The position numbers and the translations under genes were made by a program. This document shows, piece by piece, positions 1 to 64,000 of a stretch of DNA of 64,000 nucleotides; positions within the stretch are counted from its first letter, which is position 1, and each line of letters starts with the position of its first letter. Location: the NCBI GenBank assembly GCA_963822965.1, contig CAWGJT010000006.1, forward strand, positions 532,982 through 596,981, read 5' to 3'. The DNA comes from an uncultured delta proteobacterium (lineage in GTDB: Bacteria > Myxococcota_A > UBA9160 > UBA4427). Under the pieces are notes generated by a model, which saw only the letters and a list, made by a program, of their open reading frames with translations, did no database searches and was not told where the DNA came from.

Positions 1-862
1 TTCACCACGTACTTCATCACGTACGGGGCGAGCATGCCGATGCTCGCGGTGCCGAAGGTCTCGATGGCGTAGACGAAGACCAGCAGGCGGCCGTGGGGAT
101 TGCGGAAGACGTCGCCGAAGGCGGCGCGGATGTCCACCGAGCCGCGCCCCTGGAACTCGGCCCGCTCGGGCACGCGAATCGCCGCGTAGAAGATCATCCC
201 GGCGACCAGCAGACCACCGCCCAGGGACACCGCGAGGGCCATGGACCGGGGGTCCTGCGCGGTGCGCACCAGCCACACGGCGCCGAGGCCCACCCCGAGC
301 CCCAGGGAGCTGATGATGTGGCGATAGGCGAAGAGCCGCGTGCGCTCGTGGTAGTCGGGGGTCAGCTCCATGCCCAGGGCGCCGTGGGGCACGTAGAAGG
401 CCGTCGCGGCCGTCTCGTAGAGCAGGTACGCGAAGCCCATCCAGACGACCAGGGTCGCCTCGGTGATGAACGTCGGCGGCGACCAGAGCATCACCATCGA
501 GGCGCAAACCGGCAGCGCCGAGGCGTACATCCAGGCCCGGCGCCGGCCCCGGCGCGCCGTCGAGCGATCGGACCAGTAGCCCGCAAGCGGGTCCGAGACG
601 GCGTCCCACACGCGTCCGATGCCGAAGATCACCCCCATCGCGGCCGGTGCGATCAGCAGCACGTCGGTGCTGTAGATCATCAGGTAGACGGTGAAGAGGA
701 TGCCCATGCCGTTCATGCCGAAGAGCGGCAGGCAGTAGGCCCACAGGACGCGCTGGGGCAGCCGGCGGGCTCCCTCGGCGGGCGGCGTTTCGGGAGCGGC
801 GCCCGGAGGCCCGCTGCCCCGCGAGGAGACGGTGTCGGTCACGGCACTGGCATGCTCCCACA
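1..862 (-). CDS. MFS transporter, GPH (glycoside-pentoside-hexuronide:cation symporter) family; partial, 3' end beyond window start
   Basis: Minus-strand translation from ATG at 862 gives MWEHASAV...LWAYCLPLFGMNGMGILFTVYLMIYSTDVLLIAPAAMGVIFGIGRVWDAVSDPLAGYWSDRSTARRGRRRAWMY... This shares the N-terminal signature (LIAPAAMG-IFG--R-WDAVSDP-AGY-SDR---RRR-W) with the complete MFS gene at 38425-39819. It runs off the window, so it is absent from the ORF track. Confidence 0.6.
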
Positions 863-894
863 TCCGGCGCAGACCCGACAGCGCCGCAGGGGAC

Positions 895-1626
895 TCATCC
901 CTCGGCGACGTAGCGACGCAGCCACTCGACGCAGCGACGCCACGCGTCCGCGGCGGCCTCGGGTCGGTGGCTCGGACGCGAGGCGTTGAGGAAGGCGTGA
1001 CCCGCTCCGTCGTAGCTCACGAGCTCATGGGTCACGCCGAGCCGGGTGAGCTCGGCGTCGAGCCGCGCGACGTCCTCGGGACTCGGGTTCGTGTCCTCTC
1101 GCCCGAACAGACCCAGCACGGGACAGGCGATGCGATCGCCGCGATCGAAGGGCGACTCCGCGGCTTCGCCCGCGTCCGCCCAGGCCGTCCCGATGCTGCC
1201 GCCGTAGAAGACCACGGCGGCCCGCAGGGCCGGGTCGTGGGTCGCCATCAGCCAGGCGATCCGCCCCCCCATGCAGAAGCCGATGACCCCCGTGCGTCGG
1301 GGATCCACCGCGGGTTGGCCACGCAGCCAGGCGGCGGTCGCCGCGAGGTCGCGCACGACCTCGCGATCGCGCAGCAGGGCCATCCGTTCCAGGGGACCCC
1401 GCGAAGCCGCCTCGGGACCCGACGGCTGCCGGTGGTAGAGGTCCGGCGCCACGGCCGCGAAGCCGCCGTCACCCAGACGATCCAGGATGTCGAGGATGAA
1501 GCCGTCCACGCCTGGCGCGTGCATGCACACGATGACCCCCGGCGTCGTCCCGGACGCGACGTCCGGAAGGATCACGTGCGCCGGCATCGGGGCGCCGTCC
1601 ACGGGGATCTCGACTTCGATGGCCAC
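895..1626 (-). CDS. dienelactone hydrolase family protein
   Basis: C-terminal 244 aa of track ORF 895..2430: VAIEVEIPVDGAPMPAHVILPD...GVIVCMHAPGVDGFILDILDRLGDGGFAAVAPDLYHRQ...GVIGFCMGGRIAW...DGAGHAF. Candidate GTG start at 1626 lies right after the upstream gene's TGA (1629-1631). Confidence 0.7.
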   Translation of the reverse strand: MAIEVEIPVDGAPMPAHVILPDVASGTTPGVIVCMHAPGVDGFILDILDRLGDGGFAAVAPDLYHRQPSGPEAASRGPLERMALLRDREVVRDLAATAAWLRGQPAVDPRRTGVIGFCMGGRIAWLMATHDPALRAAVVFYGGSIGTAWADAGEAAESPFDRGDRIACPVLGLFGREDTNPSPEDVARLDAELTRLGVTHELVSYDGAGHAFLNASRPSHRPEAAADAWRRCVEWLRRYVAEG

Positions 1627-1628
1627 GA

Positions 1629-2837
1629 TCAGCCCTCTTGCCCGGGCGCGCCGGTCTCCCCGGCTCGCGCTCCTGCCAGGCCCGGGCGCTCGGGTGCGAA
1701 GTGCTCCGCGCGCACGCCGGCGGCGAGGAGATCGTCGGGCAGGCGGCCGTCGCCGATCAGACCCGCTGCGGCGCGCGCAGCCCCGGACGAGGTCATGATG
1801 CCGAAGCCCCCCTGTCCCACCAGCCAGAAGAAGCCCTCTCGCTCGGCGTCCATTCCGATCACCGGCAGGCGATCGGCCACGAAGCTGCGCAGGCCCGCCC
1901 AGCGCCGGCGAATGTGCCGGAGCTCCAGGGTCGTGGCGCGCCGCACGCGCTCGGCGGCGAGGGCCACCGCGAGATCGTCGGGCTCGGCGTCGCAGGGCTC
2001 GCTGGGCGTCTCGTCGCACGGGGAGGCCAGCAGCTGGACGCCTTCGGGCTTCAGGTAGAAGTCGTCGTCCGCGTCGAGCAGGCACGGCCACCCGCGCACG
2101 TCGACCCCCTCCGGCGGGTCGAAGGTGAGGGCCGTGCGTCGCAGCGGTCGCAGCCCCACTGGACGCGCGCCCGCCAGACGACCCACCGCCTCTCCCCAGG
2201 CCCCCGCCGCGTTCACCACGACCGCCGCCGTGTGCCGCGAATCGCCGCAGCGCACCTCCCAGGCGCCGCCACGACGAGCCACGGACGTCACCTCGGCGCC
2301 GGTCCACAGCTCGCCGCCGCGGGCCCGGAAGCCGCGCAGGAAGCCGGCGAGCAGGACCGCCACGTCGATGCTGCAGGAATCGGGCTCGAGGATCGCCGCG
2401 GCCGCGTAGCCCTCGCGCAGGACCGGACACAGCCCACGGGCTTCCTCGCCGGAGAGCTCCTGCAGGCGGATGCCCGCCTGCGCGGCGAGCTTCGCGGCGT
2501 CGGCCAGGCGCTGGCGCTGGTCCGCTCTCGCCACCGTGAGGCTCGGTCGCGGCCGCAGGATCGCGACCGCCGAGAAGCCCTCGGGCGGATCGGCGAGGAA
2601 GGCTCGACTCGCGCGGGTGAGCCGCTGCACGGCGGGTCTGCCGTAGCTCTCCACCAGGAACGCCGCCGAGCGGCCGGTGGTGTGCTGCCCCGCCATCCGC
2701 TCCCGCTCGAGCAGCACGACGCTTCCCCGCGACTGCAGCTCGTAGGCCGCCGACGCGCCCGCGATGCCGGCGCCGATCACCACGAAGTCCGAGCTCGTGC
2801 TGCGACTCATTTCCCGCCGCTCATTGGAAGCGGACAC
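1629..2837 (-). CDS. FAD-dependent oxidoreductase (DAO / glycine-D-amino-acid oxidase-like)
   Basis: Track ORF; N-terminal dinucleotide-binding motif SDFVVIGAGIAGASAAYEL, length 402 aa; start may be the internal M at 2810. Confidence 0.75.
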   Translation of the reverse strand: MSASNERREMSRSTSSDFVVIGAGIAGASAAYELQSRGSVVLLERERMAGQHTTGRSAAFLVESYGRPAVQRLTRASRAFLADPPEGFSAVAILRPRPSLTVARADQRQRLADAAKLAAQAGIRLQELSGEEARGLCPVLREGYAAAAILEPDSCSIDVAVLLAGFLRGFRARGGELWTGAEVTSVARRGGAWEVRCGDSRHTAAVVVNAAGAWGEAVGRLAGARPVGLRPLRRTALTFDPPEGVDVRGWPCLLDADDDFYLKPEGVQLLASPCDETPSEPCDAEPDDLAVALAAERVRRATTLELRHIRRRWAGLRSFVADRLPVIGMDAEREGFFWLVGQGGFGIMTSSGAARAAAGLIGDGRLPDDLLAAGVRAEHFAPERPGLAGARAGETGAPGQEG

Positions 2838-3465
2838 GCAGCCCGCCCATCCCCGTGAAGCCGCCGACCTGGTCCGTCTGGTAGTTGCCGCCCTTCCGCT
2901 TCCACACGTCGGAGGCGTTGCCGATGCGCGCCTCGCCGAACGCCTGCAGCCACGGGACGAAGGGCACGGGCACCTCGACGCCCGCCAGCCCCAGCAGGGT
3001 GAGCCCCCCGCTCACGTCGCTGCGCACCTTGTCGCCCGGAATGCCGCTGGCGTGGTCGTCGTCCACGTCGTGGATCAGGAAGCCCACGCCGACGCCCACG
3101 TAGGGCGAGACGATCGCCTTCGGAAACGGGTGGTACTGGAACTGGAAGCGCAGCGCGAAGGTGTCGTAGTCGGGACGGAAGTCCTGCTTGAGGTCGGCTT
3201 CGAAGCGCCGGTACTCGAACTCTCCGCCGACCCAGAAGCGATCCGAGCCGAAGCCCCGGTGGAACATGCCGGAGACGTCGTATCCGCGGCTGCCGTCCCA
3301 GGGAAGGAAGACACCGCTGCCGACGCTCACGTGGTAGGGACGGACCGAGCCGTGGCGGGGCTTCTCGGGAGCCGCCGGCGCCCCCTCCTCGGCCGCCGCG
3401 ACCGAAAGCGCCGCGCCTTGCAGAGCCGACGTGCTCGCGACGAGAACGAGGAGCGCACGGCGCAT
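2821..3465 (-). CDS. outer membrane beta-barrel protein (OmpA-like N-domain/OmpW-like small porin class)
   Basis: Last 214 aa of track ORF 2821..4395 from ATG at 3465: MRRALLVLVASTSALQGAALSVAAA signal peptide; alternating aromatic/Gly beta-strand pattern; C-terminus GGLRVRFQ. Confidence 0.6.
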   Translation of the reverse strand: MRRALLVLVASTSALQGAALSVAAAEEGAPAAPEKPRHGSVRPYHVSVGSGVFLPWDGSRGYDVSGMFHRGFGSDRFWVGGEFEYRRFEADLKQDFRPDYDTFALRFQFQYHPFPKAIVSPYVGVGVGFLIHDVDDDHASGIPGDKVRSDVSGGLTLLGLAGVEVPVPFVPWLQAFGEARIGNASDVWKRKGGNYQTDQVGGFTGMGGLRVRFQ

Positions 3466-3641
3466 ACGCCTGGAGAATGGCCCTCGCCCGACACCGCTCC
3501 CCGAGTCGCCCTCGATCCTCGCGTCGACCATCCTGCAGCCTCCCGCGGCTCCCGGCGCGCGAACGCCCGAAGCCAATGCCGCGCCCCGTGAATGCCGCGC
3601 CATGATACGCGAGGGGTGACCCGGCCGCGCGCCGAACGCTC

Positions 3642-4586
3642 TCACGCGCGACGCACGCGAGACACCACCTGCGCCAGCAGGCCGGGATCGACGTTGCCGC
3701 CCGAGAGCACCACGCCGCAGCGGCCCCGTCCCTCGCGCAACGCCAGGGCCAGCGCGGCCGCACCCGAGGGCTCGAGCACCAGGCGCAGCTCGGAAAGCGC
3801 CCACGCCATGGCGTCCAGCATCTCCTCGTCCTCGACCAGCTCGATGCGCGAGACGTGCTTCGCGAGCACGGGCCAGGTGAGCTCCCCGGGCGTTCGAACC
3901 CGCAAGCCGTCCGCGATGGTGCGCGGCGGGGGCACGCTCACGCGTTCGCCCGCGGCGAGGCTCCGCCGCGTGTCGTCGGCGTCCACGGGCTCGACGCCGA
4001 TGATCTCGGCGTGGGGCGACAGGGCCTTCACGGCAACCGCACAGCCCGCCATCAGGCCGCCGCCGCTCACCGGCGCGTAGAAGCGATCGAGCTCGCCCGC
4101 GTCCTCGACGAGCTCGAGGCCGCAGGTCCCCTGCCCGGCCGCCACCCACGGATCGTCGAAGGGCGGCACCGCCACCAGCTCGCGCTCCCGCGCCAGCTCC
4201 CGCGCGCGCTGGGCGCGCTCGTCGCTGTCCGGTCCCACCTCGATCACCTCGGCGCCGTCGGCCAGGGCGCGCGCCCGCTTCGCCGGCGGCGCGTCGTTTG
4301 GCATCACGATGACCGCGTGCATGCCGAGCACGCGGGCCGCCCGGGCGACGGCCTGGGCGTGGTTGCCCGAGGAGTGGGCCACGACGCCGGGGCAATCGCG
4401 CGGCAGGCGCAGCATCTTGGCGAAGGCGCCCCGCAGCTTGAAGGCGCCGGTGGGCTGCAACGACTCGGGCTTGAGCAGGAGGTCGCAGCGCGGGCGCTCC
4501 ACGCGCAGCAGCGGCGTCCGCACCACGTAAGGCCGGATGCGTGCCGCCACGTCGCGGATCGTCTCCAGGGAGAGCCGGTCGATCAA
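3642..4586 (-). CDS. PLP-dependent threonine/serine dehydratase family (catabolic-type, no regulatory domain)
   Basis: SLQPTGAFKLRGA (PLP lysine), HSSGNHAQAVA, GGGGLMAG loop; about 314 aa. TTG start at 4586 overlaps the top6A stop (cTTGAtc), suggesting translational coupling. Confidence 0.7.
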   Translation of the reverse strand: MIDRLSLETIRDVAARIRPYVVRTPLLRVERPRCDLLLKPESLQPTGAFKLRGAFAKMLRLPRDCPGVVAHSSGNHAQAVARAARVLGMHAVIVMPNDAPPAKRARALADGAEVIEVGPDSDERAQRARELARERELVAVPPFDDPWVAAGQGTCGLELVEDAGELDRFYAPVSGGGLMAGCAVAVKALSPHAEIIGVEPVDADDTRRSLAAGERVSVPPPRTIADGLRVRTPGELTWPVLAKHVSRIELVEDEEMLDAMAWALSELRLVLEPSGAAALALALREGRGRCGVVLSGGNVDPGLLAQVVSRVRRA

Positions 4587-5935
4587 GGCAGGAAGGCTCC
4601 CACGTTGCGGAGCTTCGCGGGCAGGTACTCCTCGATCACGTAGTTCAGCCCCCACATCGCCAGGGACTGCTGCTCCGCGCGGACACCCATCTGCAGGAGC
4701 TGCTCGATCGCCTTCCGCCACGGCTTGCTGGCCTGGAAGAAGGGGTCGTTCTTGAGGGCGTCCCGGGCGCGCTTGACGTCGACCTCCTGGAGCGGGTGGG
4801 TCGGCAGCTGGTAGTCGATGATGTCCTGGGGTGTGACGCCGAGATAGCGCGCCTTCGGGACGCAGAAGAACTGGGAGAGATGGGCGGCGTTCCCCGAGCC
4901 CACCTTGAGGGTGCGGTAGATGTTCGAGATGCCGTAGGGATCGCAGTCCACGAAGGCATAGACCGGAATGGCGCAGTCGTCGGAGAGCTTGCGGATGAAC
5001 CGCCGGCACGCGCGCGCCGGCACGCCGGCCATGTTCACCAGGATGCAGTCGCGCGCCTGCCAGAACTTGTGGCTCTGGAGCCGCTGGAAGACGCCGCCCG
5101 TCTCGATCGCCAGGATGAACTTCGCCTTCGTCTCGAAGGAAAGGTGCTCGACGCTGGAGGGAATCGAGTACGCGCCCGACCCGAAGCGCGTGCAGTCGAT
5201 CCGCTCGATGCGTCCGCTGTCGCGGTCCGGGTCGAGCACGACCAGTCTCCCGGCGACGGCGCCGTTGTAGCCCTCGTCGGGGACGAAGCGCAGCTGCTCC
5301 CGCGAGACGCCCCGCAGCGAGAACATGGCCTCGATGTCGTCCATCACCGTGTCCGACTCGGTCTGGTCGTCGAACTTGGCTTCTTCCCAGTTCTTGCTCT
5401 GGTAGTACGCGTCCCGCTTCGTCGCGAAGTCGTTCGCCTCGACGAGATCCTTCGAGAGGCCCATCATGCGCAGGGTCTGGGCGAAGTTGCGCACCGTGTT
5501 GACGGTGAGGGTCCGCTGCTTCTTGTGCTTGCCGATCTCGAAGTACCCGCGCTTCTCCGAATACGAGACGTTCGAGAGCGATCGCACCGGGAACTCGAGG
5601 TCCGGCTTGCGTCCCTTCAGGATGTCCCGGTAGACGTCGTCCGCTCGGTCGTGGATGAGCCGAAGGGTCAGGTCGTCGGCCTTCTTCGTGGCCCGGGAGC
5701 GCTCGCCGGAGAGCCCCGTGCGGCCGCGCGCCGGCTTGCGCGCGGCCTTCTTCGCACGCGGCCCGCCGGCCGCGCCCCGCCGGACGGACTTCTTCGCCGC
5801 GCGGGAGGGCTTCTTCTTCGCGCTCGCCTGGGCCGGGCGGCGCGCCGGCTTCTTCTTCGCGCTCTTCTTGCGGGTCTTGCGGGCTGCCACGTCCTCTCCC
5901 GATCCCCGGATGTCGGACCCACGCAGGTTGTTCAC
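4583..5935 (-). CDS. top6A: DNA topoisomerase VI subunit A (Spo11/Top6A family) with about 95-aa K/R/A-rich N-terminal tail
   Basis: Track ORF (GTG start). Catalytic-tyrosine region FATKRDAYYQSKNW; Toprim E in ILAIETGGVF; DxD metal site FVDCDPYGISN. N-terminus is MNNLRGSDIRGSGEDVAARKTRKKSAKKKPARRPAQASAKKKPSRAAKKSVRRG... Confidence 0.8.
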   Translation of the reverse strand: MNNLRGSDIRGSGEDVAARKTRKKSAKKKPARRPAQASAKKKPSRAAKKSVRRGAAGGPRAKKAARKPARGRTGLSGERSRATKKADDLTLRLIHDRADDVYRDILKGRKPDLEFPVRSLSNVSYSEKRGYFEIGKHKKQRTLTVNTVRNFAQTLRMMGLSKDLVEANDFATKRDAYYQSKNWEEAKFDDQTESDTVMDDIEAMFSLRGVSREQLRFVPDEGYNGAVAGRLVVLDPDRDSGRIERIDCTRFGSGAYSIPSSVEHLSFETKAKFILAIETGGVFQRLQSHKFWQARDCILVNMAGVPARACRRFIRKLSDDCAIPVYAFVDCDPYGISNIYRTLKVGSGNAAHLSQFFCVPKARYLGVTPQDIIDYQLPTHPLQEVDVKRARDALKNDPFFQASKPWRKAIEQLLQMGVRAEQQSLAMWGLNYVIEEYLPAKLRNVGAFLP

Positions 5936-6231
5936 GCCGAAACGCGCTGAGCCCTGCCATCAGCGGGACCTTCCCGAGGGCTCGGCGAGGCCGCTGGTGA
6001 TTCTAGTGGGTGATCCCGGGTCGTAGCGAGCCGCCCCGATGTGCCGAGATTCGAGGGGCATGGCGGTAGGCCCAGCGGCGGTCGAGAGTCTTTGCCGTTG
6101 GTACGCGGCGTGTAGGGACCGGCGAAGCGCTGTCGGACGCCGTTCTCCAGCAGAGCCCCTCGACTGTGAACAACCCCATCAGGCACCACACCCAGCCCAG
6201 GAGCCACCGCGGGGTCGCCTCGGGGGTCGGC

Positions 6232-9200
6232 TCACGAGGCCGAAGCCGCGACCAGAAACAGCGGGCTGCGGCTGGACACCTGGAGCAGCACGGGCAGCAC
6301 CACGAGCACCAGCGGGAGCTGGAAGACCAGACCGGACACGATGGCGATCGCCAGCGGCTGGAGCATGGCCGAGCCCTCGCCGATGCCGAGAGCCAACGGC
6401 GCCAGGGCGAGGATGGCGGCGAAGGTGGTCATCGCGATCGGACGCATGCGATTCGCCCCGGCTCGAATGAAACGCTCCTCGGAAGCCGGTAGCTCCACGT
6501 ATTCCGAATAGTAGAAGATTGCGACTTCGGTCACGATGCCGATGATCATTGTCATGCCCATGCGAGAGGTGATGTTGAACTCGGTGCCGGTCACCCACAA
6601 GCCGAGATACACGCCCGCCACCGCGAGCAACGTCGTCACCAGCATCGCTCCGGCCACGCGGAAGGTCTCGTAGAGGAAGAGGAGCAGAAGAAAGACGAGC
6701 GCAACGGCAATGACGAGTATGATCGTCAGCCCGCGAAAGGCGATCTGCTGCTGCTCGTAGAGCCCACCCAGGGAGAAGGTGACACCATCGGGCAGCAGCC
6801 CGCGTTCGCTGAGCACCGTCTTCACCTCGGCGACGGTGGAGCCGAGGTCGCGACCGGCGATGCGGCCGGTCACGGCGACCATCCGCTTGAGGTCGTCGCG
6901 CGTGATTTCAGGCTGGCCGATGACGGGGGTGAGCGTCGCCACACGCTTGAGTGGAAAGAGGTGACCGTCCGCGGCACGCAGCAACAGGTTGCCGAGATCG
7001 GCCTCCGTCCTTCGATCCGCCTGCGGGATCCAGACGCGCACCCCGATCACCTTCGGTCCGCGCTGGATGCCCGACGTGACGGCACCGCCGAGAAAGTCGC
7101 CGACCGCCTGGGTGATCGCGTCGGGGTCCATCCCCTCGAGGCCCGCCTTGACGCGATTCACCTCGATGTTCAACGCGTCACCGGCCGGGACGATGCCGTC
7201 CTTGACCTCGATCACGCCATCGACCTTCGAGATCGCCTCGGCCACGGCGGGGCCGACCTGCTCCAGGACGGATTCTTCGTTGGAATAGAGCTTGATCTCG
7301 ATCGGCTGCGGGACGCTGGTGAGGTCGCCGATGAGATCCTCCATGAGCTGGGCGGTCTCGATTTGGAGGCCGGGCACCGTCCTCTCGACCCGGGTGCGAA
7401 CGTCTTCCATGATGGTCTCGATCGGCCGGCGGGGAAGCGGCACCAGGCGGACGAAGAAATCCCCGACGTTCGCCTCCGAGATCCCGCCCCCGAGCTGAAG
7501 CCCGGTCCGTCGCGAGTAGGTCTGAACGTCCGGAGTGGCCCGAAGGATGTCCTCGACCCGCCGAAGCAGTCGATCCGTCTCGGAGAGCGAGGTGCCGGGC
7601 GGCGAGAGGTAGTCGAGAATGAAGCCTCCCTCGTCCATCACGGGCATGAATCCGGTGGCCCCGTTGCGGAAGCCGAGCACTCCGCCGCCCACCAGCGGAA
7701 CGAGAAAGAGCAGCACGAGCCACGGGCGGGCGAAGAGCACCCGCATGAGGCGTTCGTAGAGACTCGGGACCGGGCCCGAGAAACGACCGCCTTCCTCCCG
7801 GACGTCCCGTTCGGTCAGGAGGCGCGCCGCGAGGATGGGAACGCCGACGAGCGAAAGGAAGAAGGAGATCACGAGGCTCGACGCCATCGTCAGCGAGAGC
7901 GCCTTGAAGAACGCGCCCGTCACTCCGGAAAGGAAGGCCAGCGGTGTGAAGATGATGATCGTGGCCGACGACGATCCAACCAGGGGCCGCGTGAACTCCG
8001 TCGCCGCCGCCAGCACCCGCTCGCGAATCCCCCCTTCCCCTCCCTCGCGGACGCGGCGGACGATGTGCTCGATCATGACGATGGCATCGTCGATGATGAG
8101 ACCGACCGCCGCCGCCATGCCGCCGAGCGTCATGATGTTGAAGCTCATCCCGAGCACGGAGAGCAGCAGAATGGTCGCAGCCAGCACGGCGGGCACCGTG
8201 AGGATGGCGATGAACGTCACCTTCCAGTCGCGCAGGAAGACGAGCAGCACGAGCGCGGCCAGGGCGATCCCGACGAGCACGGCGTCGCGGGTACTCGAGG
8301 CGGAAGCGATGATCAGGTCGCTCTGGTCGTACCAGTTGGCGACCCGAACGTCCGCGGGAAGCTGCTTCTCGAGCTCGGCGAGCTTCGCCTTGACGCCTTC
8401 CGCGATCTGGACGGTATTCCCTCCGGGCTGCTGGTAGACCTGGAAGAGAACGGCGTCGCGGCCGTCGGCGGTCACGCGAATCCACTGCGGCTGGGTGGAG
8501 CGCTCGACCGCCGCGACGTCGTCGAGCAGGACGACTCCGTATGGCGTCGACCGGAGGACGGTCCGGGAGATCTCCTCGAGGTTCTTGAACCGGGTATCGG
8601 AGATGACGAGGTAGAGCTTGTCGTTCTCTTCGAGCCGGCCTACCGCCGTGAGCACGTTCGAAGCGGAGAGCGCCTTGGCCACGTCGGCGAGCGTGAGGCC
8701 GAAGGATTGGAGCTTGGCCACGTCGGCCACGACGCGGAATTCCTCGACGCGGCCCCCCTGCACGCCGATGCGGGAGACGCCGGTCACGGTCGTCAGCGCC
8801 GGTCGCAGGGTGTAGAGGGCGAGATCGCGCAGCTCGGTGAGCGGTCGCGCGTTCGAGGTGAGGCTGTAGGCGATCACCGGAAACACGGTGGGATCCATGC
8901 GCTCGGCGTCGAACGAGGTGCCCGGCGGCAACGCCGGTATCACCTTGTTCACCTCCGACTCGGCCTGGAGCAGGGCGCTCGTCATGTCCTGGCCCCAGTC
9001 GAAGTTCACGGAGATCTGCGCGCTGCCCCGGCTCGTCGTGGAGCGCACGCCGCGCACGCCGGGGATGGCGCGGACGGCTTCTTCGATGGGTGTCGTCACC
9101 TCGACGACCATGCGCTCGGCCGGCCGGTCGCCGGCCTCGAGATCGATGCGGACGCGCGGGAAGCTGACCTGCGGAAAGAGGCTCACCGGGAGCTGGCAGC

Positions 9201-9285
9201 TGCTCATCGCCCCGGCCGCTGCGAGCACGGCGAAGAGGAAGAGGAGCGAGCGGGAGTGGCGGTGCGTCCAATCGGAGAAGTTCAT
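6232..9285 (-). CDS. RND efflux transporter permease (HAE1/HME, CzcA/CusA/AcrB-like), about 1017 aa
   Basis: Begins MNFSDWTHRHSRSLLFLFAVLAAAGA at ATG 9285 within track ORF 6232..12018; 12-TM RND topology with two large periplasmic loops; ends ...LFLVAASAS. Confidence 0.85.
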   Translation of the reverse strand: MNFSDWTHRHSRSLLFLFAVLAAAGAMSSCQLPVSLFPQVSFPRVRIDLEAGDRPAERMVVEVTTPIEEAVRAIPGVRGVRSTTSRGSAQISVNFDWGQDMTSALLQAESEVNKVIPALPPGTSFDAERMDPTVFPVIAYSLTSNARPLTELRDLALYTLRPALTTVTGVSRIGVQGGRVEEFRVVADVAKLQSFGLTLADVAKALSASNVLTAVGRLEENDKLYLVISDTRFKNLEEISRTVLRSTPYGVVLLDDVAAVERSTQPQWIRVTADGRDAVLFQVYQQPGGNTVQIAEGVKAKLAELEKQLPADVRVANWYDQSDLIIASASSTRDAVLVGIALAALVLLVFLRDWKVTFIAILTVPAVLAATILLLSVLGMSFNIMTLGGMAAAVGLIIDDAIVMIEHIVRRVREGGEGGIRERVLAAATEFTRPLVGSSSATIIIFTPLAFLSGVTGAFFKALSLTMASSLVISFFLSLVGVPILAARLLTERDVREEGGRFSGPVPSLYERLMRVLFARPWLVLLFLVPLVGGGVLGFRNGATGFMPVMDEGGFILDYLSPPGTSLSETDRLLRRVEDILRATPDVQTYSRRTGLQLGGGISEANVGDFFVRLVPLPRRPIETIMEDVRTRVERTVPGLQIETAQLMEDLIGDLTSVPQPIEIKLYSNEESVLEQVGPAVAEAISKVDGVIEVKDGIVPAGDALNIEVNRVKAGLEGMDPDAITQAVGDFLGGAVTSGIQRGPKVIGVRVWIPQADRRTEADLGNLLLRAADGHLFPLKRVATLTPVIGQPEITRDDLKRMVAVTGRIAGRDLGSTVAEVKTVLSERGLLPDGVTFSLGGLYEQQQIAFRGLTIILVIAVALVFLLLLFLYETFRVAGAMLVTTLLAVAGVYLGLWVTGTEFNITSRMGMTMIIGIVTEVAIFYYSEYVELPASEERFIRAGANRMRPIAMTTFAAILALAPLALGIGEGSAMLQPLAIAIVSGLVFQLPLVLVVLPVLLQVSSRSPLFLVAASAS

Positions 9286-10359
9286 CGCGAGGTGGTCCAC
9301 GGCCATGCCGTCCTCGAGCTCGGCGTTCCCCACCGTGACGACGAGATCGCCAGGCTCGAGGGCGTCGCCAAGGACCTCGGCTTCTCCGTCGGACACCACG
9401 CCGAGCCGGACCCGGTGGGCGACAGCCCGACCGTCGCGAACGGTGAACAGCTGCCACGCGTCGTCCTTCGGGAGGACGCTGGAGCGCGGAACCACGAGAG
9501 CGTCCTTCGATTCACGGGCGATGCTCGCCCGCAGGTATCCGTCGAGCATCAGGCCGCTGTCGGGCGGCAGGGACACATAGACGTCCACCAGGCGGGTCGC
9601 AGGATTGATGCGGCGAGTCACGAGGCGCACCGTTCCACCGATCTCGCGGCTGGCCGGCTGGTTGACCGGAAGCAGGGCGACGCTCTGCCCGACCGAGACC
9701 GCGACGAGATCCTCCGGCTCGACGCCGATCTTCGCTTCGATCTCGTCGGTCGCGATGATCTCGACGAGCGCGGCCCCGCCCGCGACGAGCTGGCCGTCCT
9801 GCACCGCCACGTTGGCGACGATTCCCTCGGAGGGCGCGCGGAGGAGGCCCGCCGTATCGGCGCCTTCGCGTTCCAGGCTCGCGAGCTGCAGCGCGGCCTG
9901 GGTGGCCGCCCTCTCGGCGGAGTTGAGATCCTGATTGGTGGCGAGCTTCAGGTCGAACCGCTCCTGGGTCTGCTTCAGCTCCTTCCGAGCGAGGTCCGCC
10001 GCGCTGCGCGCCTGGTTGACCTGCAGCTGCGTGGAAGGACTGGCGGCGATCGCGAGCAGGGGGTCGCCCTTCTCGACCGGCTGACCGGGAGCGACGAGGA
10101 CGTGGCTCACCCGTGCCTCGTAGGCGACCGAGGTCGTCTGGAGCTTCCCCGGTTGGGCGATGACGCTGCCGTAGGCGGTGACGGTCTCCGCGATCGTCTT
10201 GCGGCCCACCTTCACCGCCTCGACGAACGCGGTGGTCGCGTTCGATTCCGAGCCCGAGCCCGCGGGCGGCTCGGGCTCGGAGCACGCCGACCACCAGCCT
10301 ACCGCGAGGACGACGCTGGCAATCGGGACCGCGAGGACAAGGATTCGGCGCGGGCTCAT
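9286..10359 (-). CDS. efflux RND periplasmic adaptor (membrane fusion protein, HlyD/AcrA family); no in-frame stop before the RND ATG
   Basis: MSPRRILVLAVPIASVVLAVGWWSACS lipobox/signal; coiled-coil and beta-barrel MFP signature; ends ...VVTVGNAELEDGMAVDHLA and reads straight into MNFSDW. ATG at 10359 overlaps the OMF stop (ATGA). Confidence 0.7.
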
Positions 10360-11747
10360 GAGTCGTGGATCTGCGGCAGATAGCGTCCGGAGGCGATCTC
10401 CAGGGCCACCCACGCTTCGATCAGCTGCTGCTCGAGCTTGAGCAGCTCGACCTGGCGAAGGACGAGGTTGTAGCGAGTCTGGTAGTAGCTGATCACGTCC
10501 GTGTTTCCCTCGTCGAGGGCTGACTTCGCCGTCGTCACCAGTCGCTCGAGAGTCGGCACGGCTCTCGCCGCCTCGGCCACCTGGCGGTCGATCAGCCGGA
10601 TGTCGGACAGCGCAGTCGCGATGTCGGAGTGAGCTCGAAAGACGCGGTCGGCGTATTCGTCGAAGAGCTTCTGGCGCGTCGCACGCTCGCTGGCGATCGT
10701 GCCTTGATTCCGATCGAAGAGGGGGAGGTCCAGGGTGACGCCGAAACCGACGGTCTGCACGTCGGACGTGTCCCCTGCGCGGTTGAAGCCGATGGAAATC
10801 CTCGGGAACTGGGCGAGGATGGCCGCGCGCAGGTTGGCGTCCTCGCTCTCGTAGCCGGCCTTCAACGCGAGAAGATCGAGACGGTGGGTCTCCACTCCGG
10901 TCGTCAACTCGGACTCGGACGGTGGTTCGAGCCGGGTCGGCAATCGGGGGGTCTCGATGCGGGCGGGCGTATCCGAGGGGAATCCCATCGCCCGATTCAG
11001 CGCGAGACGCTCCCGCGCCAGGTCCTGCTCGAGACCCAGGGCCGTCAGCCTCGCATCCTCGCTGGTGGACTCCGCCGCCGACAGATCGAGAACCGTCTTC
11101 TCGTGCCGCTCTACCGCCTCTTGGAGCGTGGCCACGTTCTCGCGCAACGCCCGGTCGGCCTCGTCCGCGGCAGCGAGCTGCGCTTCGAGCGACGCGACCT
11201 TGTAGACGGCGGTACGGGCTGCCTGCGCGGTCAGCCACTCCACCCACGCCACGTCGAGATCCACGGAACGGACGTTGGCGCGGGCGGCTTCGCCCCTCGT
11301 CGACAGCGTGACGAGCGACGTCACGTCCCAGCTCGCCCCGAAGCCGAACGCCGTGACGGTGCCGGCCGTATTGCCCCCGACGACGTAGTCTCGACCGTAG
11401 GAGATCTGCGGGTTCGGCAGCACGCCCGCCTGGACGAGCTGCGCGGTCGCCAGTCCCCGCCGGTTGCGATCCGCCCGCAGCGTCGGATTGAGCAGTACGG
11501 CCAGCACCGCGGCCTCGTCTGGATTCACTCCGTCGCTGAGGTCGATCTCCATTGGACGGAGGATCGGATGCTCGATCTGCGAAGCGGCGACCCGCAGCAC
11601 CGCGACCTCGGGAACCCGGAGACTCTCCTCGACTGCCGCCTCGGTGAGCGGTTTCGGATGGTAGATCGAGCAACCCGAAGACACGAGGAGGCAGCTTGCG
11701 GCCAGCCGGAGCGGGAATCGTGGAATTCGAGCCATTCTCGGGACCAT
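10356..11747 (-). CDS. efflux outer membrane factor lipoprotein (TolC/NodT family)
   Basis: Track ORF 10356..11846; MVPRMARIPRFPLRLAASCLLVSSGCS lipoprotein signal; two repeated TolC-like halves; start 11747 (or 11735). Confidence 0.75.
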   Translation of the reverse strand: MVPRMARIPRFPLRLAASCLLVSSGCSIYHPKPLTEAAVEESLRVPEVAVLRVAASQIEHPILRPMEIDLSDGVNPDEAAVLAVLLNPTLRADRNRRGLATAQLVQAGVLPNPQISYGRDYVVGGNTAGTVTAFGFGASWDVTSLVTLSTRGEAARANVRSVDLDVAWVEWLTAQAARTAVYKVASLEAQLAAADEADRALRENVATLQEAVERHEKTVLDLSAAESTSEDARLTALGLEQDLARERLALNRAMGFPSDTPARIETPRLPTRLEPPSESELTTGVETHRLDLLALKAGYESEDANLRAAILAQFPRISIGFNRAGDTSDVQTVGFGVTLDLPLFDRNQGTIASERATRQKLFDEYADRVFRAHSDIATALSDIRLIDRQVAEAARAVPTLERLVTTAKSALDEGNTDVISYYQTRYNLVLRQVELLKLEQQLIEAWVALEIASGRYLPQIHDS

Positions 11748-11846
11748 GAGGTCTGCCCAGGCTATGCAACGCCTCCCGCCGCGGCAAGCAGACGACGCGG
11801 CGATCGGGAATACTCCGCTCGGCGCCCTGCGCGGTCGGCCAAACAC

Positions 11847-12032
11847 CCCAATGCCTGACGAATCGCTGCGTCTTGCTCGGTCCGTGCCGCGATCCGAGCC
11901 CGACGCCAGGACCTCGTGGGAATGAGATTGTCGCGCTCAGGCTGGTTCCGCCGTTCTCGCGCGATCCGCGAGGGCTGGCACGCTCTGCTGCACGCGGGAA
12001 GCACACGGAAGGACGCATCGGGGCTAGAGGCC
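11847..12032 (+). repeat. dispersed ~187-bp intergenic repeat, copy 1 (about 91% identical to 35706-35892)
   Basis: Direct alignment of cccaatgcctgacgaatcgctgcgtcttgctcggtccgtgccgcgatccgagcccgacgccaggacctcgtgggaatgagattgtcgcgctcaggctggttccgcc... with the second locus; about 17 mismatches and 1 indel over 187 bp. Confidence 0.8.
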
Positions 12033-12188
12033 CGGCCGGAAAGTGCGACCTGCATTCGAGCGCCCCCGCGGCGCCCTGGCTGCGTTCCGCTCCCGTCGCC
12101 GTAGCTTCGGCTACGCCTCGGTCGCGCGCCTTGCCAGGACGCCGCGGATGACGCTCTCGGTGCCGCGGTACACTTTCCGGCCGGGCCT

Positions 12189-14042
12189 CTAGAGCCTACG
12201 GCTCTTCTCGAGCACGTCGGTCAGGTTCTTCACGATACGATTCCGCTGCTTCTCGTCGAGCCCCAGGATGTGCTCGAGGCCGACGGCCACCTGCGGGATG
12301 TACTTCTCGATGTAGGCGCGCTTCTTGGCCTCGTCGGCAGCCCGGCGCCCCTTGCGGATGTGGGTGGCGACCCGCCGGCCGCATTCCTGCAGACCGAGCC
12401 GCAGCTCCTTGATGATTTCGGGATAGTGGGCGATCGCCTCCTTGCTTTCGGACGTGAACGGCACCCACACGCTCGCGATGTGCACCATCACCAGGGCCGG
12501 ACCCACGGGCAGCGCGCCCCGGGGCTGCTGGAGCTGGTAGGCGCGCCAGTCGGTCTGGACCACCGCCCGCGTGATCGCGCAGGCGCCCTGCTGGTACTGC
12601 AGGGGCACGCGGTTCGCGAAGCGGTAGAGGGTGATGGACTGCTCGGCGCCCATGTCGCCGCCGTAGGCGAGACCCACCTCGACGAGAAAGGGGTTGCCGC
12701 GATAGACGGCCGGCCGGCGGGTCACCGCAGCGTAGAAGTCCGCCTTCACCTCGGCCCGCAGGGCCCGCAGGATCAGGTCCTCGCCGATGGGCGCGATGCA
12801 GTCCGCGGGCGGGTTCATGATCTTCGTCTTCTGGATCGCCCGGTGGATGCGTTCGGCCTCGTTGCGGGTCACGTCCCGCGGCCGCCGCTTCGACGACACC
12901 TCGGCGCGCGCGCAGATCTCCTCGGCGGTGCGCGCCGAAACCCGCGCGAAGTCGCCCTGGAGACAGGTCCTCACGTTGCGGGCCTTGGTGTCGCGCAGCA
13001 TCTGCATCAGGACGCCGAGCTCCACACCGTAGGGATGGGGCTTGATCTCCGCCGTGAGGGGCGGCAGCTCCTTGGCGACGCGCGGAAACTCGATGGTGGG
13101 CTCCGAAGCGGCCGAGTCGCCGCCTCCTCCCGGCGCGGCTCCCTCCGCCGCCGGAGGCGCAACCGGCGGGACGTAGGTGATCTTCGCATGGGGGTTGGCG
13201 AGGGAGATCTGTCGAACGTAGGAGTCGACCGAGTGCTGCCCGCCGCGGTAGTTGCCTTCGAGCTCGATCTCCACCCGCGTGCCGTGGTCGACCGGCCAGG
13301 CCACGACCTTCTCGACCGACACCCGCGGCTCGTTCTTCTGGGTATCGATCACCAGCTCGAAGTGGTGGGCGTCCTTCCGCTTGCCGGTCCGGGTCAGGAT
13401 CTTGACGGGACGACCGGTCGTGATCAGCCCGTACATGCCCGCCGCGCTGATCCCGATGCCCTGCTGGCCCCGGCTCTGCCGCAGACGGTGGAACTTCGAG
13501 CCATAGAGGAGACGGCCGAAGATCTTCGGCACCTGGCCCCGCACGATGCCGGGACCGTTGTCCTCGATGGCGACGCGGAAGCGGGACTCGCCCTGCTGGG
13601 TGATCTCGACCCGGATGTCCGGCAGGATGCCCGCCTCCTCACAGGCGTCGAGGGAGTTGTCGACTCCCTCCTTGACGGTGGTGAGCAGGGCCTTCGAGGG
13701 ATTGTCGAACCCCAGCAGGTGCCGGTTCTTGGCGAAGAACTCGGAGACCGAGATGTCGCGCTGCTTGCGGCCCTGCTCGACCGCATCGGCGTGATGTACG
13801 GGCTTCGGCGCGCGACGAACCGCGGTGGCCTGGCGCGCGCCTTTTCGCTTCGCGGGCTTGCGGGTCGGCGGTCGCCTGCCGCCTGCCTGCCGCTTCGCCG
13901 GTTCCCGGGCCGGCTTCGCCTTCGCCTTCTTCTTCTTCTTCTTCTTCGACCTCTTCGGAGCTCTCGCCTTCGCGGCGGGCGCCCTGCGTTTGCGCCTCGT
14001 AGGCTCGCGCTTTTCGGGCTTTCGCGCGGAACGGGCCGCCAT
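12189..14042 (-). CDS. top6B: DNA topoisomerase VI subunit B (GHKL ATPase) with about 95-aa K/R-rich N-terminal tail
   Basis: Bergerat-fold motifs: N-box [10 protein letters not shown]1 DNGPGI, G2 GQQGIGISA; transducer domain follows. Start ATG at 14040-14042, preceded by GGGGGAGAGG RBS. Tail is [52 protein letters not shown]... Confidence 0.8.
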
Positions 14043-14299
14043 CGTCCTCTCCCCCCGAGAGCAGCCCCCGATCATGCCCGATCGATCCCGGGCGTTCCAG
14101 CGAAGATCCTCGCGATCGAGTCCCGCGAACCGCGTGGCGATCGGCGCGGGACCGCGGACGGAACCCGCCTGCGCGGCGCCACCGATCCCTTGGGGGGGCG
14201 AGCTCCGCCCCTCGCGACCCGTGCCGAAAAGGAGCATGCTCTCGGGTCCCCGCTCGGAATAGAGGATCACACGACCCGAATCGCTCGAGGAGACTCGCT

Positions 14300-16369
14300 A
14301 TGCAGAACGTCGATCGCCGGAACACCCGCAACTTTGCGTTGATCGGTCATGCGGGTGACGGCAAGACGTCTCTGGGCGAAGCGATCCTGCACGCCGCCGG
14401 GGCCACCTCCGAGCTCGGGCGCGTGGACGCCGGCACCTCCGTGCTCAACTACCTGCCCGAGGAGCGAGACGGGCACACCGCGTCGATCTCGGCCCACATC
14501 TACGCGTTCGACTGGAACGGCAATCATCTCACCCTCGTCGACACTCCCGGCGACCGGAACTTCCAGGGCGACGGGCTCGTCGCCCTCCAGGCCGTCGACG
14601 GGGCGGTGCTGACCCTCTCCGCCGTCGACGGCATGAAGGTGGGCAGCGAGAAGATGCTCTCCGCGGCCCAGGATGCCGGCGTTTCGGTGCTGGTCTTCGT
14701 GAACGGCGTGGACCGGGAGCGCGCCGACTTCGCCACCACCCTCGCGTCGCTCGGCGATCTGGGCGTGCACCCCGCGGTCGTGGCCTTTCCCATGGGCGAG
14801 CACGAGTCCCTCTCCGGCGTGATCGACGTGCTCCACATGAAGGCCGTGACGTCCGACGGCACCGGCGAGATTCCCCCGGAGTACGCGGACGAGGCGGCGA
14901 CCCGGCGGGAGCAGCTCATGGAGAGCGTCGCCGAGTGCAACGACGAGATGCTGGAGCGCTACCTCGACGAGGGAGAGCTCAGCGAGGAGGAGCTGCGCAG
15001 CGGCCTCGTGCAGGGCGCCAAGGCGGGGCAGATCCTGCCCGTGCTGTGCGGGTCCGCGACGGCCGAGGTGGGCGTCGATCTCCTCCTCCGCGACCTGCTC
15101 GAGCTGCTCCCCTCACCCGTCGAGCGCGGCGAGTGGCCGGCCACGAACCTCGCCGACGGGAGCGAGGCGGCCGTGGCTCCCGATCCCGCCGGCACCTTCT
15201 CGGCCGTCGTGATGAAGACGGTGATCGATCGCTACACCGGCACCCTCTCGGTCCTTCGCGTGGTCTCCGGCACCCTGCAGCCCGACGGCAGCGTCACCAA
15301 CGCCACCACCGGGGAGAAGCTGCGCGTCGGCAAGCTGCTGGCGCTGCAGGGCGACAAGCACGTCGAGGTGGCCGAGGCGGGACCGGGAGACATCGTGGCG
15401 GTTGCGAAGCTCAAGGACACCCACACCGGGAACGTCCTCACCGCCGAGAAGGGCGGCGTTCGCCTCGCGGAGCCGACGATTCCCCAGGGCGTCATCTCCT
15501 ACGCGATCGAGGCGGCGTCCCAGAAGGACGAGGACAAGGTGTTCCAGTCGCTGCACCGCCTGTGCGAGGAGGACCCCTCCCTGCACGTCGGTCGCGAGCC
15601 CACCACCGGGGAGTTCCTGCTCACGGGCATGGGCGAGCTCCACGTCCGCACCACGGTCAAGAAGCTCGAGCGCATGTTCGAGGTGAAGATCGAGCTGCGC
15701 ACCCCGAAGGTTCCCTACCGCGAGACGATCACGAAGCCCGTGCAGCACGTGGAGGGCAAGCTCAAGAAGCAGTCGGGCGGCGCCGGCATGTTCGGGGTCT
15801 GCTACCTGGACGTCGAGCCACTGCCGCGGTCCGCCGGCTTCGAGTTCGAGGACAAGATCGTGGGCGGCGCGATCCCGCGGAACCTCATCCCCGCCGTCGA
15901 GAAGGGCGTCGTCGAGGCACTGGCCCGCGGCCCCCTGGCCGGCTATCCGCTGGTCGACCTCCGCGTCCGCTGCGTCGACGGCAAGTACCACTCGGTCGAC
16001 TCCAACGAGATGGCCTTCAAGCTGGCGGGCTCGTTCGGGCTCAAGACCGCCGTCGAGCAGGCGAGGCCGGTGCTCCTCGAGCCCTACATGAAGGTCGAGA
16101 TCATGGTGCCGGACGACTCGGTGGGCGACATCATGGGCGACATCGCGAGCCGACGGGGCGTGGTGCAGACCACCGAGGTCCGCGGCAACACGAGCGTGGT
16201 GATCGCCAAGGTGCCCATGGCCGAGATGCTCGAATACGCCAGCACGCTCACCAGCCTCACCGGCGGCAAGGGCGAGTTCCACCTGGAGTTCTCGCACTAC
16301 GACGTGGTTCCCGCGAAGATCGCCGAGAAGCTCGTCGACGAGGCGCAGTCCGCCGGCGCCAAGGGCTAG
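14300..16369 (+). CDS. elongation factor G paralog (EF-G-like translational GTPase)
   Basis: NFALIGHAGDGKTSLGEAIL G1 motif, DTPGDRNF, EF-G domains II-V; 689 aa. Confidence 0.85.
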   Translation: MQNVDRRNTRNFALIGHAGDGKTSLGEAILHAAGATSELGRVDAGTSVLNYLPEERDGHTASISAHIYAFDWNGNHLTLVDTPGDRNFQGDGLVALQAVDGAVLTLSAVDGMKVGSEKMLSAAQDAGVSVLVFVNGVDRERADFATTLASLGDLGVHPAVVAFPMGEHESLSGVIDVLHMKAVTSDGTGEIPPEYADEAATRREQLMESVAECNDEMLERYLDEGELSEEELRSGLVQGAKAGQILPVLCGSATAEVGVDLLLRDLLELLPSPVERGEWPATNLADGSEAAVAPDPAGTFSAVVMKTVIDRYTGTLSVLRVVSGTLQPDGSVTNATTGEKLRVGKLLALQGDKHVEVAEAGPGDIVAVAKLKDTHTGNVLTAEKGGVRLAEPTIPQGVISYAIEAASQKDEDKVFQSLHRLCEEDPSLHVGREPTTGEFLLTGMGELHVRTTVKKLERMFEVKIELRTPKVPYRETITKPVQHVEGKLKKQSGGAGMFGVCYLDVEPLPRSAGFEFEDKIVGGAIPRNLIPAVEKGVVEALARGPLAGYPLVDLRVRCVDGKYHSVDSNEMAFKLAGSFGLKTAVEQARPVLLEPYMKVEIMVPDDSVGDIMGDIASRRGVVQTTEVRGNTSVVIAKVPMAEMLEYASTLTSLTGGKGEFHLEFSHYDVVPAKIAEKLVDEAQSAGAKG

Positions 16370-16393
16370 GCCGCTCCCGCCCGGACTGGATCC

Positions 16394-17173
16394 ATGCCGA
16401 CGTCCCCGCCTGCCGCCCAACGCCTCGAAGGCAAGGTCGCGCTCGTCTCGGGCGCGGCGCGGGGCATGGGGGCCGCCGAGGCCCGGCTCTTCGCGGCGCA
16501 CGGCGCCCGAGTGGTGCTGGGCGACATTCGGAAGGAGCCCGTGCAGCAGCTCGCCGACGAGCTCGCCGCCGCGGGACGCGAGGCCTTCGCCTGGCAGCTC
16601 GACGTGCGCGACGAGCGCTCGTGGCGCGCCGTCGTCGAAGCCGCCGAGCAGCGCTTCGGACGCCTGGACGTGCTCGTCAACAACGCCGGGATCGCCGATC
16701 CCGCCGGCATCGAGGACACCAGCCGGGAACGATGGGACGAGATCGTCGCCGTGAACCAGACGGGCACCTGGCTCGGCATGAAGTCCGCCGTGCCCGCGAT
16801 GCGCCGCGCGGGCGCCGGCTCGATCGTCAACGTCTCGTCCATCTACGGCATCGTGGGAAGCAGCGGCTCCGCCGCCTACCACGCCGCCAAGGGCGCCGTC
16901 CGCGTCCTCACCAAGCAGGCGGCGATCGAGTATGCGCCGGCGAAGATCCGGGTGAATTCGATCCATCCCGGATTCATCGACACGCCGATGCTCCGGGCCC
17001 CGTTCGAAGGCCGGCCGGACGAGCTCGCGGGCGCGATCGCCGCGCTCACGCCCCTGGGTCGAGTGGGCACGCCGGAGGAGATCGCGAACGCGGCGTTGTT
17101 CCTCGCTTCCGACGAATCGTCGTTCGTGACCGGCGCCGAGCTGGTCGTGGACGGCGGCTACACGGCGCGCTGA
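16394..17173 (+). CDS. SDR family oxidoreductase
   Basis: GKVALVSGAARGMG Rossmann motif, NNAG, catalytic YHAAK. Confidence 0.8.
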   Translation: MPTSPPAAQRLEGKVALVSGAARGMGAAEARLFAAHGARVVLGDIRKEPVQQLADELAAAGREAFAWQLDVRDERSWRAVVEAAEQRFGRLDVLVNNAGIADPAGIEDTSRERWDEIVAVNQTGTWLGMKSAVPAMRRAGAGSIVNVSSIYGIVGSSGSAAYHAAKGAVRVLTKQAAIEYAPAKIRVNSIHPGFIDTPMLRAPFEGRPDELAGAIAALTPLGRVGTPEEIANAALFLASDESSFVTGAELVVDGGYTAR

Positions 17174-17185
17174 TCCGTCCGCCGC

Positions 17186-18121
17186 ATGCCCGACCTGCCC
17201 CTCGACACCCACCTGCACTTCGGGTTCATGACGGGGGTACGCGGCCCCGACGAGGCGCGCGCCGTCGCGGCGCTCGCCGATCGCCTGTCCTTCGACTCGC
17301 TCTGGGTCGGCGATCACGTGGCCTTCGCGATCCCGATCCTGGACCCCCTGCTGCAGCTCGCCCAGCTGGCCGCCTTCTCGCGCCGCGTGTGGCTCGGCAC
17401 CAGCGTCTATCTGCTGCCGCTGCGCCATCCCGTTCCCACCGCGAAGCAGGTCGCCACGCTGGACGTGCTGTGCGGGGGCCGGCTGATCTTCGGCGTGGGT
17501 GTGGGGGGCGAGTTTCCCGGCGAGTACGCGGCCTGCGGCGTGCCCGTGCGCGAACGCGGCGCGAGGCTCGAAGAGGCGATTCCCCTGGTGCGGGCGCTGG
17601 TCCGCGGCGAGGCCGTCACCGGCGACGGACGCTTCCATCCCTTCCCCGAGACGCGCCTGCTCCCGCCCTCGCCCCAGCCGCAGGGGCCACCCATCTGGTG
17701 CGGCGGCCGCTCGCCCGCGGCGCTCGCACGCGCGGGCCGCCTGGCGGACGGCTGGGTGTCCTACGTGGTCGAGCCCGACCGCTACCGTCAGGGGCTCGAG
17801 ACCATCGCCGGGGTCGCCGAGCGGGCCGGCCGGCCGCTCGAGCGCTTCGACAGCGCGCACCTGCTCTTCCTCCGGATCGACGACGCGCGGGAGAAGTCGC
17901 TCGACGTCGCCACGAGCCACCTCTCGCAGCGCTACGCGATGGACTTCCGCCGGGCGGCGGATCGCTACGCGGCCCTGGGAGCACCGGCGGACGTCGCCGA
18001 GCGCATCCACGCCTTCCGCGCGGCCGGCGTGCGGCACTTCATCCTGGATTGCGTGGGGCCGCCGTCCGACCGGGACGCGCAGCTCGAACGCTTCGCCGCC
18101 GAGGTGAGGCCGCTGCTGTGA
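17186..18121 (+). CDS. LLM class flavin/F420-dependent oxidoreductase
   Basis: Luciferase-like TIM-barrel signature (LHFGFMTGV..., LWVGDHV, GGRLIFGVGVGG); 311 aa. Confidence 0.75.
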   Translation: MPDLPLDTHLHFGFMTGVRGPDEARAVAALADRLSFDSLWVGDHVAFAIPILDPLLQLAQLAAFSRRVWLGTSVYLLPLRHPVPTAKQVATLDVLCGGRLIFGVGVGGEFPGEYAACGVPVRERGARLEEAIPLVRALVRGEAVTGDGRFHPFPETRLLPPSPQPQGPPIWCGGRSPAALARAGRLADGWVSYVVEPDRYRQGLETIAGVAERAGRPLERFDSAHLLFLRIDDAREKSLDVATSHLSQRYAMDFRRAADRYAALGAPADVAERIHAFRAAGVRHFILDCVGPPSDRDAQLERFAAEVRPLL

Positions 18122-19542
18122 GGACGCGCCACGTGGCGGCCTGGCTGGTCGGAGCGCTCCTCCTGGGCTGCGACGCCCCTGCGACCTTGCGACCGAACAT
18201 CGTGCTCATCATCGGGGACGACCACGCCTATCCCGACGCGGGCTTCATGGGCAGCAAGGTCGCGCGTACGCCGAATCTCGATCGACTCGCCGCCGAGGGC
18301 ACCGTGTTCACCACGGCCTACAACACGTCCAGCGTGTGCCGCCCCTCGCTCCTCTCACTGCTGACCGGGCTCCAGCCCTACCCGGCCAGCCTCTGGCTGG
18401 GGCGGCTCGAGCGGCGCGGCCTGGCCCGGAGGGCCGGCGCCATCCGCTACCTCGACACCCTGCCCGGACTGCTGAAGAGCCGCGGGTATCGGAGCTTCCA
18501 GGCGGGGAAGCTCTGGGAAGGAAGTCGCTTCGAGGAGGCCGGCTTCACCGCCGGAACCAAGACGGGTGCCCCCGGCGGTGGTCCCATGGTGCAGCTCGTG
18601 GGCGGCGAGTCGGGACTGCAGGTCGGCCGCACCACCATGGCACCGGTCTTCGAGTTCCTCCGAGACGCTGCCGGAGAGCCCTTCTTCCTCTGGTTCGCGC
18701 CGATGCTGCCCCACCGACCCTTCGACGCGCCGCCCGAGGCCCGCGCGCGCTACGAAGGCGAGCGGCTCTCCGAGAGCGCCCTCGGCTACTACGCGAACGT
18801 CTCCCGCCTCGACGACGCCGTCGGTGACCTGCTCGACGAGCTCGACACCCGGGAGATCACCGATCGAACCCTCGTCGTCTACCTCTCCGACAACGGCTGG
18901 GACCCGAGCGGCGACCTCGACGTGGGACGCGGCCGCGAGCTGGGCGGCGTGGCGGGCAAGATGTCCATGCACGAGCTGGGCTTCCGGACGCCGATGGTCT
19001 TCCGCTGGCCGGGACGGGTGCCGGCCGGGGTGGTTCGCGACGATCTCGTCTCCACCCTCGACCTGTTTCCGACCCTGCTCGACTACGCCGGGGACGCCGG
19101 GGACGCCGGGGACGCCGGGGCGGCGCGCCCGCCGGGCCGCGAGGGAATCGACCTGCGCGCGGCCGTCGAGCACGGTGCCGCGCTTCCAGCGCGTACCCTC
19201 TACGGCTGGATGGAGCATGCACTCCCGTCGCGGATCCCGCCCACCACGAAGCACTGGCGGGCGCAGGAGCGCGAAGCCTTCTTCGCGCGCAGCCCGCGCT
19301 GGCACTACATCCACTTCCCGGCGCGCGCAGACGACGGCGGCCGAGCCCAGCCCGCCGAGGCGGAGCTCTACGACCTGCGGGCCGATCCCGCCGAGAGCCG
19401 GAACGTGGCCGCCGCATTCCCCCAGGAGCTCCGCTCACTCGCCGCCGGAGTCGAGCGGTGGAGGCTGCAGGCCCTGGCCCGCCTGCCCGAGAAGGCATCG
19501 CCGGAGGCGGCGTGGCGCGACCCCGCCCGGGCGGCCCCGTAG
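18118..19542 (+). CDS. sulfatase family protein (alkaline phosphatase superfamily), secreted lipoprotein candidate
   Basis: GTG start overlapping the LLM stop (GTGA); ALLLGC lipobox; IVLIIGDDHAY...; non-canonical FGly region SVCRPSLLSLLTG; LVVYLSDNGW; C-terminal half of track ORF 14935..19542. Confidence 0.7.
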   Translation: MRTRHVAAWLVGALLLGCDAPATLRPNIVLIIGDDHAYPDAGFMGSKVARTPNLDRLAAEGTVFTTAYNTSSVCRPSLLSLLTGLQPYPASLWLGRLERRGLARRAGAIRYLDTLPGLLKSRGYRSFQAGKLWEGSRFEEAGFTAGTKTGAPGGGPMVQLVGGESGLQVGRTTMAPVFEFLRDAAGEPFFLWFAPMLPHRPFDAPPEARARYEGERLSESALGYYANVSRLDDAVGDLLDELDTREITDRTLVVYLSDNGWDPSGDLDVGRGRELGGVAGKMSMHELGFRTPMVFRWPGRVPAGVVRDDLVSTLDLFPTLLDYAGDAGDAGDAGAARPPGREGIDLRAAVEHGAALPARTLYGWMEHALPSRIPPTTKHWRAQEREAFFARSPRWHYIHFPARADDGGRAQPAEAELYDLRADPAESRNVAAAFPQELRSLAAGVERWRLQALARLPEKASPEAAWRDPARAAP

Positions 19543-19546
19543 CGGG

Positions 19547-19957
19547 TCAGCAGCAGCCGCGCGCCGGAGCGGGCTCCGGCGACGGGGAACCGAAGGTCTC
19601 CTCGTCTCCCCGGAACCGGTAGAACTCCCAGAGCAGGCCCTGCGGATCGTGGGCGTAGACGGTGCTCTTGCGCGCGTAGCAGCAATGCTCGTCCCGGATC
19701 ACCTGGGACGCGAGGCCGAGGGGCTCGAGACGCTCGATGGTGCGCTCCACCTCGTCGTTGTCCGCCGCCTCGAAACCGACGTGGTTCAGTCGTTCGGCGT
19801 CGGGGTTCTCGAACAGCACGAGCTTGAGCGGGGGCTCGTCGACGGCGAAGTTGGCGTAGCCGGGCTTCCGCTTGTTGACGGGGACGCCGAAGAGCTTCGA
19901 GTAGTAGTCGATCGCCTCGTCGAGGTCGCGCACGTTGAGGGCGAGCTGGAACCGCAT
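19547..19957 (-). CDS. arsI: ArsI/CadI family metalloenzyme (VOC/glyoxalase fold; C-As lyase or Cd-induced protein)
   Basis: MRFQLALNVRDLDEAIDYYSKLFG; vicinal-Cys motif DEHCCYA; AAGGAG RBS before ATG at 19957; directly downstream of arsR. Confidence 0.65.
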   Translation of the reverse strand: MRFQLALNVRDLDEAIDYYSKLFGVPVNKRKPGYANFAVDEPPLKLVLFENPDAERLNHVGFEAADNDEVERTIERLEPLGLASQVIRDEHCCYARKSTVYAHDPQGLLWEFYRFRGDEETFGSPSPEPAPARGCC

Positions 19958-20006
19958 GCGGGGACTCCTTGGATTCGGGTTCTCGGGGAACGGGACGCTG
20001 AATCGC

Positions 20007-20351
20007 TCAGGCGGGACCACAGCGGTTCGCCTGACAACAGTTCTCGGTGAGATAGGCCAGCACCTCGCCCATGGCGGCGAAGTCGGCGCGATAGAGGATC
20101 GAGCGGCCGTGGCGCTCGCTCGAGACGAGCCGCGCGTTCTTCAGCTCCTTCAGGTGGAAGGACAGGGTCGCCGCCGGGATCTCGAGGCTCCGGGAGAGCA
20201 CTCCGGGCGCGCTGCCCTCCCGCCCGGCCCGGACCAACGCGCGGAACACGTCGAGACGCGTCTCCTGGGCGAGGGCCGACAGGGCCGCGAGCACGTCCTG
20301 CTTCTCCACGATGTCCCCCCTTTGACCCTTCACACGCCACGCGCCACGCAC
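20007..20351 (-). CDS. arsR: ArsR/SmtB family metalloregulator
   Basis: HTH ATLSFHLKELKNARLV; C-terminal Cys triad ENCCQANRCG. Confidence 0.7.
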   Translation of the reverse strand: MRGAWRVKGQRGDIVEKQDVLAALSALAQETRLDVFRALVRAGREGSAPGVLSRSLEIPAATLSFHLKELKNARLVSSERHGRSILYRADFAAMGEVLAYLTENCCQANRCGPA

Positions 20352-20434
20352 CGGGCTGGATTTATTGTTTCCAACACTATCGAATCATGAAATCGATGTC
20401 GACCCCTTCCGTCCGGCGAATCCGGCGGATCCGG

Positions 20435-20440
20435 TAGAAT
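20435..20440 (+). promoter_or_regulatory. candidate sigma70-type -10 element (CGGTAGAAT) for gtrA, in AT-richer arsR/gtrA divergent intergenic region
   Basis: The same CGGTAGAAT nonamer recurs upstream of start codons at 22791-22799 and 62625-62633. Confidence 0.35.
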
Positions 20441-20482
20441 GCGCCGCAACCCCTCGGAGACAGGAACGAAATCCGGCAGCCG

Positions 20483-20929
20483 ATGGAGCACCCCGCGACC
20501 CCCGGGCGATGGCGCGCGCGCCTGGCCGCCCTGCCCCCGGGCCTGATCCAGCTCGTTCGCTTCGCGATCGTCGGGGGCCTCGGCACGGTCACGAACCTGG
20601 TCCTGTTCTACGTCCTGGTCGACCTCGGGAGCCTCGCCCCCCTCCTCGGCACCGTCGTCTGCTTCGCGGTGGCCGTGTCCCAGAACTACGTGCTGAACGA
20701 GCTGTGGACCTTCGCGACCGCCGGAGACGGCCGGCTCGCGGGGCGCCGCTACGTGAAGTTCGTCGTCGCGTCGCTCGTAGGCCTCGGGGTGAACCTGGTG
20801 GTGCTGGCCGCCTTGATCGCGATGGTGCAGTTCCCATTGCTCGTGATTCCCCAGGCCGTCGGGATCGGCGCCGGCATGACGGTCAACTTCCTCGCGTCCC
20901 GCTCCCTGGTGTTCCACCGCCGCGACTGA
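20483..20929 (+). CDS. GtrA family membrane protein (polysaccharide-synthesis associated)
   Basis: LVRFAIVGGLGTVTNLVLFYVLV... 4-TM GtrA signature; 148 aa. Confidence 0.7.
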   Translation: MEHPATPGRWRARLAALPPGLIQLVRFAIVGGLGTVTNLVLFYVLVDLGSLAPLLGTVVCFAVAVSQNYVLNELWTFATAGDGRLAGRRYVKFVVASLVGLGVNLVVLAALIAMVQFPLLVIPQAVGIGAGMTVNFLASRSLVFHRRD

Positions 20930-20980
20930 GCCCGCCCTCGCGGCGGCTCGCGTGATAGGCTCGTTGCCGGGAGGCCCGGC

Positions 20981-21844
20981 ATGCGAGGAGGAATCCGTTC
21001 CGGCGAGCTGACTGGCTTCGAGGTGGCCGTGCGCGATCCGGGCGTGGCCTGGATCCGCTTCAACCGCCCCGACCGCCTGAACGGCATGAACCCGGCGATG
21101 AAGCGCGACCTCGTCGAGACCCTGCTGCAGGCGCAGATGGACGACGGCGTGCGGGTCGTGGTCTTCACCGGCTCGGGGCGCGCGTTCTGCGCGGGCGACG
21201 ATCTGAACGCCTATCGGAGCCCCGACGAGTCCACGCTCGTCCCGCCCATCGCCCCCGGGCACGACACTCCCATGGGCACCTACGACGGCCTGCGCAGCGT
21301 CTCCCAGGCCGTGAATCTCGCCATCCGGAGCCTCGACAAGCTGTCCATCGCGGCCATCAACGGCGTCGCCATCCAGACCGGGCTCTCCCTCGCGCTCGCC
21401 TGCGACTTCCGGATCGCGTCGAGCGACGCGCGGCTGGGCAGCGCCACCCTGCGCTTCGGGCTGATGCCGGACGAGGGCGGGCAGTACCTGCTGGTCCAGC
21501 ATCTCGGCCTGGCCCGGGCGATGGACTTCCTGATGCGCAAGCGGATCGTCTCCGCCCACGAGGCCCACGACCTCGGCCTCGTGCACGAGGTCGCGGAGCC
21601 AGCGACGCTCGAGACCCGCACCTTGGAGCTGGCCCGCGAGCTCGCCGAGGGCCCCCAGGTGGCCATGCGCCTCCTCAAGCGTTCGATCTACAACGCGGCG
21701 GAGCTGAGCTTTTCCCAGGCCCTGGACGAGATCGCCGCCAAGACCGCGGTGAGCGACCACCACCCCGATGCCCGGGAGGGCGTCACGGCGTTCCGGGAGA
21801 AGCGCCCTGCCCGCTTCAACCGCTGGCTCGAGAAGGACGAGTGA
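20981..21844 (+). CDS. enoyl-CoA hydratase/isomerase (crotonase) family
   Basis: VVVFTGSGRAFCAGDDL oxyanion-hole motif. Confidence 0.8.
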   Translation: MRGGIRSGELTGFEVAVRDPGVAWIRFNRPDRLNGMNPAMKRDLVETLLQAQMDDGVRVVVFTGSGRAFCAGDDLNAYRSPDESTLVPPIAPGHDTPMGTYDGLRSVSQAVNLAIRSLDKLSIAAINGVAIQTGLSLALACDFRIASSDARLGSATLRFGLMPDEGGQYLLVQHLGLARAMDFLMRKRIVSAHEAHDLGLVHEVAEPATLETRTLELARELAEGPQVAMRLLKRSIYNAAELSFSQALDEIAAKTAVSDHHPDAREGVTAFREKRPARFNRWLEKDE

Positions 21845-21848
21845 CGGA

Positions 21849-22703
21849 TCAGGCCTGGGAGTAGCCCGAGCCCGGCCGGTCGAAGCCGATGCCACGGCCC
21901 TTCTCGATCCAGCCGAACTCCTTCAGCACGACCTGGCTGTAGGTGACCCGGCCGCTCACCTTCTCGAGGGGCTCCGTGGCGAGCAGCAACGCGGCCTGGG
22001 CCATGTACTCCGCGGGCTCGGCCCGGGGATCCTCCATCCCGCGGACGAGCTTGTGGTGGACGGTGCCCGGGGTCGCCACCACCTGGGACGGCGACACGCA
22101 GGTCACCGAGACCCCGTCGTCGTAGACCTCGGCGGCGAGCCCCTGGGTGAAGCGTTCGAGGGCGGCCTTCTCGGCCCCGTACAGGGTGCCGCCCCGGAAG
22201 CGCCGCACCTCCTCGGAGTAGGGAGCGACGCCCGGGCCGATGGCCGCGCCGCTCGAGATGTTCACGATGGCGCCGGCCCGGCGCTCGATCATCTTGGGCA
22301 GCACGAGCTGGGAGAGGTAGAACGGCGCGTGCACGTTCACCGCGAACGAGCGGTGCCACTTGCCCAGCGGGAAGTCGCGGATCGGGATGAAGTACGTGAG
22401 CGCCGCGTTGTTGACCAGCACGTCGACGGGGCCGAGCGTCTTCTCCACCTCCGCCACCGCCTGGGCGCAGTTGTCGTACTCCGAGACGTCGCAGGGGAGC
22501 GCGAACGCTTCGCCGCCCGCCGACCGGATCCGGTCCACCGTCCGCGAGAGGGATCCGGCGAAGAGCCGGTGGCCGCCCTCCTCCAGGGTGCGCGCGCTGC
22601 AGGCCACCCGCGCGCCCTCCCGACCGAAGAGCTCGGCGATCTCCTGACCGATCCCGCGACTCGCGCCCGTCACCAGCGCCACCTTCCCATCGAGTCTGCC
22701 CAT
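21849..22703 (-). CDS. SDR family oxidoreductase
   Basis: MGRLDGKVALVTGASRGIGQ, NNAA, YGAEK; AGGAGG RBS before ATG 22703. Confidence 0.8.
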   Translation of the reverse strand: MGRLDGKVALVTGASRGIGQEIAELFGREGARVACSARTLEEGGHRLFAGSLSRTVDRIRSAGGEAFALPCDVSEYDNCAQAVAEVEKTLGPVDVLVNNAALTYFIPIRDFPLGKWHRSFAVNVHAPFYLSQLVLPKMIERRAGAIVNISSGAAIGPGVAPYSEEVRRFRGGTLYGAEKAALERFTQGLAAEVYDDGVSVTCVSPSQVVATPGTVHHKLVRGMEDPRAEPAEYMAQAALLLATEPLEKVSGRVTYSQVVLKEFGWIEKGRGIGFDRPGSGYSQA

Positions 22704-22793
22704 CTTCGTCCCTCCTGGCCGGCTTTCCCCCGAGCCCTGCGAGTCTACCGCCCTCACGGACGAAACCGCTTCCCGCGCCCCCGACCGCGGCGG

Positions 22794-22799
22794 TAGAAT
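22794..22799 (+). promoter_or_regulatory. candidate -10 element TAGAAT upstream of the acyl-CoA synthetase gene
   Basis: cgaccgcggcggTAGAATcgggctcacccGGAGGAgccggATG; -10, RBS and start in canonical spacing. Confidence 0.4.
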
Positions 22800-22821
22800 C
22801 GGGCTCACCCGGAGGAGCCGG

Positions 22822-24402
22822 ATGAACGAGCCCGCCCCGCCCGACTTCCTCGCGACGCCTCGCGACGCCGCCAAGGTGGGCATGCTCATCGCGTTCACCG
22901 CGCGCCGCGCCCCGGGTCGGCCCGCCATCCTGTCGGAGCGCGGCGGCCGGACATACGGCGAGCTCGACGAGCGGGCGAATCGCCTGGTGCGCGCGCTGCG
23001 CGCCCGAGGCCTCGCCGCGGGGGACGCGGTGGCGCTCCTGTGCAGCAACCGGCCGGAGTTCGCCGAGGTGTACGCGGCCTGCCTCCGCGGCGGCTTCCGA
23101 CTCACCTGCCTCAACTGGCACCTGAAGGCGGACGAGGCCGGCTACATCGTGGACGACTGCGAGGCGCGGGCCTTCCTCGCCGAGGCCGACCGCGTGAGCG
23201 AGGTGGCGGCGGCCGCCGCCGAGATGGCGCCCTGCGCCTCCGTGCGCCTGTCCATCGGCGGTGCGATCCCGGGCTTCGAGTCCTACGAGAAGGCGCTCGC
23301 CGCGGAGTCGGCCGCGATCCTCACGGATCCCGTCCGCGGAACCACCATGCTCTACACGTCGGGCACCACCGGACGACCGAAGGGCGTGCATCGCGACACC
23401 CCGCCGCCCCCGGACCGCACGCCGAACCGCGAGCCGATGGTGCGCGGCGAATCCGTGGTGCTGTGCACGGGTCCCCTGTACCACGCAGCGCCCCTGCAGA
23501 CCAACCTCGTCCTGCCCCTTCACCGGGGCGTGACGGTGGTGCTGATGGACCGCTGGGACGCGGAGGAGACCCTGCGGCTCGTGGAGCGACACCGGGTCAC
23601 CCACACCCACATGGTGGCGACCATGTTCCATCGCCTGCTGGCGCTGCCGGAGGAGACGCGCGACCGCTACGACCTCTCGTCCCTGCGTTACGTGCTCCAC
23701 GGCGCCGCCCCCACCCCCGTCCACGTCAAGCAGGCCATGATGGACTGGCTGGGACCCCGGCTCTACGAGTACTACGCGGCCACCGAGGGCGGCGGCACCT
23801 TCATCACGCCGGAGCAGTGGCTCGCGAGGCCGGGCAGCGTGGGACCGGCCAACCCCGGGAGACGGGTCGAGATCCTGGACGACGACGGCCGCCGACTCGG
23901 CCCCGGCGAGGTGGGCACCGTCTACTTCGATCGCCCGGAGAGCGGAGCCTTCACGTACTTCAAGGACGCGGACAAGACGGCTTCCGCCTACCGGGACGAC
24001 CGCTTCACCCTGGGCGACCACGGCTACCTGGACGAGGACGGCTATCTCTTCCTCACGGGCCGCACCTCCGAAACCATCATCTCGGCCGGCGTAAACGTCT
24101 ACCCCGCGGAGGTCGACGCGGTGCTGCTGATGCACCGCGCGGTGGCCGACGCGGCCACGGTGGGCGTGCCCCACGACGAGCGCGGCGAGGAGGTGAGAGC
24201 CGTGGTGCAGCTGGCGCCCGGTCACGCGCCCTCGGCCGATCTCGCCGCCGAGCTGATCGCCTTCTGCCGCGAGCGCCTCGCACACTTCAAGTGTCCCCGC
24301 GGCGTCGACTTCGACCCCGCGCTGCCCCGGGGCGAAGCCGGAAAGATCCAGCGACACCGCGTACGCGAGCGCTACTGGCCGGATCGACACACGCAAACAT
24401 AG
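22822..24402 (+). CDS. AMP-dependent synthetase/ligase (acyl-CoA synthetase)
   Basis: LYTSGTTGRPKGV AMP-binding motif; 526 aa. Confidence 0.85.
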   Translation: MNEPAPPDFLATPRDAAKVGMLIAFTARRAPGRPAILSERGGRTYGELDERANRLVRALRARGLAAGDAVALLCSNRPEFAEVYAACLRGGFRLTCLNWHLKADEAGYIVDDCEARAFLAEADRVSEVAAAAAEMAPCASVRLSIGGAIPGFESYEKALAAESAAILTDPVRGTTMLYTSGTTGRPKGVHRDTPPPPDRTPNREPMVRGESVVLCTGPLYHAAPLQTNLVLPLHRGVTVVLMDRWDAEETLRLVERHRVTHTHMVATMFHRLLALPEETRDRYDLSSLRYVLHGAAPTPVHVKQAMMDWLGPRLYEYYAATEGGGTFITPEQWLARPGSVGPANPGRRVEILDDDGRRLGPGEVGTVYFDRPESGAFTYFKDADKTASAYRDDRFTLGDHGYLDEDGYLFLTGRTSETIISAGVNVYPAEVDAVLLMHRAVADAATVGVPHDERGEEVRAVVQLAPGHAPSADLAAELIAFCRERLAHFKCPRGVDFDPALPRGEAGKIQRHRVRERYWPDRHTQT

Positions 24403-24443
24403 AAGCCAAGGCGGCGCTGACCTTCGGCTGCGGTCGGCCGCAC

Positions 24444-25330
24444 GTGCTGGTGGTGGGACTCGACGGCGCGAACTGGGCGGTCCTCGACCCGCCCATCGAC
24501 GCGGGCTATCTGCCGAACATCGGTCGTCTCGTGCGCCACGGCGCCGGCGCGGGGCTCCTCTGCGAGCCCGCGGATCCGGCCGCGCCGTGCTTCTGTCCGC
24601 CGGTCTGGACCTCCGTCGCCACCGGCGTGACGCGCGGCGAGCACCGCATCCGCAACGTCTTCGACCCTTCGTCCCGGCGCGCCCGCAAGACCATCGGCCG
24701 CCCGCGTGGGCGATCTTCGCCCGGGATCGCGCGGCGATGGCGGCGCTGCTCCAGCTCTCGCTGGCACGGGGCATGGCCGAGCCCTGGGACCGCAAGACCG
24801 AGCTCACCATGATGATCCTGCACGGACCGGACCGGGTGTCCCACCTGCTGTGGGGCGGTCTGCAGGACGTGATGTACGGACCGTTCCACACGGAGGCGCT
24901 GCTCGCCCAGGCGGCCGCCTACGACGGGCCGGTCCTCGAGCCCGGCCCCTTCGGCTGGGGACAGATCGCCGATCCCTACCTGGAGGTCGACGAATGGCTG
25001 GGACGACTCCTGCTGACACGCCGCTACGACTACATCGTGTTCGTCAGCGACCACGGCATGACGCGGAATCCCAACCCGGGACTGGCGGGGCAACACGACG
25101 TGGACTCGACCGAGGCCCACACGGGCATCCTGGCGATCCACGGAATGGGCGTGCGCGAGGGCGCCTGGCTCGGGGACGTCTCGGTGCTCGACGTCGCGCC
25201 CACTCTCGCGTACCTGCTCGACCTGCCCGTCGCCCTGGACCTGCCGGGTCGGGTGCTGCGCGAGGCGTTCACCGACGAACGGCTGGAGCGCCGGCCCGCC
25301 TATGCGAAGACCGTGATGAGCTGGGAGTGA
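24444..25330 (+). pseudogene. alkaline-phosphatase-superfamily nucleotide pyrophosphatase/phosphodiesterase-like gene with a -1 frameshift near 24680-24700 (or sequencing indel)
   Basis: N-terminal part HVLVVGLDGANWAVLDP...RIRNVFDP sits in the frame of track ORF 23040..24812. The continuation AWAIFARDRAAMAALLQ...VFVSDHGMT...ILAIHGMGV... sits in the frame of 24587..25330. Confidence 0.45.
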
Positions 25331-25400
25331 GCCGGCTCGAGCCGGCTCCTTCCTCTCCGGGCCGGCGGCGCCGCGCCGGCCGGCCGCGCACCCGTCTTCC
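25326..25400. terminator. GC-rich palindromic region between convergent genes (candidate bidirectional terminator)
   Basis: Perfect 18-bp palindrome AGCCGGCTCGAGCCGGCT overlapping the stop of the upstream gene, followed by further GGCCGGCC-type palindromes. Confidence 0.35.
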
Positions 25401-25415
25401 CCGGCCCTCGCGCCC

Positions 25416-26264
25416 TCAGGCCGCTTCGTCCGCCGCCCGGATCAGGTGCACGTCGCGCTGGGGGAACGGGATGGAGCAGCCCGCCGCTTCCAGCTCCAGC
25501 TTGAGCTCGCGAATCAGATCGAAGCGCAGGGCCCAGTACTCGCTTCCCTTGCACCACGGGCGCACCACCAGGTTCACCGAGGAGTCCCCCAGCTCGGACA
25601 CGGCGATCGTCGTGGCGGGGTCGGCGAGCACGCGCTTGTCGTTCCCCACCACCCGGGCGATGGTGTCCATGGCCAGCTGGATGTCGTCCGTGTACGAGAT
25701 GCTCATGACGAGGTCGACGCGGCGATTCTCGTTGGCCGAGTAGTTCTTGATCGTCGAGCCGTAGATCGACGAGTTCGGCACGGTGATGCGGACGTTGTCC
25801 GGCGTATTCAGGATCGTGGAGAAGATGCCAATCTCCACGACGCTCCCTGCCGTGCCGCCCACCTCGACGTAGTCCCCCGGCCGGAAGGGTCGGAAGAGCA
25901 GCAGCATCGTGCCCGCGGCGAAGTTCGACAGGGTGCCCTGGAGGGCCAGTCCGACCGCCAGACCCGCGGCGCCGAGGACGGCGATGATCGACGTGGTCTG
26001 GATGCCGAACAGGTTCAGAACGGCCACCAGCACCACGGTGAGGGCGAGGTAGTAGACGGCGCTCGAGATGAAGGGCACCAGCGCCCCGTCCACCTTTCCG
26101 CGCTCGAGGGTGTGACGCACCGACTTGCGGATCAGACCGGCCACCCACCGACCGACGATCAGGACGATGATGGCGCCCACGACGCTCAGGCCCCAGGTGG
26201 AGACGAGCTTCGCGCTCGCGTCGACGACCTGTCCGACGGTGTTGCTGACTGCGTTGGGATCCAT
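25416..26264 (-). CDS. mechanosensitive ion channel (MscS family)
   Basis: TM3/beta-domain signature GTMLLLFRPFRPGDYVEVGGTAGSVVEIGIFSTIL...; ATG at 26264 with upstream GGGTGAGGG. Confidence 0.75.
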   Translation of the reverse strand: MDPNAVSNTVGQVVDASAKLVSTWGLSVVGAIIVLIVGRWVAGLIRKSVRHTLERGKVDGALVPFISSAVYYLALTVVLVAVLNLFGIQTTSIIAVLGAAGLAVGLALQGTLSNFAAGTMLLLFRPFRPGDYVEVGGTAGSVVEIGIFSTILNTPDNVRITVPNSSIYGSTIKNYSANENRRVDLVMSISYTDDIQLAMDTIARVVGNDKRVLADPATTIAVSELGDSSVNLVVRPWCKGSEYWALRFDLIRELKLELEAAGCSIPFPQRDVHLIRAADEAA

Positions 26265-26531
26265 GACTGCCCTCACCCTTTTTGCCAGTCCGCGTCTGCC
26301 GCGTCTGCCGCGTCTGCCGCGCTCGTCCGTGGCGCTGGTCGGCTCTCGGTTCACGGAGGATCGCTCGTGCACCTCCGCGGAGCGGATGTTACGACACGAG
26401 CCGGACTGTCAGCGACGGGAGATGACGGAAAATCTCGCGCTCCAGCGGGCAGAGCGCGGCCCAGGCGGGGCCGGCAGCCGCTGTTGTCCAGATTTTCGGG
26501 GGCAGGGGGCACCAGAGCCCCCTCCACACGA

Positions 26532-27209
26532 CTAACGCGGCCGCAGGCGTAGCCGGTCGCCGAGGTCCGGGAGGGGCTCGTCCCAGCGCCGGGCGCCCCT
26601 CCCCTGAGCGATCGGCCCCAGGAAGATCTCCACGGCACGCGCCACACGGTCGCGCAGCGACTTCGAGGGGTCGTCGTAGAGCCACTGGATCAGCGTGCCG
26701 TGCGAGAGGCTGTCGTAGGCCCGGGCCAGGTCCTCGGCGCTGTGGTCCGCGCTGATCTCGCTCCGCTGCTGCCCCCGCTCCATCAGCCGGGTGAGCCGCT
26801 GGATGGTGAACTCGCGGGCCTCCGCCGCACCGCCGCCCTCCTCGAGCCCCACTTGCCGCTTGGCGATCTCGCGAAACACGCCCTTGTAGAACGGTCGCAC
26901 CTGCTCGATGACCTCCCCCATGTGATCGCCGAGCGCGCGCAGGAGCGTCGGAACCGGCGTATGCTCGTCGTCCAGCGCGCGATCGAGCATGCCCCCGTAG
27001 TAGGAGAGGACGTCCTCGGTGATCGCGTCCACCAGCGCATGCTTGGACGCGAAGTAGTTGAAGACCGTGGCGCGAGCGACGCCCGCTGTCCGGGCGATCT
27101 CGGAGACGGTGACCTCGTCGAAGCCATGCATCGCGAAGAGCTTCTTGGCGCTCTCGAGGATTCGCTCGCGCTGCTCGATCCGGTTCTGGTCCCGCCTGCT
27201 CACGGCCAC
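26532..27209 (-). CDS. TetR/AcrR family transcriptional regulator
   Basis: HTH FDEVTVSEIARTAGVARATVFNYFASK; GTG start at 27209 after GGAGGCGGGAGAAGG. Confidence 0.7.
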   Translation of the reverse strand: MAVSRRDQNRIEQRERILESAKKLFAMHGFDEVTVSEIARTAGVARATVFNYFASKHALVDAITEDVLSYYGGMLDRALDDEHTPVPTLLRALGDHMGEVIEQVRPFYKGVFREIAKRQVGLEEGGGAAEAREFTIQRLTRLMERGQQRSEISADHSAEDLARAYDSLSHGTLIQWLYDDPSKSLRDRVARAVEIFLGPIAQGRGARRWDEPLPDLGDRLRLRPR

Positions 27210-27246
27210 GGCCTTCTCCCGCCTCCATCCGCCTCCAGGAAGATCC

Positions 27247-28314
27247 TCACGGCGCAACCCACGCCGGTCCGGTCTCGGCGCGCACCAGGTCCACCGCGTG
27301 CGCCAGGGTGTCGAGCCGATCGCTCAGGGTCGTGCCGGCCGGATGCAGCATCAGCGTCGTCACGCCGGCGGCCGCGTACGCGCGGATCCGCTCGCGCACC
27401 ATCTCGTCGCTGCCGATCAGGCTGGTCTGGACCACCATCTCGTCGGGAATCCGCCGGACGGCCTGCTCCCGACGGCCGGCGAGCCACAGCCGCTGGCTCT
27501 CGACCGCCACGTCTGCGAACCGGCCCCGACGGAACGCCGCGTTGTAGAAGTTGTGACGCTCCGATCCCATGGCGCCGAGGGTGAAGGCGAGGCCCTGCTT
27601 GCGGGTCTCCAGGGTGCGATCCACGTCGTCGCCGAACGCCACGGTGCCGCCCACCTGCAGGTCGAGATCGGCGAGACGGCGGCCCGCGCGCCGCGCGCCC
27701 GCTTCGATGTGCTCGAAGAAGGCGCCGGCGTTCTCGGGCGTGAAGGAGGTGCCGATCCAGCCGTCGGCCAGCTCGCCGGTCAGCTCGAGGCTGCGCGGAG
27801 ACAGCGTCGCCAGGTAGACGGGGATGTCCGGATTCGCCGGCTGGGAGAGGCGAAGGGCCTTGCCCTCGCCGCCGGGTCGGGGGAGCACGAAGTGCTGCCC
27901 CCGGTAGGAGAGGGTCTCACCCGCGAACGCCTTCCGGACGATCTCGATCGTCTCGCGCATGCGGGTCACCGGCTGGCCGAAGGACACACCGTGCAGGCCC
28001 TCGACCACCTGCGGGCCGCTGGCGCCGAGCCCGAGCACGAAGCGATCGTTCGAGATCGCGGCCAGGGTGAGCGCCGTCATGGCCGTCATCGAGGGGACCC
28101 GGGCGCTGATCTGCATGATGCCGGTGCCGAGCCGGATCCGCGACGTCCGCGCCGCGATGAAGGCCAGCGGCGCGACGGCGTCCATGCCCCACGCCTCCGC
28201 GGACCAGGCGAAGTCCACGCCGAGGCTCTCCGCCTCGGTGGCGTAGGTGACGACGTCCTGCCAGTCGCGGCGCCGACCGGAGGCGGCCCCACCGATTCCG
28301 ATTGCGATCTGCAA
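27247..28314 (-). CDS. LLM class flavin/F420-dependent oxidoreductase
   Basis: QIAIGIGGAASGRRRDWQDVVTYATEAESLGVDFAWSAE...; TTG start at 28314 after GGGAGC (alternative ATG at 28374). Confidence 0.65.
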   Translation of the reverse strand: MQIAIGIGGAASGRRRDWQDVVTYATEAESLGVDFAWSAEAWGMDAVAPLAFIAARTSRIRLGTGIMQISARVPSMTAMTALTLAAISNDRFVLGLGASGPQVVEGLHGVSFGQPVTRMRETIEIVRKAFAGETLSYRGQHFVLPRPGGEGKALRLSQPANPDIPVYLATLSPRSLELTGELADGWIGTSFTPENAGAFFEHIEAGARRAGRRLADLDLQVGGTVAFGDDVDRTLETRKQGLAFTLGAMGSERHNFYNAAFRRGRFADVAVESQRLWLAGRREQAVRRIPDEMVVQTSLIGSDEMVRERIRAYAAAGVTTLMLHPAGTTLSDRLDTLAHAVDLVRAETGPAWVAP

Positions 28315-28385
28315 CGAGGCTCCCGGACGGTGCAGGCGCCCTCGCGAGCGCCTTCTTTTCGCGGAGGTCGCCATCTTAGCCTGCA

Positions 28386-29732
28386 TCAGCGCCGGAGCGC
28401 CCACACGGCGGCCAGGCCCAGGGCGCCCGCGAACAAGCTCCCCGGGAGCCCGCCCGCGACGGGGACCCGGGCCCGCGGCGCAAACGGCCCGCTCACCTCG
28501 TAGGTCGTCCCCGGCAGTCGCTGCGAGCTGAAGTAGAGCCGCCGGCCGTCGGGAGACAGGGCGGGCCCGGTAATCTCGCTGCCGTCCTGTCCCACGACCT
28601 GCACCACGGGCTTCACGCCACCATCCGGGGTGAGGGCCACGATCTGCATGTTGCCCCCGTCTTCGGCGACGTAGACGTCGCCCAGGGGTGAGACGTACAC
28701 GTTGTCCACCCCCGAGAGCTCCGGAGTCGGGCTGGTGGCCCGGTCGTAGACGATCTCGATCGTGTCCGCGTCGGTGTCGATCCGCCAGATGCGATCGTCT
28801 CCCTTGGTGGAGAAGTACACGCTCCCCGCGTGATGGAAGCAGCCCTCGCCGCCGTTGAAGCCCGTGGATCCAGGCACCTGGTAGCGCGTCGCGCGCTCCG
28901 CCACCGGAAGGTGGCTGGCGTTCTGCACGCCGCCGCCCGCCGGGTTGGGCTCGGGCACGGGATGCCACGCGAGCGGTCGCTCCTGTCCGGGCTGGATCGC
29001 TCCCTGGGCTGCCGGATCCAGGATCTCCGCCACCTCGAGCCTCCCGGCCGAGAGGTCGGGATAGCCGGCCGGCGACAGGCGGTACAGCCGGCCCGACGGC
29101 TTGTCCTCCGTGAGATGGACCGTGTGGTGGACGGGATCCACGGCCGCCGCCTCGTGGGAGAACGTTCCGAGGCCGGCCCGGAGACCACCCTGGGACCCGG
29201 GCGCGAACGGATCGCACTCGTAGACGCGTCCCCCGTCGACCTCCTCGCACGAGAGCCAGGTGCCCCAGGGCGTCGCGCCCCCGGCACAGTTGTGCGTCGT
29301 TCCCGTCAGGATCGGGTACGCGCCGACGACCGCCCCGTCCGCGGCGAAGCGCAACGCTCCGACCCCGCTGGAGCCGCTGCCGAGCTCACTGTTCGAGACA
29401 TAGACCCAGCCGCCGTCGGACGCCGGAAAGACGGCGCCGCCGTCGGGCGCGGCATGCCAGGTGTACCCGCTTCCCGGCACCACCTGCCCCGTCACGGCCA
29501 CGACCCGCGACCGAAAGCCCGGCGGCAGCATCAGGCCGTTGGCGTCCGGCGGCTGCAACGGCCCGATGTCGTCGACGCCGGACGCGCGCGCTACCGGTAC
29601 GACCACCGACCCGCCGGCCAGACCCAGACCCAGGACCGTGGCGCCGCGGATTCCGCGACGAAGCAGGTCGCGACGCGACAGCGGCGGTAGCGGCGAGAGG
29701 AGCGGAGAGCCGGCAGCGGCTTCGTCGGTCAT
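28386..29732 (-). CDS. Tat-secreted PhoX/DUF839-like beta-propeller protein with C-terminal hydrophobic anchor or sorting tail
   Basis: Twin-arginine signal SRRDLLRRGIRGATVLGLGLAGG; ends ...VPVAGGLPGSLFAGALGLAAVWALRR; strong RBS GAGGAGGGGGGGAGAG before ATG 29732. Confidence 0.55.
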   Translation of the reverse strand: MTDEAAAGSPLLSPLPPLSRRDLLRRGIRGATVLGLGLAGGSVVVPVARASGVDDIGPLQPPDANGLMLPPGFRSRVVAVTGQVVPGSGYTWHAAPDGGAVFPASDGGWVYVSNSELGSGSSGVGALRFAADGAVVGAYPILTGTTHNCAGGATPWGTWLSCEEVDGGRVYECDPFAPGSQGGLRAGLGTFSHEAAAVDPVHHTVHLTEDKPSGRLYRLSPAGYPDLSAGRLEVAEILDPAAQGAIQPGQERPLAWHPVPEPNPAGGGVQNASHLPVAERATRYQVPGSTGFNGGEGCFHHAGSVYFSTKGDDRIWRIDTDADTIEIVYDRATSPTPELSGVDNVYVSPLGDVYVAEDGGNMQIVALTPDGGVKPVVQVVGQDGSEITGPALSPDGRRLYFSSQRLPGTTYEVSGPFAPRARVPVAGGLPGSLFAGALGLAAVWALRR

Positions 29733-29847
29733 CTCTCCCCCCCTCCTCTCGGACCAGTGTGCCCGAAGTCGCGCTCGAGCACTCGTCCGGATTGCAGCGC
29801 GCACCCGCGCACTGGATGGGAGCTGCGGCGGTTCGTATCATGCGCCC

Positions 29848-30339
29848 ATGTCGATTCGAACCGCGGGCCACGCCAGGCCGCGAGGCAGCATCCTGATCCT
29901 GGTGGCCGGCGGGATCCTCGCGGCGGCGGGGGTGGGCTGCGCGACCTCGCACACCTACATCGCGGAGGTGGGCCTGCAGGGGGCGATCGGCGGCACGTGC
30001 ATCATGGGCGCCCTCGACTCGGAGCCCGACGTCGTCGACCTGATCCGGACGAGCGAGAGCGAGATCTCCTTCCGCGTCTCGCTCCCCGGCGTGAAGCGCA
30101 AGCACTGGCCGGCGTTCTCGATCTCCGAGGAGCAGGACCCGGACGGGGCTCCCCTCCTCTCGCTCTCGACCGACTATGAGACCGGCTGGCTCGAGCCCGA
30201 CGCGCAGGCGCAGCTGCAGCGCGCCCGAAGGCTGGCCAGCGACATCACCGAAGGCTGCACGGGACATCGCCCCACCCTGGGCGAGGCCCGGGCCTGCGGC
30301 GCCGGGGAACGCGACGACCTGTGCGTGACGGGGCGCTGA
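29848..30339 (+). CDS. hypothetical Cys-containing secreted protein / lipoprotein candidate
   Basis: MSIRTAGHARPRGSILILVAGGILAAAGVGCATS signal; 6 Cys; strong GC3 bias; no recognisable family. Confidence 0.4.
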   Translation: MSIRTAGHARPRGSILILVAGGILAAAGVGCATSHTYIAEVGLQGAIGGTCIMGALDSEPDVVDLIRTSESEISFRVSLPGVKRKHWPAFSISEEQDPDGAPLLSLSTDYETGWLEPDAQAQLQRARRLASDITEGCTGHRPTLGEARACGAGERDDLCVTGR

Positions 30340-30344
30340 GCGCG

Positions 30345-30367
30345 TCCCGCGCCCCTCGGGCGCGAGC
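30345..30367 (+). terminator. GC hairpin directly after the stop codon (candidate rho-independent terminator without a U-tract)
   Basis: cgcgccc-ctc-gggcgcg, 7-bp perfect stem, starting 9 nt after the TGA at 30337-30339. Confidence 0.3.
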
Positions 30368-30559
30368 GCGCCGCGCTCCGACCGGGTCCTTCTGCGGAAC
30401 CCAGCCCGGACGAGGCCGTCGTCGCCGGACGCCGTGAGCTCCCGCGCCGCCCGTACGCTGCATTGACCTTGCCGGAGGGGTGGGAGAAGATGCGCATGGG
30501 TCGCGTGGCGCCTTCGCAACGGGGTGCGCCGGCGGCTTCGACCGGACGGCTCGAGAGGC

Positions 30560-31177
30560 ATGCGTTTGCCCAACATCGTCTATGGCCTTTGCGCCGCCGT
30601 GGGCGGCACCGTCATGGCCCTGCAGTTCATCACCTCCGCCGTCGGACTCGGGTCGGACCACGGCGGCGACATGGTCGGAGACCACGGCGGCGGCTTCGGC
30701 GACCACGGCGGCGGCATGGGCGGGGACGGCCACGACGCCGGCGACGGCTTCGACGACCACGACTCGAGCTGGTTCTTCGGGGTCCTGAGCTTCCGCACCC
30801 TGATCGCTGCCCTGACGTTTTTCGGGCTGGCGGGCCTGGCGGGCGGCAAGAGCGGCTGGGATCCGAACACCACGCTCGTCGTCGCCGTCCTGTGCGGTGC
30901 CATCGCCCTCTACGGCGTCTACTGGCTCGGCGTCGGGCTGAGCCGGCTGCAGGCCGATGCGACCGTCCAGGTCCAGGGTGCGATCGGGTCCCACGGCACC
31001 GTCTACCTGCGCGTGCCCGCCGGGCGCTCCGGCGTCGGAAAGGTGCACATCAGCCAGCAGAGTCGGACGATGGAGTACGAGGCCGTCACCGAGGGCCGGG
31101 AGCTGCCGGTGGGCGCCAACGTGGAGGTGGTCGCCGTCGCGGGCTCCGAGGTGGTGGTGGTCAGGGAAGCCAACTGA
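30560..31177 (+). CDS. NfeD-like membrane protein (OB-fold partner of flotillin) with His/Gly/Asp-rich insert
   Basis: TM segment, then SDHGGDMVGDHGGGFGDHGGGMGGDGHDAGDGFDDHD, then TMs and a C-terminal beta-rich OB domain (GTVYLRVPAGRSGVGKVHIS...VEVVAVAGSEVVVV). Confidence 0.65.
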   Translation: MRLPNIVYGLCAAVGGTVMALQFITSAVGLGSDHGGDMVGDHGGGFGDHGGGMGGDGHDAGDGFDDHDSSWFFGVLSFRTLIAALTFFGLAGLAGGKSGWDPNTTLVVAVLCGAIALYGVYWLGVGLSRLQADATVQVQGAIGSHGTVYLRVPAGRSGVGKVHISQQSRTMEYEAVTEGRELPVGANVEVVAVAGSEVVVVREAN

Positions 31178-31204
31178 GCCAAGTCGGGAGCGGGGATCGT
31201 CGCC

Positions 31205-32797
31205 ATGCTGGAGTCCTGGAACGGCCTGAACGTCTACTGGATCGCGCTCATCGCGCTCGTCGCCACCGTCTTCTTCAGCACCCTCAACCTGATGCGTACG
31301 CGCTACAAGCGCTGCCCGGCCAATCGCATCCTGGTGATCTACGGCTGGCCCAACCGCGGGCAGGCGGCCAAGTGCATCCACGGCGGCGCCAAGTTCGTCC
31401 TGCCGCTGGTGCAGGAGCACGCGTATCTCAGCCTCGAGCCCATCCAGATCGAGGTCCCGCTGCGGGGCGCGCTGTCCATGGAGAACATCCGTGTCAACGT
31501 GCCGAGCGTCTTCACGGTCGCCATCGGCACGACGCCCGACCTGATGCAGAACGCCGCGGTCCGCCTGCTGGGTCTCGACATTCCCGACATCAAGAAGCAG
31601 GCCGAGGACATCATCTTCGGCCAGCTGCGCCAGGTCATCGCTTCGATGAAGATCGAGGACATCAACCGCGACCGCGACAAGTTCCTCGAGAGCATCCAGG
31701 CCTCACTCGAGCCGGAGCTGAAGAAGATCGGGCTGCTCCTCATCAACGTGAACATCACCGACATCACGGACGAGTCGGGCTACATCGAGGCGATCGGCCG
31801 CAACGCCGCCAGCCAGGCGATCCAGCAGGCGCGCGGCGACGTCGCCGAGCAGGAGAAGCTCGGCGAGACGCGCGTGGCCCAGGCCGAGCGCGACCAGATG
31901 ATCCAGGTGGCCAACGCCGCGAAGGAGCGCGAGATCGGCACGCGCGACGCGGAGCGCGAGCGCGCGGTGCGCGTGGCCGAGCTCGAGAAGGCCCAGCGCA
32001 TCGGCGAGCAGACGGCCGCGTTCCAGCGGGAGTCGCAGATCAAGGACGCCGAGCGGACGATGCGCGTCGAGGTCTCGGAGGCCAACGCCAAGGCCATCGT
32101 CGGCGAGAACGAGGCGCAGGCGCAGATCGCGGCCAGCGAGGCCACGCTGCAGGTGAAGCGCGCCGAAGCCTACTCGCTCGGCGAGACGCGCAAGCGGGAG
32201 GCCGAGGCCGAGGTGCTGGCGGCCCAGAATGTCGCGATGGCCAAGGCGGCCCTGGCCGACGCCGAGCGCGTGGAGGCCGAGCGGCGTGCCGAGCTCGAGG
32301 CGCCGGCCAAGGCGGAGCGGGCGCGGATCCTCGTCGAGGCCGAGGCCGAAGCCGGCAAGCGACGTCTCGAGGCGGAGGGCGATGCGTCCGCGATCTTCGC
32401 GCGCCTCGAGGCCGAGGCGAAGGGCCAGTACGAGATCCTCGCGAAGAAGGCCGAGGGTCTGCGACGGATCGTGGAGGCGTGTGGCGGCGCCGACCAGGCC
32501 TTCCAGCTGATGATGCTCGAACACCTCGACAACCTGGCCGAAGCGTCGGCACGGGCGATCTCGAACATCAAGTTCGACAAGGTCGTGGTCTGGGAGAACG
32601 GCGGCCACAACGGCAGCAGCGCGACCGCGGGCTTCCTGCAGAACATCGCGCGCTCCCTGCCCCCGATGCTCCAGGTGATGAAGGACATCGGCGGCGTGGA
32701 GATCCCGGAGACGCTCGCGCGCTTCGGGGAGGACGGAGCCGCCGCGCTCCCGGCCGACGACTCGAAGCCCGCCCCAAAGGCGCCGCCGGGCGCCTAG
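31205..32797 (+). CDS. flotillin (SPFH/band-7 family, FloT/YuaG-like)
   Basis: SPFH domain followed by a long Ala/Glu-rich coiled coil (EAEAEVLAAQNVAMAKAALADAERVEAERRAELEA); 530 aa. Confidence 0.85.
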   Translation: MLESWNGLNVYWIALIALVATVFFSTLNLMRTRYKRCPANRILVIYGWPNRGQAAKCIHGGAKFVLPLVQEHAYLSLEPIQIEVPLRGALSMENIRVNVPSVFTVAIGTTPDLMQNAAVRLLGLDIPDIKKQAEDIIFGQLRQVIASMKIEDINRDRDKFLESIQASLEPELKKIGLLLINVNITDITDESGYIEAIGRNAASQAIQQARGDVAEQEKLGETRVAQAERDQMIQVANAAKEREIGTRDAERERAVRVAELEKAQRIGEQTAAFQRESQIKDAERTMRVEVSEANAKAIVGENEAQAQIAASEATLQVKRAEAYSLGETRKREAEAEVLAAQNVAMAKAALADAERVEAERRAELEAPAKAERARILVEAEAEAGKRRLEAEGDASAIFARLEAEAKGQYEILAKKAEGLRRIVEACGGADQAFQLMMLEHLDNLAEASARAISNIKFDKVVVWENGGHNGSSATAGFLQNIARSLPPMLQVMKDIGGVEIPETLARFGEDGAAALPADDSKPAPKAPPGA

Positions 32798-32831
32798 ACC
32801 GGCTTGCCCGCGCGACGGCCCCCGGACGCGC

Positions 32832-33185
32832 TCAGAGGATTCCCGCCCGCACGCCCGCCCAGGCGCCCGCGCCACAGAGCAGCCAGACGACGGCCAGCAG
32901 CGCGGTGATGCCCCCCGGGCGCCCCCGATCCCGAATCTCCAGCACCGATGCGGTCGCGCTGAGCGCGCCGGTCACGCAGAGCCCGGCGATCGCCCAACCC
33001 CCGCCGTCCCGCCAGGCCACCACCAGCAGAGGCGCAACGAAGACGACCACGTGCGCGACCAGGACGAGCAGGATCGGCCACAGGGTGGGCTCGCGAACGA
33101 ACGGCAGGACGGCACGCTCGAGGCGCGACGGCCCGCGAAAGGCGTCGAGATCGAGCCTTCGCTCGCGGGGGCCTTCGGGCTGCAT
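32832..33185 (-). CDS. hypothetical small membrane protein (3 TM)
   Basis: MQPEGPRE...LWPILLVLVAHVVVFVAPLLVVAW...; strong GC3 bias; competing overlapping ORF in another frame. Confidence 0.35.
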   Translation of the reverse strand: MQPEGPRERRLDLDAFRGPSRLERAVLPFVREPTLWPILLVLVAHVVVFVAPLLVVAWRDGGGWAIAGLCVTGALSATASVLEIRDRGRPGGITALLAVVWLLCGAGAWAGVRAGIL

Positions 33186-33392
33186 CCGGATCGGGCTCGA
33201 CACGCCGTGGACTCCTTCGGCCCGGCGCTCCCCGCCCACGCGGGAAGCCCTCCGGACGCACGGGCTCGCAATCTTGTGCCTCAGTTTCGGCCCGGCGACA
33301 AGCGGTCCGCCCCCGGACCCGCCGGGCGGAAATCGTTGGCCGAGGCACCGCGCGGAGGGGCACAATAGCCGTCGGGCCAGAACGGAGGGGGT

Positions 33393-34166
33393 GTGGAGTA
33401 CTCACAGATCCTGTACGAGACCGAGGGTCCCGTCGCGACCATCACGCTCGACCGACCCGAGCGCCTCAACGCCTGGACGCCGCGCATGTCCCGGGAGCAG
33501 TGGCACGCCATCGAGCGGGCCAACGAAGATCCCCGGATCGGCACCATCGTCCTGACGGGCGCCGGCCGGGGCTTCTGCGCCGGCGCGGACGTGGGCGGCT
33601 TCCACGACCAGATCGAAGAGCAGCAGCAGGAGGAGCTCTCGACACCCGGGGACTGGGTGAAGCTCTGCCGCCGTTCGAAGCCGCTGATTGCGGCGGTCAA
33701 CGGCGCCTGCGTGGGCGTCGGGATGACCATGATCCTGCCCTTCGACGTCATCATCGCCTCGGAGCGGGCGCGCTTCGGAATGTTCTTCATCAAGATGGGA
33801 CTCGTGCCGGAGCTGGCGAGCACGCACTTCCTGGTGCAGCGGATGGGCTTCGCCAAGGCGAGCGAGCTCTGCCTGTCCGGGCGCCTCTACTCCGCGGGCG
33901 AGCTGGCGGGCCTGGGGCTGTTCAACGGCCTCGTGCCGCCGGACGAGCTGCTGTCACGGGCCGGCGAGCTCGCGCTCGAGATCGCGGCGAACCCGGATCC
34001 CCAGCTGCGCATGATCAAGGACCTGCTCAGCCGCAACGGGAGCGAGCCCGACCTCGACGTGGTGCAGTCCCGGGAGCTCGAGCTGTTGAAGCGCTGCTAC
34101 GACACGCCCGAGCACCACGAGGCCGTCGCAGCCTTCATGGAGCGGCGGACACCTCGCTTCCGCTGA
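33393..34166 (+). CDS. enoyl-CoA hydratase/isomerase (crotonase) family
   Basis: IVLTGAGRGFCAGADVGGF; GTG start after GGAGGGGG. Confidence 0.8.
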   Translation: MEYSQILYETEGPVATITLDRPERLNAWTPRMSREQWHAIERANEDPRIGTIVLTGAGRGFCAGADVGGFHDQIEEQQQEELSTPGDWVKLCRRSKPLIAAVNGACVGVGMTMILPFDVIIASERARFGMFFIKMGLVPELASTHFLVQRMGFAKASELCLSGRLYSAGELAGLGLFNGLVPPDELLSRAGELALEIAANPDPQLRMIKDLLSRNGSEPDLDVVQSRELELLKRCYDTPEHHEAVAAFMERRTPRFR

Positions 34167-34611
34167 GGGTCGTCTCGGGCGCCGCACCGCGCACGATCGT
34201 CGCGAGACGCCACGCCGCGAGCACGGACAGCGCCCCGAAGCCGCCCAGCAACCCGAGGACGAGGCCGGGCGTCCGCAGGGCGTGAGGCAGCAGGGGGGTC
34301 GCCAGCCCCGCGAGCCCCGCCATCGCCAGGGACGGCCGCAGCCCGAAGCCCAGCTCGCACCCCAGCAGGAACAGGACGGCCACGCTCGCGGCCACCACCC
34401 AGGCGTTCGTCCAGCTGGCGGCCCAGGCGACGAAGGGCCGGGGCCAGGCGGCCGTCGACCAGTCGTCCCAGCGCAGCCGGAAGGGGTTGCCGCCCGCGAA
34501 GGGCGCCTCGGGATCGGCGTGCGGGTCCATGCCCCGAGGCGTATCGAAGAGTCCCCGCTCCTCGGCCCGGGCGAGAGGGGCCAGCAGGCGGCCGACCAGC
34601 AGGCCGGGCAT
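34135..34611 (-). CDS. hypothetical membrane protein
   Basis: MPGLLVGRLLAPLA...WDDWSTAAWPRPFVAWAASWTNAWVVAASVAVLFLLG...; coding-like GC3; start uncertain; 3' end overlaps the crotonase gene by 31 nt. Confidence 0.35.
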   Translation of the reverse strand: MPGLLVGRLLAPLARAEERGLFDTPRGMDPHADPEAPFAGGNPFRLRWDDWSTAAWPRPFVAWAASWTNAWVVAASVAVLFLLGCELGFGLRPSLAMAGLAGLATPLLPHALRTPGLVLGLLGGFGALSVLAAWRLATIVRGAAPETTLSGSEVSAAP

Positions 34612-34680
34612 GGCTGCCAGGGACTGGCCGAGGCCGTACTTGGCGTAGAAGTGCTGACGGTGCTGCGCCTCGGCGCCCGC

Positions 34681-35673
34681 ATGCCGGGCCGGCTGGTGGC
34701 CGTCTTCGCGCCCCTGGCACTCGTCGCCCTGCCCCGCTTCTACGGTCACGCCTTCAACAACTCGAAGGACATCCCCTTCGCGTGTGCGTTCGTCTGGGCC
34801 GTTCACGCAAGCTGTCGGCTGGCGTGTCGCGAGGCGGGCTCGCGCCTGGGCCCGGCGCTGCTCTGCGGGCTCGCCGTCGGCGCCGCCCTGGCCATCCGGC
34901 CGGGCGGTCTCCCGTTGCTGCTCGGGCTCTTCGGCCTGCTGCTGGCCTGGCGCCTGGGGGTGCGAGACGGCGGCGCCCGCGGCGCCTGGCGGGGGGTGCT
35001 GCAGGACGCCCTCGTGGCCTGGGCCGCGGCCTGGCTCGTGATGGTGGCCCTGTGGCCCTGGGCGCACGAGAGCCCCGTGCTGAACCCGCTGCGCGCCGTG
35101 GCCCTGCTGGCGGGCCTCGCGGCAGCTTCGCTCGTCGAGGTGCTGGCGACGCTCGCGCAGCGGCACGCGGGGCCGCGCCCGGCTGCCCGGGTGCGCGTCG
35201 CAACGGTCTGCGCGATGGGCCTGACCCTGGCCACGGCCTTCGTCCAGCACGTCCGCCTGCACCCGTACCAGAGCACCTACTTCAACGCGCTGGTGGACGG
35301 CGTGGCCGGGGCGGACGGCCGCTACGAGACCGACCACTGGCTGTCCAGCTACAAGGAAGCCATCGAATGGGTCAACGCCCGCACCGCCGGCGCCGGCCGC
35401 GAGGTGACGGTGCTGGTGGCCGCCGATCCCTACTCGAGCGACTGCGCGGCGAGCTTCCTCGGCCCCGGCGTCTGCATGGTCCGAACCGTCGAGCAGGGGG
35501 TGGGCGGGGCCCTGCCCGAGCCCTTCGATTTCTACGTCGCCACCACGCGCTACGGGCTGGACGCGAACTTCCCGGGGTCCGAGGTCGCCCATCGGGTCGG
35601 GCGGCTGGGAGCCACCTTCACGGTGATCCGCGCGCGGGAAGGCGGGGCAGAACGCAGTCTCGCGGGGCGCTAG
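34681..35673 (+). CDS. membrane protein resembling the C-terminal two-thirds of GT39/ArnT/PMT-family glycosyltransferases (N-terminal catalytic part not found)
   Basis: ...HPYQSTYFNALVDGVAGADGRYETDHWLSSYKEAIEWVNARTAGAGREVTVLVAADPYSS...; typical GT39 C-terminal periplasmic domain preceded by TM helices. Confidence 0.45.
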   Translation: MPGRLVAVFAPLALVALPRFYGHAFNNSKDIPFACAFVWAVHASCRLACREAGSRLGPALLCGLAVGAALAIRPGGLPLLLGLFGLLLAWRLGVRDGGARGAWRGVLQDALVAWAAAWLVMVALWPWAHESPVLNPLRAVALLAGLAAASLVEVLATLAQRHAGPRPAARVRVATVCAMGLTLATAFVQHVRLHPYQSTYFNALVDGVAGADGRYETDHWLSSYKEAIEWVNARTAGAGREVTVLVAADPYSSDCAASFLGPGVCMVRTVEQGVGGALPEPFDFYVATTRYGLDANFPGSEVAHRVGRLGATFTVIRAREGGAERSLAGR

Positions 35674-35705
35674 TCCTGATCCGTCATGCGGATCAGGGCG
35701 CAACT

Positions 35706-35892
35706 CCCAATGCCTGCCGAATCGCTGCCTCTTGCTCGGTCCGTGCCGCGATCCGAGCCCGACGCCAGGACCTCATGGGAATGAGGTTGTCGCGCTCAGG
35801 CTGGTTCCGCCGTCCTCGCACGATCCGCGAGGCCTGGCAGGGGCTGCGGCACGCAGGAAGCACGCTGAATGACGCATTGGGGCTAGCAGGCC
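35706..35892 (+). repeat. dispersed ~187-bp intergenic repeat, copy 2 (about 91% identical to 11847-12032)
   Basis: See copy 1; lies between the GT39-like gene and prs, same orientation as copy 1. Confidence 0.8.
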
Positions 35893-35950
35893 GACCCCCG
35901 ATGGGTCGGCTCGTGCCGGCGGGGGCCCGCCGTTGCTATCCTTGCGCGCG

Positions 35951-36943
35951 ATGCCCACGCCCATCGCACCCCTGTGCCTCCTGACCTGCGAATCGGGCCG
36001 CCCGTTCGCGACCGCCGTGGCCGAAGAGCTGGGCCAGCCGCTGGTTCCCACGAGCGAGTCCTGGTTCGCCTGCGGCGAGGGCAAGCTCGTCATCGACGCG
36101 AACATCCGCGGCTGCGACGCCTACGTGTTCCAGTCCTGCATCGGCGATCACGACGACCTCTCGGTCTACGAGCGCTTCGTGATGCTGCTGCACGCCGTCG
36201 AGGCGGCGAAGCTGTCCGACGCGCTGTTCGTGACCGCCGTCCTGCCCTACTACCCCGGCGCGAGGCAGGACAAGCGCAAGGGACGCACCCGAGAAGGCAT
36301 CAGCGCGGGCCTGTTCGCGCGCATGCTCTCCGTGGCGGGCGCCCACCGGGTGCTGACGGTCGAGATCCACAACGACGCCATCGCCGGCATGTTCGACGCG
36401 AGCCAGACCACCCTCGAGACGGTCTACCTCACCAAGCACATGGTGGGCTGGATGAACGAGCACGGCATCAGCGCGGGCGTCGTGGTGGCGCCGGACGTGG
36501 GCGGGATGGAGCGCGCGCGCTGGTACGCGGAGAAGCTGTCGGCGGACCTCGCCGCGCTCTCCAAGGAACGGGACTACTCGCGCCCGAACGCCGTCGTCCG
36601 CTCCACCCTGATCGGCGAGGTCGCCAATCGAGACGTCCTGCTGGTGGACGACATCGTCGACACCGCGGGCTCCGTGGTGGCCGCCATCGACGAGCTGAAG
36701 TCGCACGGTGCCCGGAACATCACCGTCGCCTGCGCACACCCCCTGCTCTCGGGGCCCGCCTGGGACCGGCTCTCGGCGCTCTACGATCGCGCCACCGGCG
36801 AGGGCTGGGACTTCAAGCTCGTCGGCACATCCTCGGTGCTCCACCAGAAGGTGCCGGGATGGTATCTCCACTATCCCATCGAGCCCCTGATGGCGCAGGT
36901 GATCACGAAGATCAACCGGCGAGGCAGCGTGACCGGCCTCTGA
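35951..36943 (+). CDS. prs: ribose-phosphate pyrophosphokinase (PRPP synthetase) family
   Basis: PYYPGARQDKR, VLTVEIHND, PRPP-binding motif VLLVDDIVDTAGSV. Confidence 0.8.
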   Translation: MPTPIAPLCLLTCESGRPFATAVAEELGQPLVPTSESWFACGEGKLVIDANIRGCDAYVFQSCIGDHDDLSVYERFVMLLHAVEAAKLSDALFVTAVLPYYPGARQDKRKGRTREGISAGLFARMLSVAGAHRVLTVEIHNDAIAGMFDASQTTLETVYLTKHMVGWMNEHGISAGVVVAPDVGGMERARWYAEKLSADLAALSKERDYSRPNAVVRSTLIGEVANRDVLLVDDIVDTAGSVVAAIDELKSHGARNITVACAHPLLSGPAWDRLSALYDRATGEGWDFKLVGTSSVLHQKVPGWYLHYPIEPLMAQVITKINRRGSVTGL

Positions 36944-37007
36944 GCGCGTCCCGGCCGACCCGCGCCGGCGGGTCCGCGCGACACGGGGTGCGATAGAGTT
37001 CGCGGCC

Positions 37008-38392
37008 ATGCACGGACGACGGATCGCGCCCGCCCTGGGCGCCGCCGCCCTGGCCTTCGCGGTGCTGCTCGCCCTGGGCTGGCCGGCGCCGGCCTACGCG
37101 GTCGCGATCGCCGCCATGACCTTCGTCGCCGTCGCCACCCCCGTCTCCGCCAACGTGCAGATCGCCGCGGCCAGCGCCGCGGCCGTCGTGCTGGGCGTGC
37201 TCCCGGACAGCGGCATCGAGCAGGTGCAGATCGTCGGGCGTCTCTTCATCTCGCTGCTCAAGATGCTGATCGCCCCGATGATCCTGCTCTCCATCGTTCA
37301 CGGCATCGCCGGCATGTCGCGCGCCCGGGATTTCGGCCGCATGGGTACGCGCACGGTGGTCCTCTACGTGGCGACCATGGCCCTGGCGGTCCTCACCGGG
37401 CTCGTCTTCGTCAACCTCTTCCAGCCGGGCGCGGGCAGCGAGCTGCGGCACAGCGAGTTCTTCGCGAAGGCCCTGGCGGAGGCCGGGGACCGCCGGCCCC
37501 CACCGACCTCGCCCTCGGCGACGCCGTCGCCCGCATCCTGATGAGCGTCTTCGGCAACCCGATCCGTGCGCTGGCCGACGGGCAGATCCTGCCGATCGTG
37601 ACCTTCGCGGTGCTCTTCGGCCTGGCCCTGCTGCAGCTCGGCGAGCGCGTGCGACCCCTGGTGGACGTCCTGGGTGCGGCGAACCTGGCGGTGATGCACC
37701 TGATCGGGTGGTTCGTCCGGCTGGCGCCCGTGGGAATCTTCGCGCTCCTCGGCAACCTGATCGCCGGCACGGGCTTCGCCGAGCTCGCCCGCCACCTGGG
37801 CGCGTTCGCCGCCGTGGTGGTCGGCGCCACGCTGGTCCACGCCCTCGTGACCCTGCCGCTGGTGGTTCGATTCGTCGGGGGCGCCTCGCCCCTCGCCTTC
37901 CTGCGCGGCATCCAGCCGGCGCTCTGGGTCGCCTTCTCCACGAGCTCGAGCGCGGCCACCCTGCCGGTCACGACCCGCTGCGTCGAGGACGATCTCGCCG
38001 TCCCGACCGAGGTCGCGAGCTTCGTGCTGCCCCTGGGCGCCACCGTGAACATGGACGGCACCGCCCTGTACGAGGCCATCGCCGCCATCTTCGTGGCGAA
38101 CATCTACGGCATGGAGCTTCCCCTGGCGAGCCAGCTCGTCGTCTTCGCGATCGCCATGGTGTCGGCCATCGGCGCACCGGGCATTCCGTCGGCGGGCATG
38201 GTGACGATGGTGGTGGTGCTGGAGGCGGTGGGGCTCCCCGCGGAGGCGGTGGCGTTGCTGCTCACCATCGACCGGGTGCTCGACACGATCCGCACGATGA
38301 CGAACGTGGAGGGGGACGCGGCCGTGGCCCTGTGCGTGGCACGCCTGGGCCCCGCCCGCGCGCCCAATGCCCCGAGCGCGGTGAACCGATAA
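37008..38392 (+). pseudogene. dicarboxylate/amino acid:cation symporter (DAACS, GltP/DctA family) with a -1 frameshift at a C5/G4 run near 37485-37501 (or homopolymer indel)
   Basis: N-terminus is ORF 37008..37541 up to ...FQPGAG. The conserved continuation TDLALGDAVARILMSVFGNPIRALADGQILPIVTFAVLFG... sits in the frame of ORF 37541..38392 (AATLPVTTRC, GATVNMDGTALYEAIAAIF, PSAGMVTMVVVL motifs). Confidence 0.55.
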
Positions 38393-38424
38393 GCTCCGGC
38401 TTCCCCGCGCCGCACAGGAGAAGC

Positions 38425-39819
38425 ATGGCCAGCCTCGACGGCGCGCTCGCGCCCGCCGCCTCCCGAAGCGAGCGGCTCTCCCTCCCCGTGATCCTCGCCT
38501 ACTGCCTCCCGACCGTGGGCTGTGGCTTCATGTTCCTGCTCATCGGGCTGTACCTGATGAAGTTCGCGACCGACGTGCTGCTCATCGCGCCGGCCGCAAT
38601 GGGGACGATCTTCGGCCTGTCGCGCATCTGGGACGCGGTCTCGGATCCCATCGCCGGCTATCTCAGCGATCGCACGAATCACCCGGCGGGACGACGCAGG
38701 CCCTGGATCTTCGCCTCGACGATCCCCATCGGGCTGGCGTACTGGATGGCCTGGAGCCCCCCGGAATCCCTGACCGGCACACCGCTCACCCTGTGGATGG
38801 GCGTCGGCATCTTCGGCTTCTACTCGGCCATGACCATCTTCATCGTGCCCCACATGTCCCTGGGCGCCGAGCTCACCGCCGACTATCACGAGCGGAGCCG
38901 CATCTTCGGGTTCCGCCACGTGGGCTGGACGATCGGCTCGATTCTCGCGCTGGCGGGCATGGCGGTGCTGATCCAGGCCGAGGGATCGTCTCCCGCGGCG
39001 TCACGCCAGGCGGCCTCCCAGCTCGCCGTCGGCGCCGCGCTGGTGACGGTGCTGCTCGTCGGCTGGGCCGCCCTCCGCCTGCGCGAACGACCGGAGTTCC
39101 GGGGGCGCGGCTCGGACCATCCCTTCCGGGCCTTCGCGGACGTCTGGAGGAATCCGCACGCCCGACTTCTGCTCATCGTCACCGGCGTGGAGAACCTGGG
39201 GAGCGCAACCATCGGCATCCTCACGCTCTACGTGGCGCAGTACGTCGTGGAGGCGCCGCAGCTCGCGCCGGTCTTCATCCTCTGTTACATGGTGCCGTCC
39301 TTCGCCTCGGTGCCGATGTGGATCCCGATCTCGCGGCGCGTCGGCAAGAAGCACCTGTGGACCGCGTCGCTGGTGCTCACGGGCTTCTCGTTCGGCGGCA
39401 TGTTCTTCCTGGGCAAGGGCGACGTCTGGCAGATCGCCCTGCTGGCCGTGTCGGCCGGGCTGGCGGCGGGTGCGGGCGGCACCATCGGCCCGTCGATCCA
39501 GGCCGACGTCATCGACTACGACGAGTACGAGACGGGACAGCGCAAGGAGGGGGCCTACTTCTCCGCCTGGAACTTCGTCTTCAAGACCGCCTTCGGCGTC
39601 ACCCTGATGCTCACGGGGTACGTGCTCGAGCTGTCGGGCTTCGTTCCCAACGTCGAGCAGACCGAGGGCGTGAAGCTGGCCCTGCGCTCGCTCTACGGCG
39701 CCTACCCCTTCGTCTGCTACCTGGGCGCCGCTGCGCTCTTCTCGCGCTTCCGCCTGGACGAGGTCGAGTACACCCGCATCCGGGAAGAGCTGGGGAGGCG
39801 CGCGCTCGAGACGCGCTGA
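38425..39819 (+). CDS. MFS transporter, GPH family (sugar/glycoside:cation symporter-like)
   Basis: ACAGGAG RBS + ATG; ...LIAPAAMGTIFGLSRIWDAVSDPIAGYLSDRTNHPAGRRRPW...; 12 TM; paralog of the partial gene at 1-862. Confidence 0.8.
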   Translation: MASLDGALAPAASRSERLSLPVILAYCLPTVGCGFMFLLIGLYLMKFATDVLLIAPAAMGTIFGLSRIWDAVSDPIAGYLSDRTNHPAGRRRPWIFASTIPIGLAYWMAWSPPESLTGTPLTLWMGVGIFGFYSAMTIFIVPHMSLGAELTADYHERSRIFGFRHVGWTIGSILALAGMAVLIQAEGSSPAASRQAASQLAVGAALVTVLLVGWAALRLRERPEFRGRGSDHPFRAFADVWRNPHARLLLIVTGVENLGSATIGILTLYVAQYVVEAPQLAPVFILCYMVPSFASVPMWIPISRRVGKKHLWTASLVLTGFSFGGMFFLGKGDVWQIALLAVSAGLAAGAGGTIGPSIQADVIDYDEYETGQRKEGAYFSAWNFVFKTAFGVTLMLTGYVLELSGFVPNVEQTEGVKLALRSLYGAYPFVCYLGAAALFSRFRLDEVEYTRIREELGRRALETR

Positions 39820-39832
39820 GCGCACGGGGCGA

Positions 39833-40930
39833 TCAGCCGGCGAGCTCCTCGAGCACGTCGACGATGCGCACCACCGGATCATGGGACTCGGCGGCGGTCA
39901 TGGCACCCACCAGCTCCGCCCGGCGGTCGAGGACGCTGCGAACGGCCGCCAGCAGCGAGGTGGCGTCCAGCGACTCCTGCTCGAGAACCAGCCCGTAGCC
40001 CTTCTCCGCGAACAGCCGGGCGTTGTCGATCTGGTCGCCCCGGCTCGCCGCGCGCGGCAGCGGGATCACCACCGCAGGCTTGCGTAGGGCGAGCAGCTCG
40101 GCGAGGGAGTTGGCGCCGGCCCGCGACACCACCACGTCCGCGCACGCGAAGGCGTCGCCGAACTCCGCGTCGAGGTACTCGTACTGGCGGTACTCGTCGC
40201 GCCCCTCGAGCGCCGGGTCGAGGTTTCCCGCGCCGCACACGTGCAGCACCTGCAGATCGCCGGGCAGCGCCGGCAGCGCCGCGCGCAGCGCGTCGTTGAT
40301 GGCGCGGGCGCCCTGGCTGCCGCCGAACACGAGCACCGTCCGGCGCGCCGGGTCGAGACGGAAGCGGGCCAGGCCCTGCTGGCGATTCCCCGCCCGCAGC
40401 GCCGCGCGTACGGGCGTGCCCGTGTATACGGCGTCGCGAGCGCCGAGTCGCTGGCGCGTCTCGCGGAAGGCCAGACAGATGCGGCGCGCGAAGGGAAACG
40501 AGAGCCGGTTCGCCAGGCCCGGGGTGAGATCCGATTCGTGGACCACCACCGGGACACGGTTCAGCCAGGCGCCCACCACCACCGGCACGCCCACGAAGCC
40601 GCCCTTCGAGAAGACGACGGCCGGCGACAAGCGGTGGATCAGCAGGATCGCCTGCGCCACGCCGAGCAGGATGCGGAAGGGATCGAGCCAGTTCTCGAGG
40701 CTGCGATAGCGGCGCAGCTTGCCGGTCTGCACGCCGTGGTACGGCAGCCCGGCTTCCTCGGCGAGACGCCGCTCGATGCCGCCCAGCGATCCCACGTAGA
40801 TCGGCTCGAAGCCCCGCGCACGAAGCTCGGGAAGCAGCGCGAGGTTCGGGGTGACGTGACCCGCGGTGCCGCCGCCGGTCAGCACGATCCGGCGCCGCGC
40901 ACCCTTGTCGCTCGTGGCCAATGTGATCAC
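39833..40930 (-). CDS. murG: MurG-family (GT28) UDP-GlcNAc transferase
   Basis: IVLTGGGTAGHVTP motif; C-terminal UDP-sugar binding region; GTG 40930 or TTG 40921 start; stands alone rather than in a dcw cluster. Confidence 0.75.
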   Translation of the reverse strand: MITLATSDKGARRRIVLTGGGTAGHVTPNLALLPELRARGFEPIYVGSLGGIERRLAEEAGLPYHGVQTGKLRRYRSLENWLDPFRILLGVAQAILLIHRLSPAVVFSKGGFVGVPVVVGAWLNRVPVVVHESDLTPGLANRLSFPFARRICLAFRETRQRLGARDAVYTGTPVRAALRAGNRQQGLARFRLDPARRTVLVFGGSQGARAINDALRAALPALPGDLQVLHVCGAGNLDPALEGRDEYRQYEYLDAEFGDAFACADVVVSRAGANSLAELLALRKPAVVIPLPRAASRGDQIDNARLFAEKGYGLVLEQESLDATSLLAAVRSVLDRRAELVGAMTAAESHDPVVRIVDVLEELAG

Positions 40931-41099
40931 CCCCCTGACCGGTCGCGGCTCGACCGGCGCCCGAGCATGCCGAATGGGCCCGCGGCGCGCCCCCACGCGC
41001 TCGCACCCCGCTCTCGCTTCCGCCACGGGAAGAAGATCAAGTCCCCCGGGGAGAGTGCCGATCGACCGGCGGGAGGAGAGCGTGAACTTCTACCTGCTG

Positions 41100-42833
<1,734 letters not shown>

Positions 42834-42857
42834 GGCGTCCCTGGCCCCGAGGACGGA

Positions 42858-44300
42858 TCAGGGCTGGGTCTGGGCCGGCCTCCAGTTGCCGTGGAAGCCG
42901 TAGGGGATGCGGTGCGGGAGCTTCACCGTCGCCAGGGGCTTCGCATCCACGTTGCACGCGTCGAGGACGAGGAGGTCGCTGCGATTCGCCGCGCCCCGAT
43001 GCACGAGCACCAACACGAAGCCGTCCCCCTCCTCGGCTTCCGCGCTTCGCGGAACGAACACCGGCTCGCCCAGGGTGTCGCCCTCGGGCAGCCGGTGCAT
43101 CCGCTTCTTGCCGGTGGCGAGATCGTAGTGGAGCACCGCGTCGAACCCCGGACGCGAATCGAAGTCCCGATCTCGAGGACGCGAGCCGCCGCCGCTGTAG
43201 CCGTGGCGATAGGTCTTGCCCGCATGGCGTTCGTCGAGACGCGGAAACTCGCAGGGACAGTCGTCCAGGGCCTCTTCCTTCACGGTGCCGCTCGTCAGGT
43301 CGATCGTCCAGCGGTGGAGCGTCGCCGGCGCCGAGCCCTCGACGCCGAAGAACGGGAGCCGCGGGTAGCGGGCGACCTCGGCGATCACCCGCTGTCCGTC
43401 GCTGTGCGCGTTCATGGGGTGGAAGACGTAGCAGGGATCGCTCTGGACCCAGACCACGTCGGCGCTGCCCCCGTCCCGCGGCATCACGCCGATGTGGGTG
43501 CCCGCCTCGGGGCGCCACACCAGCGGGGAGCCCGTCTTCTCGATGGCTTCGAGGTCGAAGACCGCGGGGAACACGGGGAAGATCACGTGGGACTCGGTGG
43601 TGATGAAGTCGTGCATCATGCTGGCGAAGGGGACGTCGATCTCGACGCTGCGAACGAGGCGTCCGGCGGCATCCACCACCATGTAGGTGAGGAAGGGCGG
43701 CAGCGGCGCGTAGGCGAACATCAGCATCTCGCCCGAATCGGGGTCCATCTTCGGGTGCGCGGTCATGATGCCGGGCACGATCCCGCTGTCGTTGCCCGCG
43801 AGCGCGGGATCCAGGTGACGGACGAGCTTTCCCTCGAAGTCCCACAGTCCCCGGGTCTCGAGGCTCAGCGGGTCGAGCTCGTGGGGCGGTCCGGCCTCCC
43901 ACAGGGCCAGGAGCCGCCCGCCGTGCCACACGATGTTCGTGTTGGCCGCATTCCCGCTGACGCCGGCGATGCGTTCGTCGCCCGCCGTCATGTCGGCGAG
44001 CCCGCCGAAGAGCGCCTGGCCCGCCTCGCCCTCGCGCCGGAAGCGCTCGGTCTGGACCCAGCGGTTGCGGTAGTCGCAGTGACCGTCCTCGAAGAAGAAG
44101 CCGTGGATCATCCCGTCGCCGTCGAACCAGTGGTAGCGGCCCCTGGGCGCGAACTGGGGGTTCGGCCCGTTGCGGTAGTAGGCGCCGTTCAGCTCGCGCG
44201 GAATCTCGCCTTCGACGGCCAGGTCGCGGATCTGCCCCTCCATCGGCCAGGGCGCGAAGTTGCCTTCCAGGAACGGGACGGCGGGAAAGGGCTTGCTCAT
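42858..44300 (-). CDS. carotenoid oxygenase family (carotenoid/stilbene cleavage dioxygenase, RPE65-like)
   Basis: His ligands in HWFDGDGMIHG, TAHP, HDF, FHGNW; AGGAG RBS + ATG 44300. Confidence 0.8.
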   Translation of the reverse strand: MSKPFPAVPFLEGNFAPWPMEGQIRDLAVEGEIPRELNGAYYRNGPNPQFAPRGRYHWFDGDGMIHGFFFEDGHCDYRNRWVQTERFRREGEAGQALFGGLADMTAGDERIAGVSGNAANTNIVWHGGRLLALWEAGPPHELDPLSLETRGLWDFEGKLVRHLDPALAGNDSGIVPGIMTAHPKMDPDSGEMLMFAYAPLPPFLTYMVVDAAGRLVRSVEIDVPFASMMHDFITTESHVIFPVFPAVFDLEAIEKTGSPLVWRPEAGTHIGVMPRDGGSADVVWVQSDPCYVFHPMNAHSDGQRVIAEVARYPRLPFFGVEGSAPATLHRWTIDLTSGTVKEEALDDCPCEFPRLDERHAGKTYRHGYSGGGSRPRDRDFDSRPGFDAVLHYDLATGKKRMHRLPEGDTLGEPVFVPRSAEAEEGDGFVLVLVHRGAANRSDLLVLDACNVDAKPLATVKLPHRIPYGFHGNWRPAQTQP

Positions 44301-44971
44301 GCAGGGCTCCTCTTGGCTTCGGGGGAATCGCTGGCTGCCGCACCGCAGGCGCTCTCCACGCAGCGGATGGCCTCGCTCAGATATGCGCCCTCGTCGGCTC
44401 CGTCGCCTTCGATGAAGCAGCTCTGCAGCGCGCCTGCGACGAGCGCATGGCAGAGCTCGGCGACGATGCGGGTGTTCATGGAGCGTGCGGCGCCGAGCGC
44501 GACCGCCGCCTGCAGCGTCTTCTCGAGGGCGGCGACGATGGGATCGTGGGTGCCCGCGCGGACGAGCGGGGCCAGGTCGGGATCGCGCGTCGCGAACGCG
44601 CGATGCAGCTCGCGGTGCTGGCCCACGAAGGCGAAGCCCGCCTGGATGGCGGCGCGCGGAGACGGGGGTCGTCTCGTGGGGTCGTCGCCGAACATCGCGC
44701 GCACGAACTCGCGGCCGTAGGAGGCGGCCACCGCCCCGAACAGCTCGCGCTTGGAGCGGAAGTGATGGAAGACGATTCCCTCGGAGACGCCGGCTGCCCG
44801 GGCGATGCCCGCGGTGGTCGTCCCCACGTAGCCCCGCTCCGCAAAGAGCCGGGCAGCGGCCGCGGCGATCTGCTCGCGCTTCTCGCCCGGGGCGCGGCGG
44901 CGGGCGTGGGGCGCCGCCCTGCGGGCGGTACCGGAACGGACGCGGCGGGCGGAGGCGCTCGACGAGGTCAC
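44297..44971 (-). CDS. TetR/AcrR family transcriptional regulator
   Basis: HTH YVGTTTAGIARAAGVSEGIVFHHFRSK; stop overlaps the oxygenase start. Confidence 0.75.
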   Translation of the reverse strand: MTSSSASARRVRSGTARRAAPHARRRAPGEKREQIAAAAARLFAERGYVGTTTAGIARAAGVSEGIVFHHFRSKRELFGAVAASYGREFVRAMFGDDPTRRPPSPRAAIQAGFAFVGQHRELHRAFATRDPDLAPLVRAGTHDPIVAALEKTLQAAVALGAARSMNTRIVAELCHALVAGALQSCFIEGDGADEGAYLSEAIRCVESACGAAASDSPEAKRSPA

Positions 44972-44980
44972 TCCCGAAGT

Positions 44981-45003
44981 CTTACTGAGTATGACTCAAT
45001 AAG
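44981..45003. promoter_or_regulatory. near-perfect 21-bp palindrome TTAcTGAGTaTgACTCAaTAA in an AT-rich island; candidate TetR operator / promoter
   Basis: Only markedly AT-rich stretch in the region; sits just upstream (about 10-30 bp) of the TetR start (44971). Confidence 0.45.
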
Positions 45004-45036
45004 CAAGGCCTCGGCGCCGCGCTCGGACCGTGCCCC

Positions 45037-45687
45037 TCAGGCCCGCATGCCCCCGGCTGCGGCGGCCGGGTGGATGCTCTTCTCGGCGCTGGGCCGGGCG
45101 CCCATGCGCTCGAACCAGGCCGTCACGTGGGTGTGGGCGGGGTCGATGGGCTGCCCGACGCTGCCGCCGAAGTCGAGCAGGCAGTAGGCCACGATGTCCG
45201 CCAGGGTCGGGCGGTCGCCGGCAAGGTAGTCCCGATCGGCGATCAGGCGGTCGATGTGGCCGAGGCCCTCCTGGGCGATGGCCTTCCAGTCGTCCACGGC
45301 GGCGGGAACCAGGTGGCGGCGGTCCTTGAACATCGGCTCGCCCACGCCCGAGCGGAACGCGTCGGTCATCGGCCCCGTCACGTGGATCTCCACCCGGCGA
45401 ATCCACATGCGGGTGCGCGCGCGCTCTTCGGGGGTGCTTCCCACGAGCGCGGGCTCGGGATGCAGCTCCTCGAGCAGCTCGCAGATGGCCGTCGTCTCCG
45501 AGACCACGGATCCGTCGTCGAGCACGAGACACGGCATCTCGCCCACCGGGTTCTTCTCGAGGTAAGCCGGCTGGCGGTTCTCGCCGGCCATGATGTCGAT
45601 CTCCTCGGTCGGAATCTCGATGCCCTTCTCGAGCATGAACATGCGGACCAGACGGGGGTTCGGACCGAGGGAGTTGTAGAACTTCAT
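45037..45687 (-). CDS. glutathione S-transferase
   Basis: GST N-terminal thioredoxin-like and C-terminal alpha-helical domains; 216 aa. Confidence 0.8.
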   Translation of the reverse strand: MKFYNSLGPNPRLVRMFMLEKGIEIPTEEIDIMAGENRQPAYLEKNPVGEMPCLVLDDGSVVSETTAICELLEELHPEPALVGSTPEERARTRMWIRRVEIHVTGPMTDAFRSGVGEPMFKDRRHLVPAAVDDWKAIAQEGLGHIDRLIADRDYLAGDRPTLADIVAYCLLDFGGSVGQPIDPAHTHVTAWFERMGARPSAEKSIHPAAAAGGMRA

Positions 45688-45717
45688 GCGAGATCTCCTT
45701 GGGGGAACGAGGGGGGG

Positions 45718-46458
45718 TCAGGCCGAGGACGTCTGAGCCGCCCAGCGGATCCCCCGGCGGAGCAGCTCGTGGAACACCGGCACCTCCCAGGCGCCCCGCT
45801 CCACCACGGGATAGTAGTCGGCGAGCGGCTGCATGTCGTAGTGCCCCCGGCAGTGCCCCAGGGTGAGATAGAGCACCCCGCCCTTCCCCACCGCCTTGCG
45901 GTACATGACGAGGCGGGGCGCATCGTCCGGCCACTCGGCCTCGGCGAATCCGGGGGCCCGCCCCCGGAAGCGCGTCTCGAGCAGGGGCTCCAGCGGGCCG
46001 TGGTACTCGCACAGATACAGCTCGTCGGAGACCTCGAAGGGCTCGATGCCGCGCACGAGGGGGTCGTCCGAGCAGGGGACCACCCGGTACGGAGCGATGG
46101 GCGGGTGCGCGAGGAACTGGCTTCCCAGGGTCTGCATGAGCTGCGGGCACCAGCGGGGCGTCTCGAACGGAGGCCTTCCGGAGAACTCGAGCACCGCGTT
46201 CGTGCCGTGCAGCGCCAGCCAGCGTCCGCCCCCCGCGACCCAGCTCGCGAGGACGCGCTGCTCCTCCTCGCTCGGACGGACGTCGCACGTGTAGGTGACG
46301 AGGAAGTCCGAGGCCGCGATCGCCCCGGTGTCGCGATAGTCGGCGGCGACCCCCGTGCGGATGGACTCGTGCTCCGCCAGCAGCTTCAGCAGCTCGAGGC
46401 GGGCGTAGTCCATGTCGTGGTACTTCCCACCGCAGATCAAGTAGGCGTCGATGGGCAT
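45718..46458 (-). CDS. ThuA-like / class-I glutamine amidotransferase-like domain protein
   Basis: MPIDAYLICGGKYHD..., WLALHG, VLYLTLGH..., GIRWAAQ; matches ThuA family pattern. Confidence 0.6.
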   Translation of the reverse strand: MPIDAYLICGGKYHDMDYARLELLKLLAEHESIRTGVAADYRDTGAIAASDFLVTYTCDVRPSEEEQRVLASWVAGGGRWLALHGTNAVLEFSGRPPFETPRWCPQLMQTLGSQFLAHPPIAPYRVVPCSDDPLVRGIEPFEVSDELYLCEYHGPLEPLLETRFRGRAPGFAEAEWPDDAPRLVMYRKAVGKGGVLYLTLGHCRGHYDMQPLADYYPVVERGAWEVPVFHELLRRGIRWAAQTSSA

Positions 46459-46475
46459 GGGCGGGCGACGGGGCG

Positions 46476-47234
46476 CTAGAAGTTGACGCGCTTCGTGTAG
46501 CCGCCGTCCACTACGAGGTTGACCCCGGTGACGAGGCTCGCAGCCGGGCTCACCAGGAAGGTCACGGCATTCGCCACCTCCTCGGGCGTTCCCAGGCGGC
46601 CCTGGGGACACGTCGCCAGCGTGCTCTCGTACAGGGGCTTCATGTGCTGCTTGATGGTGTCCCAGGCGCCGCCCTCGAAGTAGATCGGCCCCGGAGAAAC
46701 CACGTTCACGCGGATGCCGCGGGGGCCCAGGGCCTGGGAGAGACCGTTCGCGTGGGTGATGAGCGCCGCCTTGATGGCGTTGTACGAGGTCGGCCCCATG
46801 AAGGTCTCGACGGCTGCGGTGGTTCCGATGAACACCACGCTCGCGGCGTCGGACTTCGAAAGGTGGGGCACGGCGGCGTCCACGCTTCGGACCGCGCCCA
46901 TCAGGTCGACCTCGAAGTTGGCCTTCCAGGCCTTCTCGTCCGTGCCGTTGCCACCGCTCGGGTTCGACACCAGGATGTCGAGGCCGCCGAGATCCTCGGC
47001 GGCCGACGCGATCCACTCCTTCAGCGCCTCCCCGTCGGCGACGTCGAGGGCCCGCGCGAAGACCCGGACCCCGCGTCCTTCGAGATCCTTGCGCGCCTTC
47101 TCGAGCTCCTCTGCGTTGCGCGAGCAGATGGCGAGATCGACGCCTTCCGCGGCCAACGCCTCGGCGATCGCACGTCCGATGCCGCGGCTCGCGCCGGTGA
47201 CGATGGCCTTCCTGCCTCGCAGTCCGAGATCCAT
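46476..47234 (-). CDS. SDR family oxidoreductase
   Basis: GRKAIVTGASRGIGRAIA, YNAIK; AGGAGG RBS before ATG 47234. Confidence 0.8.
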   Translation of the reverse strand: MDLGLRGRKAIVTGASRGIGRAIAEALAAEGVDLAICSRNAEELEKARKDLEGRGVRVFARALDVADGEALKEWIASAAEDLGGLDILVSNPSGGNGTDEKAWKANFEVDLMGAVRSVDAAVPHLSKSDAASVVFIGTTAAVETFMGPTSYNAIKAALITHANGLSQALGPRGIRVNVVSPGPIYFEGGAWDTIKQHMKPLYESTLATCPQGRLGTPEEVANAVTFLVSPAASLVTGVNLVVDGGYTKRVNF

Positions 47235-47444
47235 GGGTGTGCCTCCTGGACGAGTGGACGGGTGACGCGACGGCGCGAGCCCTCGCGCGCGGCCCGCGGC
47301 CGCCCCCCCAGTCTCGCAGATCCCGCGCCCGGTGTGCACGGTCCGCGGTACCCGACGTATCCGCGAGCGGCGCTTCCATGTCGGATCCGACGGCTCCCCG
47401 GCTGCCCGCGGCGCGGCCCGCACGCGGGCGATAACGTCGGACCC

Positions 47445-47738
47445 GTGGCGACCCGCATCCAGGTCCGCGGTACCGACGGCCTCCTCTTCGACGGAGAGGC
47501 CTGCATCTCGCCCGGCGAGGGCGAGTGGACCTGGCGCGCCGAGTTCCGGGTGCCCAACACGCAGATCGCGCAGTTCCAGATGCGGCGCGGCGAGGAGGTG
47601 CGCGTGAGCGTGGACGACGCGAGCACCCACCGGGCGTGGATCGGCGGCTTCGGCTTCGACGACGACTCCAGCGCCAGCGGCATCGGCGGCCACGGCCGCA
47701 TCCAGCTGCTGGGCCGCGGCGCGATCCCCGTTCCCTGA
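47445..47738 (+). CDS. hypothetical small protein (about 97 aa), unrecognised family
   Basis: Strong GC3 bias in ...GTDGLLFDGEACISPGEGEWTWRAEFRVPNTQIAQFQMRRGEEVRVSVDDASTHRAWIGGFGFDDDSSASGIGGHGRIQLLGRGAIPVP inside a 545-bp gap between minus-strand genes; the opposite strand looks like an antisense shadow; start uncertain. Confidence 0.3.
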   Translation: MATRIQVRGTDGLLFDGEACISPGEGEWTWRAEFRVPNTQIAQFQMRRGEEVRVSVDDASTHRAWIGGFGFDDDSSASGIGGHGRIQLLGRGAIPVP

Positions 47739-47780
47739 ACCGTCCCCGTTCCCTGAGCCGTCCCCGCCCCGAGCCGCGAG

Positions 47781-49064
47781 TCAGCCTTCCAGGTAGCCGC
47801 CCAGGGTGTGGTGCATGTGGCGGATGCGCCGCTCCATGTGGGAGATGTGCAGCCCGCGATAGCCGGCCGAGTGCATGCCCTTCTGCACGCGGGGCAGATT
47901 GAAGGCGTCCTGGTCGAGGACCAGCCCGAGCGAAACCTCGCCGTGCTTGTGGCGCCGGTGCTCGGGCCGGGGGATCTGCTGCCCGGGCGGGACCCGTACG
48001 AAGTTCTGCAGGTCGAAGAACATGCGGTCGGGGTCCGTGGGATGCGGCCGCTGGCGGAAGAGCATGAACCCGGTCGCATGGATGTTCAGGGTGACGTTCG
48101 GAAAGATCATGTAGTGGTAGTCGTCCACCATCTGGTCGTCGTTCAGGAGCGACACGTCGAGACCGCGCTTCGCGGCGTTGCGGCGACCGGCGGCGACGAG
48201 TGCGGCGCGCACGTCCGCCGCCTTGCCGGTGAACGTGGCCGGGTCGATTCCGGCCATCCGCATCATCTCGCGCAGGGGCTGCGTCACCTCGTCCTGGTTC
48301 GGGTAGCGCGGGCTCAGCACGCCGAAGGGCACCAGGTAGCGGTTGTGGCGCGGATAGAGATCGATCTGAACGTTCACGTCGTCGATCATCCCGAGAAGCT
48401 GCGGATGGATCGCCTGGACGTGGTAGACCTCGTTGAACGCGTCCACCGAGGTCTTCCAGTTGCACTCCCACTCGACGGTGACATCGTTCACGATCCACTG
48501 CTCATCGAAGCGGTAGGGATCGAGGTGCTCGGGGATCACCCCGAGATAGTCCGCGAGCGGCTCCACGGCGTCGTTCAGGCTGAACCACACCCAGCCGCCC
48601 CAGGTGTCTGTGCGAATGGCGCTCATGCGGATGCTCGCCTCGGGACAGCCCTGCCGGAAGTCCCGCCGATCCGGAATGTGCTTCTGGGTACCGTCGAGGT
48701 GGAACTCGAAGAAGTGGTAGGAGCACTTGAAGGAGGAGACGTGGCCCCGCCCCGGGTTTCGCAGCCGGTTTCCGCGGTGGGGACAGACGTTGTAGAAGGC
48801 CTGCACGCGGCCGGGCTCCGTCATCACGAAGATCACGGACTCCTTTCCGATCTCCTCGCACACGTAGTCGCCCACCCGCTCGAAGTCCTGCAGGCGCGGA
48901 CCCATCAGCCACACCCGGGTCCACATGCGCTCCCACTCGAGCGCCATGAATCCGGGCGAGATGTAGCGCTCGGCCGGAATCCGCTCGTCTCCGAGCTCCG
49001 GCTCGGTCGCCTTCTCCGTGGGCGTCCCGCCCGGAACCCGCTCACAGGTGTTCGCTGCCGTCAT
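47781..49064 (-). CDS. Rieske non-heme iron aromatic ring-hydroxylating oxygenase, alpha subunit
   Basis: Rieske [2Fe-2S] CPHRG...CSYH; catalytic-domain His/Asp ligands; 427 aa. Confidence 0.8.
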   Translation of the reverse strand: MTAANTCERVPGGTPTEKATEPELGDERIPAERYISPGFMALEWERMWTRVWLMGPRLQDFERVGDYVCEEIGKESVIFVMTEPGRVQAFYNVCPHRGNRLRNPGRGHVSSFKCSYHFFEFHLDGTQKHIPDRRDFRQGCPEASIRMSAIRTDTWGGWVWFSLNDAVEPLADYLGVIPEHLDPYRFDEQWIVNDVTVEWECNWKTSVDAFNEVYHVQAIHPQLLGMIDDVNVQIDLYPRHNRYLVPFGVLSPRYPNQDEVTQPLREMMRMAGIDPATFTGKAADVRAALVAAGRRNAAKRGLDVSLLNDDQMVDDYHYMIFPNVTLNIHATGFMLFRQRPHPTDPDRMFFDLQNFVRVPPGQQIPRPEHRRHKHGEVSLGLVLDQDAFNLPRVQKGMHSAGYRGLHISHMERRIRHMHHTLGGYLEG

Positions 49065-49222
49065 GGAGACCCTCGCCTTCCGCTCTGCCCTCGAGGGTAT
49101 CATCCCGGCGCGGATTCGCGGCAGAGGCGGGTCGGGCGAATCCGTGTCGGATCCGGCGATGCGGCCGAAGCCGATCGATCGAACGCGGCCGAAGCCGATC
49201 GATCGAACGCGGCCGAAGCCGA

Positions 49223-50053
49223 TCAGCCGAAGCGGCCGGTGATGTAGTCCTGGGTCCGCGAATCCTCGGGATTCGTGAAGATCTTCGAGGTTTCCCCCTC
49301 CTCCACCAGTACCCCGAGGTGGAAGAAGGCGGTCCGCTGGGAGATGCGGGCGGCCTGCTGCATGGAATGGGTGACCACGACGATGGTGTACGTCTGCCGC
49401 AGCTCGTCGATCAGCTCCTCGATTCGGGCCGTCGCGATCGGATCGAGCGCGGAGCACGGCTCGTCCATCAGGATGACCTCGGGCCCCACCGCGATGGCCC
49501 GGGCGATGCAGAGACGCTGCTGCTGCCCCCCGGAGAGGCTCGTGCCCGGATCGGCGAGGCGGTCCTTCACCTCTTCGAAGAGACCCGCCCGCTGCAGGCT
49601 CGACGCCACCAACTCCTCGAGCTCGCTGCGGTCCCGCGCCAGTCCGTGGATCCGCGGCCCGTAGGCGATGTTGTCGAAGATCGACTTGGGAAACGGATTC
49701 GGCTTCTGGAACACCATGCCCACGTGCTTGCGCAGAGTCACCACGTCGACGTCCGGGGCGTAGATCTCCTGGCCATCCAGGCGGATCGAGCCCTCCACGC
49801 GGCAGCTCTCGATCACGTCGTTCATGCGGTTGATGCAGCGGATGAAGGTGGACTTCCCACAGCCCGAAGGACCGATCAGGGACGTGACCTGGTGGTTCGG
49901 AATCTCGAGACAGACGTCGAAGAGGGCCTGCTTGTCGCCGTAGAAGACGGAGAGGTTCCGCGCCGAGACCTTGGTGGTGGGCACTTCCTCCTTCTCCTCT
50001 TCCCGCTCTCCCGCGATCGGCGCTCGGAGCTTCTCCAATCGATCCGCCCTCAC
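49223..50053 (-). CDS. pstB: phosphate ABC transporter ATP-binding protein
   Basis: Walker [10 protein letters not shown], signature LSGGQQQR, Walker B ILMDEP; GTG start overlapping the pstA stop (GTGA). Confidence 0.85.
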
Positions 50054-51360
50054 CAGCTCTGCTCGCTGCGGTTGCGCAGAACGATCGCCACCAGGTTCGT
50101 CACCAACAGTACGCCAACCAGCACGAGAATGGCGCCGCACGTCTTCTCGACGAAGGCGCGCTCCGGACTGTCCGACCACAGGTAGATCTGCACCGGCAGC
50201 GCGGTCGCGGGCGCCAGGGGACCTTCGGGAAGATCGGCGATGAACGCCACCATGCCGATCATGAGCAGCGGCGCCGTCTCGCCCAGCGCCCGCGCCATCC
50301 CGATGATGGTGCCCGTGAGGATGCCGGGGAGCGCGAGGGGCACCACGTGGTGGGCCACCACCTGCAACGGCGAGGCGCCCACGGCGAGGGCCGCTTCGCG
50401 GATCGAGGGAGGCACGGCCCGCAGCGCCGCCCGCGAGGCGATGATGATGGTCGGCATGGTCATCAGGGCGAGCACGAGCCCACCCACCAGGGGCGCGGAG
50501 CGCGGAAGCCCCATGAAGTTGAGGAAGACCGCCAGGCCGAGCAGGCCGAAGACGATCGAGGGCACCGCGGCCAGGTTGTTGATGTTGACCTCGAGGAAGT
50601 CCGTCACCCGGCCCCGCGGCGCGAACTCCTCCAGGTGAACCGCGGCGGCCACGCCGAGGGGGAAGGAGAGGAGCAGGGTCACCAGCAGCGTCCAGAAGGA
50701 TCCGAGCAGCGCGCCGCCCAGACCCGCCACCTCCGGCTCGCGGCTGTCGCCGCCCGTGAGGAAGTTCCAGTCGAAGCTGCGCTCGATCCGTCCCTGCTCG
50801 CGGAAGGCGTCGAGCCAGTCGAGCTGCACGTTCTTCAGCTTGCGGCGCGACTCGTCGGAGGCGCGCGAGAGCTTTCCCTTCAGGTAGAGACCGGCCTCGT
50901 CGGACACCGGAAGCGCCACCCGGATCGTCTCCCCGACGAGCGTCGGATCCGCCAGGACCCGGTCCTGCACCTCGAAGTCCGCGGCCGGCCCCAGCAGCGC
51001 GTACAGGAGCTTCAGGTTCCTGCGACCCGAGACCTCGGGCTGCAGCTCCCGAAGCTTGCGGCGGATGGCCGCGCCGTAGTTCGCCGTGCGCAGCATCTGC
51101 TTCTCGACGGCTCCCTCGGCCGGCAGCCCCAGGATGCTCCGGTCGAGGCGCAGGTCGACGAAGAGCTCGTCGTGACGGAAGGCCGAGACGCCTCGCGAGC
51201 CGATGCCGCCCAGGAGCCCCGCCAGCGCGAGCATCGCGGCGCCCACGGCCAGCAGCCCGTAGACCCGGAAGCGTCGATCGGCGGCGTGCCGCTTCCGCAG
51301 GCGGCGGCTCGCGCGCACGCCGCCGGGATCGGTCCCTGCGCCGAGCGGGGCGCTACTCAT
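50050..51360 (-). CDS. pstA: phosphate ABC transporter permease
   Basis: PstA-type long N-terminal periplasmic domain plus ABC TM domain ([14 protein letters not shown]...). Confidence 0.85.
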
Positions 51361-52339
51361 ACTGCTCCCGGTACCGGCGCACCACGTGCAACGCCACGAC
51401 GTTGAGCACCAGGGTGACGAGGAAGAGCAGGAGCCCCAGGGCGAATGCCGACAGCGTCTTGGCGCTGTCGAACTCCTGGTCGCCGACCAGGAGCGTGACG
51501 ATCTGCACCGTCACGGTGGTGACCGCCTCGAAGGGGTTGGCGGTGAGCCGCGCGGACAGGCCCGCGGCCATCACCACGATCATCGTCTCCCCGATCGCCC
51601 GGGAGAGCGCCAGCAGCACCGCGCCGGTGATCCCCGGCAGGGCCGCCGGCAGCACCACCTGGCGGATGGTCTCGGCCCGGGTGGCGCCGAGCCCGAAGGA
51701 GCCTTCGCGCAGGGCGCTCGGCACGGCGTGGATGACGTCGTCGGACAGGGACGACACGAACGGGATGATCATCACCCCCATCACGAGCCCGGCGGCCAGC
51801 GCGCTCTCGGACGAGATGTGGATGCCCAGCGGCGCTCCCGCGTCGCGCAGGCCCGGCGCGATGAGCAGTGCGGCGAAGTAGCCGTAGACCACCGTCGGAA
51901 TGCCGGCCAGGATCTCGAGGAGGGGCTTCACCCAACGGCGCACCCGCACGTGGGCGTACTCCGCCAGGTAGACGGCCGAGAAGAGCCCGACCGGTACGGC
52001 CACCGCCATGGCGATGGCCGTGATCAGCAGGGTGCCGGAGAAGACCGGGACCGCGCCGAAGGCGCCGGAGGAGCCCACCTGGTCCGCCCGCAGGGCCGTC
52101 TGTGGGCTCCACTCGAGACCGAAGAGGAAGTCCGAGACGGGCACCCGGGCGAAGAAGCGCAGGGCCTCGAACAGCAGGGACAGCACGATCCCGACGGTGA
52201 CCGCCACCGCCAGCGCCGCGCACAGCCACAGCAGGACCCGCACCCCCGACTCGAAGCGCCGGCGTCGCCCCCGCACCGTGGGATCGAAGCGGCCGCCATG
52301 GGCGGCCGCCTCGAGGTCGGCTTCACATACCGAGGACAA
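51353..52339 (-). CDS. pstC: phosphate ABC transporter permease
   Basis: PstC permease signature (ALREGSFGLGATRAETIRQVVLPAALPGI). Confidence 0.85.
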   Translation of the reverse strand: MSSVCEADLEAAAHGGRFDPTVRGRRRRFESGVRVLLWLCAALAVAVTVGIVLSLLFEALRFFARVPVSDFLFGLEWSPQTALRADQVGSSGAFGAVPVFSGTLLITAIAMAVAVPVGLFSAVYLAEYAHVRVRRWVKPLLEILAGIPTVVYGYFAALLIAPGLRDAGAPLGIHISSESALAAGLVMGVMIIPFVSSLSDDVIHAVPSALREGSFGLGATRAETIRQVVLPAALPGITGAVLLALSRAIGETMIVVMAAGLSARLTANPFEAVTTVTVQIVTLLVGDQEFDSAKTLSAFALGLLLFLVTLVLNVVALHVVRRYREQYE

Positions 52340-53366
52340 TCATCCCCTCGGCGCGCTTCCGGGCGGTGGCCAGCCGCGCCGGGGGCAACGGGATCAGCCC
52401 CTTGTCGGCCAGATAGCCGTCCGGCCCCGCCGCCCGATCGCTGGTGAACTCGGCCACGAACTCCGGAATGCCGGGCACCTTGCCCACGTGCGCCTTCTTG
52501 ACGTAGAAGAAGAGCGAGCGCGAGATCTCGTACTTGCCGTCGGCGATGTTCTCGAAGCTGGGCTCGATCCCGTCGATCACGCTGCCCTGCAGCTGGTCCG
52601 TGTTCTGGTCGAGGAAGGAGAACCCGAAGATGCCGATGGCATGGGGGTTGGACTCCAGCTTCTGGACGATCAGGTTGTCGTTCTCGCCCGCCTCGATGTA
52701 GCGGCCGTCCTCGCGGATCGCATGGGCGACCGCCTGGAAGGCCTTGTCGTCCTTGGCCTTGAGCTCGGCCAGCATCGGGCTCTTCTTGGCACCGCCCTCC
52801 ATCGCCAGCTCGACGAAGGCGTCGCGGGTGCCCGAGGTGGGCGGCGGCCCCAGCACCTCGATCTTCACGTCCGGCAGGGCCGGATCCACGTCCCGCCAGG
52901 TCTGGTTGGGGTTCGGGACGAGCTTTCCGTTGACGGGGATCTCCTTCGCGAGCGCGCGGAAGATCTGGTCGAGGGTCAGGGACAGGCGCTGGCTCTCTCG
53001 GGAGTTGGCGAGCACGATGCCGTCGAATCCCACCTCGACTTCGACGATCTCCTTCACGCCGTTGCTCGCGCAGGTCGCAACCTCGGAGGCCTTGATCCGA
53101 CGCGACGCGTTGGTGATGTCCGGCGTGTCGAGGCCGACCCCGGCGCAGAAGAGCTTGAAGCCTCCGCCGGAGCCCGTGCTCTCCACCACCGGAGTGCCGA
53201 ACTTCGTGGAGCGGCCAAATTGCTCGGCCACCGCCGCCGAGAAGGGAAACACGGTGGACGAGCCCACGATCCGGATCTCTCGCGCCTCGGCACCCCCTGC
53301 GACCCCCAGCACGGTGAGGAACGAGGCGGCCACGAGGGCCAAGGGGGCAGTCCTGGTGAAGCTCAC
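52323..53366 (-). CDS. pstS: phosphate ABC transporter substrate-binding protein
   Basis: Signal peptide, GSSTVFPF, TGSGGG motifs; GGAGGG + GTG start at 53366. Confidence 0.8.
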   Translation of the reverse strand: MSFTRTAPLALVAASFLTVLGVAGGAEAREIRIVGSSTVFPFSAAVAEQFGRSTKFGTPVVESTGSGGGFKLFCAGVGLDTPDITNASRRIKASEVATCASNGVKEIVEVEVGFDGIVLANSRESQRLSLTLDQIFRALAKEIPVNGKLVPNPNQTWRDVDPALPDVKIEVLGPPPTSGTRDAFVELAMEGGAKKSPMLAELKAKDDKAFQAVAHAIREDGRYIEAGENDNLIVQKLESNPHAIGIFGFSFLDQNTDQLQGSVIDGIEPSFENIADGKYEISRSLFFYVKKAHVGKVPGIPEFVAEFTSDRAAGPDGYLADKGLIPLPPARLATARKRAEGMIVLGM

Positions 53367-53489
53367 GGTTGGAACCCTCCTGTGTCGCTTCCGTCTCTAT
53401 TCGCGAAGTCCGCGAAGTCGTTTCTGCGGGGCCTGGAAGCCGGCCCCCCGGCCGGCCCCTTGCTCCACGTGGACCCTAGGTGCACAGTC

Positions 53490-53612
53490 TGTGCGTGACG
53501 TGAAGACTGTGTGACGGTTTCGTCACATTGAGAGCGATCGACGGCACCCGGGTAGCCTTTCGCTACGTAAAAACGTCACATTTCGACCACTCGCCATGCC
53601 GGCGTCACGGAA
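53490..53612. promoter_or_regulatory. divergent pstS / phoU promoter region with repeated TGTGACG/CGTCACA heptamers (candidate Pho boxes)
   Basis: gcGTGACGtgaagaCTGTGTGACGgtttCGTCACAtt ... aCGTCACAtttcg ... gCGTCACGg. At least five copies in 120 bp, including a perfect 18-bp palindrome TGTGACGgtttCGTCACA. Confidence 0.45.
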
Positions 53613-53689
53613 CCGTTGCATGGCGACGCTTTCATGGTGCGTGCCGGCAGGCCGCCCAGCGTTCGGGGCCGAGAGGCCGGAGGAAATTC

Positions 53690-54373
53690 TTGTCGAGAAT
53701 CGTCGAGCGCGATCTGGAAGCCCTGCGGGAGCTCGGTCTCAGAATGGCGGGTCTGTCGGAAGCGATCCTGGAGAAGGCCCTGGAAGCGGTCTCCCGCCGG
53801 GACGGCCAGCTGGCCGAGGAGGTCCAGGGCGACGACCTGGCCATCGACCGGCTCGACATCGAGATCGACGAGGCAGTGCTGGAGATCCTGGCCCTGCAGG
53901 CTCCCGTCGCCCGGGACCTGCGGGCGGTGATCGGGGTGAAGAGCGTCGCCACGGACCTCGAGCGCGTGGGGGACCTGGCCCGCAACATCGCCAAGAGCGC
54001 CACCCGCCTCGCGAATCGCCCCAAGGTGCCGGTGCCGCCCCGGCTCGAGCAGCTGGGCGACGAGAGCCGCCGGCAGCTCCGACTCGCCCTCGACGCCTTC
54101 GCCAGCGCCGACACCCAGGCAGCCCGCCGGGTGCTGGCCGGCGAGGCGCTGGTGGACGAACACCAGGACACCGTGGTTCGGGACGCTCTCGAGGAGCTCC
54201 AGAGCCGGCCGGAGATCTCTCCCCAGGAGGTGGACTTCATCCTGATCGCCAAGAGCCTGGAGCGGGTGGCCGACCACGCCACCAACATCGCCGAGGAGGT
54301 CGTCCGGATCGCCGAGTCCCGCAATCTGAAGCACGCCGAGAAGCTCGCCGGCAGAGCGGCGGCGGATGAGTGA
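53690..54373 (+). CDS. phoU: phosphate signaling complex protein PhoU
   Basis: TTG start after GGAGG; two PhoU repeats (MAGLSEAILEKALEAV...LAEEVQGDD...; ...VVRDALEEL...). Confidence 0.8.
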   Translation: MSRIVERDLEALRELGLRMAGLSEAILEKALEAVSRRDGQLAEEVQGDDLAIDRLDIEIDEAVLEILALQAPVARDLRAVIGVKSVATDLERVGDLARNIAKSATRLANRPKVPVPPRLEQLGDESRRQLRLALDAFASADTQAARRVLAGEALVDEHQDTVVRDALEELQSRPEISPQEVDFILIAKSLERVADHATNIAEEVVRIAESRNLKHAEKLAGRAAADE

Positions 54374-54439
54374 CCCCCCGAAGGAGCCCCGTCTCCGCCC
54401 GCCGTGCCCGGCCCGGCCGAGACGCAGTGGAGGCCCGCA

Positions 54440-55129
54440 GTGACAGCAAGAATCCTCGTCGTCGAGGACGAGCCCGACATCCAGGAGCTCATCCGGTACC
54501 ACCTCGACCAGGCCGGGTTCCAGGTCGAGACCGCCAGCAACGGCAACGTCGCCCTGCAGGCCCTGCGCCGCCGCCGCCCCAACCTGGTGGTCCTCGACCT
54601 GATGCTGCCGGACCGTTCCGGCACCGAGCTGTGCCGGGAGATCCGCTCCGATCCCGACCTGAAGGAGCTGCCGATCATCATGGTGACGGCACGCACGGAC
54701 GAGGTCGACCGCCTGGTGGGCTTCGAGCTGGGCGCCGACGACTATGTCGCCAAGCCCTTCAGCCCGCGGGAGCTGACCCTGCGGGTCCGGGCGGTGCTGC
54801 GCCGTTCCTCCACCACCGCCGAGGCCGGCGAGGCGCCGGAGGTGCTGCAGCACGGCCCGCTGAGCCTCGACGTCGCGCGCCACCGCTGCCAGGTCTCCGA
54901 TCGCAAGGTCGAGCTCACCGCCAAGGAGTTCCAGCTCCTGCGCATGCTGATGTCCCGCCCGGGGCGGGTCATGAGCCGGGAACGGCTCCTGGACGAGGTG
55001 TGGGGCCCGGACGTGACCGTCACCCTGCGCACCATCGACACCCACATGAAGCGCCTGCGAGAAAAGCTGGGCGAAGCAGGCGCACTCATCGATACCATCC
55101 GGGGAGTCGGTTACCGCTTCGCGGAGTAA
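54440..55129 (+). CDS. phoB: OmpR/PhoB-family response regulator
   Basis: ILVVEDEPDIQELI...DLMLPDRSG receiver; winged-helix LTAKEFQLLRML...GVGYRF; GTG start after GGAGG. Confidence 0.8.
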   Translation: MTARILVVEDEPDIQELIRYHLDQAGFQVETASNGNVALQALRRRRPNLVVLDLMLPDRSGTELCREIRSDPDLKELPIIMVTARTDEVDRLVGFELGADDYVAKPFSPRELTLRVRAVLRRSSTTAEAGEAPEVLQHGPLSLDVARHRCQVSDRKVELTAKEFQLLRMLMSRPGRVMSRERLLDEVWGPDVTVTLRTIDTHMKRLREKLGEAGALIDTIRGVGYRFAE

Positions 55130-55137
55130 CCCCTTTC

Positions 55138-56901
55138 GTGCCTCGGATCCAGCTCAAGCTCATGGGCGCCCTGGCCGTCCTGGTGTTGGCGATCATCGCC
55201 ATCGTGGGCGTCGTCGCCGAGCGGGGTCTGCGAGCGCGCGAGCTGTCCCGGATCGAGCGCAACCTCGAGGTGCGCGCGGGGCTCGTCCGGGAAGCCCTGG
55301 GCGCCGAGCCCCGGACCGACGTCGCGAGCCTGGACGCCATGGCCGACGAGGCCGGCGAGGCCGCCCACGCCCGGGTCACCCTCATCGAGCGCAGCGGGCG
55401 CGTGGTGGGCGACTCGGAGGTTCCGACCGAGCTGCTGCCGACCCTGCAGAACCACGCGGACCGCCCCGAGGTGATCGCTGCACTGGCCGGCCGGGTGGGC
55501 GTGAGCAGCCGCACGAGCGCCACCGTGCGCCAGCCGCTCCTCTATCTGGCCCTGCCGCCCGACCCGAGCCAGCACGACCTCGTCGTCCGGCTCGCCATCG
55601 ACACGGCGGAGGTGGACACGGCCACCTCGGAGCTGCGGGCGGGGCTGGCCCTCGCCGGTCTCGTAGGACTGGTGGGCGCCCTGGCGCTGTCCTTCGTGAT
55701 CACGCGGCTCACCCTGCGTCCGGTCGAGGAGCTTCGCAACGTCGTCACGGACATCGCCAACGGCAAGCTCGAACGCCGGCTGCGCTGGAACACCCGGGAC
55801 GAGCTCGGCGAGATCGCCGGGTCGATCAACCAGGTGGCCGAGCAGCTGCGGGGGCGGTACGACGACGCCGCCGCGGAGAAGACCCGGCTCGAGGCCGTGC
55901 TGGGCAGCATGGTGGAAGGCGTCCTCGTGCTGGACTCCCGCGGTCACATCACCCTGGCGAACCGCCGCCTGCAGGAGCTGCTGGACGTCTGGCTCGACCC
56001 GCGCGGCAAGACGCCCCTCGACCTGATCCGCAGCGAGGCGATCCACCAGACCCTGTCGAACGCCACCACCAGCGGCGAGCCCCAGGTGCGCGAGCTCGAG
56101 GTGGGCCGGCGCGTCCTGCTCGTCCACGCGGCCGGCTTGCCCCCGGCGGGCGGCGGGGGGTGCGTGGCCGTCTTCCACGACGTCACCCAGATCCGCAAGC
56201 TCGACCAGGTGCGGCGCGACTTCCTCGCCAACGCGTCCCACGAGCTGCGGACGCCGCTCACCTCCATCCAGGGCTTCGCGGCGACCCTGCAGCAGAACGA
56301 TCTGCCCGAGAAGGACCGTCGCAGCTTCGTCGAGGTGATCGCCCGCAACGCGGAGCGCCTCTCCCACCTGATCGACGACCTGCTGGAGCTCTCGCAGATC
56401 GAGGGAAGGCGCGAGCCGCTCCGCCGCTCGGAGATCGACGTGGCCCACATCGCCAGGACGCTACTCGAAGACCTGGGGCCGCGTCTCGCCCAGCGCTCGC
56501 TGCAGGCGGAGATCCATGCCGAAAGCCCGCCCCGGGCCTGGGGAGACCGCCGTGCCGTCGAGCAGGTCCTGACCAACCTGCTCGACAACGCCGTGAAGTA
56601 CACCGACGAGGGCGGCCGCATCGACGTGACCCTGCGGGCCGACGGCGCGAGGCTCCAGGTGGTCGTCCAGGACACGGGCCTCGGCATTCCCGAGGACGAG
56701 GTGGACCGGGTCTTCGAGCGCTTCTACCGGGTGGACAAGGCGCGCTCGCGCGCGCTCGGCGGCACGGGGCTGGGGCTCTCCATCGTGAAGCACCTGCTCC
56801 AGGCCATGAACGGGGAGATCCGCCTGGACAGCAAGATCGGCGAGGGGTCGCGCTTCACGTTCTGGCTGCCCGCCGCCCCACCCGCCCCCGCCCGGGCCTG
56901 A
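55138..56901 (+). CDS. phoR: phosphate regulon sensor histidine kinase
   Basis: TM + HAMP + PAS + HisKA (ANASHELRTPLTSI) + HATPase (GGTGLGLSIVKH); GTG start 9 nt after the phoB stop. Confidence 0.8.
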   Translation: MPRIQLKLMGALAVLVLAIIAIVGVVAERGLRARELSRIERNLEVRAGLVREALGAEPRTDVASLDAMADEAGEAAHARVTLIERSGRVVGDSEVPTELLPTLQNHADRPEVIAALAGRVGVSSRTSATVRQPLLYLALPPDPSQHDLVVRLAIDTAEVDTATSELRAGLALAGLVGLVGALALSFVITRLTLRPVEELRNVVTDIANGKLERRLRWNTRDELGEIAGSINQVAEQLRGRYDDAAAEKTRLEAVLGSMVEGVLVLDSRGHITLANRRLQELLDVWLDPRGKTPLDLIRSEAIHQTLSNATTSGEPQVRELEVGRRVLLVHAAGLPPAGGGGCVAVFHDVTQIRKLDQVRRDFLANASHELRTPLTSIQGFAATLQQNDLPEKDRRSFVEVIARNAERLSHLIDDLLELSQIEGRREPLRRSEIDVAHIARTLLEDLGPRLAQRSLQAEIHAESPPRAWGDRRAVEQVLTNLLDNAVKYTDEGGRIDVTLRADGARLQVVVQDTGLGIPEDEVDRVFERFYRVDKARSRALGGTGLGLSIVKHLLQAMNGEIRLDSKIGEGSRFTFWLPAAPPAPARA

Positions 56902-56907
56902 GGCACG

Positions 56908-58983
56908 TCACCGCAGCCGGAGCCGGGTGCGGACGCGTTCGCCCTCGACCTTCGCCGAGACGTCGATGTCGCCGATCGTGATGCGATCCGGCTGCACGCC
57001 TTTCTTCTCCAGGCGGCTGCGGACGGCGTCGGCCCGGCGCCGCGCCAGGATGCGCAGGTCGGCGTCGCCGTCCGCCGCCGGCGCCGCACCGCCCCGGATC
57101 TCGATCCCGAGCTTCGGGTTCGCCACCAGCATGGCCGCCACGGCTTCGAGCTTCGTGGGCTCGTCCCCTTCGAGCTCGTTACGCCCGGCCGGGAACCACG
57201 TCTGCTCGAGCTCCTCCGGCCGGAAGAGCTTGCCTCCCAAGGCGACCATGCCCCCCACCATCTTGAACGGGGTCTGGACGACCCGGGTGATCAGGGTGCG
57301 GAGCGTGTCCACCAGGGTGCCGGTGTAGCTGAAGGCCGGATCGTCGAGATCGCCCTCCACAGGTAGGTCGAGCCGGATGCGGCCGTTGGCGTCCGCCAGC
57401 AGGACGGCCGCCGTGGCCACCGGCAGGGACGTGGCGTCGGGGCTGGCGACGCTCTTGCCGAAGGCCACCGATTCCAGCGCGACCTCGTTGCGTCCCACCA
57501 CCCGTGCCTTCTCGACGTGCACCTCCATCTGCAGGCTGCCGCGACCGGCCTCGAGCTCGCGTCCCACGTAGCGCCCCGTGTAGGGGCTGAAGGACGAGAG
57601 CTCGACACCCTTCGCGGAGAGTGCGAGATCCAGGAACTCGCGCGGCGCCATGGGCGCCAGGGAGCCCTTCACGACGACGGGCGCATAGCCGTCGATGCTG
57701 GCCTCCGCTTCGAGTGCCGTGCGTCCGCCGGGCTCGGTCGTGAAGCCGTCGGCACGGATGCCGAGGTCTTCGAGCGCCACGCGGTACGCAGGCTCGAGCG
57801 TCCGGTCCTCGAAGCCCACGTTTCCGTTCGTGACCGACATGGGACCGATGCGGACCACGGTCGAGGAAGCGTCGCGCTCGCCGTCCTTCGCGGGGGCGTC
57901 GCCCTGGGCCGCTTCGCCCTCCCGAGCCGAGAAGACCTGCGCGACGTTCAGACCGGAGCTCTCCTGCACCAGCCGCAGCCGGGGTCCGGCGAGATCGACG
58001 CTGCCGACCGTGATCGCGAGGGGCTTGCTCGCGACGTCGATGTCGCGAACGTCGAGACTCTTCCAGGCCAGCAGCGGGGCTTCCACGTTGGGCTCACCCA
58101 CTGCCAGCGCCTTCACGCCGAGGGACCCCTGAAAGCGGATGCCACCCGGGGTTTCGGTTCCGGTTGCGAGCTTGCCCTTCAGCCCGAGGCGTCCGTCGCG
58201 CAGCTCGAGCCTCGCGAACGGCTCGACCCAAGGCTGGAGGGAGGAGAGCGGAAGGCTCTCGAGGTCGACGTCGAGAGCGAGCTGGAGCGGCTCGACGCGC
58301 AGCTTGCCTTTCACGCCCAGGCTGGCCCCGTCGCCGAGATCGACCTGCAGGCTGGCGGGGCCCGCTTCGGAGCCCACATCGGCCCGCAGCAGGCTCGAGA
58401 GATCGAGGTCGCTGGCCTCGAGATCGATGGACGCGATGTCGCGAGTCGCGGGCGGCTCGAGGGTGCGGTCGGCCAGGCGCAGGCGGCCTCCCGCGAGCGC
58501 CAGGCGCTGGATCGCGAGCGCGGCCAGGGGGGGCTCTCTCCCTTCCCGTCCGTCCGGGGCGGGCTCCTCCCGGGGCGCCTCCTCCTCCCCTTCCCCGCCC
58601 GCGAGAGGCACCCCGGCCACGACCGGCCCGTCCGGGGTGAGGGCGAGCTCGACGAACGGACCCGCGAGAGAGAGCTCTTCCACGATCAGGCTTCGCCGCA
58701 GCAGCGCGGGCGTGTCGACGTCGATTCGCAGCTCGTCGAAGGAGGCGGTGGGCTCGGCCCCGGGCGGTCCCATGGAGAACCCCGTCACCACGAGCCGCAG
58801 CCGGAACGGATCGAACGACACCTCCTTCACCCGGGCTTCCAGGGAGAGCTCTTCGTCGGCCAGGCGCGCGACCTGCGCCGCCAGGACCCGCGGCACGACC
58901 CCGTAGCCCAGCGCTGCGTACAGCAGCACGAGCCCGACGAGGACCGCCAGAACGATGGCAGCGATGCGAAGCGGGCGGCTCAC
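56908..58983 (-). CDS. large N-terminally anchored envelope protein, DUF748/AsmA-like (family call tentative)
   Basis: TM anchor LRIAAIVLAVLVGLVLLYAALG, long repetitive beta-rich region, C-terminus ...LRILARRRADAVRSRLEKKGV; start (GTG 58983) uncertain. Confidence 0.45.
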   Translation of the reverse strand: MSRPLRIAAIVLAVLVGLVLLYAALGYGVVPRVLAAQVARLADEELSLEARVKEVSFDPFRLRLVVTGFSMGPPGAEPTASFDELRIDVDTPALLRRSLIVEELSLAGPFVELALTPDGPVVAGVPLAGGEGEEEAPREEPAPDGREGREPPLAALAIQRLALAGGRLRLADRTLEPPATRDIASIDLEASDLDLSSLLRADVGSEAGPASLQVDLGDGASLGVKGKLRVEPLQLALDVDLESLPLSSLQPWVEPFARLELRDGRLGLKGKLATGTETPGGIRFQGSLGVKALAVGEPNVEAPLLAWKSLDVRDIDVASKPLAITVGSVDLAGPRLRLVQESSGLNVAQVFSAREGEAAQGDAPAKDGERDASSTVVRIGPMSVTNGNVGFEDRTLEPAYRVALEDLGIRADGFTTEPGGRTALEAEASIDGYAPVVVKGSLAPMAPREFLDLALSAKGVELSSFSPYTGRYVGRELEAGRGSLQMEVHVEKARVVGRNEVALESVAFGKSVASPDATSLPVATAAVLLADANGRIRLDLPVEGDLDDPAFSYTGTLVDTLRTLITRVVQTPFKMVGGMVALGGKLFRPEELEQTWFPAGRNELEGDEPTKLEAVAAMLVANPKLGIEIRGGAAPAADGDADLRILARRRADAVRSRLEKKGVQPDRITIGDIDVSAKVEGERVRTRLRLR

Positions 58984-59020
58984 GGCATGCGAAGCGGGTG
59001 GTTTCGGCGGACCCGGAGCA

Positions 59021-59979
59021 TCAGAAGTCGTAGACGAGGTTCGCGTAGTAGCGCCGGTCGTTGCGGGCCTCGTCGGTCTCGTGGGCATCGTAGATGTATA
59101 CGCCTCCAAGCTTGAAGGCCAGGCCCTCGATGTAGCCGATCGAGATCTTCCACTCGGCCCGCGACTCGAGCCGGAAGTTGGGCAGGTCCAGGAAGTCGGG
59201 CTGGTAGCTGGTGTCCCAGGAGAGCTTCATTCCCTCCATCATGTTCCAGGCGAGCTGAGCCGCGAGCAGACCGTTCCACTCCGTGCGCACCGGGTCGTCT
59301 CCGATCTTCGTGCAGATGAACGGGTCCGTGGGATCGGATTCGGGTCCCGTCGAGACGCAGCTCTTCGCGCGATCGTCCGTCAGGGTCTGGGCGATGCCGG
59401 TACCGGCGCGACCGATCACGTTCCAGGTCGTCGGTCTCGAGGAACTGGTAGCCCATGCCGCCGTCGAGGCCGAGGCGGTGGTTCCAGTCCTGCTCGGCGT
59501 CGTAACGATAGAAGGGCGAGAGGAACGGGAAGAAGTCTTGGTCGGGGATCAGGAAGTCGTGGAGTGTAACGGGTGTCGAACTGGTTGTCGGTCGTGTCCC
59601 CCGCGCTGCTCGCGAGGAAGTAGCGAGCCACGTAGTTCATCCGGAAGCGCTCGGTCTGGCGGTTCAGCGAGAAGCTCGCATTGACGTTCGTGTCCTTCGA
59701 CTTGCCGCTGGAGCCCGACCAGCCGGCGGACAGGGACTTCGTCCAGCCTTCGAGGAAGGTCGTGCCGAACACGCCCGGCTTCACCCCGTCGGGCGGCTTG
59801 ATCTCGCTCTTCGGGATCTCGATGCGCCCGAGCACGGCGTGCTCCAGGACGACCGTGTCCTCGGTCTCGAGGATGATCGATCCCTCGAGCTTCTCTCCGC
59901 TCTTGAGCTCGACCGTCTCGGCCTGGGCCGAGCCACAGAAGACGAGCCAGACGGCCAGCGCCGTCGCCGCGATTCGCAT
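59021..59979 (-). pseudogene. DUF481-like outer-membrane beta-barrel protein gene interrupted by two frameshifts (or sequencing indels)
   Basis: Signal peptide MRIAATALAVWLVFCGSAQA-ETVEL (ORF 59416..60057). The middle segment HDFLIPDQDFFPFLSPFYRYDAEQDWNHRLGLDGGMGYQFLETDDLE sits in a second frame. The C-terminus ...RYYANLVYDF (terminal Phe) sits in a third (ORF 59021..59419). Confidence 0.5.
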
Positions 59980-60156
59980 CTCACCACCCCTCGTACGAGT
60001 CTCCGGCGAAGTGCATGCTCCACCGGCGCCGCGACCGCCCCGGGACTCGCGGGGCACGCATTCTGGGGCAGGCCCGAGCGGGGGTCAACGCGGGGAGACC
60101 GCTTCGAAGGGCTCCCCGGACTCCCAGTCAGCCCAGGGGCGGACCGGGAGGGATTT

Positions 60157-61026
60157 CTACACGACGAAGCGCCAGGCGTCGCCGTCGCGGACGATGCGAC
60201 CCGCCGACGGGGTGGCGAAGTGTGTGCCGAACACCAGGGTGGGGGTGTCCGCGTAGCGCTCGAGGAACGCGCGGCGGGTGGCCCGGGCGGTCTCCGGCTG
60301 CCAGTCGGCGCTGCTCTCCCACTCGGGGTGCGCGCACTGCACCGGGTGGTGCATGAGATCGCCGGTGATGACGGCTTCGTACCCCGCCGAGGAGATGCGG
60401 ACGCTCACGTGGCCCGGCGTGTGGCCCGGCGTGGGCTCCAGCCGGACCTCGTCCGTGACGGCGTGGTCGACGGCCACGAAGTCGACGAGCCCCGCCTCCA
60501 CCACCGGGTGCACCGAGTCGCCCATCACGTCGCCGTAGCGGGTGTCGGCCTCCTTGGCCCAGTAGTCGAACTCGGTGCGTCCGAAGAGGTAGCGGGCGTT
60601 CGGGAAGGTGGGCACCCAGCGGCCTTCCTCCAGGCGCGTGTTCCAGCCGACGTGGTCCACGTGCAGGTGCGTGCACAGCACGCGGTCGACGGACTCGGGC
60701 GCGTGTCCGGCCTCGGCCAGATCCTCGAGGAAGGGGCCCGTCCGCTCGTTCCAGCCGGGAATCGGACGCTGCTTGTCGTTGCCCACGCAGGTGTCGACGA
60801 GCACCTTGCAGCCTCCGCTCTCGATCACCAGCGCGTGGACGCTCATGGAGGCGATGCCCGCAGCGTCGGCGAAGTGCGGCTGCAGCCAGGTCTCCTTCGC
60901 GAGATTCTCGGGTGTGGCCTGGGGGATGATCCAGGTGGCGGGGCCGGGAATCTCGAGCTCCACCACCCGGGTGACGGTGACGTCTCCGATCTTCCAGCGT
61001 CGAAAGATCTGGTCGCTCTTCGCCAT
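60157..61026 (-). CDS. MBL-fold metallo-hydrolase
   Basis: THLHVDHVGW (HxHxDH), downstream His/Asp ligands; 289 aa. Confidence 0.8.
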   Translation of the reverse strand: MAKSDQIFRRWKIGDVTVTRVVELEIPGPATWIIPQATPENLAKETWLQPHFADAAGIASMSVHALVIESGGCKVLVDTCVGNDKQRPIPGWNERTGPFLEDLAEAGHAPESVDRVLCTHLHVDHVGWNTRLEEGRWVPTFPNARYLFGRTEFDYWAKEADTRYGDVMGDSVHPVVEAGLVDFVAVDHAVTDEVRLEPTPGHTPGHVSVRISSAGYEAVITGDLMHHPVQCAHPEWESSADWQPETARATRRAFLERYADTPTLVFGTHFATPSAGRIVRDGDAWRFVV

Positions 61027-61079
61027 CGCACGGTCCTCCTGCTTCGGCCCTGGGGGAAGGGCGAGTATACTGGTCCGCG

Positions 61080-61845
61080 GTGCCGCGACCCCGACTCTCC
61101 CTCGTGCGCGCGCTGCTGCGCGGCCCGGCTCGGGCGCTGTGCGGGCTTCTCGTCGCCTGGGCGGCTCCGGCGGTGGCCGGACCGCCGCTCGTCACCGACG
61201 GGTACCGCGGCGCCGGGAGAGCTGCAGGCGATCCTGGCGGGATCCGGCAGCGAGCGCGGGGCCGCGAAGTCGTTCCAGGCACCCCTCGTGGATCTCGCCT
61301 ACGGCCTGATTCCGGGATTCGAGCTCGACGTCGTGCTGTCGGTCAACCACGCGGACGACAGCCGGAAGGCGAGCCTCGGGTACAACGCCACCCTGCTGCT
61401 GCTGGGCTTCAAGTGGCAGCTCGTCGCGCACGAGCGTTGGACGGTCGCCGTCACCCCCGCCGGCGGGCTCGATCTCGACGACCTCGACAACGCCACGGGC
61501 TTCGTGCCCGTGGAGGTGGAGTACCGGCCGGACCGCTGGCGCCTCGGTGGCGAGGCGGGATACGTGCCCCAGCAGGGTGGGCCCGACGGCTGGCAGGCCG
61601 GCGCCTACGCGGCGCGCGGCTTCGACGCCGGCAGCGAGCTGATGGGTGAGATCTGGTGCGCGGCCCTCCGCGACGTGGACGATCCGTCGGTCAACTGGCA
61701 GCTGGGTGTCGATTGGGCCGCCGAGCCCTGGCTGCATGTGCTGGCGGCCGGCGGCACCGGCACCGTGGGAGGCGGAGGTGGCCCGCGCCGGGGCTGGACC
61801 GCCTACCTGGGCGTGCAGCTCCTGGTGCACCCGTTCGATCCCTGA
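61080..61845 (+). pseudogene. outer-membrane beta-barrel protein (MetA-pathway phenol-degradation-like family, tentative) with a frameshift near 61200-61215
   Basis: Signal peptide VPRPRLSLVRALLRGPARALCGLLVAWAAPAVAG in frame of ORF 61080..61649. Mature part ...FQAPLVDLAYGLIPGFELDVVLSVNHADDS...LLVHPFDP sits in the frame of ORF 59839..61845. Confidence 0.4.
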
Positions 61846-61895
61846 CAGGGCCCCGCGCGCGAGGGGCGCGGGGAGCCCCGTCGGGGCGCGGCGGC

Positions 61896-62534
61896 TCAGT
61901 CGTCTCCGCCGCCGTTCAGCAACGCGCACGCCTCGTGGACGAACTCGAGGGTCGCGCGCTCGTCCTGGGCGATGGTCTGCAGCATGAACTGGGTCTCGGG
62001 GTCGTGGTCGAGGCGCGCCGCCATGTCGAAGATGGGCTGGATCGCCGCATCCACGTCCGGGAACTGCTTCACGAAGTCGGCGATCTTGCGGGCGTCGCCC
62101 TTCGCGGAGTCGCCGGCGCCCCGCATGGTCTCCTGGTAGACGGCCTCGGGAATCTCGAAGCTCGGCGTGGCGCCGAGCTCCTTCAGGCGCGCCTCGAGCA
62201 GGCGGGCGTGCATGCCCTCCCGCTGCTGGATGGTGCGCAGGCCGCCCTTCACGCAGGCCCGGTCGGAGACCTGGATCCAGGCGCCGAGGGACGCCTCGCC
62301 GAGCGCCTCGCCAGCCCGGAACTGGTCGAGGAACGCGACGAGCGCGTCGTGGGAGACCGCCGGGGGGGATGCCGGGGCTCCCTCGCGCTTCTCCAGGCGC
62401 TCGAGCCGCTCGACGATCTCGTCCTGCTGTCTGCGGATCTTCGAGAGCTTCTTGTCGATCTTCTTGAAGAAGTCGCGGGCCTCCTTGCCGGCGTGCCTCT
62501 CCTCGTGCTCGTGCTCGTGCTTGTCCTTGGACAT
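61896..62534 (-). CDS. ferritin-like four-helix-bundle domain protein with N-terminal His/Glu repeat (hypothetical)
   Basis: MSKDKHEHEHEERHAGKEARDFF..., coiled-coil, then E/H-containing helices (REGMHARLLEARLKELG; QDERATLEFVHEA); GAGGAG RBS before ATG 62534. Confidence 0.45.
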   Translation of the reverse strand: MSKDKHEHEHEERHAGKEARDFFKKIDKKLSKIRRQQDEIVERLERLEKREGAPASPPAVSHDALVAFLDQFRAGEALGEASLGAWIQVSDRACVKGGLRTIQQREGMHARLLEARLKELGATPSFEIPEAVYQETMRGAGDSAKGDARKIADFVKQFPDVDAAIQPIFDMAARLDHDPETQFMLQTIAQDERATLEFVHEACALLNGGGDD

Positions 62535-62627
62535 GGGGGGCTCCTCGCGCGGGGGGTCGGGCTCGGGATGCAGCCGTCCGGAACAGCGTAGTCGAAGCCG
62601 GCCGGATCCGGGAAGGCGGGATTCCGG

Positions 62628-62633
62628 TAGAAT
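62628..62633 (+). promoter_or_regulatory. candidate -10 element TAGAAT (ccggTAGAATgacg) upstream of the LLM gene
   Basis: Same CGGTAGAAT motif as at 20432 and 22791; 34 nt upstream of ATG 62668. Confidence 0.4.
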
Positions 62634-62667
62634 GACGAATCCCAGCTTCCTTCCCAGGAGACCCCCC

Positions 62668-63531
62668 ATGAAGTTCGGCCTGATGTTCGTCAATTCCGGG
62701 CCCTTCTCGGTACCCGAGACCTTCGACACCCTGGTCCGCACCGCCGACGAGGTGGGCTTCGAGTCGCTCTGGACCGTCGAGCACGTCGTGGTCCCCGTGG
62801 GCTACGAGTCCGAGTACCCGTACAGCCCGACCGGCAAGATGCCCGGGGACGAGACCTCGCCGATTCCCGATCCGCTGCTGCCCCTGGCCTATGCGGCGGC
62901 CGTCACGAAGAAGATCCGCCTGGGAACCGGCATCCTGATCCTGCCCCAGCGCCACCCCGCCTACGTCGCCAAGGAGTTCGCGACCCTGGACGTGCTCTCC
63001 CGCGGGCGCGCGATGGCCGGCGTGGGCATCGGCTGGCTGCGCGAGGAGTTCGACGTGGTGGGGGTCCCGTTCCGCGAGCGCGCCGCGCGCACCGAGGAGG
63101 CCGTGCGCGCCATCCGTTCCCTGTGGAGCGAAGGCGCGCAGCCCTTCGAGGGTGAGTACTACCGCTGGAAGGCGGTGGAGTCGAACCCCAAGCCCGTGCA
63201 GAAGCCCGGCGTGCCCATCGTCGTCGGGGGCCACGTGGAGGGTGCCGCCCGCCGCGCCGCACGCGTGGGCGACGGCTTCTTTCCGGCGCGGGGCGACCTC
63301 CCGACCCTCAAGCCCCTGCTCGACGCCCTGCGCGACGAGTGCGGCAAGACGGGCCGAAATCCCGACGAGATCGAGATCTCGACGGGTGCGCCCTCCCTCG
63401 ACCTCGACACCGTTCGGCGTTACGAGGACCTGGGCGTCGCGCGGCTGGTGATGGCGCCGCCCGCCTTCGACCCCGAGGGCCTGAAGGCCGCCCTGCCGAA
63501 GCTCGCCGAGGACCTGATCCGGAAGGCCTGA
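62668..63531 (+). CDS. LLM class F420/flavin-dependent oxidoreductase
   Basis: MKFGLMFVN..., LWTVEHVVVP, GILILPQRHP; AGGAG RBS before ATG. Confidence 0.75.
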   Translation: MKFGLMFVNSGPFSVPETFDTLVRTADEVGFESLWTVEHVVVPVGYESEYPYSPTGKMPGDETSPIPDPLLPLAYAAAVTKKIRLGTGILILPQRHPAYVAKEFATLDVLSRGRAMAGVGIGWLREEFDVVGVPFRERAARTEEAVRAIRSLWSEGAQPFEGEYYRWKAVESNPKPVQKPGVPIVVGGHVEGAARRAARVGDGFFPARGDLPTLKPLLDALRDECGKTGRNPDEIEISTGAPSLDLDTVRRYEDLGVARLVMAPPAFDPEGLKAALPKLAEDLIRKA

Positions 63532-63587
63532 CCCGCGTGCGCCGCGTCGGCGCGCCACGGACGGGAGACGCGGGAGGCCCCATCGGA

Positions 63588-64000
63588 ATGCCGAAGCCGT
63601 ACGCGCGAAGCGACGAGCCGGAGCAGCGGAAGGCACCGGAAGGGCGAGAGGAGCAGCTCCTGGCGCGCATCGCCGCCCTCGAGGCGCGCCTCGCCGCCGT
63701 GGAGAGCGTGCAGGCGATCGAGCGGCTGAAGTCGCGCTACGGCCAGCTGGCCGACAGCCGCTATGGACCGGACGGCGTGGTCCCGCGCGAGCGGCTCGAG
63801 CGCATCGCCGGCGAGCTCGCGGCGCTCTTCCACGAGGACGCCGTATGGGACGGCGGCCCGGGCCTCGGGGTCTGCCGCGGGCGCGAGGCGATCCGGCAGC
63901 GCTTCCTCGAGCCCACCCTCTCCTTCTCGTGGCACTACTTCGTGAAGCCCCACATCGAGGTCGAGGGGGACCGTGCACGCGGTACCTGGGACATCCTCGC
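63588..64000 (+). CDS. NTF2-like / SnoaL-like domain protein; partial, runs off window end
   Basis: GGGAGG RBS + ATG; MPKPYARSDE...LEARLAAVESVQAIERLKSRYGQLADSRY... typical NTF2-like N-terminal helix; not in ORF track because it is truncated by the window edge. Confidence 0.5.
   Translation, partial: MPKPYARSDEPEQRKAPEGREEQLLARIAALEARLAAVESVQAIERLKSRYGQLADSRYGPDGVVPRERLERIAGELAALFHEDAVWDGGPGLGVCRGREAIRQRFLEPTLSFSWHYFVKPHIEVEGDRARGTWDIL

Follow-up and report, generated by a model that had tools for sequence, protein, structure and literature searches.

The window analysed here, 64,000 nucleotides of DNA from an uncultured delta proteobacterium, carries separated genes for the A and B subunits of topoisomerase VI (Topo VI), raising the question of whether they still specify a working enzyme and what the polycationic segments at the N-termini of both subunits might do. 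A prior sequence-only reading had described a complete type IIB topoisomerase with histone-H1-like tails, its genes separated by an RND efflux operon.

An intact archaeal-type Topo VI

Profiles, catalytic residues and comparison with solved structures agree with that description in that the locus is, as judged from its sequence, a complete and intact archaeal-type Topo VI with both subunits. Top6A matches the Pfam models TP6A_N (1.2e-15), Topo_VI_alpha (3e-13) and Toprim (5.9e-58) and aligns with M. jannaschii Top6A (1D3Y) at E 2.8e-105; this alignment gives R159, Y162-Y163, E263 and D315-x-D317 as the catalytic residues (435-aa numbering), including the tyrosine pair, Toprim Glu and DxD recognized earlier. 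Top6B matches HATPase_c (3.7e-09) and Topo-VIb_trans (3.3e-59), as well as the NCBIfam models PRK04184 (675 bits, cut-off 274) and TIGR01052 (539 bits, cut-off 380.7), and its residues 87-607 align with M. mazei Top6B (2Q2E_B) at E 1.3e-152. The full set of Bergerat ATPase motifs claimed for it is found in that alignment (N129, D161-x-G163-x-G165 and the G192-G197 box), along with the switch K534. Four of these profiles, TP6A_N, Toprim, HATPase_c and Topo-VIb_trans, are those whose recovery had been proposed as a check. Identical proteins were encountered for Top6A (P0001, 435 aa; collection from NCBI/ENA) and Top6B (P0121, 617 aa; searched collection). The cores of the two subunits show dN/dS of 0.09-0.18 (0.09-0.10 for top6A against three relatives), pointing to purifying selection.

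Table 1. Features of the Topo VI locus (positions in the window)
Feature	Position	Strand	Remarks
Downstream PALP-family gene counterpart	3642..4586	-	TTG start overlaps top6A stop (TTGA); syntenic with L081
top6A CDS, 435 aa	4583..5890	-	tail, N-terminal helix, winged-helix/5Y-CAP, Toprim
Top6A polycationic tail, aa 1-68	5687..5890	-	K 21%, R 19%, A 24%; net +26
Spacer, RND stop to top6A start, 341 nt	5891..6231	-	holds new top6A SD GGGAGAGGAC (5891-5900)
Putative relic of ancestral top6B 3' end	5919..5936	-	CGTGAACAACCTGCGTGG; includes GTG 5935
MFP and RND (CzcA-like) genes, one 1375-aa ORF here	6232..10359	-	ACR_tran 1.7e-208, HlyD_D23 3.4e-17
OMF gene of efflux cassette	10356..11747	-	PF02321 OEP 4.3e-29; probable start ATG 11747
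Dispersed repeat, ~190 nt	11847..12037	.	second copy 35706-35896, 90% identical
MITE-like palindrome, 169 nt, perfect-armed	12024..12192	.	22-bp perfect terminal inverted repeats CTAGAGGCCCGGCCGGAAAGTG
top6B CDS, 617 aa	12189..14042	-	N-terminal tail, GHKL ATPase, H2TH region, transducer
Top6B polycationic tail, aa 1-86	13785..14042	-	K 22%, R 21%, A 22%, P 13%; net +33
EF-G-like GTPase gene	14300..16369	+	divergent, upstream of top6B; Pfam EF-G domains

The two-subunit architecture is common to archaeal Topo VI (1D3Y; M. mazei 2Q2E; S. shibatae 2ZBK), with winged-helix/5Y-CAP and Toprim domains bearing the catalytic Tyr, Glu and DxD in Top6A, and, in Top6B, the GHKL, H2TH and transducer domains together with the switch Lys. 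Unlike M. mazei Top6B, that of the window has no Ig-like C-terminal domain; the KGRR crossing-sensor loop of the archaeal enzyme is replaced by RGGQH in the window clade, and a short Pro/Ala/Gly insert at about residues 292-316 further sets the window protein apart. Type IIB relatives in bacteria also include Topo VIII and mini-A of mobile elements (PMC4117785, PMC7671362), whereas the window locus is chromosomal and syntenic in relatives, keeps A and B as canonical separate subunits, and encodes a Top6B that passes Topo VI equivalog models.

Searches with Top6A and Top6B returned at least 8000 scored matches each, and many bacterial phyla are represented among the 80 loci retained; hence Topo VI does occur in bacteria, as had been said, but "sporadic" overstates its rarity. 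Among the matches listed, the closest loci come from Myxococcota MAGs, which makes a Myxococcota host probable. Bacterial Topo VI, myxobacteria included, is already published, from 17 families including Anaeromyxobacteraceae, Vulgatibacteraceae, Polyangiaceae and Pirellulaceae (Allen & Maxwell 2024, PMC11302465). The window enzyme, too, is a bacterial Topo VI, of the cluster near Methanococcales, a placement consistent with the very strong M. jannaschii Top6A match.

Polycationic tails in the window and its homologues

Basic tails are indeed present on both subunits, though at about 68 aa (Top6A) and 86 aa (Top6B) rather than the 90-95 aa first given. Roughly 40% of their residues are K or R, with D/E and hydrophobic residues almost nil, and the tail charges of an A2B2 heterotetramer would sum to about +118. 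Across six frames of the 64 kb, no segment other than these two tails reaches 9 Lys in 40 aa. Their in-frame GC3 is 0.97 and 0.80, AAG supplies 31 of the 33 Lys codons, and an (AAG)7 run lies within the Top6B tail (13926-13946). In the AF2 model of Top6A, itself of modest quality (mean pLDDT 58.7), residues 1-62 have pLDDT below 50 and are followed by a helix at 63-92; the Top6B tail has pLDDT of about 42, the first helix being 87-95. Neither tail is assigned secondary structure, and the models suggest that both are likely disordered.

The solved archaeal chains lack such 68-86-aa polycationic tails and start where those of the window end, in line with the reported absence of the tails from archaeal enzymes. 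The window tails gave no Pfam match even at E<=10, and "histone-H1-like" accordingly holds as a compositional likeness and not as a family relation. Like histone H1 and chlamydial Hc2-type proteins they are basic, rich in lysine, alanine and proline, and likely disordered, but the HC2 profile reached just 27 bits with one homologue, under its cut-off of 40. We found no description of these tails; in Allen & Maxwell (2024, PMC11302465) a term search gave no occurrence of "lysine" or "disordered", and where "extension" is used it refers to the C-terminal domain of Top6B.

About 240 close homologues have tails that are alike in composition but unlike in sequence and length (20-128 aa). Nearly all 120 close Top6A homologues start with MAARKK... 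followed by a K/R/A-rich stretch, and nearly all 120 of Top6B are tailed, with a median tail of 67 aa; in one Top6B subclade the basic region is preceded by a short, conserved motif at the N-terminus, MAEQE(S/T)FAF. Among the 80 genome loci, for which the MAG taxon labels behind the lineage comparison may be wrong, basic tails occur on both subunits in Myxococcota and Planctomycetota and also in part of the Acidobacteriota, whereas archaeal-labelled members have weak ones or none; the median best-window net charge of Top6B is about +9 to +10 in bacterial groups versus +1.5 in the archaeal-labelled ones. In a rough NJ tree of Top6A, tails turn up in each of the two deep lineages, the archaeal-labelled members being without them. 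The more basic the tail of one subunit, the more basic that of the other tends to be (rho 0.47, p 9e-4, n=46, shared ancestry not corrected for). Rather than being peculiar to this locus, such tails characterise many bacterial Topo VI enzymes. In several loci from Acidobacteriota, Nitrospira and Rokubacteria they are short or missing, so they are not essential to bacterial Topo VI.

What the tails might do

The best overall explanation, which we hold to be probable, is that the locus specifies a working A2B2 topoisomerase of type IIB, from a bacterial clade acquired from methanogen-like archaea, with the tails serving as DNA anchors and the operon split by insertion. Judging from charge, position and analogy, the anchors would be non-specific and sliding. 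The Top6B tail is predicted to exit beside the N-strap, at the entrance of the ATP gate, the place of capture of the T segment (the DNA that is transported), and the Top6A tail beside the helix docking on the Top6B transducer, adjoining the arms of the G segment (the DNA that is cleaved). Extra electrostatic contacts with DNA would raise affinity and residence time, and with them processivity or crossing capture, making non-specific DNA binding of this kind the likely role of the tails. A functional analogy is offered by Streptomyces TopA, likewise a topoisomerase with an added lysine-rich low-complexity region, whose lysine repeats make its complex with DNA more stable and the enzyme highly processive (PMC5714199); unlike the window enzyme it is type IA, monomeric and non-homologous, with C-terminal repeats on one polypeptide.

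Polycationic disordered regions are promiscuous, and the tails could be functional otherwise, in nucleoid or condensate localisation, in binding RNA, polyphosphate or an acidic partner, or in regulating ATP-gate closure (autoinhibition). The Top6B tail is joined directly to the N-strap controlling GHKL dimerisation, and the MAEQE(S/T)FAF motif resembles a partner-binding peptide. Nevertheless, no specific partner is indicated, the neighbouring genes are unrelated to DNA metabolism, and the nearest experimental precedent for lysine repeats in a topoisomerase, that of TopA, is stabilisation of the DNA complex; we regard such roles as unlikely. Somewhat less likely still is that the tails are neutral low-complexity expansions, born of slippage in AAG-rich repeats and tolerated as harmless N-terminal disorder. 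Their unconserved sequence and length, the (AAG)7 microsatellite and the bacterial lineages with little or no tail would fit such an origin. Against it, their composition, with about 40% K+R and hardly any D/E or hydrophobic residues, is tightly kept on both subunits over hundreds of homologues, they recur in two deep Top6A lineages while missing from archaeal-labelled members, their basicity co-varies between A and B, and no other gene of the 64 kb has such a segment.

An operon split by a later insertion

Gene order and common orientation are as first described, both top6 genes and those between them lying on the minus strand. In three syntenic relatives (L081, L088 and L089) top6B and top6A are adjacent, 1-18 nt apart and without an RND insert, in the arrangement EF-G<- ->top6B->top6A, the EF-G-like gene being a conserved synteny anchor; L081 is collinear with window positions 4..24000 except for 6.3 kb. 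These comparisons support the split as a lineage-specific, later insertion of this block into an ancestral top6B-top6A operon, as the sequence-only reading had surmised, and the split distinguishes the window from published bacterial Topo VI (PMC11302465). In L081 a 314-aa gene annotated PF00291 (PALP, pyridoxal-phosphate enzyme) also overlaps top6A. By synteny, its counterpart in the window belongs to the ancestral operon, which ran top6B-top6A-PALP gene.

The block went in at the CTAG that holds the top6B stop codon. To the efflux cassette and dispersed repeat noted earlier as the separator must be added a third component, the MITE-like palindrome, whose terminal CTAG includes the top6B TAG stop. 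It has a fold energy of -136.6 kcal/mol (z -9.9), and an equal-sized, 87% identical copy in an unrelated metagenome contig (L086) also overlaps a gene's TAG stop. The dispersed repeat terminates in CTAG exactly where the palindrome begins; its two copies have differing gene contexts, fold no better than shuffles (z -0.27 and +0.55) and have no Rfam match. The OMF protein of the cassette has a lipoprotein-like LVSSGC motif, and MFP and RND homologues are separate proteins (354-358 aa and ~1012-1016 aa, with a GTGA overlap). In the window the two are fused by a frameshift, one extra nucleotide at ~9291-9300, the RND part beginning at ~9285. The cassette also occurs elsewhere, in unrelated contexts. 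Upstream of top6A, positions 5919..5936 are a probable remnant of the ancestral top6B 3' end, matching that of L081 at 16 of 18 nt and at equal distance to the top6A start (local alignment against shuffles, p ~0.002); protein-level comparison did not lengthen it. The spacer as such showed no similarity to any compared locus, and a consensus scan found neither promoter nor terminator in it.

Given the 6.3 kb between the genes, the undetected promoter upstream of top6A and the frameshift in the inserted MFP-RND pair, one might suspect uncoupled subunits, with top6A silent or mis-dosed and the locus decaying toward a pseudogene. This is very improbable: neither ORF is shortened, no catalytic residue is missing and dN/dS is low, the strong top6A SD GGGAGAGGAC recurs as an identical 10-mer upstream of top6B, where GGGGGGAGAGGACG precedes the start ATG 14042, and read-through from the efflux operon is possible because all genes are co-oriented. 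Since the insertion, top6A has a strong ribosome-binding site of its own.

This SD, together with agreement with the 435-aa P0001, makes GTG 5890 most likely the top6A start, rather than 5935, which had been placed about 15 codons too far upstream. Downstream of 5890 the first in-frame ATG, GTG or TTG is codon 117 of the A ORF, and downstream of 14042 it is codon 243 of the long B ORF, both codons falling inside conserved cores. As no other in-frame start precedes the cores, both tails are real and obligatorily translated, a conclusion that their GC3 and Lys codon use also support. Wrong upstream starts, an origin that the sequence-only reading had raised against itself and that spurious long ORFs in high-GC genomes and the misplaced 5935 might suggest, are effectively refuted by these positions and by in-frame tails in homologues from hundreds of contigs.

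Implications for bacterial Topo VI

The M. mazei enzyme is distributive, and a "missing factor" raising its processivity has been proposed (PMC5922973). Plant Topo VI, likewise outside Archaea, has gained the extra components BIN4 and RHL1, which are presumed to contact DNA or chromatin (PMC2647321, PMC5922973), although these are separate proteins, not tails of the catalytic subunits, and are unrelated in sequence. A survey of 17 species found no Topo IV in those Topo VI bacteria that fall outside Pseudomonadota and Terrabacteria (PMC11302465). The tails may adapt an enzyme that in its archaeal form is slow and distributive to serve as the main decatenase of the bacterial nucleoid.

Identification of both subunits of topoisomerase VI

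Profile searches recovered the domains of both subunits of DNA topoisomerase VI (Topo VI), Top6A and Top6B, with their catalytic residues present, which bears out the identification of a complete enzyme made in the sequence-only reading. Top6A combines TP6A_N (the 5Y-CAP/winged-helix domain), an all-beta domain and a Toprim domain, each far above the Pfam cut-offs (PF04406, 57.5 bits against 26; PF20768, 49.8 against 23.6; PF21180, 196 against 24.1), and comparison with solved structures matched it to the Methanocaldococcus jannaschii subunit 1D3Y with an E-value of 2.8e-105. Its catalytic Y163 aligns with M. jannaschii Y103 (the associated arginine being R159), the Toprim glutamate E263 with E197, and the DxD metal site D315/D317 with D249/D251; the catalytic tyrosine, Toprim glutamate and DxD are invariant in 48 homologues. 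Under the NCBIfam equivalog cut-offs Top6A falls short of the best model, NF003337 (456.6 bits against 675), and of five more. These cut-offs appear to be narrow and clade-specific, and since the match to NF003337 is full-length (model positions 7-370 of 370) the family is identified despite the low score. Most of the Top6A equivalog models NF003332-NF003337 bear the name 'DNA topoisomerase IV subunit A', and Myxococcota Top6A records at NCBI carry it too; this misleading label may conceal the true frequency of Topo VI in bacteria.

Top6B exceeds the cut-offs of both NCBIfam equivalogs (PRK04184, 675.4 bits against 274; TIGR01052, 539 against 380.7) and matches the Methanosarcina mazei subunit 2Q2E_B with an E-value of 1.3e-152. 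Its GHKL/Bergerat ATPase domain is recovered by PF02518 and PF13589, with an N box (N129), G1 box (D161-N-G-P-G165) and G2 box (G192-Q-Q-G-I-G197) that align with their M. mazei and S. shibatae counterparts and do not vary among 49 sequences. Between the GHKL domain and the transducer (PF09239, 199.7 bits) the H2TH region aligns without a break to 2Q2E_B, and within the motif S-E-S-K534 the lysine, aligned with the S. shibatae switch lysine, is invariant across about 48 homologues. The dN/dS ratios of the cores against three relatives are 0.09-0.10 for Top6A and 0.13-0.18 for Top6B. Both subunits being intact and kept by purifying selection lends indirect support to the predicted assembly as A2B2 with ATP-dependent strand passage. 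The enzyme is a member of an already published bacterial clade.

Polycationic N-terminal tails on both subunits

Ahead of their conserved cores both subunits carry N-terminal tails rich in K, R, A and P, whose extent depends on the start codons. The Top6A start initially placed at GTG 5935 probably lies 15 codons ahead of the true one, and GTG 5890 is favoured. This codon is preceded by GGGAGAGGAC, and the identical 10-mer stands ahead of the top6B ATG at 14042; similarity between the two upstream regions is confined to this 10-nt SD (p ~0.1). The exact products, 435 aa for Top6A and 617 aa for Top6B, are present in the searched protein collection (NCBI/ENA). Mistaken upstream starts had been raised as a possible source of the tails, but in both ORFs the next in-frame ATG, GTG or TTG (codon 117 in A, codon 243 in B) already lies within the conserved domain, so that no enzyme could be made without translating the tails.

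The Top6A tail comprises 68 aa (K 21%, R 19%, A 24%, P 7%, D+E 1%; net charge +26) and that of Top6B 86 aa (K 22%, R 21%, A 22%, P 13%, D+E 5%; net charge +33). Their in-frame GC3 is 0.97 and 0.80, respectively, 31 of their 33 lysine codons are AAG, and no other segment of the 64 kb, in any of the six frames, reaches at least 9 lysines per 40 aa. AlphaFold2 models residues 1-62 of Top6A and 1-86 of Top6B with pLDDT below 50 and no secondary structure, and directly after the tails places helices at 63-92 in A and at 87-95, the N-strap region, in B. A (AAG)7 run on the minus strand (window 13926-13946), encoding KKKKKKK in the Top6B tail, is a likely hotspot of in-frame length change by slippage.

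The original description of the tails as histone-H1-like holds as a likeness of composition only, neither tail matching any Pfam family even at E<=10. An HC2 match is confined to one homologue, P0047 (27 bits against a cut-off of 40), and the absence of a profile match in the window's own tails rules them out as H1/HC2 homologues.

Organization of the locus

All relevant genes of the Topo VI region lie on the minus strand, and its long plus-strand ORFs are shadow ORFs of this high-GC DNA (G+C ~70% in the window). The gene following top6A is translationally coupled to it via a TTGA overlap, an arrangement shared by the related loci L081, L088 and L089; a functional tie of this gene to the topoisomerase is not evident. 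Scans of three intergenic regions yielded no promoters or terminators, such scans being uninformative at 70% GC.

Features of the topoisomerase VI region, in window coordinates
Feature	Coordinates	Strand	Remarks
top6B	14042..12189	minus	
Palindromic element	12192..12024		169 nt; MITE-like; between top6B and dispersed repeat
Dispersed repeat	12037..11847		~190 nt; second copy at 35706-35896
Outer-membrane factor (OMF) gene	11747..10356	minus	
Membrane-fusion protein (MFP) and RND pump genes	10359..6232	minus	one ORF
Spacer	5891-6231		341 nt; between RND gene and top6A
top6A	5890..4583	minus	
Gene syntenic with the PALP-family (pyridoxal-phosphate enzyme) gene of L081	4586..3642	minus	start overlaps top6A stop

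Insertion of an efflux cassette between top6B and top6A

In most related loci that carry both genes top6A lies directly 3' of top6B. The expectation from the sequence-only reading that relatives might have adjacent genes without the RND insert was confirmed in L081, L088 and L089, which share a synteny of a divergent EF-G gene followed by top6B, top6A and the next gene, with 1-18 nt between the B and A genes; the two are likewise adjacent in a closed 5.8-Mb genome. One of these relatives, L081 (83% identity in B and 88% in A), is collinear with window positions 4..24000 except for 5891-12188; as this segment has no counterpart there, the 6.3 kb represent an insertion between the B and A genes that is specific to the window's lineage.

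The inserted cassette is a tripartite, CzcCBA-like RND efflux system, with the OMF, MFP and RND genes (matches to PF02321, HlyD_D23/HlyD_3 and ACR_tran) in one operon. The same gene order occurs in loci L082-L085, and the block shows 75-76% DNA identity to cassettes in unrelated contexts; these adjoin two-component regulators, and one (L082) lies near a transposase gene. Many RND homologues at 71-75% identity come from Chthoniobacterales/Verrucomicrobiota, and JGI names such homologues 'CzcA family heavy metal efflux pump'. One extra nucleotide at 9285-9300 fuses MFP and RND into a single 1375-aa ORF, while homologous cassettes have an MFP stop that overlaps (GTGA) the start of a separate RND protein of ~1012-1016 aa, and the 119 RND homologues listed are all of ~997-1034 aa and unfused. 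Either a genuine mutation, inactivating or fusing, or a mistake in the assembly could account for the fusion.

A stretch of 18 nt at 46 nt ahead of the top6A start agrees in 16 positions with the 3' end of L081 top6B at the same offset (p ~0.002), and is probably a relic of the old B/A junction. This putative relic includes the GTG first taken as the Top6A start. Upstream of top6A no longer top6B relic was found at the protein level, and the spacer between the RND gene and top6A had no match among the fetched loci.

At the other end of the insertion lies the palindrome, a non-coding element with perfect 22-bp arms forming terminal inverted repeats. A copy 87% identical to it occupies positions 115-283 of the metagenome contig L086, at the TAG stop of an unrelated luciferase-like gene, which marks the palindrome as a mobile, MITE-like element; it is also recorded at L087 6398-6419. 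Both ends of the palindrome are CTAG, the junction on the top6B side being the CTAG that holds the TAG stop codon, and a target-site duplication would be inseparable from these ends. The element seems to target CTAG, which is rare in high-GC DNA. Its terminal CTAG falls on the TAG stop of the upstream gene at two unrelated loci, and the element may act as a 3' hairpin of the mRNA. The dispersed repeat also ends in CTAG; its two copies are 90% identical and intergenic, with terminal inverted ends of ~10 bp, and occupy different gene contexts, the ORFs flanking the second copy having no Pfam match. Searches of Rfam with both elements gave no match at the gathering threshold or at E<=1. The dispersed repeat folds no better than shuffled sequences, which speaks against a structured RNA, and a shared 5' leader of paralogous operons was rejected given the differing orientations of the neighbouring genes. 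The palindrome is likewise rejected as a known or structured RNA, its strong folding arising only from the perfect inverted repeat.

The split of the operon is ordinary genome evolution, but it provides a clean, datable example, marked by insertion at a stop-codon CTAG, a possible junction relic and a new ribosome-binding site upstream of top6A.

Phyletic distribution of the tails

Each subunit gave at least 8000 scored matches, the best 120 of which are 69-100% identical over the aligned part and, where the organism is named, derive mostly from Myxococcota MAGs; the labels of some others read Deltaproteobacteria, Proteobacteria or plain 'bacterium'. As the closest loci are those of Myxococcota MAGs, the host probably belongs to that phylum. 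Tails of like composition occur in nearly all of the best 120 homologues of each subunit; those of Top6A typically open with MAARKK, and those of Top6B have a median length of 67 aa (range 0-128 aa). One subclade of Top6B (e.g. P0151, P0164, P0174, P0176, P0217 and P0222) opens, before the basic region, with a conserved motif M(A/S/N)EQE(S/T/K)FAF, which could be a short linear interaction motif and is lacking in the window's Top6B.

Across 80 loci from species-representative genomes Topo VI was found in Myxococcota, Acidobacteriota, Planctomycetota, Eisenbacteria, Kiritimatiellia/Verrucomicrobiota, Gemmatimonadota, Nitrospira and Rokubacteria, as well as in MAGs labelled DPANN and Methanosarcinales. 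With tail basicity measured as the best 40-aa net-charge window upstream of the core, the median for Top6B is ~+9 to +10 in most bacterial groups against +1.5 in archaeal-labelled loci, and the tails of the window rank high (B +21, A +18). Basicity of the A and B tails co-varies (Spearman rho 0.47, p 9e-4, n=46, not corrected for phylogeny). In structure alignments the solved archaeal chains begin where the window's tails stop, and a rough NJ tree built from Top6A cores has strongly basic tails in each of its two deep lineages, nearly all on bacterial-labelled branches. In the same tree the Top6A of several DPANN- or Methanosarcinales-labelled MAGs (L029, L031, L035, L040, L043, L053, L056, L060, L061, L066 and L067) nests within a large bacterial clade, with M. 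jannaschii outside it; this nesting could reflect inter-domain transfer in either direction or mis-binning.

A survey found bacterial Topo VI in 17 families, three of them myxobacterial, with one cluster adjoining Methanococcales (PMC11302465). Term searches of this survey, of a study of Topo VI evolution (PMC9665070) and of a 2026 cryo-EM study (PMC13040014) turned up no mention of N-terminal tails of a basic or lysine-rich kind on the bacterial enzyme, and a library search for lysine-rich bacterial topoisomerase VI returned nothing relevant. In bacterial Topo VI the polycationic tails, the notable feature of this locus, are widespread and, as far as the searched library shows, undescribed.

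A potential role for the tails

In M. mazei Topo VI the basic KGRR loop is a sensor of the transported (T) segment or of crossings, and its mutation abolishes strand passage (PMC5922973), whereas the window's Top6B lacks a basic KGRR. There the loop reads RGGQH (residues ~266-270, window ~13233-13247), as in 112 of 120 close Top6B homologues (P0121-P0240), while Acidobacteriota Top6B keep KKGRR; the KGRR loop characterises the M. mazei enzyme and does not define the family. The idea that the tails make up for a degenerate loop was dropped, since tail and loop basicity are not inversely related, showing a weak positive correlation across the 80 loci (rho +0.22).

We infer a DNA-anchoring function. 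The B tail would leave GHKL through the N-strap, where the T segment comes in at the opening of the ATP gate, and the A tail would exit from a helix docking on the transducer, close to the arms of the cleaved (G) segment. Four such flexible polycations, with ~+118 charges per holoenzyme, would add non-specific DNA contacts that could raise affinity, salt tolerance and residence time, and they would probably aid the capture of DNA crossings. In Streptomyces TopA, lysine repeats make the enzyme-DNA complex more stable and the enzyme processive (PMC5714199). The Topo VI of M. mazei acts slowly and distributively in vitro, behaviour which is unexplained and for which a processivity-raising 'missing factor' has been proposed (PMC5922973). 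The role of Topo VI in bacteria is an open question, and the surveyed bacteria with Topo VI outside Pseudomonadota and Terrabacteria are without Topo IV (PMC11302465). A bolder proposal, which we consider rather doubtful, is that the tails, perhaps gained more than once, might be a recurrent adaptation following archaea-to-bacteria transfer. They would then provide the enzyme with a module of its own for processivity and nucleoid targeting, supplying the 'missing factor' and a functional counterpart of plant BIN4/RHL1, and would enable Topo VI to take over chromosome decatenation from Topo IV in Myxococcota, Planctomycetota and other phyla.

Topo VI is a model for Spo11 and the type IIB mechanism, and the ~+118 extra charges in a large bacterial clade offer a testable handle on how the DNA affinity and processivity of type IIB enzymes are tuned; the tails also bear on what a topoisomerase needs in order to work after crossing domains.

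What the first reader, a model, noticed from the sequence alone, without database searches (positions are those of the whole stretch)
9250..9320. No stop codon between the membrane fusion protein and the RND pump: in-frame MFP-RND fusion or cryptic frameshift
The MFP C-terminus ...GNAELEDGMAVDHLA runs directly into the RND start MNFSDW (gac cac ctc gcg ATG aac). The same bases contain gcgATGAac, the classic ATGA stop/start overlap, but in the +1 frame. That would be expected if a 1-nt indel just upstream removed the MFP stop. As written, translation predicts a fusion protein of about 1375 aa.
Basis: seen in the sequence. Interest (0 to 1): 0.5.

Follow-up and report, generated by a model that had tools for sequence, protein, structure and literature searches.

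The report
One extra G fakes pump fusion
The missing stop codon between the adaptor and pump genes of an ordinary three-part efflux operon comes from one extra G that close relatives lack, in an assembly with several other single-base frameshifts, so it is most likely a sequencing error and not a natural fusion protein.

Summary
On the minus strand the adaptor (MFP) frame, starting at ATG 10359, runs without a stop into the pump (RND) ATG at 9285, giving a 1375-aa ORF. The TGA of the ATGA (9284-9282) is in the +1 frame. The cause was found. Two independent short contigs, 97.6% identical to the window over 3.5 kb, differ by 82-84 substitutions and one gap: the window has an extra G (GCCGT[G]GACC, 9297/9298). 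Without it the MFP ends ...GMAVTTSR at the ATGA overlap. Of 24 orthologous loci, 22 have this 4-nt overlap, 2 have short spacers, and none is fused. The same 64 kb holds about four more frameshift-type breaks in otherwise intact genes: SDF symporter (G5 to G4, verified), DUF481 (two) and probably a phosphodiesterase-family gene. dN/dS is 0.10-0.20 on both sides of the two breaks tested (MFP/RND and SDF). A zero-linker MFP-RND fusion conflicts with RND membrane topology. Other junction-spanning proteins in public databases are truncated, frameshift-riddled fragments. Verdict: an ordinary OMF-MFP-RND operon with an indel, most likely an assembly error (about 0.75) and otherwise a very recent mutation (about 0.2). 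Low interest.

The parts
10356..11747 (-). Outer-membrane factor (OMF, TolC-like) gene, 463 aa, first gene of the operon
   Evidence: PF02321 OEP, two stretches, E=4e-29. The 463-aa product from ATG 11747 is on record from the window's own contig as P0243, and a 463-aa cluster-mate comes from a relative.
10356..10359 (-). Intact ATGA stop/start overlap between OMF and MFP
   Evidence: The OMF stop is at 10358-10356 and the MFP ATG at 10359-10357. No Shine-Dalgarno-like motif lies just upstream.
9286..10359 (-). Periplasmic adaptor (MFP) reading frame as written: 358 codons with no stop
   Evidence: TIGR01730 RND_mfp at 128 bits, above its cutoff of 94.9, aligned 46-355 to profile 1-320/322. 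HlyD_D23 and HlyD_3 also match. There is a single N-terminal hydrophobic anchor at residues 6-24.
9297..9298 (-). The extra G: one of these two G's (GTG|GAC on the minus strand, CC on the plus strand) is absent from close relatives
   Evidence: It is the only gap in 3,492 aligned bases against L001 and L002, at 97.6% identity. Seven more distant orthologs also read GTGACC (Val-Thr) at this point.
9282..9285 (-). ATGA: the RND start codon (9285-9283) overlapping the out-of-frame TGA (9284-9282) that would be the MFP stop once the extra G is removed
   Evidence: In L001 and L002 the MFP (358 aa, P0003) ends TTSR-TGA here.
6232..9285 (-). RND permease gene, 1017 aa
   Evidence: PF00873 ACR_tran, E=1.6e-208, aligned 15-1016 of 1021. 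There are about 12 hydrophobic segments and two large loops. dN/dS is 0.149 against L001 over the first 324 codons.
6232..10359 (-). Fused 1375-aa ORF as written (MFP plus RND), present in public protein collections as P0242
   Evidence: It is a singleton 90% cluster from one 968,608-bp NCBI/ENA contig.

Best explanation
The locus is an ordinary tripartite RND efflux operon in the order OMF, MFP, RND. Its genes are normally joined by 4-nt ATGA stop/start overlaps, which suggests translational coupling. That coupling is inferred from the overlaps and the lack of Shine-Dalgarno motifs. In this assembly a single extra G at 9297/9298, 12-13 nt before the RND ATG, shifts the last four MFP codons from TTSR-stop to DHLA. 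This puts the MFP in frame with the RND gene and creates an apparent 1375-aa fusion. The extra G is most likely a single-base indel error of the assembly, not biology. In the organism the MFP (358 aa) and RND (1017 aa) are probably separate proteins, as in all relatives. Shown: the indel, its uniqueness to this record, the conserved overlap in orthologs, and the other frameshifts in the window. Inferred: that the indel is an error and not a real mutation.
For: (1) L001 and L002 are Logan contigs from two sequencing runs. They align to window 11805-8314 at 97.6% identity, with 82-84 substitutions and one gap, which is the extra G. Their MFP (P0003, 358 aa) ends ...GMAVTTSR at the ATGA. (2) Junction census: 22 of 24 orthologous loci have an ATGA or GTGA overlap, 2 have short spacers, and none is fused. 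(3) The window holds more frameshift-type breaks in otherwise intact genes. The SDF symporter is split at about 37488, where the window has G4 and relatives have G5 with an intact 461-aa protein. DUF481 needs two frame switches, and the repaired protein matches the full profile at 87 bits against 30 for the fragment. A Phosphodiest-family gene is split across two frames. That is about 5 breaks in 4 of about 57 genes. (4) Over about 21 kb compared with relatives, the only frame-shifting coding indels are the two single-G changes. All other in-gene gaps are multiples of 3. (5) dN/dS is 0.10-0.17 for OMF, MFP and RND, and 0.15 and 0.20 for the two SDF halves, so there is no decay. (6) Topology: the MFP body is periplasmic and RND TM1 begins 13 residues after its Met, so a zero-linker fusion is incompatible with an N-in RND (plus established AcrB topology). 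(7) The fused product is a singleton cluster from one 968,608-bp contig. All other junction-spanning proteins are truncated, with out-of-frame junk, from fragmented assemblies.
Against: No reads or assembly metadata were available, so error and real mutation cannot be separated directly. The extra G turns a single G into GG and does not change a long homopolymer, so it is not the most typical homopolymer error. Three of the five breaks (DUF481 twice, Phosphodiest) could not be compared with close relatives. A frequency of 4 broken genes in 57 is high but not impossible for real pseudogenes. The relatives are a different strain (95-97.6% identity), so the G could be a true strain difference.
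Confidence: 0.75

Rival explanations
1. The extra G is a real, very recent frameshift mutation in this strain. Ribosomes translating the MFP then fail to terminate at the ATGA and read into the RND gene. This would make a 1375-aa chimera that is probably mis-inserted and degraded. Free RND would be made only by inefficient internal initiation, because there is no Shine-Dalgarno motif. The pump would be impaired or lost, an incipient pseudogene.
For: The sequence as deposited contains the G. The relatives are a different strain, so real differences are expected. A single-base duplication of a neighbouring base is also a common replication-slippage mutation. Low dN/dS is compatible with a very recent event.
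Against: It would require four independent, equally recent frameshifted genes within 64 kb, none showing any further decay. Of the roughly 18 genes that could be compared with relatives, 2 carry a frame-shifting indel, far above what purifying selection normally allows at 95-97% identity. The allele is seen in only one record.
Confidence: 0.2
2. It is a natural, functional covalent MFP-RND fusion, an adaptor tethered to its pump and selected for in this lineage.
For: The frame is open, and both domains are complete and under purifying selection. Some database proteins carry both an MFP C-terminal domain and ACR_tran.
Against: None of the 24 orthologous loci is fused, including the 97.6%-identical relatives. 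The fusion has no linker. The periplasmic MFP C-terminus would be joined directly to 13 residues that must be cytoplasmic before RND TM1. All other two-domain proteins examined are truncated and carry out-of-frame junk, from contigs with shattered RND genes. The held text of a comprehensive review mentions no fused adaptor-pump polypeptide, natural or engineered.
Confidence: 0.02
3. It is programmed recoding. The gene really has the extra G, and ribosomes shift +1 near the end of the MFP so that they terminate at the ATGA.
For: A +1 shift anywhere in the last four codons would restore termination at the TGA at 9284-9282.
Against: The stretch GCC GTG GAC CAC CTC GCG ATG contains no slippery motif, either X XXY YYZ or CUU UGA-like. 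The shift site is not conserved, because relatives simply lack the G. Other genes in the window carry similar unprogrammed breaks.
Confidence: 0.01

Closest known systems
Tripartite RND efflux operons with gene order OMF-MFP-RND (for example czcCBA or cusCBA type, and more generally AcrAB-TolC and MexAB-OprM systems)
   Same: There are three adjacent same-strand genes with OEP repeats, an RND_mfp adaptor and an ACR_tran permease. The RND has about 12 TM segments with two large loops.
   Different: As written, the adaptor has no stop codon. The RND scores far below the curated cutoffs of all NCBIfam subfamily and equivalog models, for example RND_permease_2 at 527 bits against 1250 and CusA/CzcA at 430 against 701. 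The substrate class is therefore unknown and it is not an ortholog of any named pump.
Translationally coupled genes with a 4-nt ATGA/GTGA stop-start overlap
   Same: The OMF/MFP junction in the window has it (10359-10356). 22 of 24 orthologous MFP/RND junctions have it. The ATGA letters are present at 9285-9282.
   Different: In the window the TGA is out of frame with the MFP because of the extra G, so the overlap cannot act as a terminator as written.
Chimeric 'fusion' ORFs created by indel errors in error-prone (often long-read) assemblies
   Same: A single-base indel lies next to a tight gene junction. The assembly has other single-base frameshifts, one of them a G5 to G4 homopolymer contraction. 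L027 is analogous, with a fusion at an A7 run, as are L030 and nine representative proteins.
   Different: The window is much cleaner than those assemblies, at about one break per 13 kb, with both fused genes otherwise intact. The sequencing technology of the source record is unknown to me.
Engineered adaptor-pump fusions used for structural work on AcrAB-TolC (recalled from my own knowledge, not verified here)
   Same: Adaptor and RND pump sit on one polypeptide.
   Different: As I recall, those constructs use designed linkers and an order that respects membrane topology. Here the periplasmic C-terminus of the adaptor would be joined with no linker to the cytoplasmic N-terminus of the pump. 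I could not retrieve the primary paper.

Membership tests
Tripartite RND efflux system (OMF + MFP + RND) | Inner-membrane RND permease of the AcrB/ACR_tran fold | tested here: met
   PF00873, E=1.6e-208, profile 15-1016 of 1021. About 12 hydrophobic segments.
Tripartite RND efflux system (OMF + MFP + RND) | Periplasmic adaptor of the RND_mfp/HlyD family | tested here: met
   TIGR01730 at 128 bits, above its cutoff of 94.9, near full length. PF16576 and PF13437 also match.
Tripartite RND efflux system (OMF + MFP + RND) | Outer-membrane factor with two OEP repeats | tested here: met
   PF02321, two stretches, E=4e-29.
Tripartite RND efflux system (OMF + MFP + RND) | Adaptor and pump are separate polypeptides | tested here: not met
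   Not met in the window as written. Met in all 24 orthologous loci and once the extra G is removed.
Named RND subfamilies (HAE-1 multidrug, CusA/CzcA heavy-metal) | Score above the curated NCBIfam cutoff | tested here: not met
   Best is NF033617 at 527 bits against a cutoff of 1250. TIGR00914 scores 430 against 701.
ATGA-type translationally coupled gene pair | The upstream gene's stop codon overlaps the downstream start in a 4-nt NTGA | tested here: not met
   For MFP/RND the TGA at 9284-9282 is in the +1 frame relative to the MFP. For OMF/MFP the feature is met at 10359-10356. Of 24 orthologs, 22 meet it at MFP/RND.
ATGA-type translationally coupled gene pair | Downstream translation depends on upstream termination (functional coupling) | not testable with these tools
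   There is only indirect support: no Shine-Dalgarno-like motif lies within 15 nt of the MFP or RND starts.
Natural gene fusion (Rosetta-stone type) of MFP and RND | The fused architecture recurs in independent genomes | tested here: not met
   None of 24 loci is fused. P0242 is a singleton. The other spanning proteins are frameshift artefacts.
Natural gene fusion (Rosetta-stone type) of MFP and RND | The junction is compatible with the membrane topology of both parts (linker or extra TM) | tested here: not met
   There is no linker. Only 13 residues lie between the MFP end and RND TM1, and there is no extra hydrophobic segment.
Programmed ribosomal frameshift | A slippery sequence conserved with the frame change in relatives | tested here: not met
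   No slippery motif is present. Relatives have no frame change.
Assembly or sequencing indel artefact | The indel is absent from near-identical independent sequences | tested here: met
   L001 and L002 lack the G. L028 and L029 have G5 where the window has G4 in the SDF gene.
Assembly or sequencing indel artefact | Other unexplained single-base frameshifts occur in the same assembly | tested here: met
   SDF, DUF481 (two) and probably Phosphodiest.
Assembly or sequencing indel artefact | Raw reads contradict the consensus at the site | not testable with these tools
   No reads or assembly metadata are accessible. The source contig (968,608 bp, NCBI/ENA) could not be fetched.

The most novel reading that the evidence does not exclude
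The extra G is real, and this strain makes a covalent MFP-RND polypeptide that still functions. For example, RND TM1 might insert after cleavage, or the chimera might act alongside internally initiated RND. That would be a natural tethered adaptor-pump.
Probability: 0.02. Interest if true: 0.55.

Novelty: not a real feature. Interest (0 to 1): 0.06.

Why it matters
Biologically it matters little, because the operon is a routine efflux system. In practice the 1375-aa MFP-RND "fusion" (P0242) and the split SDF fragments are already in public protein collections, taken from this record. Similar chimeras recur at the 4-nt overlap between adaptor and pump genes in indel-prone assemblies. They can be mistaken for new domain architectures or used as Rosetta-stone evidence. 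This case shows how to recognise them: compare with near-identical contigs, census the junction across orthologs, and count other frameshifts in the same assembly.

Tried and rejected
(1) Exact-product look-ups for the fusion, the RND alone, the OMF and the SDF fragment in the contig index all failed. I could therefore not fetch the window's own record or its metadata. The cluster look-up showed only that it is a 968,608-bp NCBI/ENA contig.

(2) Two scans of JGI metagenome contigs with patterns accepting both alleles gave nothing and then one chance match, L032.

(3) A natural fusion was rejected. P0001/L027 fuses at an A7 run and P0002/L030 through a junk linker, and both lie in contigs whose RND genes are shattered. 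Nine junction-spanning representatives are all truncated with out-of-frame strings.

(4) An earlier, hidden frameshift inside the MFP was rejected. GC3 is constant and the TIGR01730 alignment reaches residue 355 of 358.

(5) Programmed frameshifting was rejected, because there is no slippery motif and no conservation.

(6) Literature: the held text of the Chem Rev 2021 review mentions no adaptor-pump fusion, natural or engineered. The primary paper on engineered AcrA-AcrB fusions could not be retrieved.

(7) My first crude GC3 filter for gene mapping was inadequate. I replaced it with a per-codon likelihood map.

(8) Taxonomy was not determined. The closest named homologs are MAGs from several phyla. 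I ran no further search on it.

Full report
**Observation**

The finding lies on the minus strand. Read 5'->3', the sequence is ...GGC ATG GCC GTG GAC CAC CTC GCG ATG AAC TTC TCC..., which translates to ...GMAVDHLA-MNFSDW.... The adaptor (MFP) frame opens at ATG 10359 and meets no stop until 6234-6232. The mechanical ORF reaches 12018 (1928 aa). The part upstream of 10359 is Arg-rich read-through in the wrong frame of the preceding gene.

The TGA inside ATGA (9284-9282) is in the +1 frame. This is not merely a chance open frame in 70% G+C DNA:
- GC3 is 0.82-0.98 in this single frame from 10359 to 6232.
- TIGR01730 (RND_mfp) aligns to MFP residues 46-355 of 358, covering profile positions 1-320 of 322.
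- ACR_tran and the NCBIfam RND models begin near RND residues 14-24, at the matching profile positions.

Both genes are therefore complete. Any frame error must lie in the last few MFP codons.

**Context**

The preceding gene (11747-10356, minus strand) is a TolC-like outer-membrane factor with PF02321 repeats. It ends in an intact ATGA overlap with the MFP start at 10359-10356. The locus is thus an OMF-MFP-RND operon. None of the three starts has a nearby Shine-Dalgarno-like motif. This fits expression through termination-reinitiation at the 4-nt overlaps, which is an inference.

**Cause of the missing stop**

A homolog search with 300 aa spanning the junction returned P0003. It is a 358-aa MFP, 99% identical, ending ...ELEDGMAVTTSR. 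Its two source contigs, L001 and L002, are Logan assemblies of two sequencing runs. They align to window 11805-8314 at 97.6% identity with 82-84 substitutions and exactly one gap. The relatives read GCCGT-GACCACCTCGCGATGAAC and the window reads GCCGTGGACCACCTCGCGATGAAC.

The extra G is one of the two G's at 9297-9298. It converts GTG ACC ACC TCG CGA TGA (V T T S R stop) into GTG GAC CAC CTC GCG ATG A.. (V D H L A M).

**Orthologs**

I fetched 24 orthologous loci from species-representative genomes and located the MFP stop and RND start in each.
- 22 have an ATGA or GTGA overlap.
- 2 have short spacers: L007, and L016 with 11 nt.
- None is fused.
- Seven read GTG ACC (Val-Thr) at the site, matching the repaired window sequence.
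- The more distant MFP orthologs from the protein search also stop four residues after GMAV.

**Other "fusions" in databases**

Two proteins from the first search (P0001, P0002) carry both an MFP C-terminal domain and ACR_tran. Their contigs (L027, L030) have the RND gene shattered into many small ORFs. P0001's junction is an A7 run, GAGATCAAAAAAATGAGC.

A filter-free search of 1.84 billion representative proteins put nine junction-spanning proteins among the top 150. All are truncated and contain obvious out-of-frame strings rich in Arg, Pro and Gly. None is a clean protein of about 1,375 aa.

The window's own fused product, P0242, is a singleton 90% cluster from one 968,608-bp NCBI/ENA contig. 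The held text of a comprehensive 2021 review of tripartite pumps mentions no adaptor-pump fusion, natural or engineered.

**Is the assembly prone to indels?**

I mapped 57 genes by codon-position G+C likelihood and scanned all of them against Pfam. Nearly all give full-length matches. Three further genes are broken.

- **SDF symporter.** It is split into 37008-37541 (profile positions 3-95) and 37541-38392 (positions 124-386). All homologs are intact at about 445-465 aa. A cluster-mate from the close relatives, P0241, is 461 aa. DNA alignment shows G5 in the relatives and G4 in the window at about 37488. Every other gap in that 6.8 kb is intergenic.
- **DUF481.** The gene at 59979-59024 (minus strand) is readable only with two frame switches, near 59563 and 59424. 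The repaired protein matches the whole profile (positions 2-210 of 210) at 87 bits, against 30 bits for the fragment.
- **Phosphodiesterase-family gene.** Profile positions 1-62 lie in one frame (24441-24665) and positions 157-226 in another (24737-25330). This evidence is weaker.

In a third comparison (L031, 11.1 kb, 94.9% identity, nine genes), all within-gene gap clusters sum to multiples of three. Over about 21 kb compared with relatives, the only frame-shifting coding indels are the two single-G changes, both unique to the window. Overall there are about five breaks in four of about 57 genes, roughly one per 13 kb.

**Selection and topology**

dN/dS between the window and the relatives is 0.175 for OMF, 0.103 for MFP and 0.149 for the first 324 RND codons. 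For the SDF gene it is 0.15 upstream and 0.20 downstream of its frameshift. The genes tested in this way show no decay, so the breaks are either extremely recent or not real.

The MFP has one N-terminal hydrophobic anchor (residues 6-24) and a periplasmic body. RND TM1 starts 13 residues after its Met. By established AcrB-type topology those 13 residues are cytoplasmic. A zero-linker fusion would therefore force a periplasmic domain directly onto a cytoplasmic segment, which argues against a functional fusion.

**Conclusion**

The most likely explanation (about 0.75) is a single-base insertion error in the assembly of an otherwise ordinary OMF-MFP-RND operon, in which MFP and RND are separate, translationally coupled proteins. 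A real, very recent frameshift in this strain remains possible (about 0.2) and would probably impair the pump. A selected natural fusion (about 0.02) and programmed recoding (about 0.01) are not supported. Reads or Sanger sequence across 9200-9400 and across the other break sites would decide.

**Limits**

I could not retrieve the source record, its reads or its sequencing technology. Neither allele was found in JGI metagenome contigs. Three of the five breaks were not checked against close relatives. The organism was not identified.

Noticed in passing
window 37008-38392 (+): A sodium:dicarboxylate symporter (PF00375) is split into a 177-aa and a 283-aa ORF by a one-base contraction of a G run. 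The window has G4 and close relatives have G5, at about 37485-37488. Both fragments are in public collections as separate proteins (P0245, P0144). The relatives' intact protein is 461 aa (P0241).
   Followed up: yes
window 59024-59979 (-): A DUF481 (PF04338) outer-membrane-type gene needs two frame switches, near 59563 (TACACTCCAC) and 59424 (GACGACCTGGAAC). The repaired 321-aa protein matches the full profile. No close relative was available to confirm which bases are extra.
   Followed up: partly
window 24441-25330 (+): A type I phosphodiesterase/nucleotide pyrophosphatase-family gene appears split between two frames, with profile positions 1-62 at 24441-24665 and 157-226 at 24737-25330. This is probably a fifth frameshift, but the profile evidence is weak (E about 1e-6 for each piece).
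   Followed up: partly
window 4583-5935 (-) and 12189-14042 (-): Bacterial topoisomerase VI subunit A (TP6A_N, Toprim) and subunit B (HATPase_c, Topo-VIb transducer) lie on the same strand but are separated by the 5.5-kb OMF-MFP-RND operon. From my own knowledge, these two genes are usually adjacent. The arrangement may reflect insertion of the efflux operon between them.
   Followed up: no
window 49223-56901: A complete phosphate-uptake and regulation cluster: PstS-like PBP (52323-53342), two permeases (50050-52243) and an ABC ATPase (49223-50038) on the minus strand, then PhoU (53690-54373), an OmpR-type response regulator (54440-55129) and a HAMP/PAS histidine kinase (55138-56901) on the plus strand.
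   Followed up: no
window 34135-35772: Two long overlapping ORFs lie on opposite strands (plus strand 34519-35673, minus strand 34135-35772) with similar codon-position G+C. Neither has any Pfam match, so which strand is coding is unresolved.
   Followed up: partly
L027 6001-7341; L030 6001-7413; proteins P0248-P0363: Pseudo-fusions of MFP and RND recur in public protein sets. They come from indel-ridden assemblies in which an indel near the 4-nt stop/start overlap joins the frames. L027's junction is an A7 run. They could contaminate domain-architecture statistics.
   Followed up: yes
window 42858-44827 (-): A full-length RPE65/carotenoid-cleavage oxygenase (PF03055, E=3e-145) is overlapped by 4 nt by a TetR-family regulator gene just upstream of it on the same strand.
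   Followed up: no

What the first reader, a model, noticed from the sequence alone, without database searches (positions are those of the whole stretch)
11847..12032. Novel dispersed ~187-bp intergenic repeat family (two copies, about 91% identical)
Copy 1 (11847-12032) lies between top6B and the efflux OMF gene. Copy 2 (35706-35892) lies between a GT39-like gene and prs, about 24 kb away. Both are in the same absolute orientation, but the orientation relative to flanking genes differs: antisense to minus-strand neighbours at locus 1, sense and 5' of prs at locus 2. That argues against a gene-specific leader and for a mobile or REP/MITE-like element, or an independently transcribed small RNA. 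Copy 1 flanks the RND operon that splits top6B/top6A.
Basis: seen in the sequence. Interest (0 to 1): 0.6.

Follow-up and report, generated by a model that had tools for sequence, protein, structure and literature searches.

The report
CTAG-targeting miniature transposon (MITE) copies
The two ~185-bp repeats are copies, one intact and one missing its left end, of a previously undescribed small non-coding mobile element that inserts at the rare sequence CTAG, usually a gene's TAG stop codon; it is a new family of an ordinary, well-known kind.

Summary
The repeat is real: window 11847-12027 and 35706-35886 are 91% identical (165/181), their flanks are unrelated, and the window has no third copy.

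It is part of a larger unit. Copy 2 is an intact 217-nt element (35670-35886):
- CTAG at both ends;
- a 14-nt imperfect terminal inverted repeat (17 pairs counting CTAG);
- a 25-nt hairpin at the left end;
- a conserved central hairpin.

Copy 1 lacks the left 36-38 nt. A second MITE sits in its flanking CTAG.

Related elements occur in unrelated contexts in three metagenome contigs. At least 18 left ends, all in one related Myxococcota MAG (OFTM107), fall into two further subfamilies plus internal-deletion derivatives that keep both ends. Orthologous sites in relatives are empty.

The flanking CTAG often supplies the TAG stop of the neighbouring gene. CTAG occurs only 9 times in the window against 173 expected.

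There is no Rfam hit, promoter, terminator or coding signal, and only weak conserved internal structure.

Verdict: a new MITE family, most like the CTAG-duplicating MITEPsy1 of the IS5 family. The mobilising transposase was not found. The exact 216-nt length shared by subfamilies only about 50% identical is unexplained. Interest is low to moderate.

The parts
35670..35673 (+). Left flanking CTAG of the intact element (target / duplication). Its TAG (35671-35673) is the stop codon of the upstream 463-aa ORF.
   Evidence: a 527-codon open frame with GC3 0.93 ends here.
35674..35698 (+). Left terminal inverted repeat (TCCTGATCCGTCAT) followed by its own inverted copy. Together they form a 10-bp-stem hairpin: TCCTGATCCG-TCATG-CGGATCAGGG.
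   Evidence: The same end is present in L006-L008 and in 18 OFTM107 matches.
35699..35705 (+). 7-nt spacer CGCAACT between the left hairpin and the core.
35706..35882 (+). Core of copy 2, the part shared with copy 1. It includes the invariant 28-mer TTGCTCGGTCCGTGCCGCGATCCGAGCC and the right terminal repeat ATGACGCATTGGGG (35869-35882).
35769..35788 (+). Conserved central hairpin GACCTCAT-GGGA-ATGAGGTT. The stem is kept and the loop varies in all three subfamilies.
   Evidence: helix 8 has 100% of cells paired.
35883..35886 (+). Right flanking CTAG of copy 2.
11847..12023 (+). Copy 1: the core plus the right terminal repeat, lacking the left CTAG, hairpin and spacer (a truncated, presumably immobile copy). 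Its central hairpin is at 11910-11929.
   Evidence: There is no significant remnant of the left end upstream.
12024..12027 (+). CTAG shared by the right end of copy 1 and the left end of the second MITE.
12028..12188 (.). Second, unrelated MITE (161 nt) with 18-nt perfect terminal inverted repeats AGGCCCGGCCGGAAAGTG (12028-12045 / 12171-12188), inserted in the CTAG next to copy 1.
   Evidence: 2 matches against 0.08 expected; it folds as a long hairpin spanning 12023-12193.
12189..12192 (-). CTAG whose complement supplies the TAG stop codon of top6B (12189-12191, minus strand). This is the original target site. The orthologous CTAG in OFTM107 is unoccupied.
35887..35912 (+). Short hairpin CAGGCCGACCC-CCGAT-GGGTCGGC immediately after copy 2. 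Its AGGCCGACCC start matches a second CTAG-bounded small-element family in OFTM107.

Best explanation
The two repeats are copies of a non-autonomous DNA transposon, a MITE. The full unit is 216-217 nt counting both flanking CTAGs. It has no coding capacity. Its ends are a 14-nt imperfect inverted repeat (left CCCTGATCCGTCAT, right in reverse complement CCCCAAT(G/C)CGTCAT).

Proposed mechanism: a transposase encoded elsewhere in the genome binds the two ends, moves the unit, and integrates it at the palindromic tetranucleotide CTAG, duplicating CTAG or its central TA. In these roughly 70% G+C Myxococcota genomes CTAG is almost confined to TAG stop codons. Insertions therefore accumulate immediately 3' of genes, and the duplication regenerates the stop codon, so they are tolerated.

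Copy 2 (35670-35886) is intact and sits on the stop codon of the gene upstream of prs. Copy 1 (11847-12027) sits at the top6B stop codon, has lost its left 36-38 nt, and later received a second MITE in its flanking CTAG.

Shown here: the anatomy, the multi-copy dispersed distribution, the deletion derivatives, the empty orthologous sites and the CTAG/stop-codon association. Inferred: transposition by a DDE transposase of IS5 or IS630 type, the size of the duplication (2 or 4 bp), and the absence of any host function.
For: - Sharp-edged 91% repeat with unrelated flanks.
- Full elements in w2, L006 and L007 are bounded by CTAG...CTAG and sit in different contexts.
- The left-end pattern CTAGYCCTGATCCGTCANNCGG has 18 exact matches in 596 Gb of species-representative genomes, all in one MAG, OFTM107. 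About 2 chance matches are expected, by my estimate.
- OFTM107 is a relative: its Top6B is 83% identical and the locus is syntenic.
- Its copies form two more subfamilies of exactly 216 nt. Internal-deletion derivatives of 35-92 nt keep both ends. There are also a solo hairpin and tandem arrangements sharing a CTAG.
- The consensus fold pairs the two ends over 17 positions.
- Similarity between copies ends at the CTAGs.
- The orthologous prs-upstream sites in relatives L003, L004, L005 and L009 lack the element.
- The OFTM107 top6B stop is an unoccupied gtCTAGgATG.
- A flanking CTAG provides the TAG stop of a long ORF at 10 or more insertion sites, in either orientation.
- CTAG occurs 9 times in the window against 173 expected: 5 are gene stops, 2 are inner element borders and 2 are intergenic.
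- Precedent: MITEPsy1 duplicates CTAG and derives from ISPsy2 (PMC3189936). IS5 makes CTAG target duplications (PMC10379815).
- Not coding. No Rfam family.
Against: - No transposase with matching ends was found in the window or in 17 x 8 kb of OFTM107. Only part of either was examined.
- A true target-site duplication is not proven. CTAG could be part of the element's ends, and no filled/empty pair from the same species is available.
- The terminal repeats are imperfect, with the same two mismatches in every copy.
- The best-conserved segment is internal (a 28-mer invariant in W-type copies) rather than terminal.
- Exact length conservation (216 nt) between subfamilies only about 50% identical is not expected for a purely selfish interior.
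- The copy number in the source genome itself could not be measured. The genome is not searchable here: exact look-ups of its own Prs returned nothing.
Confidence: 0.78

Rival explanations
1. REP/REPIN- or BIME-like element mobilised by a single-strand HUH (Y1) transposase of the RAYT / IS200-IS605 type. The 25-nt hairpin preceded by a conserved tetranucleotide would be the recognised unit. The 216-nt element would be a composite that moves as single-stranded DNA and inserts next to CTAG without a true duplication.
For: - The left end is a tetranucleotide plus a 25-nt near-perfect palindrome, as in REPs (from my own knowledge, E. coli REPs carry a 5' GTAG). Solo hairpins bounded by CTAG exist in L021, L014 and L015.
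- Several different small palindromic families cluster at the same sites: MITE2 and family 2.
- In the predicted + strand helices G.U pair types outnumber A.C types 16 to 3, and the two fixed end mismatches are G.T on the + strand. This hints at a strand-specific folded form.
Against: - CTAG is present identically on both sides, and a 14-nt inverted repeat at the two ends fits a DDE transposase better.
- The right end has no hairpin of its own.
- The G.U excess is biased, because the structure was predicted on the + strand. MFE does not differ between strands.
- No Y1 transposase gene was seen, but hardly any sequence was examined.
Confidence: 0.12
2. A family of independently transcribed small RNAs, or a structured RNA carried as cargo by the element, whose fold is the selected feature.
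For: - The central hairpin has a stem kept through one-sided and two-sided changes and a variable loop.
- One long-range 7-bp helix shows two compensatory changes between subfamilies: CGUGCCG/CGGCACG against CGCGCGG/CCGCGCG.
- 93.6% of cells pair, against 33-44% for slid controls.
- Length is invariant at 216 nt despite about 50% divergence.
Against: - No Rfam match at gathering score or at E<=10.
- No sigma-70-like promoter or intrinsic terminator.
- Folding energy is no better than shuffles: z = +0.18 and -1.11.
- A structure derived from one subfamily is only 51-61% paired in the others, against 30-46% for slid controls.
- Deletion derivatives that retain only the ends are propagated.
- Orientation relative to neighbouring genes is random.
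Confidence: 0.07
3. A gene-specific cis-regulatory leader or terminator, or a remnant of a segmental duplication.
For: Copy 2 lies 5' of prs in the sense orientation. The copies sit directly after stop codons, where a terminator would be.
Against: - The flanks are unrelated.
- The neighbouring genes are unrelated and the element occurs in either orientation.
- Relatives lack the element upstream of prs and between top6B and top6A.
- There is no U-tract terminator.
Confidence: 0.03

Closest known systems
MITEPsy1 of Pseudomonas syringae (derived from ISPsy2, whose IS5-family membership I state from my own knowledge), and IS5 itself
   Same: A short non-coding element with terminal inverted repeats. 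[quoted passage not shown] IS5 gives CTAG target duplications (PMC10379815).
   Different: There is no sequence similarity. The MITEPsy1 repeat GGAAGGTCTGAAAAAGCC is unlike CCCTGATCCGTCAT. This element is 216 nt rather than 100 nt, and it has an extra hairpin at the left end and a conserved central hairpin. No parent IS has been identified, so IS5-family derivation is unproven.
IS630/Tc1-mariner-derived bacterial MITEs (for example RUP and Nezha) and IS630, which prefers CTAG and duplicates TA (my own knowledge, not tested here)
   Same: The target is palindromic and TA-centred. If the duplication is TA, the element would start with G and end with C, which it does. The elements are small, intergenic and multi-copy.
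   Different: A 2-bp duplication cannot be told from a 4-bp one with the present data. No IS630-type transposase was found.
Correia elements (CREE/NEMIS) of Neisseria (my own knowledge)
   Same: They are 100-160-bp intergenic inverted-repeat elements with TA duplication. They lie close to genes and can be co-transcribed and folded into hairpins.
   Different: The sequence and lineage are unrelated. Correia elements have 26-bp repeats and known promoter and IHF sites, none of which was shown here.
REP / REPIN / BIME elements mobilised by RAYT transposases (my own knowledge)
   Same: A conserved tetranucleotide plus a roughly 25-nt extragenic palindrome. There are solo and composite forms. Different palindromic units cluster just after genes.
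   Different: This element has inverted terminal repeats with the same tetranucleotide on both sides and a 216-nt unit. No RAYT gene was identified.

Membership tests
MITE (miniature inverted-repeat transposable element) | Short (under about 500 bp) and without coding capacity | tested here: met
   The element is 216-217 nt. G+C is flat across codon positions (0.60-0.75, against GC3 above 0.9 in real genes). There are stops and a frameshift between copies.
MITE (miniature inverted-repeat transposable element) | Terminal inverted repeats | tested here: met
   The left end CCCTGATCCGTCAT matches the right end (reverse complement) CCCCAATCCGTCAT at 12/14 in subfamily B and CCCCAATGCGTCAT at 11/14 in W and A. 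L008 has a perfect 13-nt pair. The ends pair at 17 positions including CTAG.
MITE (miniature inverted-repeat transposable element) | Target-site duplication flanking each copy | tested here: inconclusive
   All nine other full-length copies have CTAG on both sides; L016 has CTAG on its left only, its right end having decayed to CCAGG. A flanking CTAG is the neighbouring gene's TAG stop at 10 or more sites. The orthologous top6B stop in OFTM107 is a single unoccupied CTAG. No same-species filled/empty pair is available, so CTAG as part of the ends, and 2 bp against 4 bp, cannot be settled.
MITE (miniature inverted-repeat transposable element) | Multiple dispersed copies in unrelated genomic contexts, with presence/absence differences between relatives | tested here: met
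   There are 2 copies in the window, 3 metagenome loci, and 18 left ends on 15 contigs of one MAG. The element is absent at orthologous sites in L003, L004, L005, L009, L027, L028 and L029.
MITE (miniature inverted-repeat transposable element) | An autonomous IS with the same terminal repeats that supplies the transposase | tested here: inconclusive
   No IS-length repeat occurs among the 17 OFTM107 loci. No transposase domain appears in the window ORFs examined.
IS5-family-derived MITE (MITEPsy1-like) | Terminal repeats matching an IS5-family member, and a 4-bp CTAG/YTAR duplication | not testable with these tools
   The target preference matches. No IS reference library or whole-genome access was available. 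The repeats do not resemble the published MITEPsy1 or ISPsy2 ends.
REP/REPIN (RAYT-mobilised) | A 20-40-nt palindromic unit with a conserved 5' tetranucleotide, present in many copies | tested here: inconclusive
   CTAG plus the 25-nt hairpin occurs alone (L021, L014, L015b) and as the left end of full elements. Genome-wide copy number is unknown.
REP/REPIN (RAYT-mobilised) | A cognate RAYT (Y1 transposase) gene flanked by the repeats | not testable with these tools
   This needs a scan of complete genomes. None was seen in the small amount of sequence held.
Known RNA families (Rfam 15), including 6S RNA, which I considered because of the size and the paired ends | A covariance-model match at or near the gathering score | tested here: not met
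   There were no hits at gathering score in the window or in 9 loci. At E<=10 only chance matches to unrelated families appeared.
Independently transcribed sRNA gene | A conserved promoter and terminator, and a conserved secondary structure with covariation | tested here: not met
   No promoter-like or terminator-like sites were found. MFE z-scores are +0.18 and -1.11. Only one hairpin and one helix are conserved across subfamilies, and cross-validated pairing is 51-61% against 30-46%. Transcription itself is not testable here.

The most novel reading that the evidence does not exclude
The interior of the element is not junk. It would be a selected, folded single-stranded nucleic acid, either RNA or transposition-intermediate DNA, carried by a mobile element. 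This is suggested by four observations: the exact 216-nt length in three subfamilies that share only about 50-59% of internal positions; a central hairpin whose stem is kept while its loop changes; a long-range helix with two compensatory changes; and end mismatches that are G.T only on one strand. Such a core could be a guide or regulatory RNA for its own transposase. Alternatively it could be a portable 3'-end module, such as an mRNA stabiliser or terminator, delivered precisely to stop codons.
Probability: 0.12. Interest if true: 0.6.

Novelty: new member of a known kind. Interest (0 to 1): 0.3.

Why it matters
For annotation, these repeats should be masked as mobile elements rather than called as sRNA genes or leaders. 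They also explain assembly breaks: two same-species short-read contigs end exactly at the element.

Biologically, the element is a clear example of target choice making a transposon nearly harmless. CTAG is about 20-fold depleted in this window (9 found against 173 expected), and five of its nine CTAGs are TAG stop codons. The element therefore lands just after genes and restores the stop codon.

The family marks recent genome change in an uncultured Myxococcota lineage. One copy now separates a conserved upstream motif from prs. The other lies at the junction where an RND efflux operon has been placed between top6B and top6A, which are adjacent in relatives.

The strict length conservation and the conserved hairpin could repay study if the mobilising enzyme is found.

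Tried and rejected
- **6S RNA or another known RNA.** I considered this because of the roughly 185-nt size and the paired ends. Rfam gave nothing at gathering score and nothing at E<=10 beyond chance matches to unrelated families.
- **Small protein-coding gene.** Two frames are open in most copies. However, G+C shows no codon periodicity, W-type copies differ by a frameshift, and some copies carry stops.
- **Collecting copies through spurious ORF calls.** A profile of the translated element searched against 5.8 billion proteins scored no hit.
- **Exact look-up of the source genome.** Its own Prs (identical to P0121, on a 968,608-nt NCBI/ENA contig) returns nothing, so the copy number in the source genome is unknown.
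- **First genome-collection scan.** The invariant 23-mer core gave 0 hits.
- **Other collections.** Plasmids in distant mode gave no match for either MITE. Viral contigs gave no match for either end.
- **Search for a parent IS or transposase.** No IS-length repeats occur among the OFTM107 loci. No transposase domains appear in the window ORFs examined, including the low-G+C stretch at 46-50 kb.
- **A degenerate left end upstream of copy 1 or at CTAG 6003.** Alignment scores are no better than shuffles.
- **Strand of a putative RNA.** MFE is equal on both strands, and the consensus energy only slightly favours the + strand.
- **A globally conserved fold.** Cross-validation between subfamilies is weak.

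Full report
**Observation**

The two stretches exist as described. Window 11847-12027 and 35706-35886 align without gaps at 165/181 identical positions (91%), and similarity ends abruptly on both sides. The repeat finder reports the pair as by far the longest repeat in the window: 191 nt at 90%, spacing 23,859. The next families are 45 nt or less at 67-76%. A profile HMM of the family finds no third copy in the 64 kb.

- Copy 1 lies between an outer-membrane efflux gene (PF02321; the ORF runs to 11846, with a likely lipoprotein start near 11735) and top6B (12189-14270, minus strand).
- Copy 2 lies between a 463-aa ORF ending at 35673 and prs, which starts at 35951.

**The unit is larger than 187 bp**

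A metagenome scan with the invariant core returned three contigs. In L006 and L007 the element is complete and has unrelated flanks. In L006, L007, L008 and window copy 2 the similarity extends 36 nt further left.

The full unit, 216-217 nt counting both CTAGs, reads: CTAG | CCCTGATCCG-TCATG-CGGATCAGGG | CGCAACT | CCCAATGCC ... ATGACGCATTGGGG | CTAG. The left end CCCTGATCCGTCAT and the reverse complement of the right end, CCCCAAT(G/C)CGTCAT, form an imperfect terminal inverted repeat (TIR). L008 is a 110-nt derivative with a perfect 13-nt pair.

Copy 2 (35670-35886) is intact. Copy 1 lacks the left CTAG, hairpin and spacer, and no significant remnant lies upstream.

Directly after copy 1's right CTAG (12024) lies a second, unrelated 161-nt element. 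It has 18-nt perfect inverted repeats (12028-12045 / 12171-12188) and ends at another CTAG (12189). The complement of that CTAG is the TAG stop of top6B.

**A dispersed, multi-copy family**

The left-end pattern CTAGYCCTGATCCGTCANNCGG has 18 exact matches in the 596-Gb species-representative genome collection. All are on 15 contigs of one genome, 'MAG: Deltaproteobacteria bacterium isolate OFTM107' (JAJDAN01).

That MAG is a relative of the window's organism. Its Top6B is 83% identical, its top6 locus is syntenic, and other close homologues are labelled Myxococcota.

The OFTM107 copies lie in unrelated contexts and comprise the following:
- two further subfamilies (A and B) of exactly 216 nt;
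- internal-deletion derivatives of 35, 50, 75 and 92 nt that keep both ends;
- a solo CTAG-hairpin-CTAG;
- 5' fragments;
- a tandem pair sharing one CTAG.

Similarity between copies stops at the CTAGs, and no IS-length repeat accompanies them.

**Insertion polymorphism**

- Relatives with Prs 85-94% identical (L003, L004, L005, L009) have only 48-230 nt upstream of prs and no element. The window sequence minus the element aligns with them.
- Two short-read contigs of the same species (95.5% DNA identity) begin at, or 22 nt inside, the right end of an element at the same CTAG. This is what an assembler does at a repeat. The 22 nt differ from the window's copy.
- At the other locus, OFTM107 and two JGI contigs have top6B and top6A adjacent, 1-18 nt apart. 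The OFTM107 top6B stop reads gtCTAGgATG, an unoccupied CTAG.

**Target**

- CTAG occurs only 9 times in the window, against 173 expected from base composition.
- Five of the nine are TAG stops of long ORFs with GC3 above 0.9. Two are the inner borders of the elements. Two are intergenic. None is inside a gene.
- Across all loci a flanking CTAG supplies the stop codon of a long open frame at 10 or more insertion sites. Sometimes this is on the element's left and sometimes on its right.
- The elements therefore sit exactly on stop codons, in either orientation, and the duplicated CTAG preserves the stop.

**What it is not**

- Rfam 15 gives no match at gathering score in the window or in nine loci. 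At E<=10 there are only chance hits to unrelated families.
- There is no sigma-70-like promoter or intrinsic terminator.
- The MFE is not lower than that of shuffles: z = +0.18 and -1.11.
- Two reading frames are open in most copies. However, G+C is flat over codon positions, W-type copies differ by one base in length, and some copies have stops.
- No plasmid or viral-contig match was found.

**Structure**

The consensus fold pairs the two ends over 17 positions. It also shows:
- a central hairpin (CUCAY-N4-RUGAG, at 35769-35788 in copy 2) that is paired in every copy while its loop changes;
- a 7-bp long-range helix with two compensatory changes between subfamilies.

However, MFE is equal on both strands. 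A structure derived from one subfamily is only 51-61% paired in the others, against 30-46% for slid controls. A globally conserved RNA fold is therefore not supported.

One point remains unexplained. All three subfamilies keep a length of exactly 216 nt although only about 50-59% of internal positions are shared.

**Interpretation**

The anatomy, distribution, deletion derivatives, empty sites and palindromic target together fit a MITE mobilised in trans. The closest documented analogue is MITEPsy1 of Pseudomonas syringae: 100 nt, 18-nt inverted repeats, inserting at CTAG or YTAA with duplication, and derived from ISPsy2 (PMC3189936). IS5 itself is reported to duplicate CTAG (PMC10379815). From my own knowledge, IS630 also prefers CTAG and duplicates TA.

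The terminal sequences here resemble neither published end, and no partner transposase was found. The family is therefore new, but the kind is known. A RAYT/REPIN-like single-strand mechanism is the main rival (about 0.12). A small-RNA reading is unlikely (about 0.07).

**Side observations**

- In the window the 217-nt element separates a motif conserved upstream of prs in all relatives (GCAGAACGCAGTCTCGC) from the conserved GTTGCTAT near the start codon.
- The truncated side of copy 1 faces an OMF-MFP-RND operon. Only in the window genome does this operon lie between top6B and top6A.

Noticed in passing
window 12024-12192: A second, unrelated MITE: 161 nt with 18-nt perfect terminal inverted repeats AGGCCCGGCCGGAAAGTG, bounded by CTAG on both sides. 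The right CTAG is the TAG stop of top6B. It was inserted into the CTAG flanking copy 1.
   Followed up: partly
window, whole (CTAG at 6003, 12024, 12189, 16366, 32794, 35670, 35883, 46476, 53476): CTAG is about 20-fold depleted: 9 found against 173 expected. Five are TAG stops of high-GC3 genes, two are inner element borders, two are intergenic, and none is inside a coding region. In OFTM107 locus L029 most CTAGs also coincide with gene ends.
   Followed up: yes
window 4583-14270 (minus strand); L027, L028, L029: In this genome an OMF-MFP-RND efflux operon (about 6232-11735), plus the two MITEs, lies between top6B and top6A (4583-5935). In OFTM107 and two JGI contigs top6B and top6A are adjacent (1-18 nt apart) within the same EF-G ... 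PALP synteny. The truncated end of copy 1 faces the inserted operon.
   Followed up: partly
window 35650-35668 and 35932-35940; L003, L004, L005, L009: A motif GCAGAACGCAGTCTCGC, and GTTGCTAT about 10-12 nt before the prs start codon, are conserved upstream of prs in all relatives, whatever gene lies upstream. In the window the 217-nt element now separates them. This may be a promoter or operator of prs.
   Followed up: no
L001 1-60, L002 1-80: Two short-read contigs of the same species (95.5% identical; Prs differs by 1 aa) end at the element's right CTAG. L002's 22 nt inside the element (..GCGCTCATGAATAATCCGGG) differ from the window copy, and the hairpin after the CTAG is about 35 nt longer. 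A different family member may occupy the same CTAG.
   Followed up: partly
L019 1689-1795, L020 5145-5199, L016 about 6750-6840; window 35887-35912: A further family of small CTAG-bounded elements begins (G/C)AGGCCGACCC and ends GCCAG-CTAG. It is often directly adjacent to the 216-nt element. The hairpin just after window copy 2 starts with the same 10-mer.
   Followed up: partly
alignment A5 (window 35670-35886, L006, L007, L010, L011, L015, L018, L019, L020, L026): All full-length copies are 216 nt (the window's is 217), although subfamilies share only about 50-59% of internal positions. The two ends differ at the same two positions in every copy, giving G.T wobbles if the + strand folds.
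   Followed up: partly
L008 2-113: A 110-nt derivative consisting of the first roughly 90 nt of the element followed by a perfect inverted copy of the left end (TGTGACGGATCAGGG-CTAG). Its right CTAG is the stop codon of an open frame of at least 389 codons.
   Followed up: partly
window 6232-12018 (minus strand): A 1928-aa 'ORF' listed mechanically here is an artefact of the high G+C. It runs in one frame through the RND and MFP genes and on across the OMF region and copy 1.
   Followed up: partly
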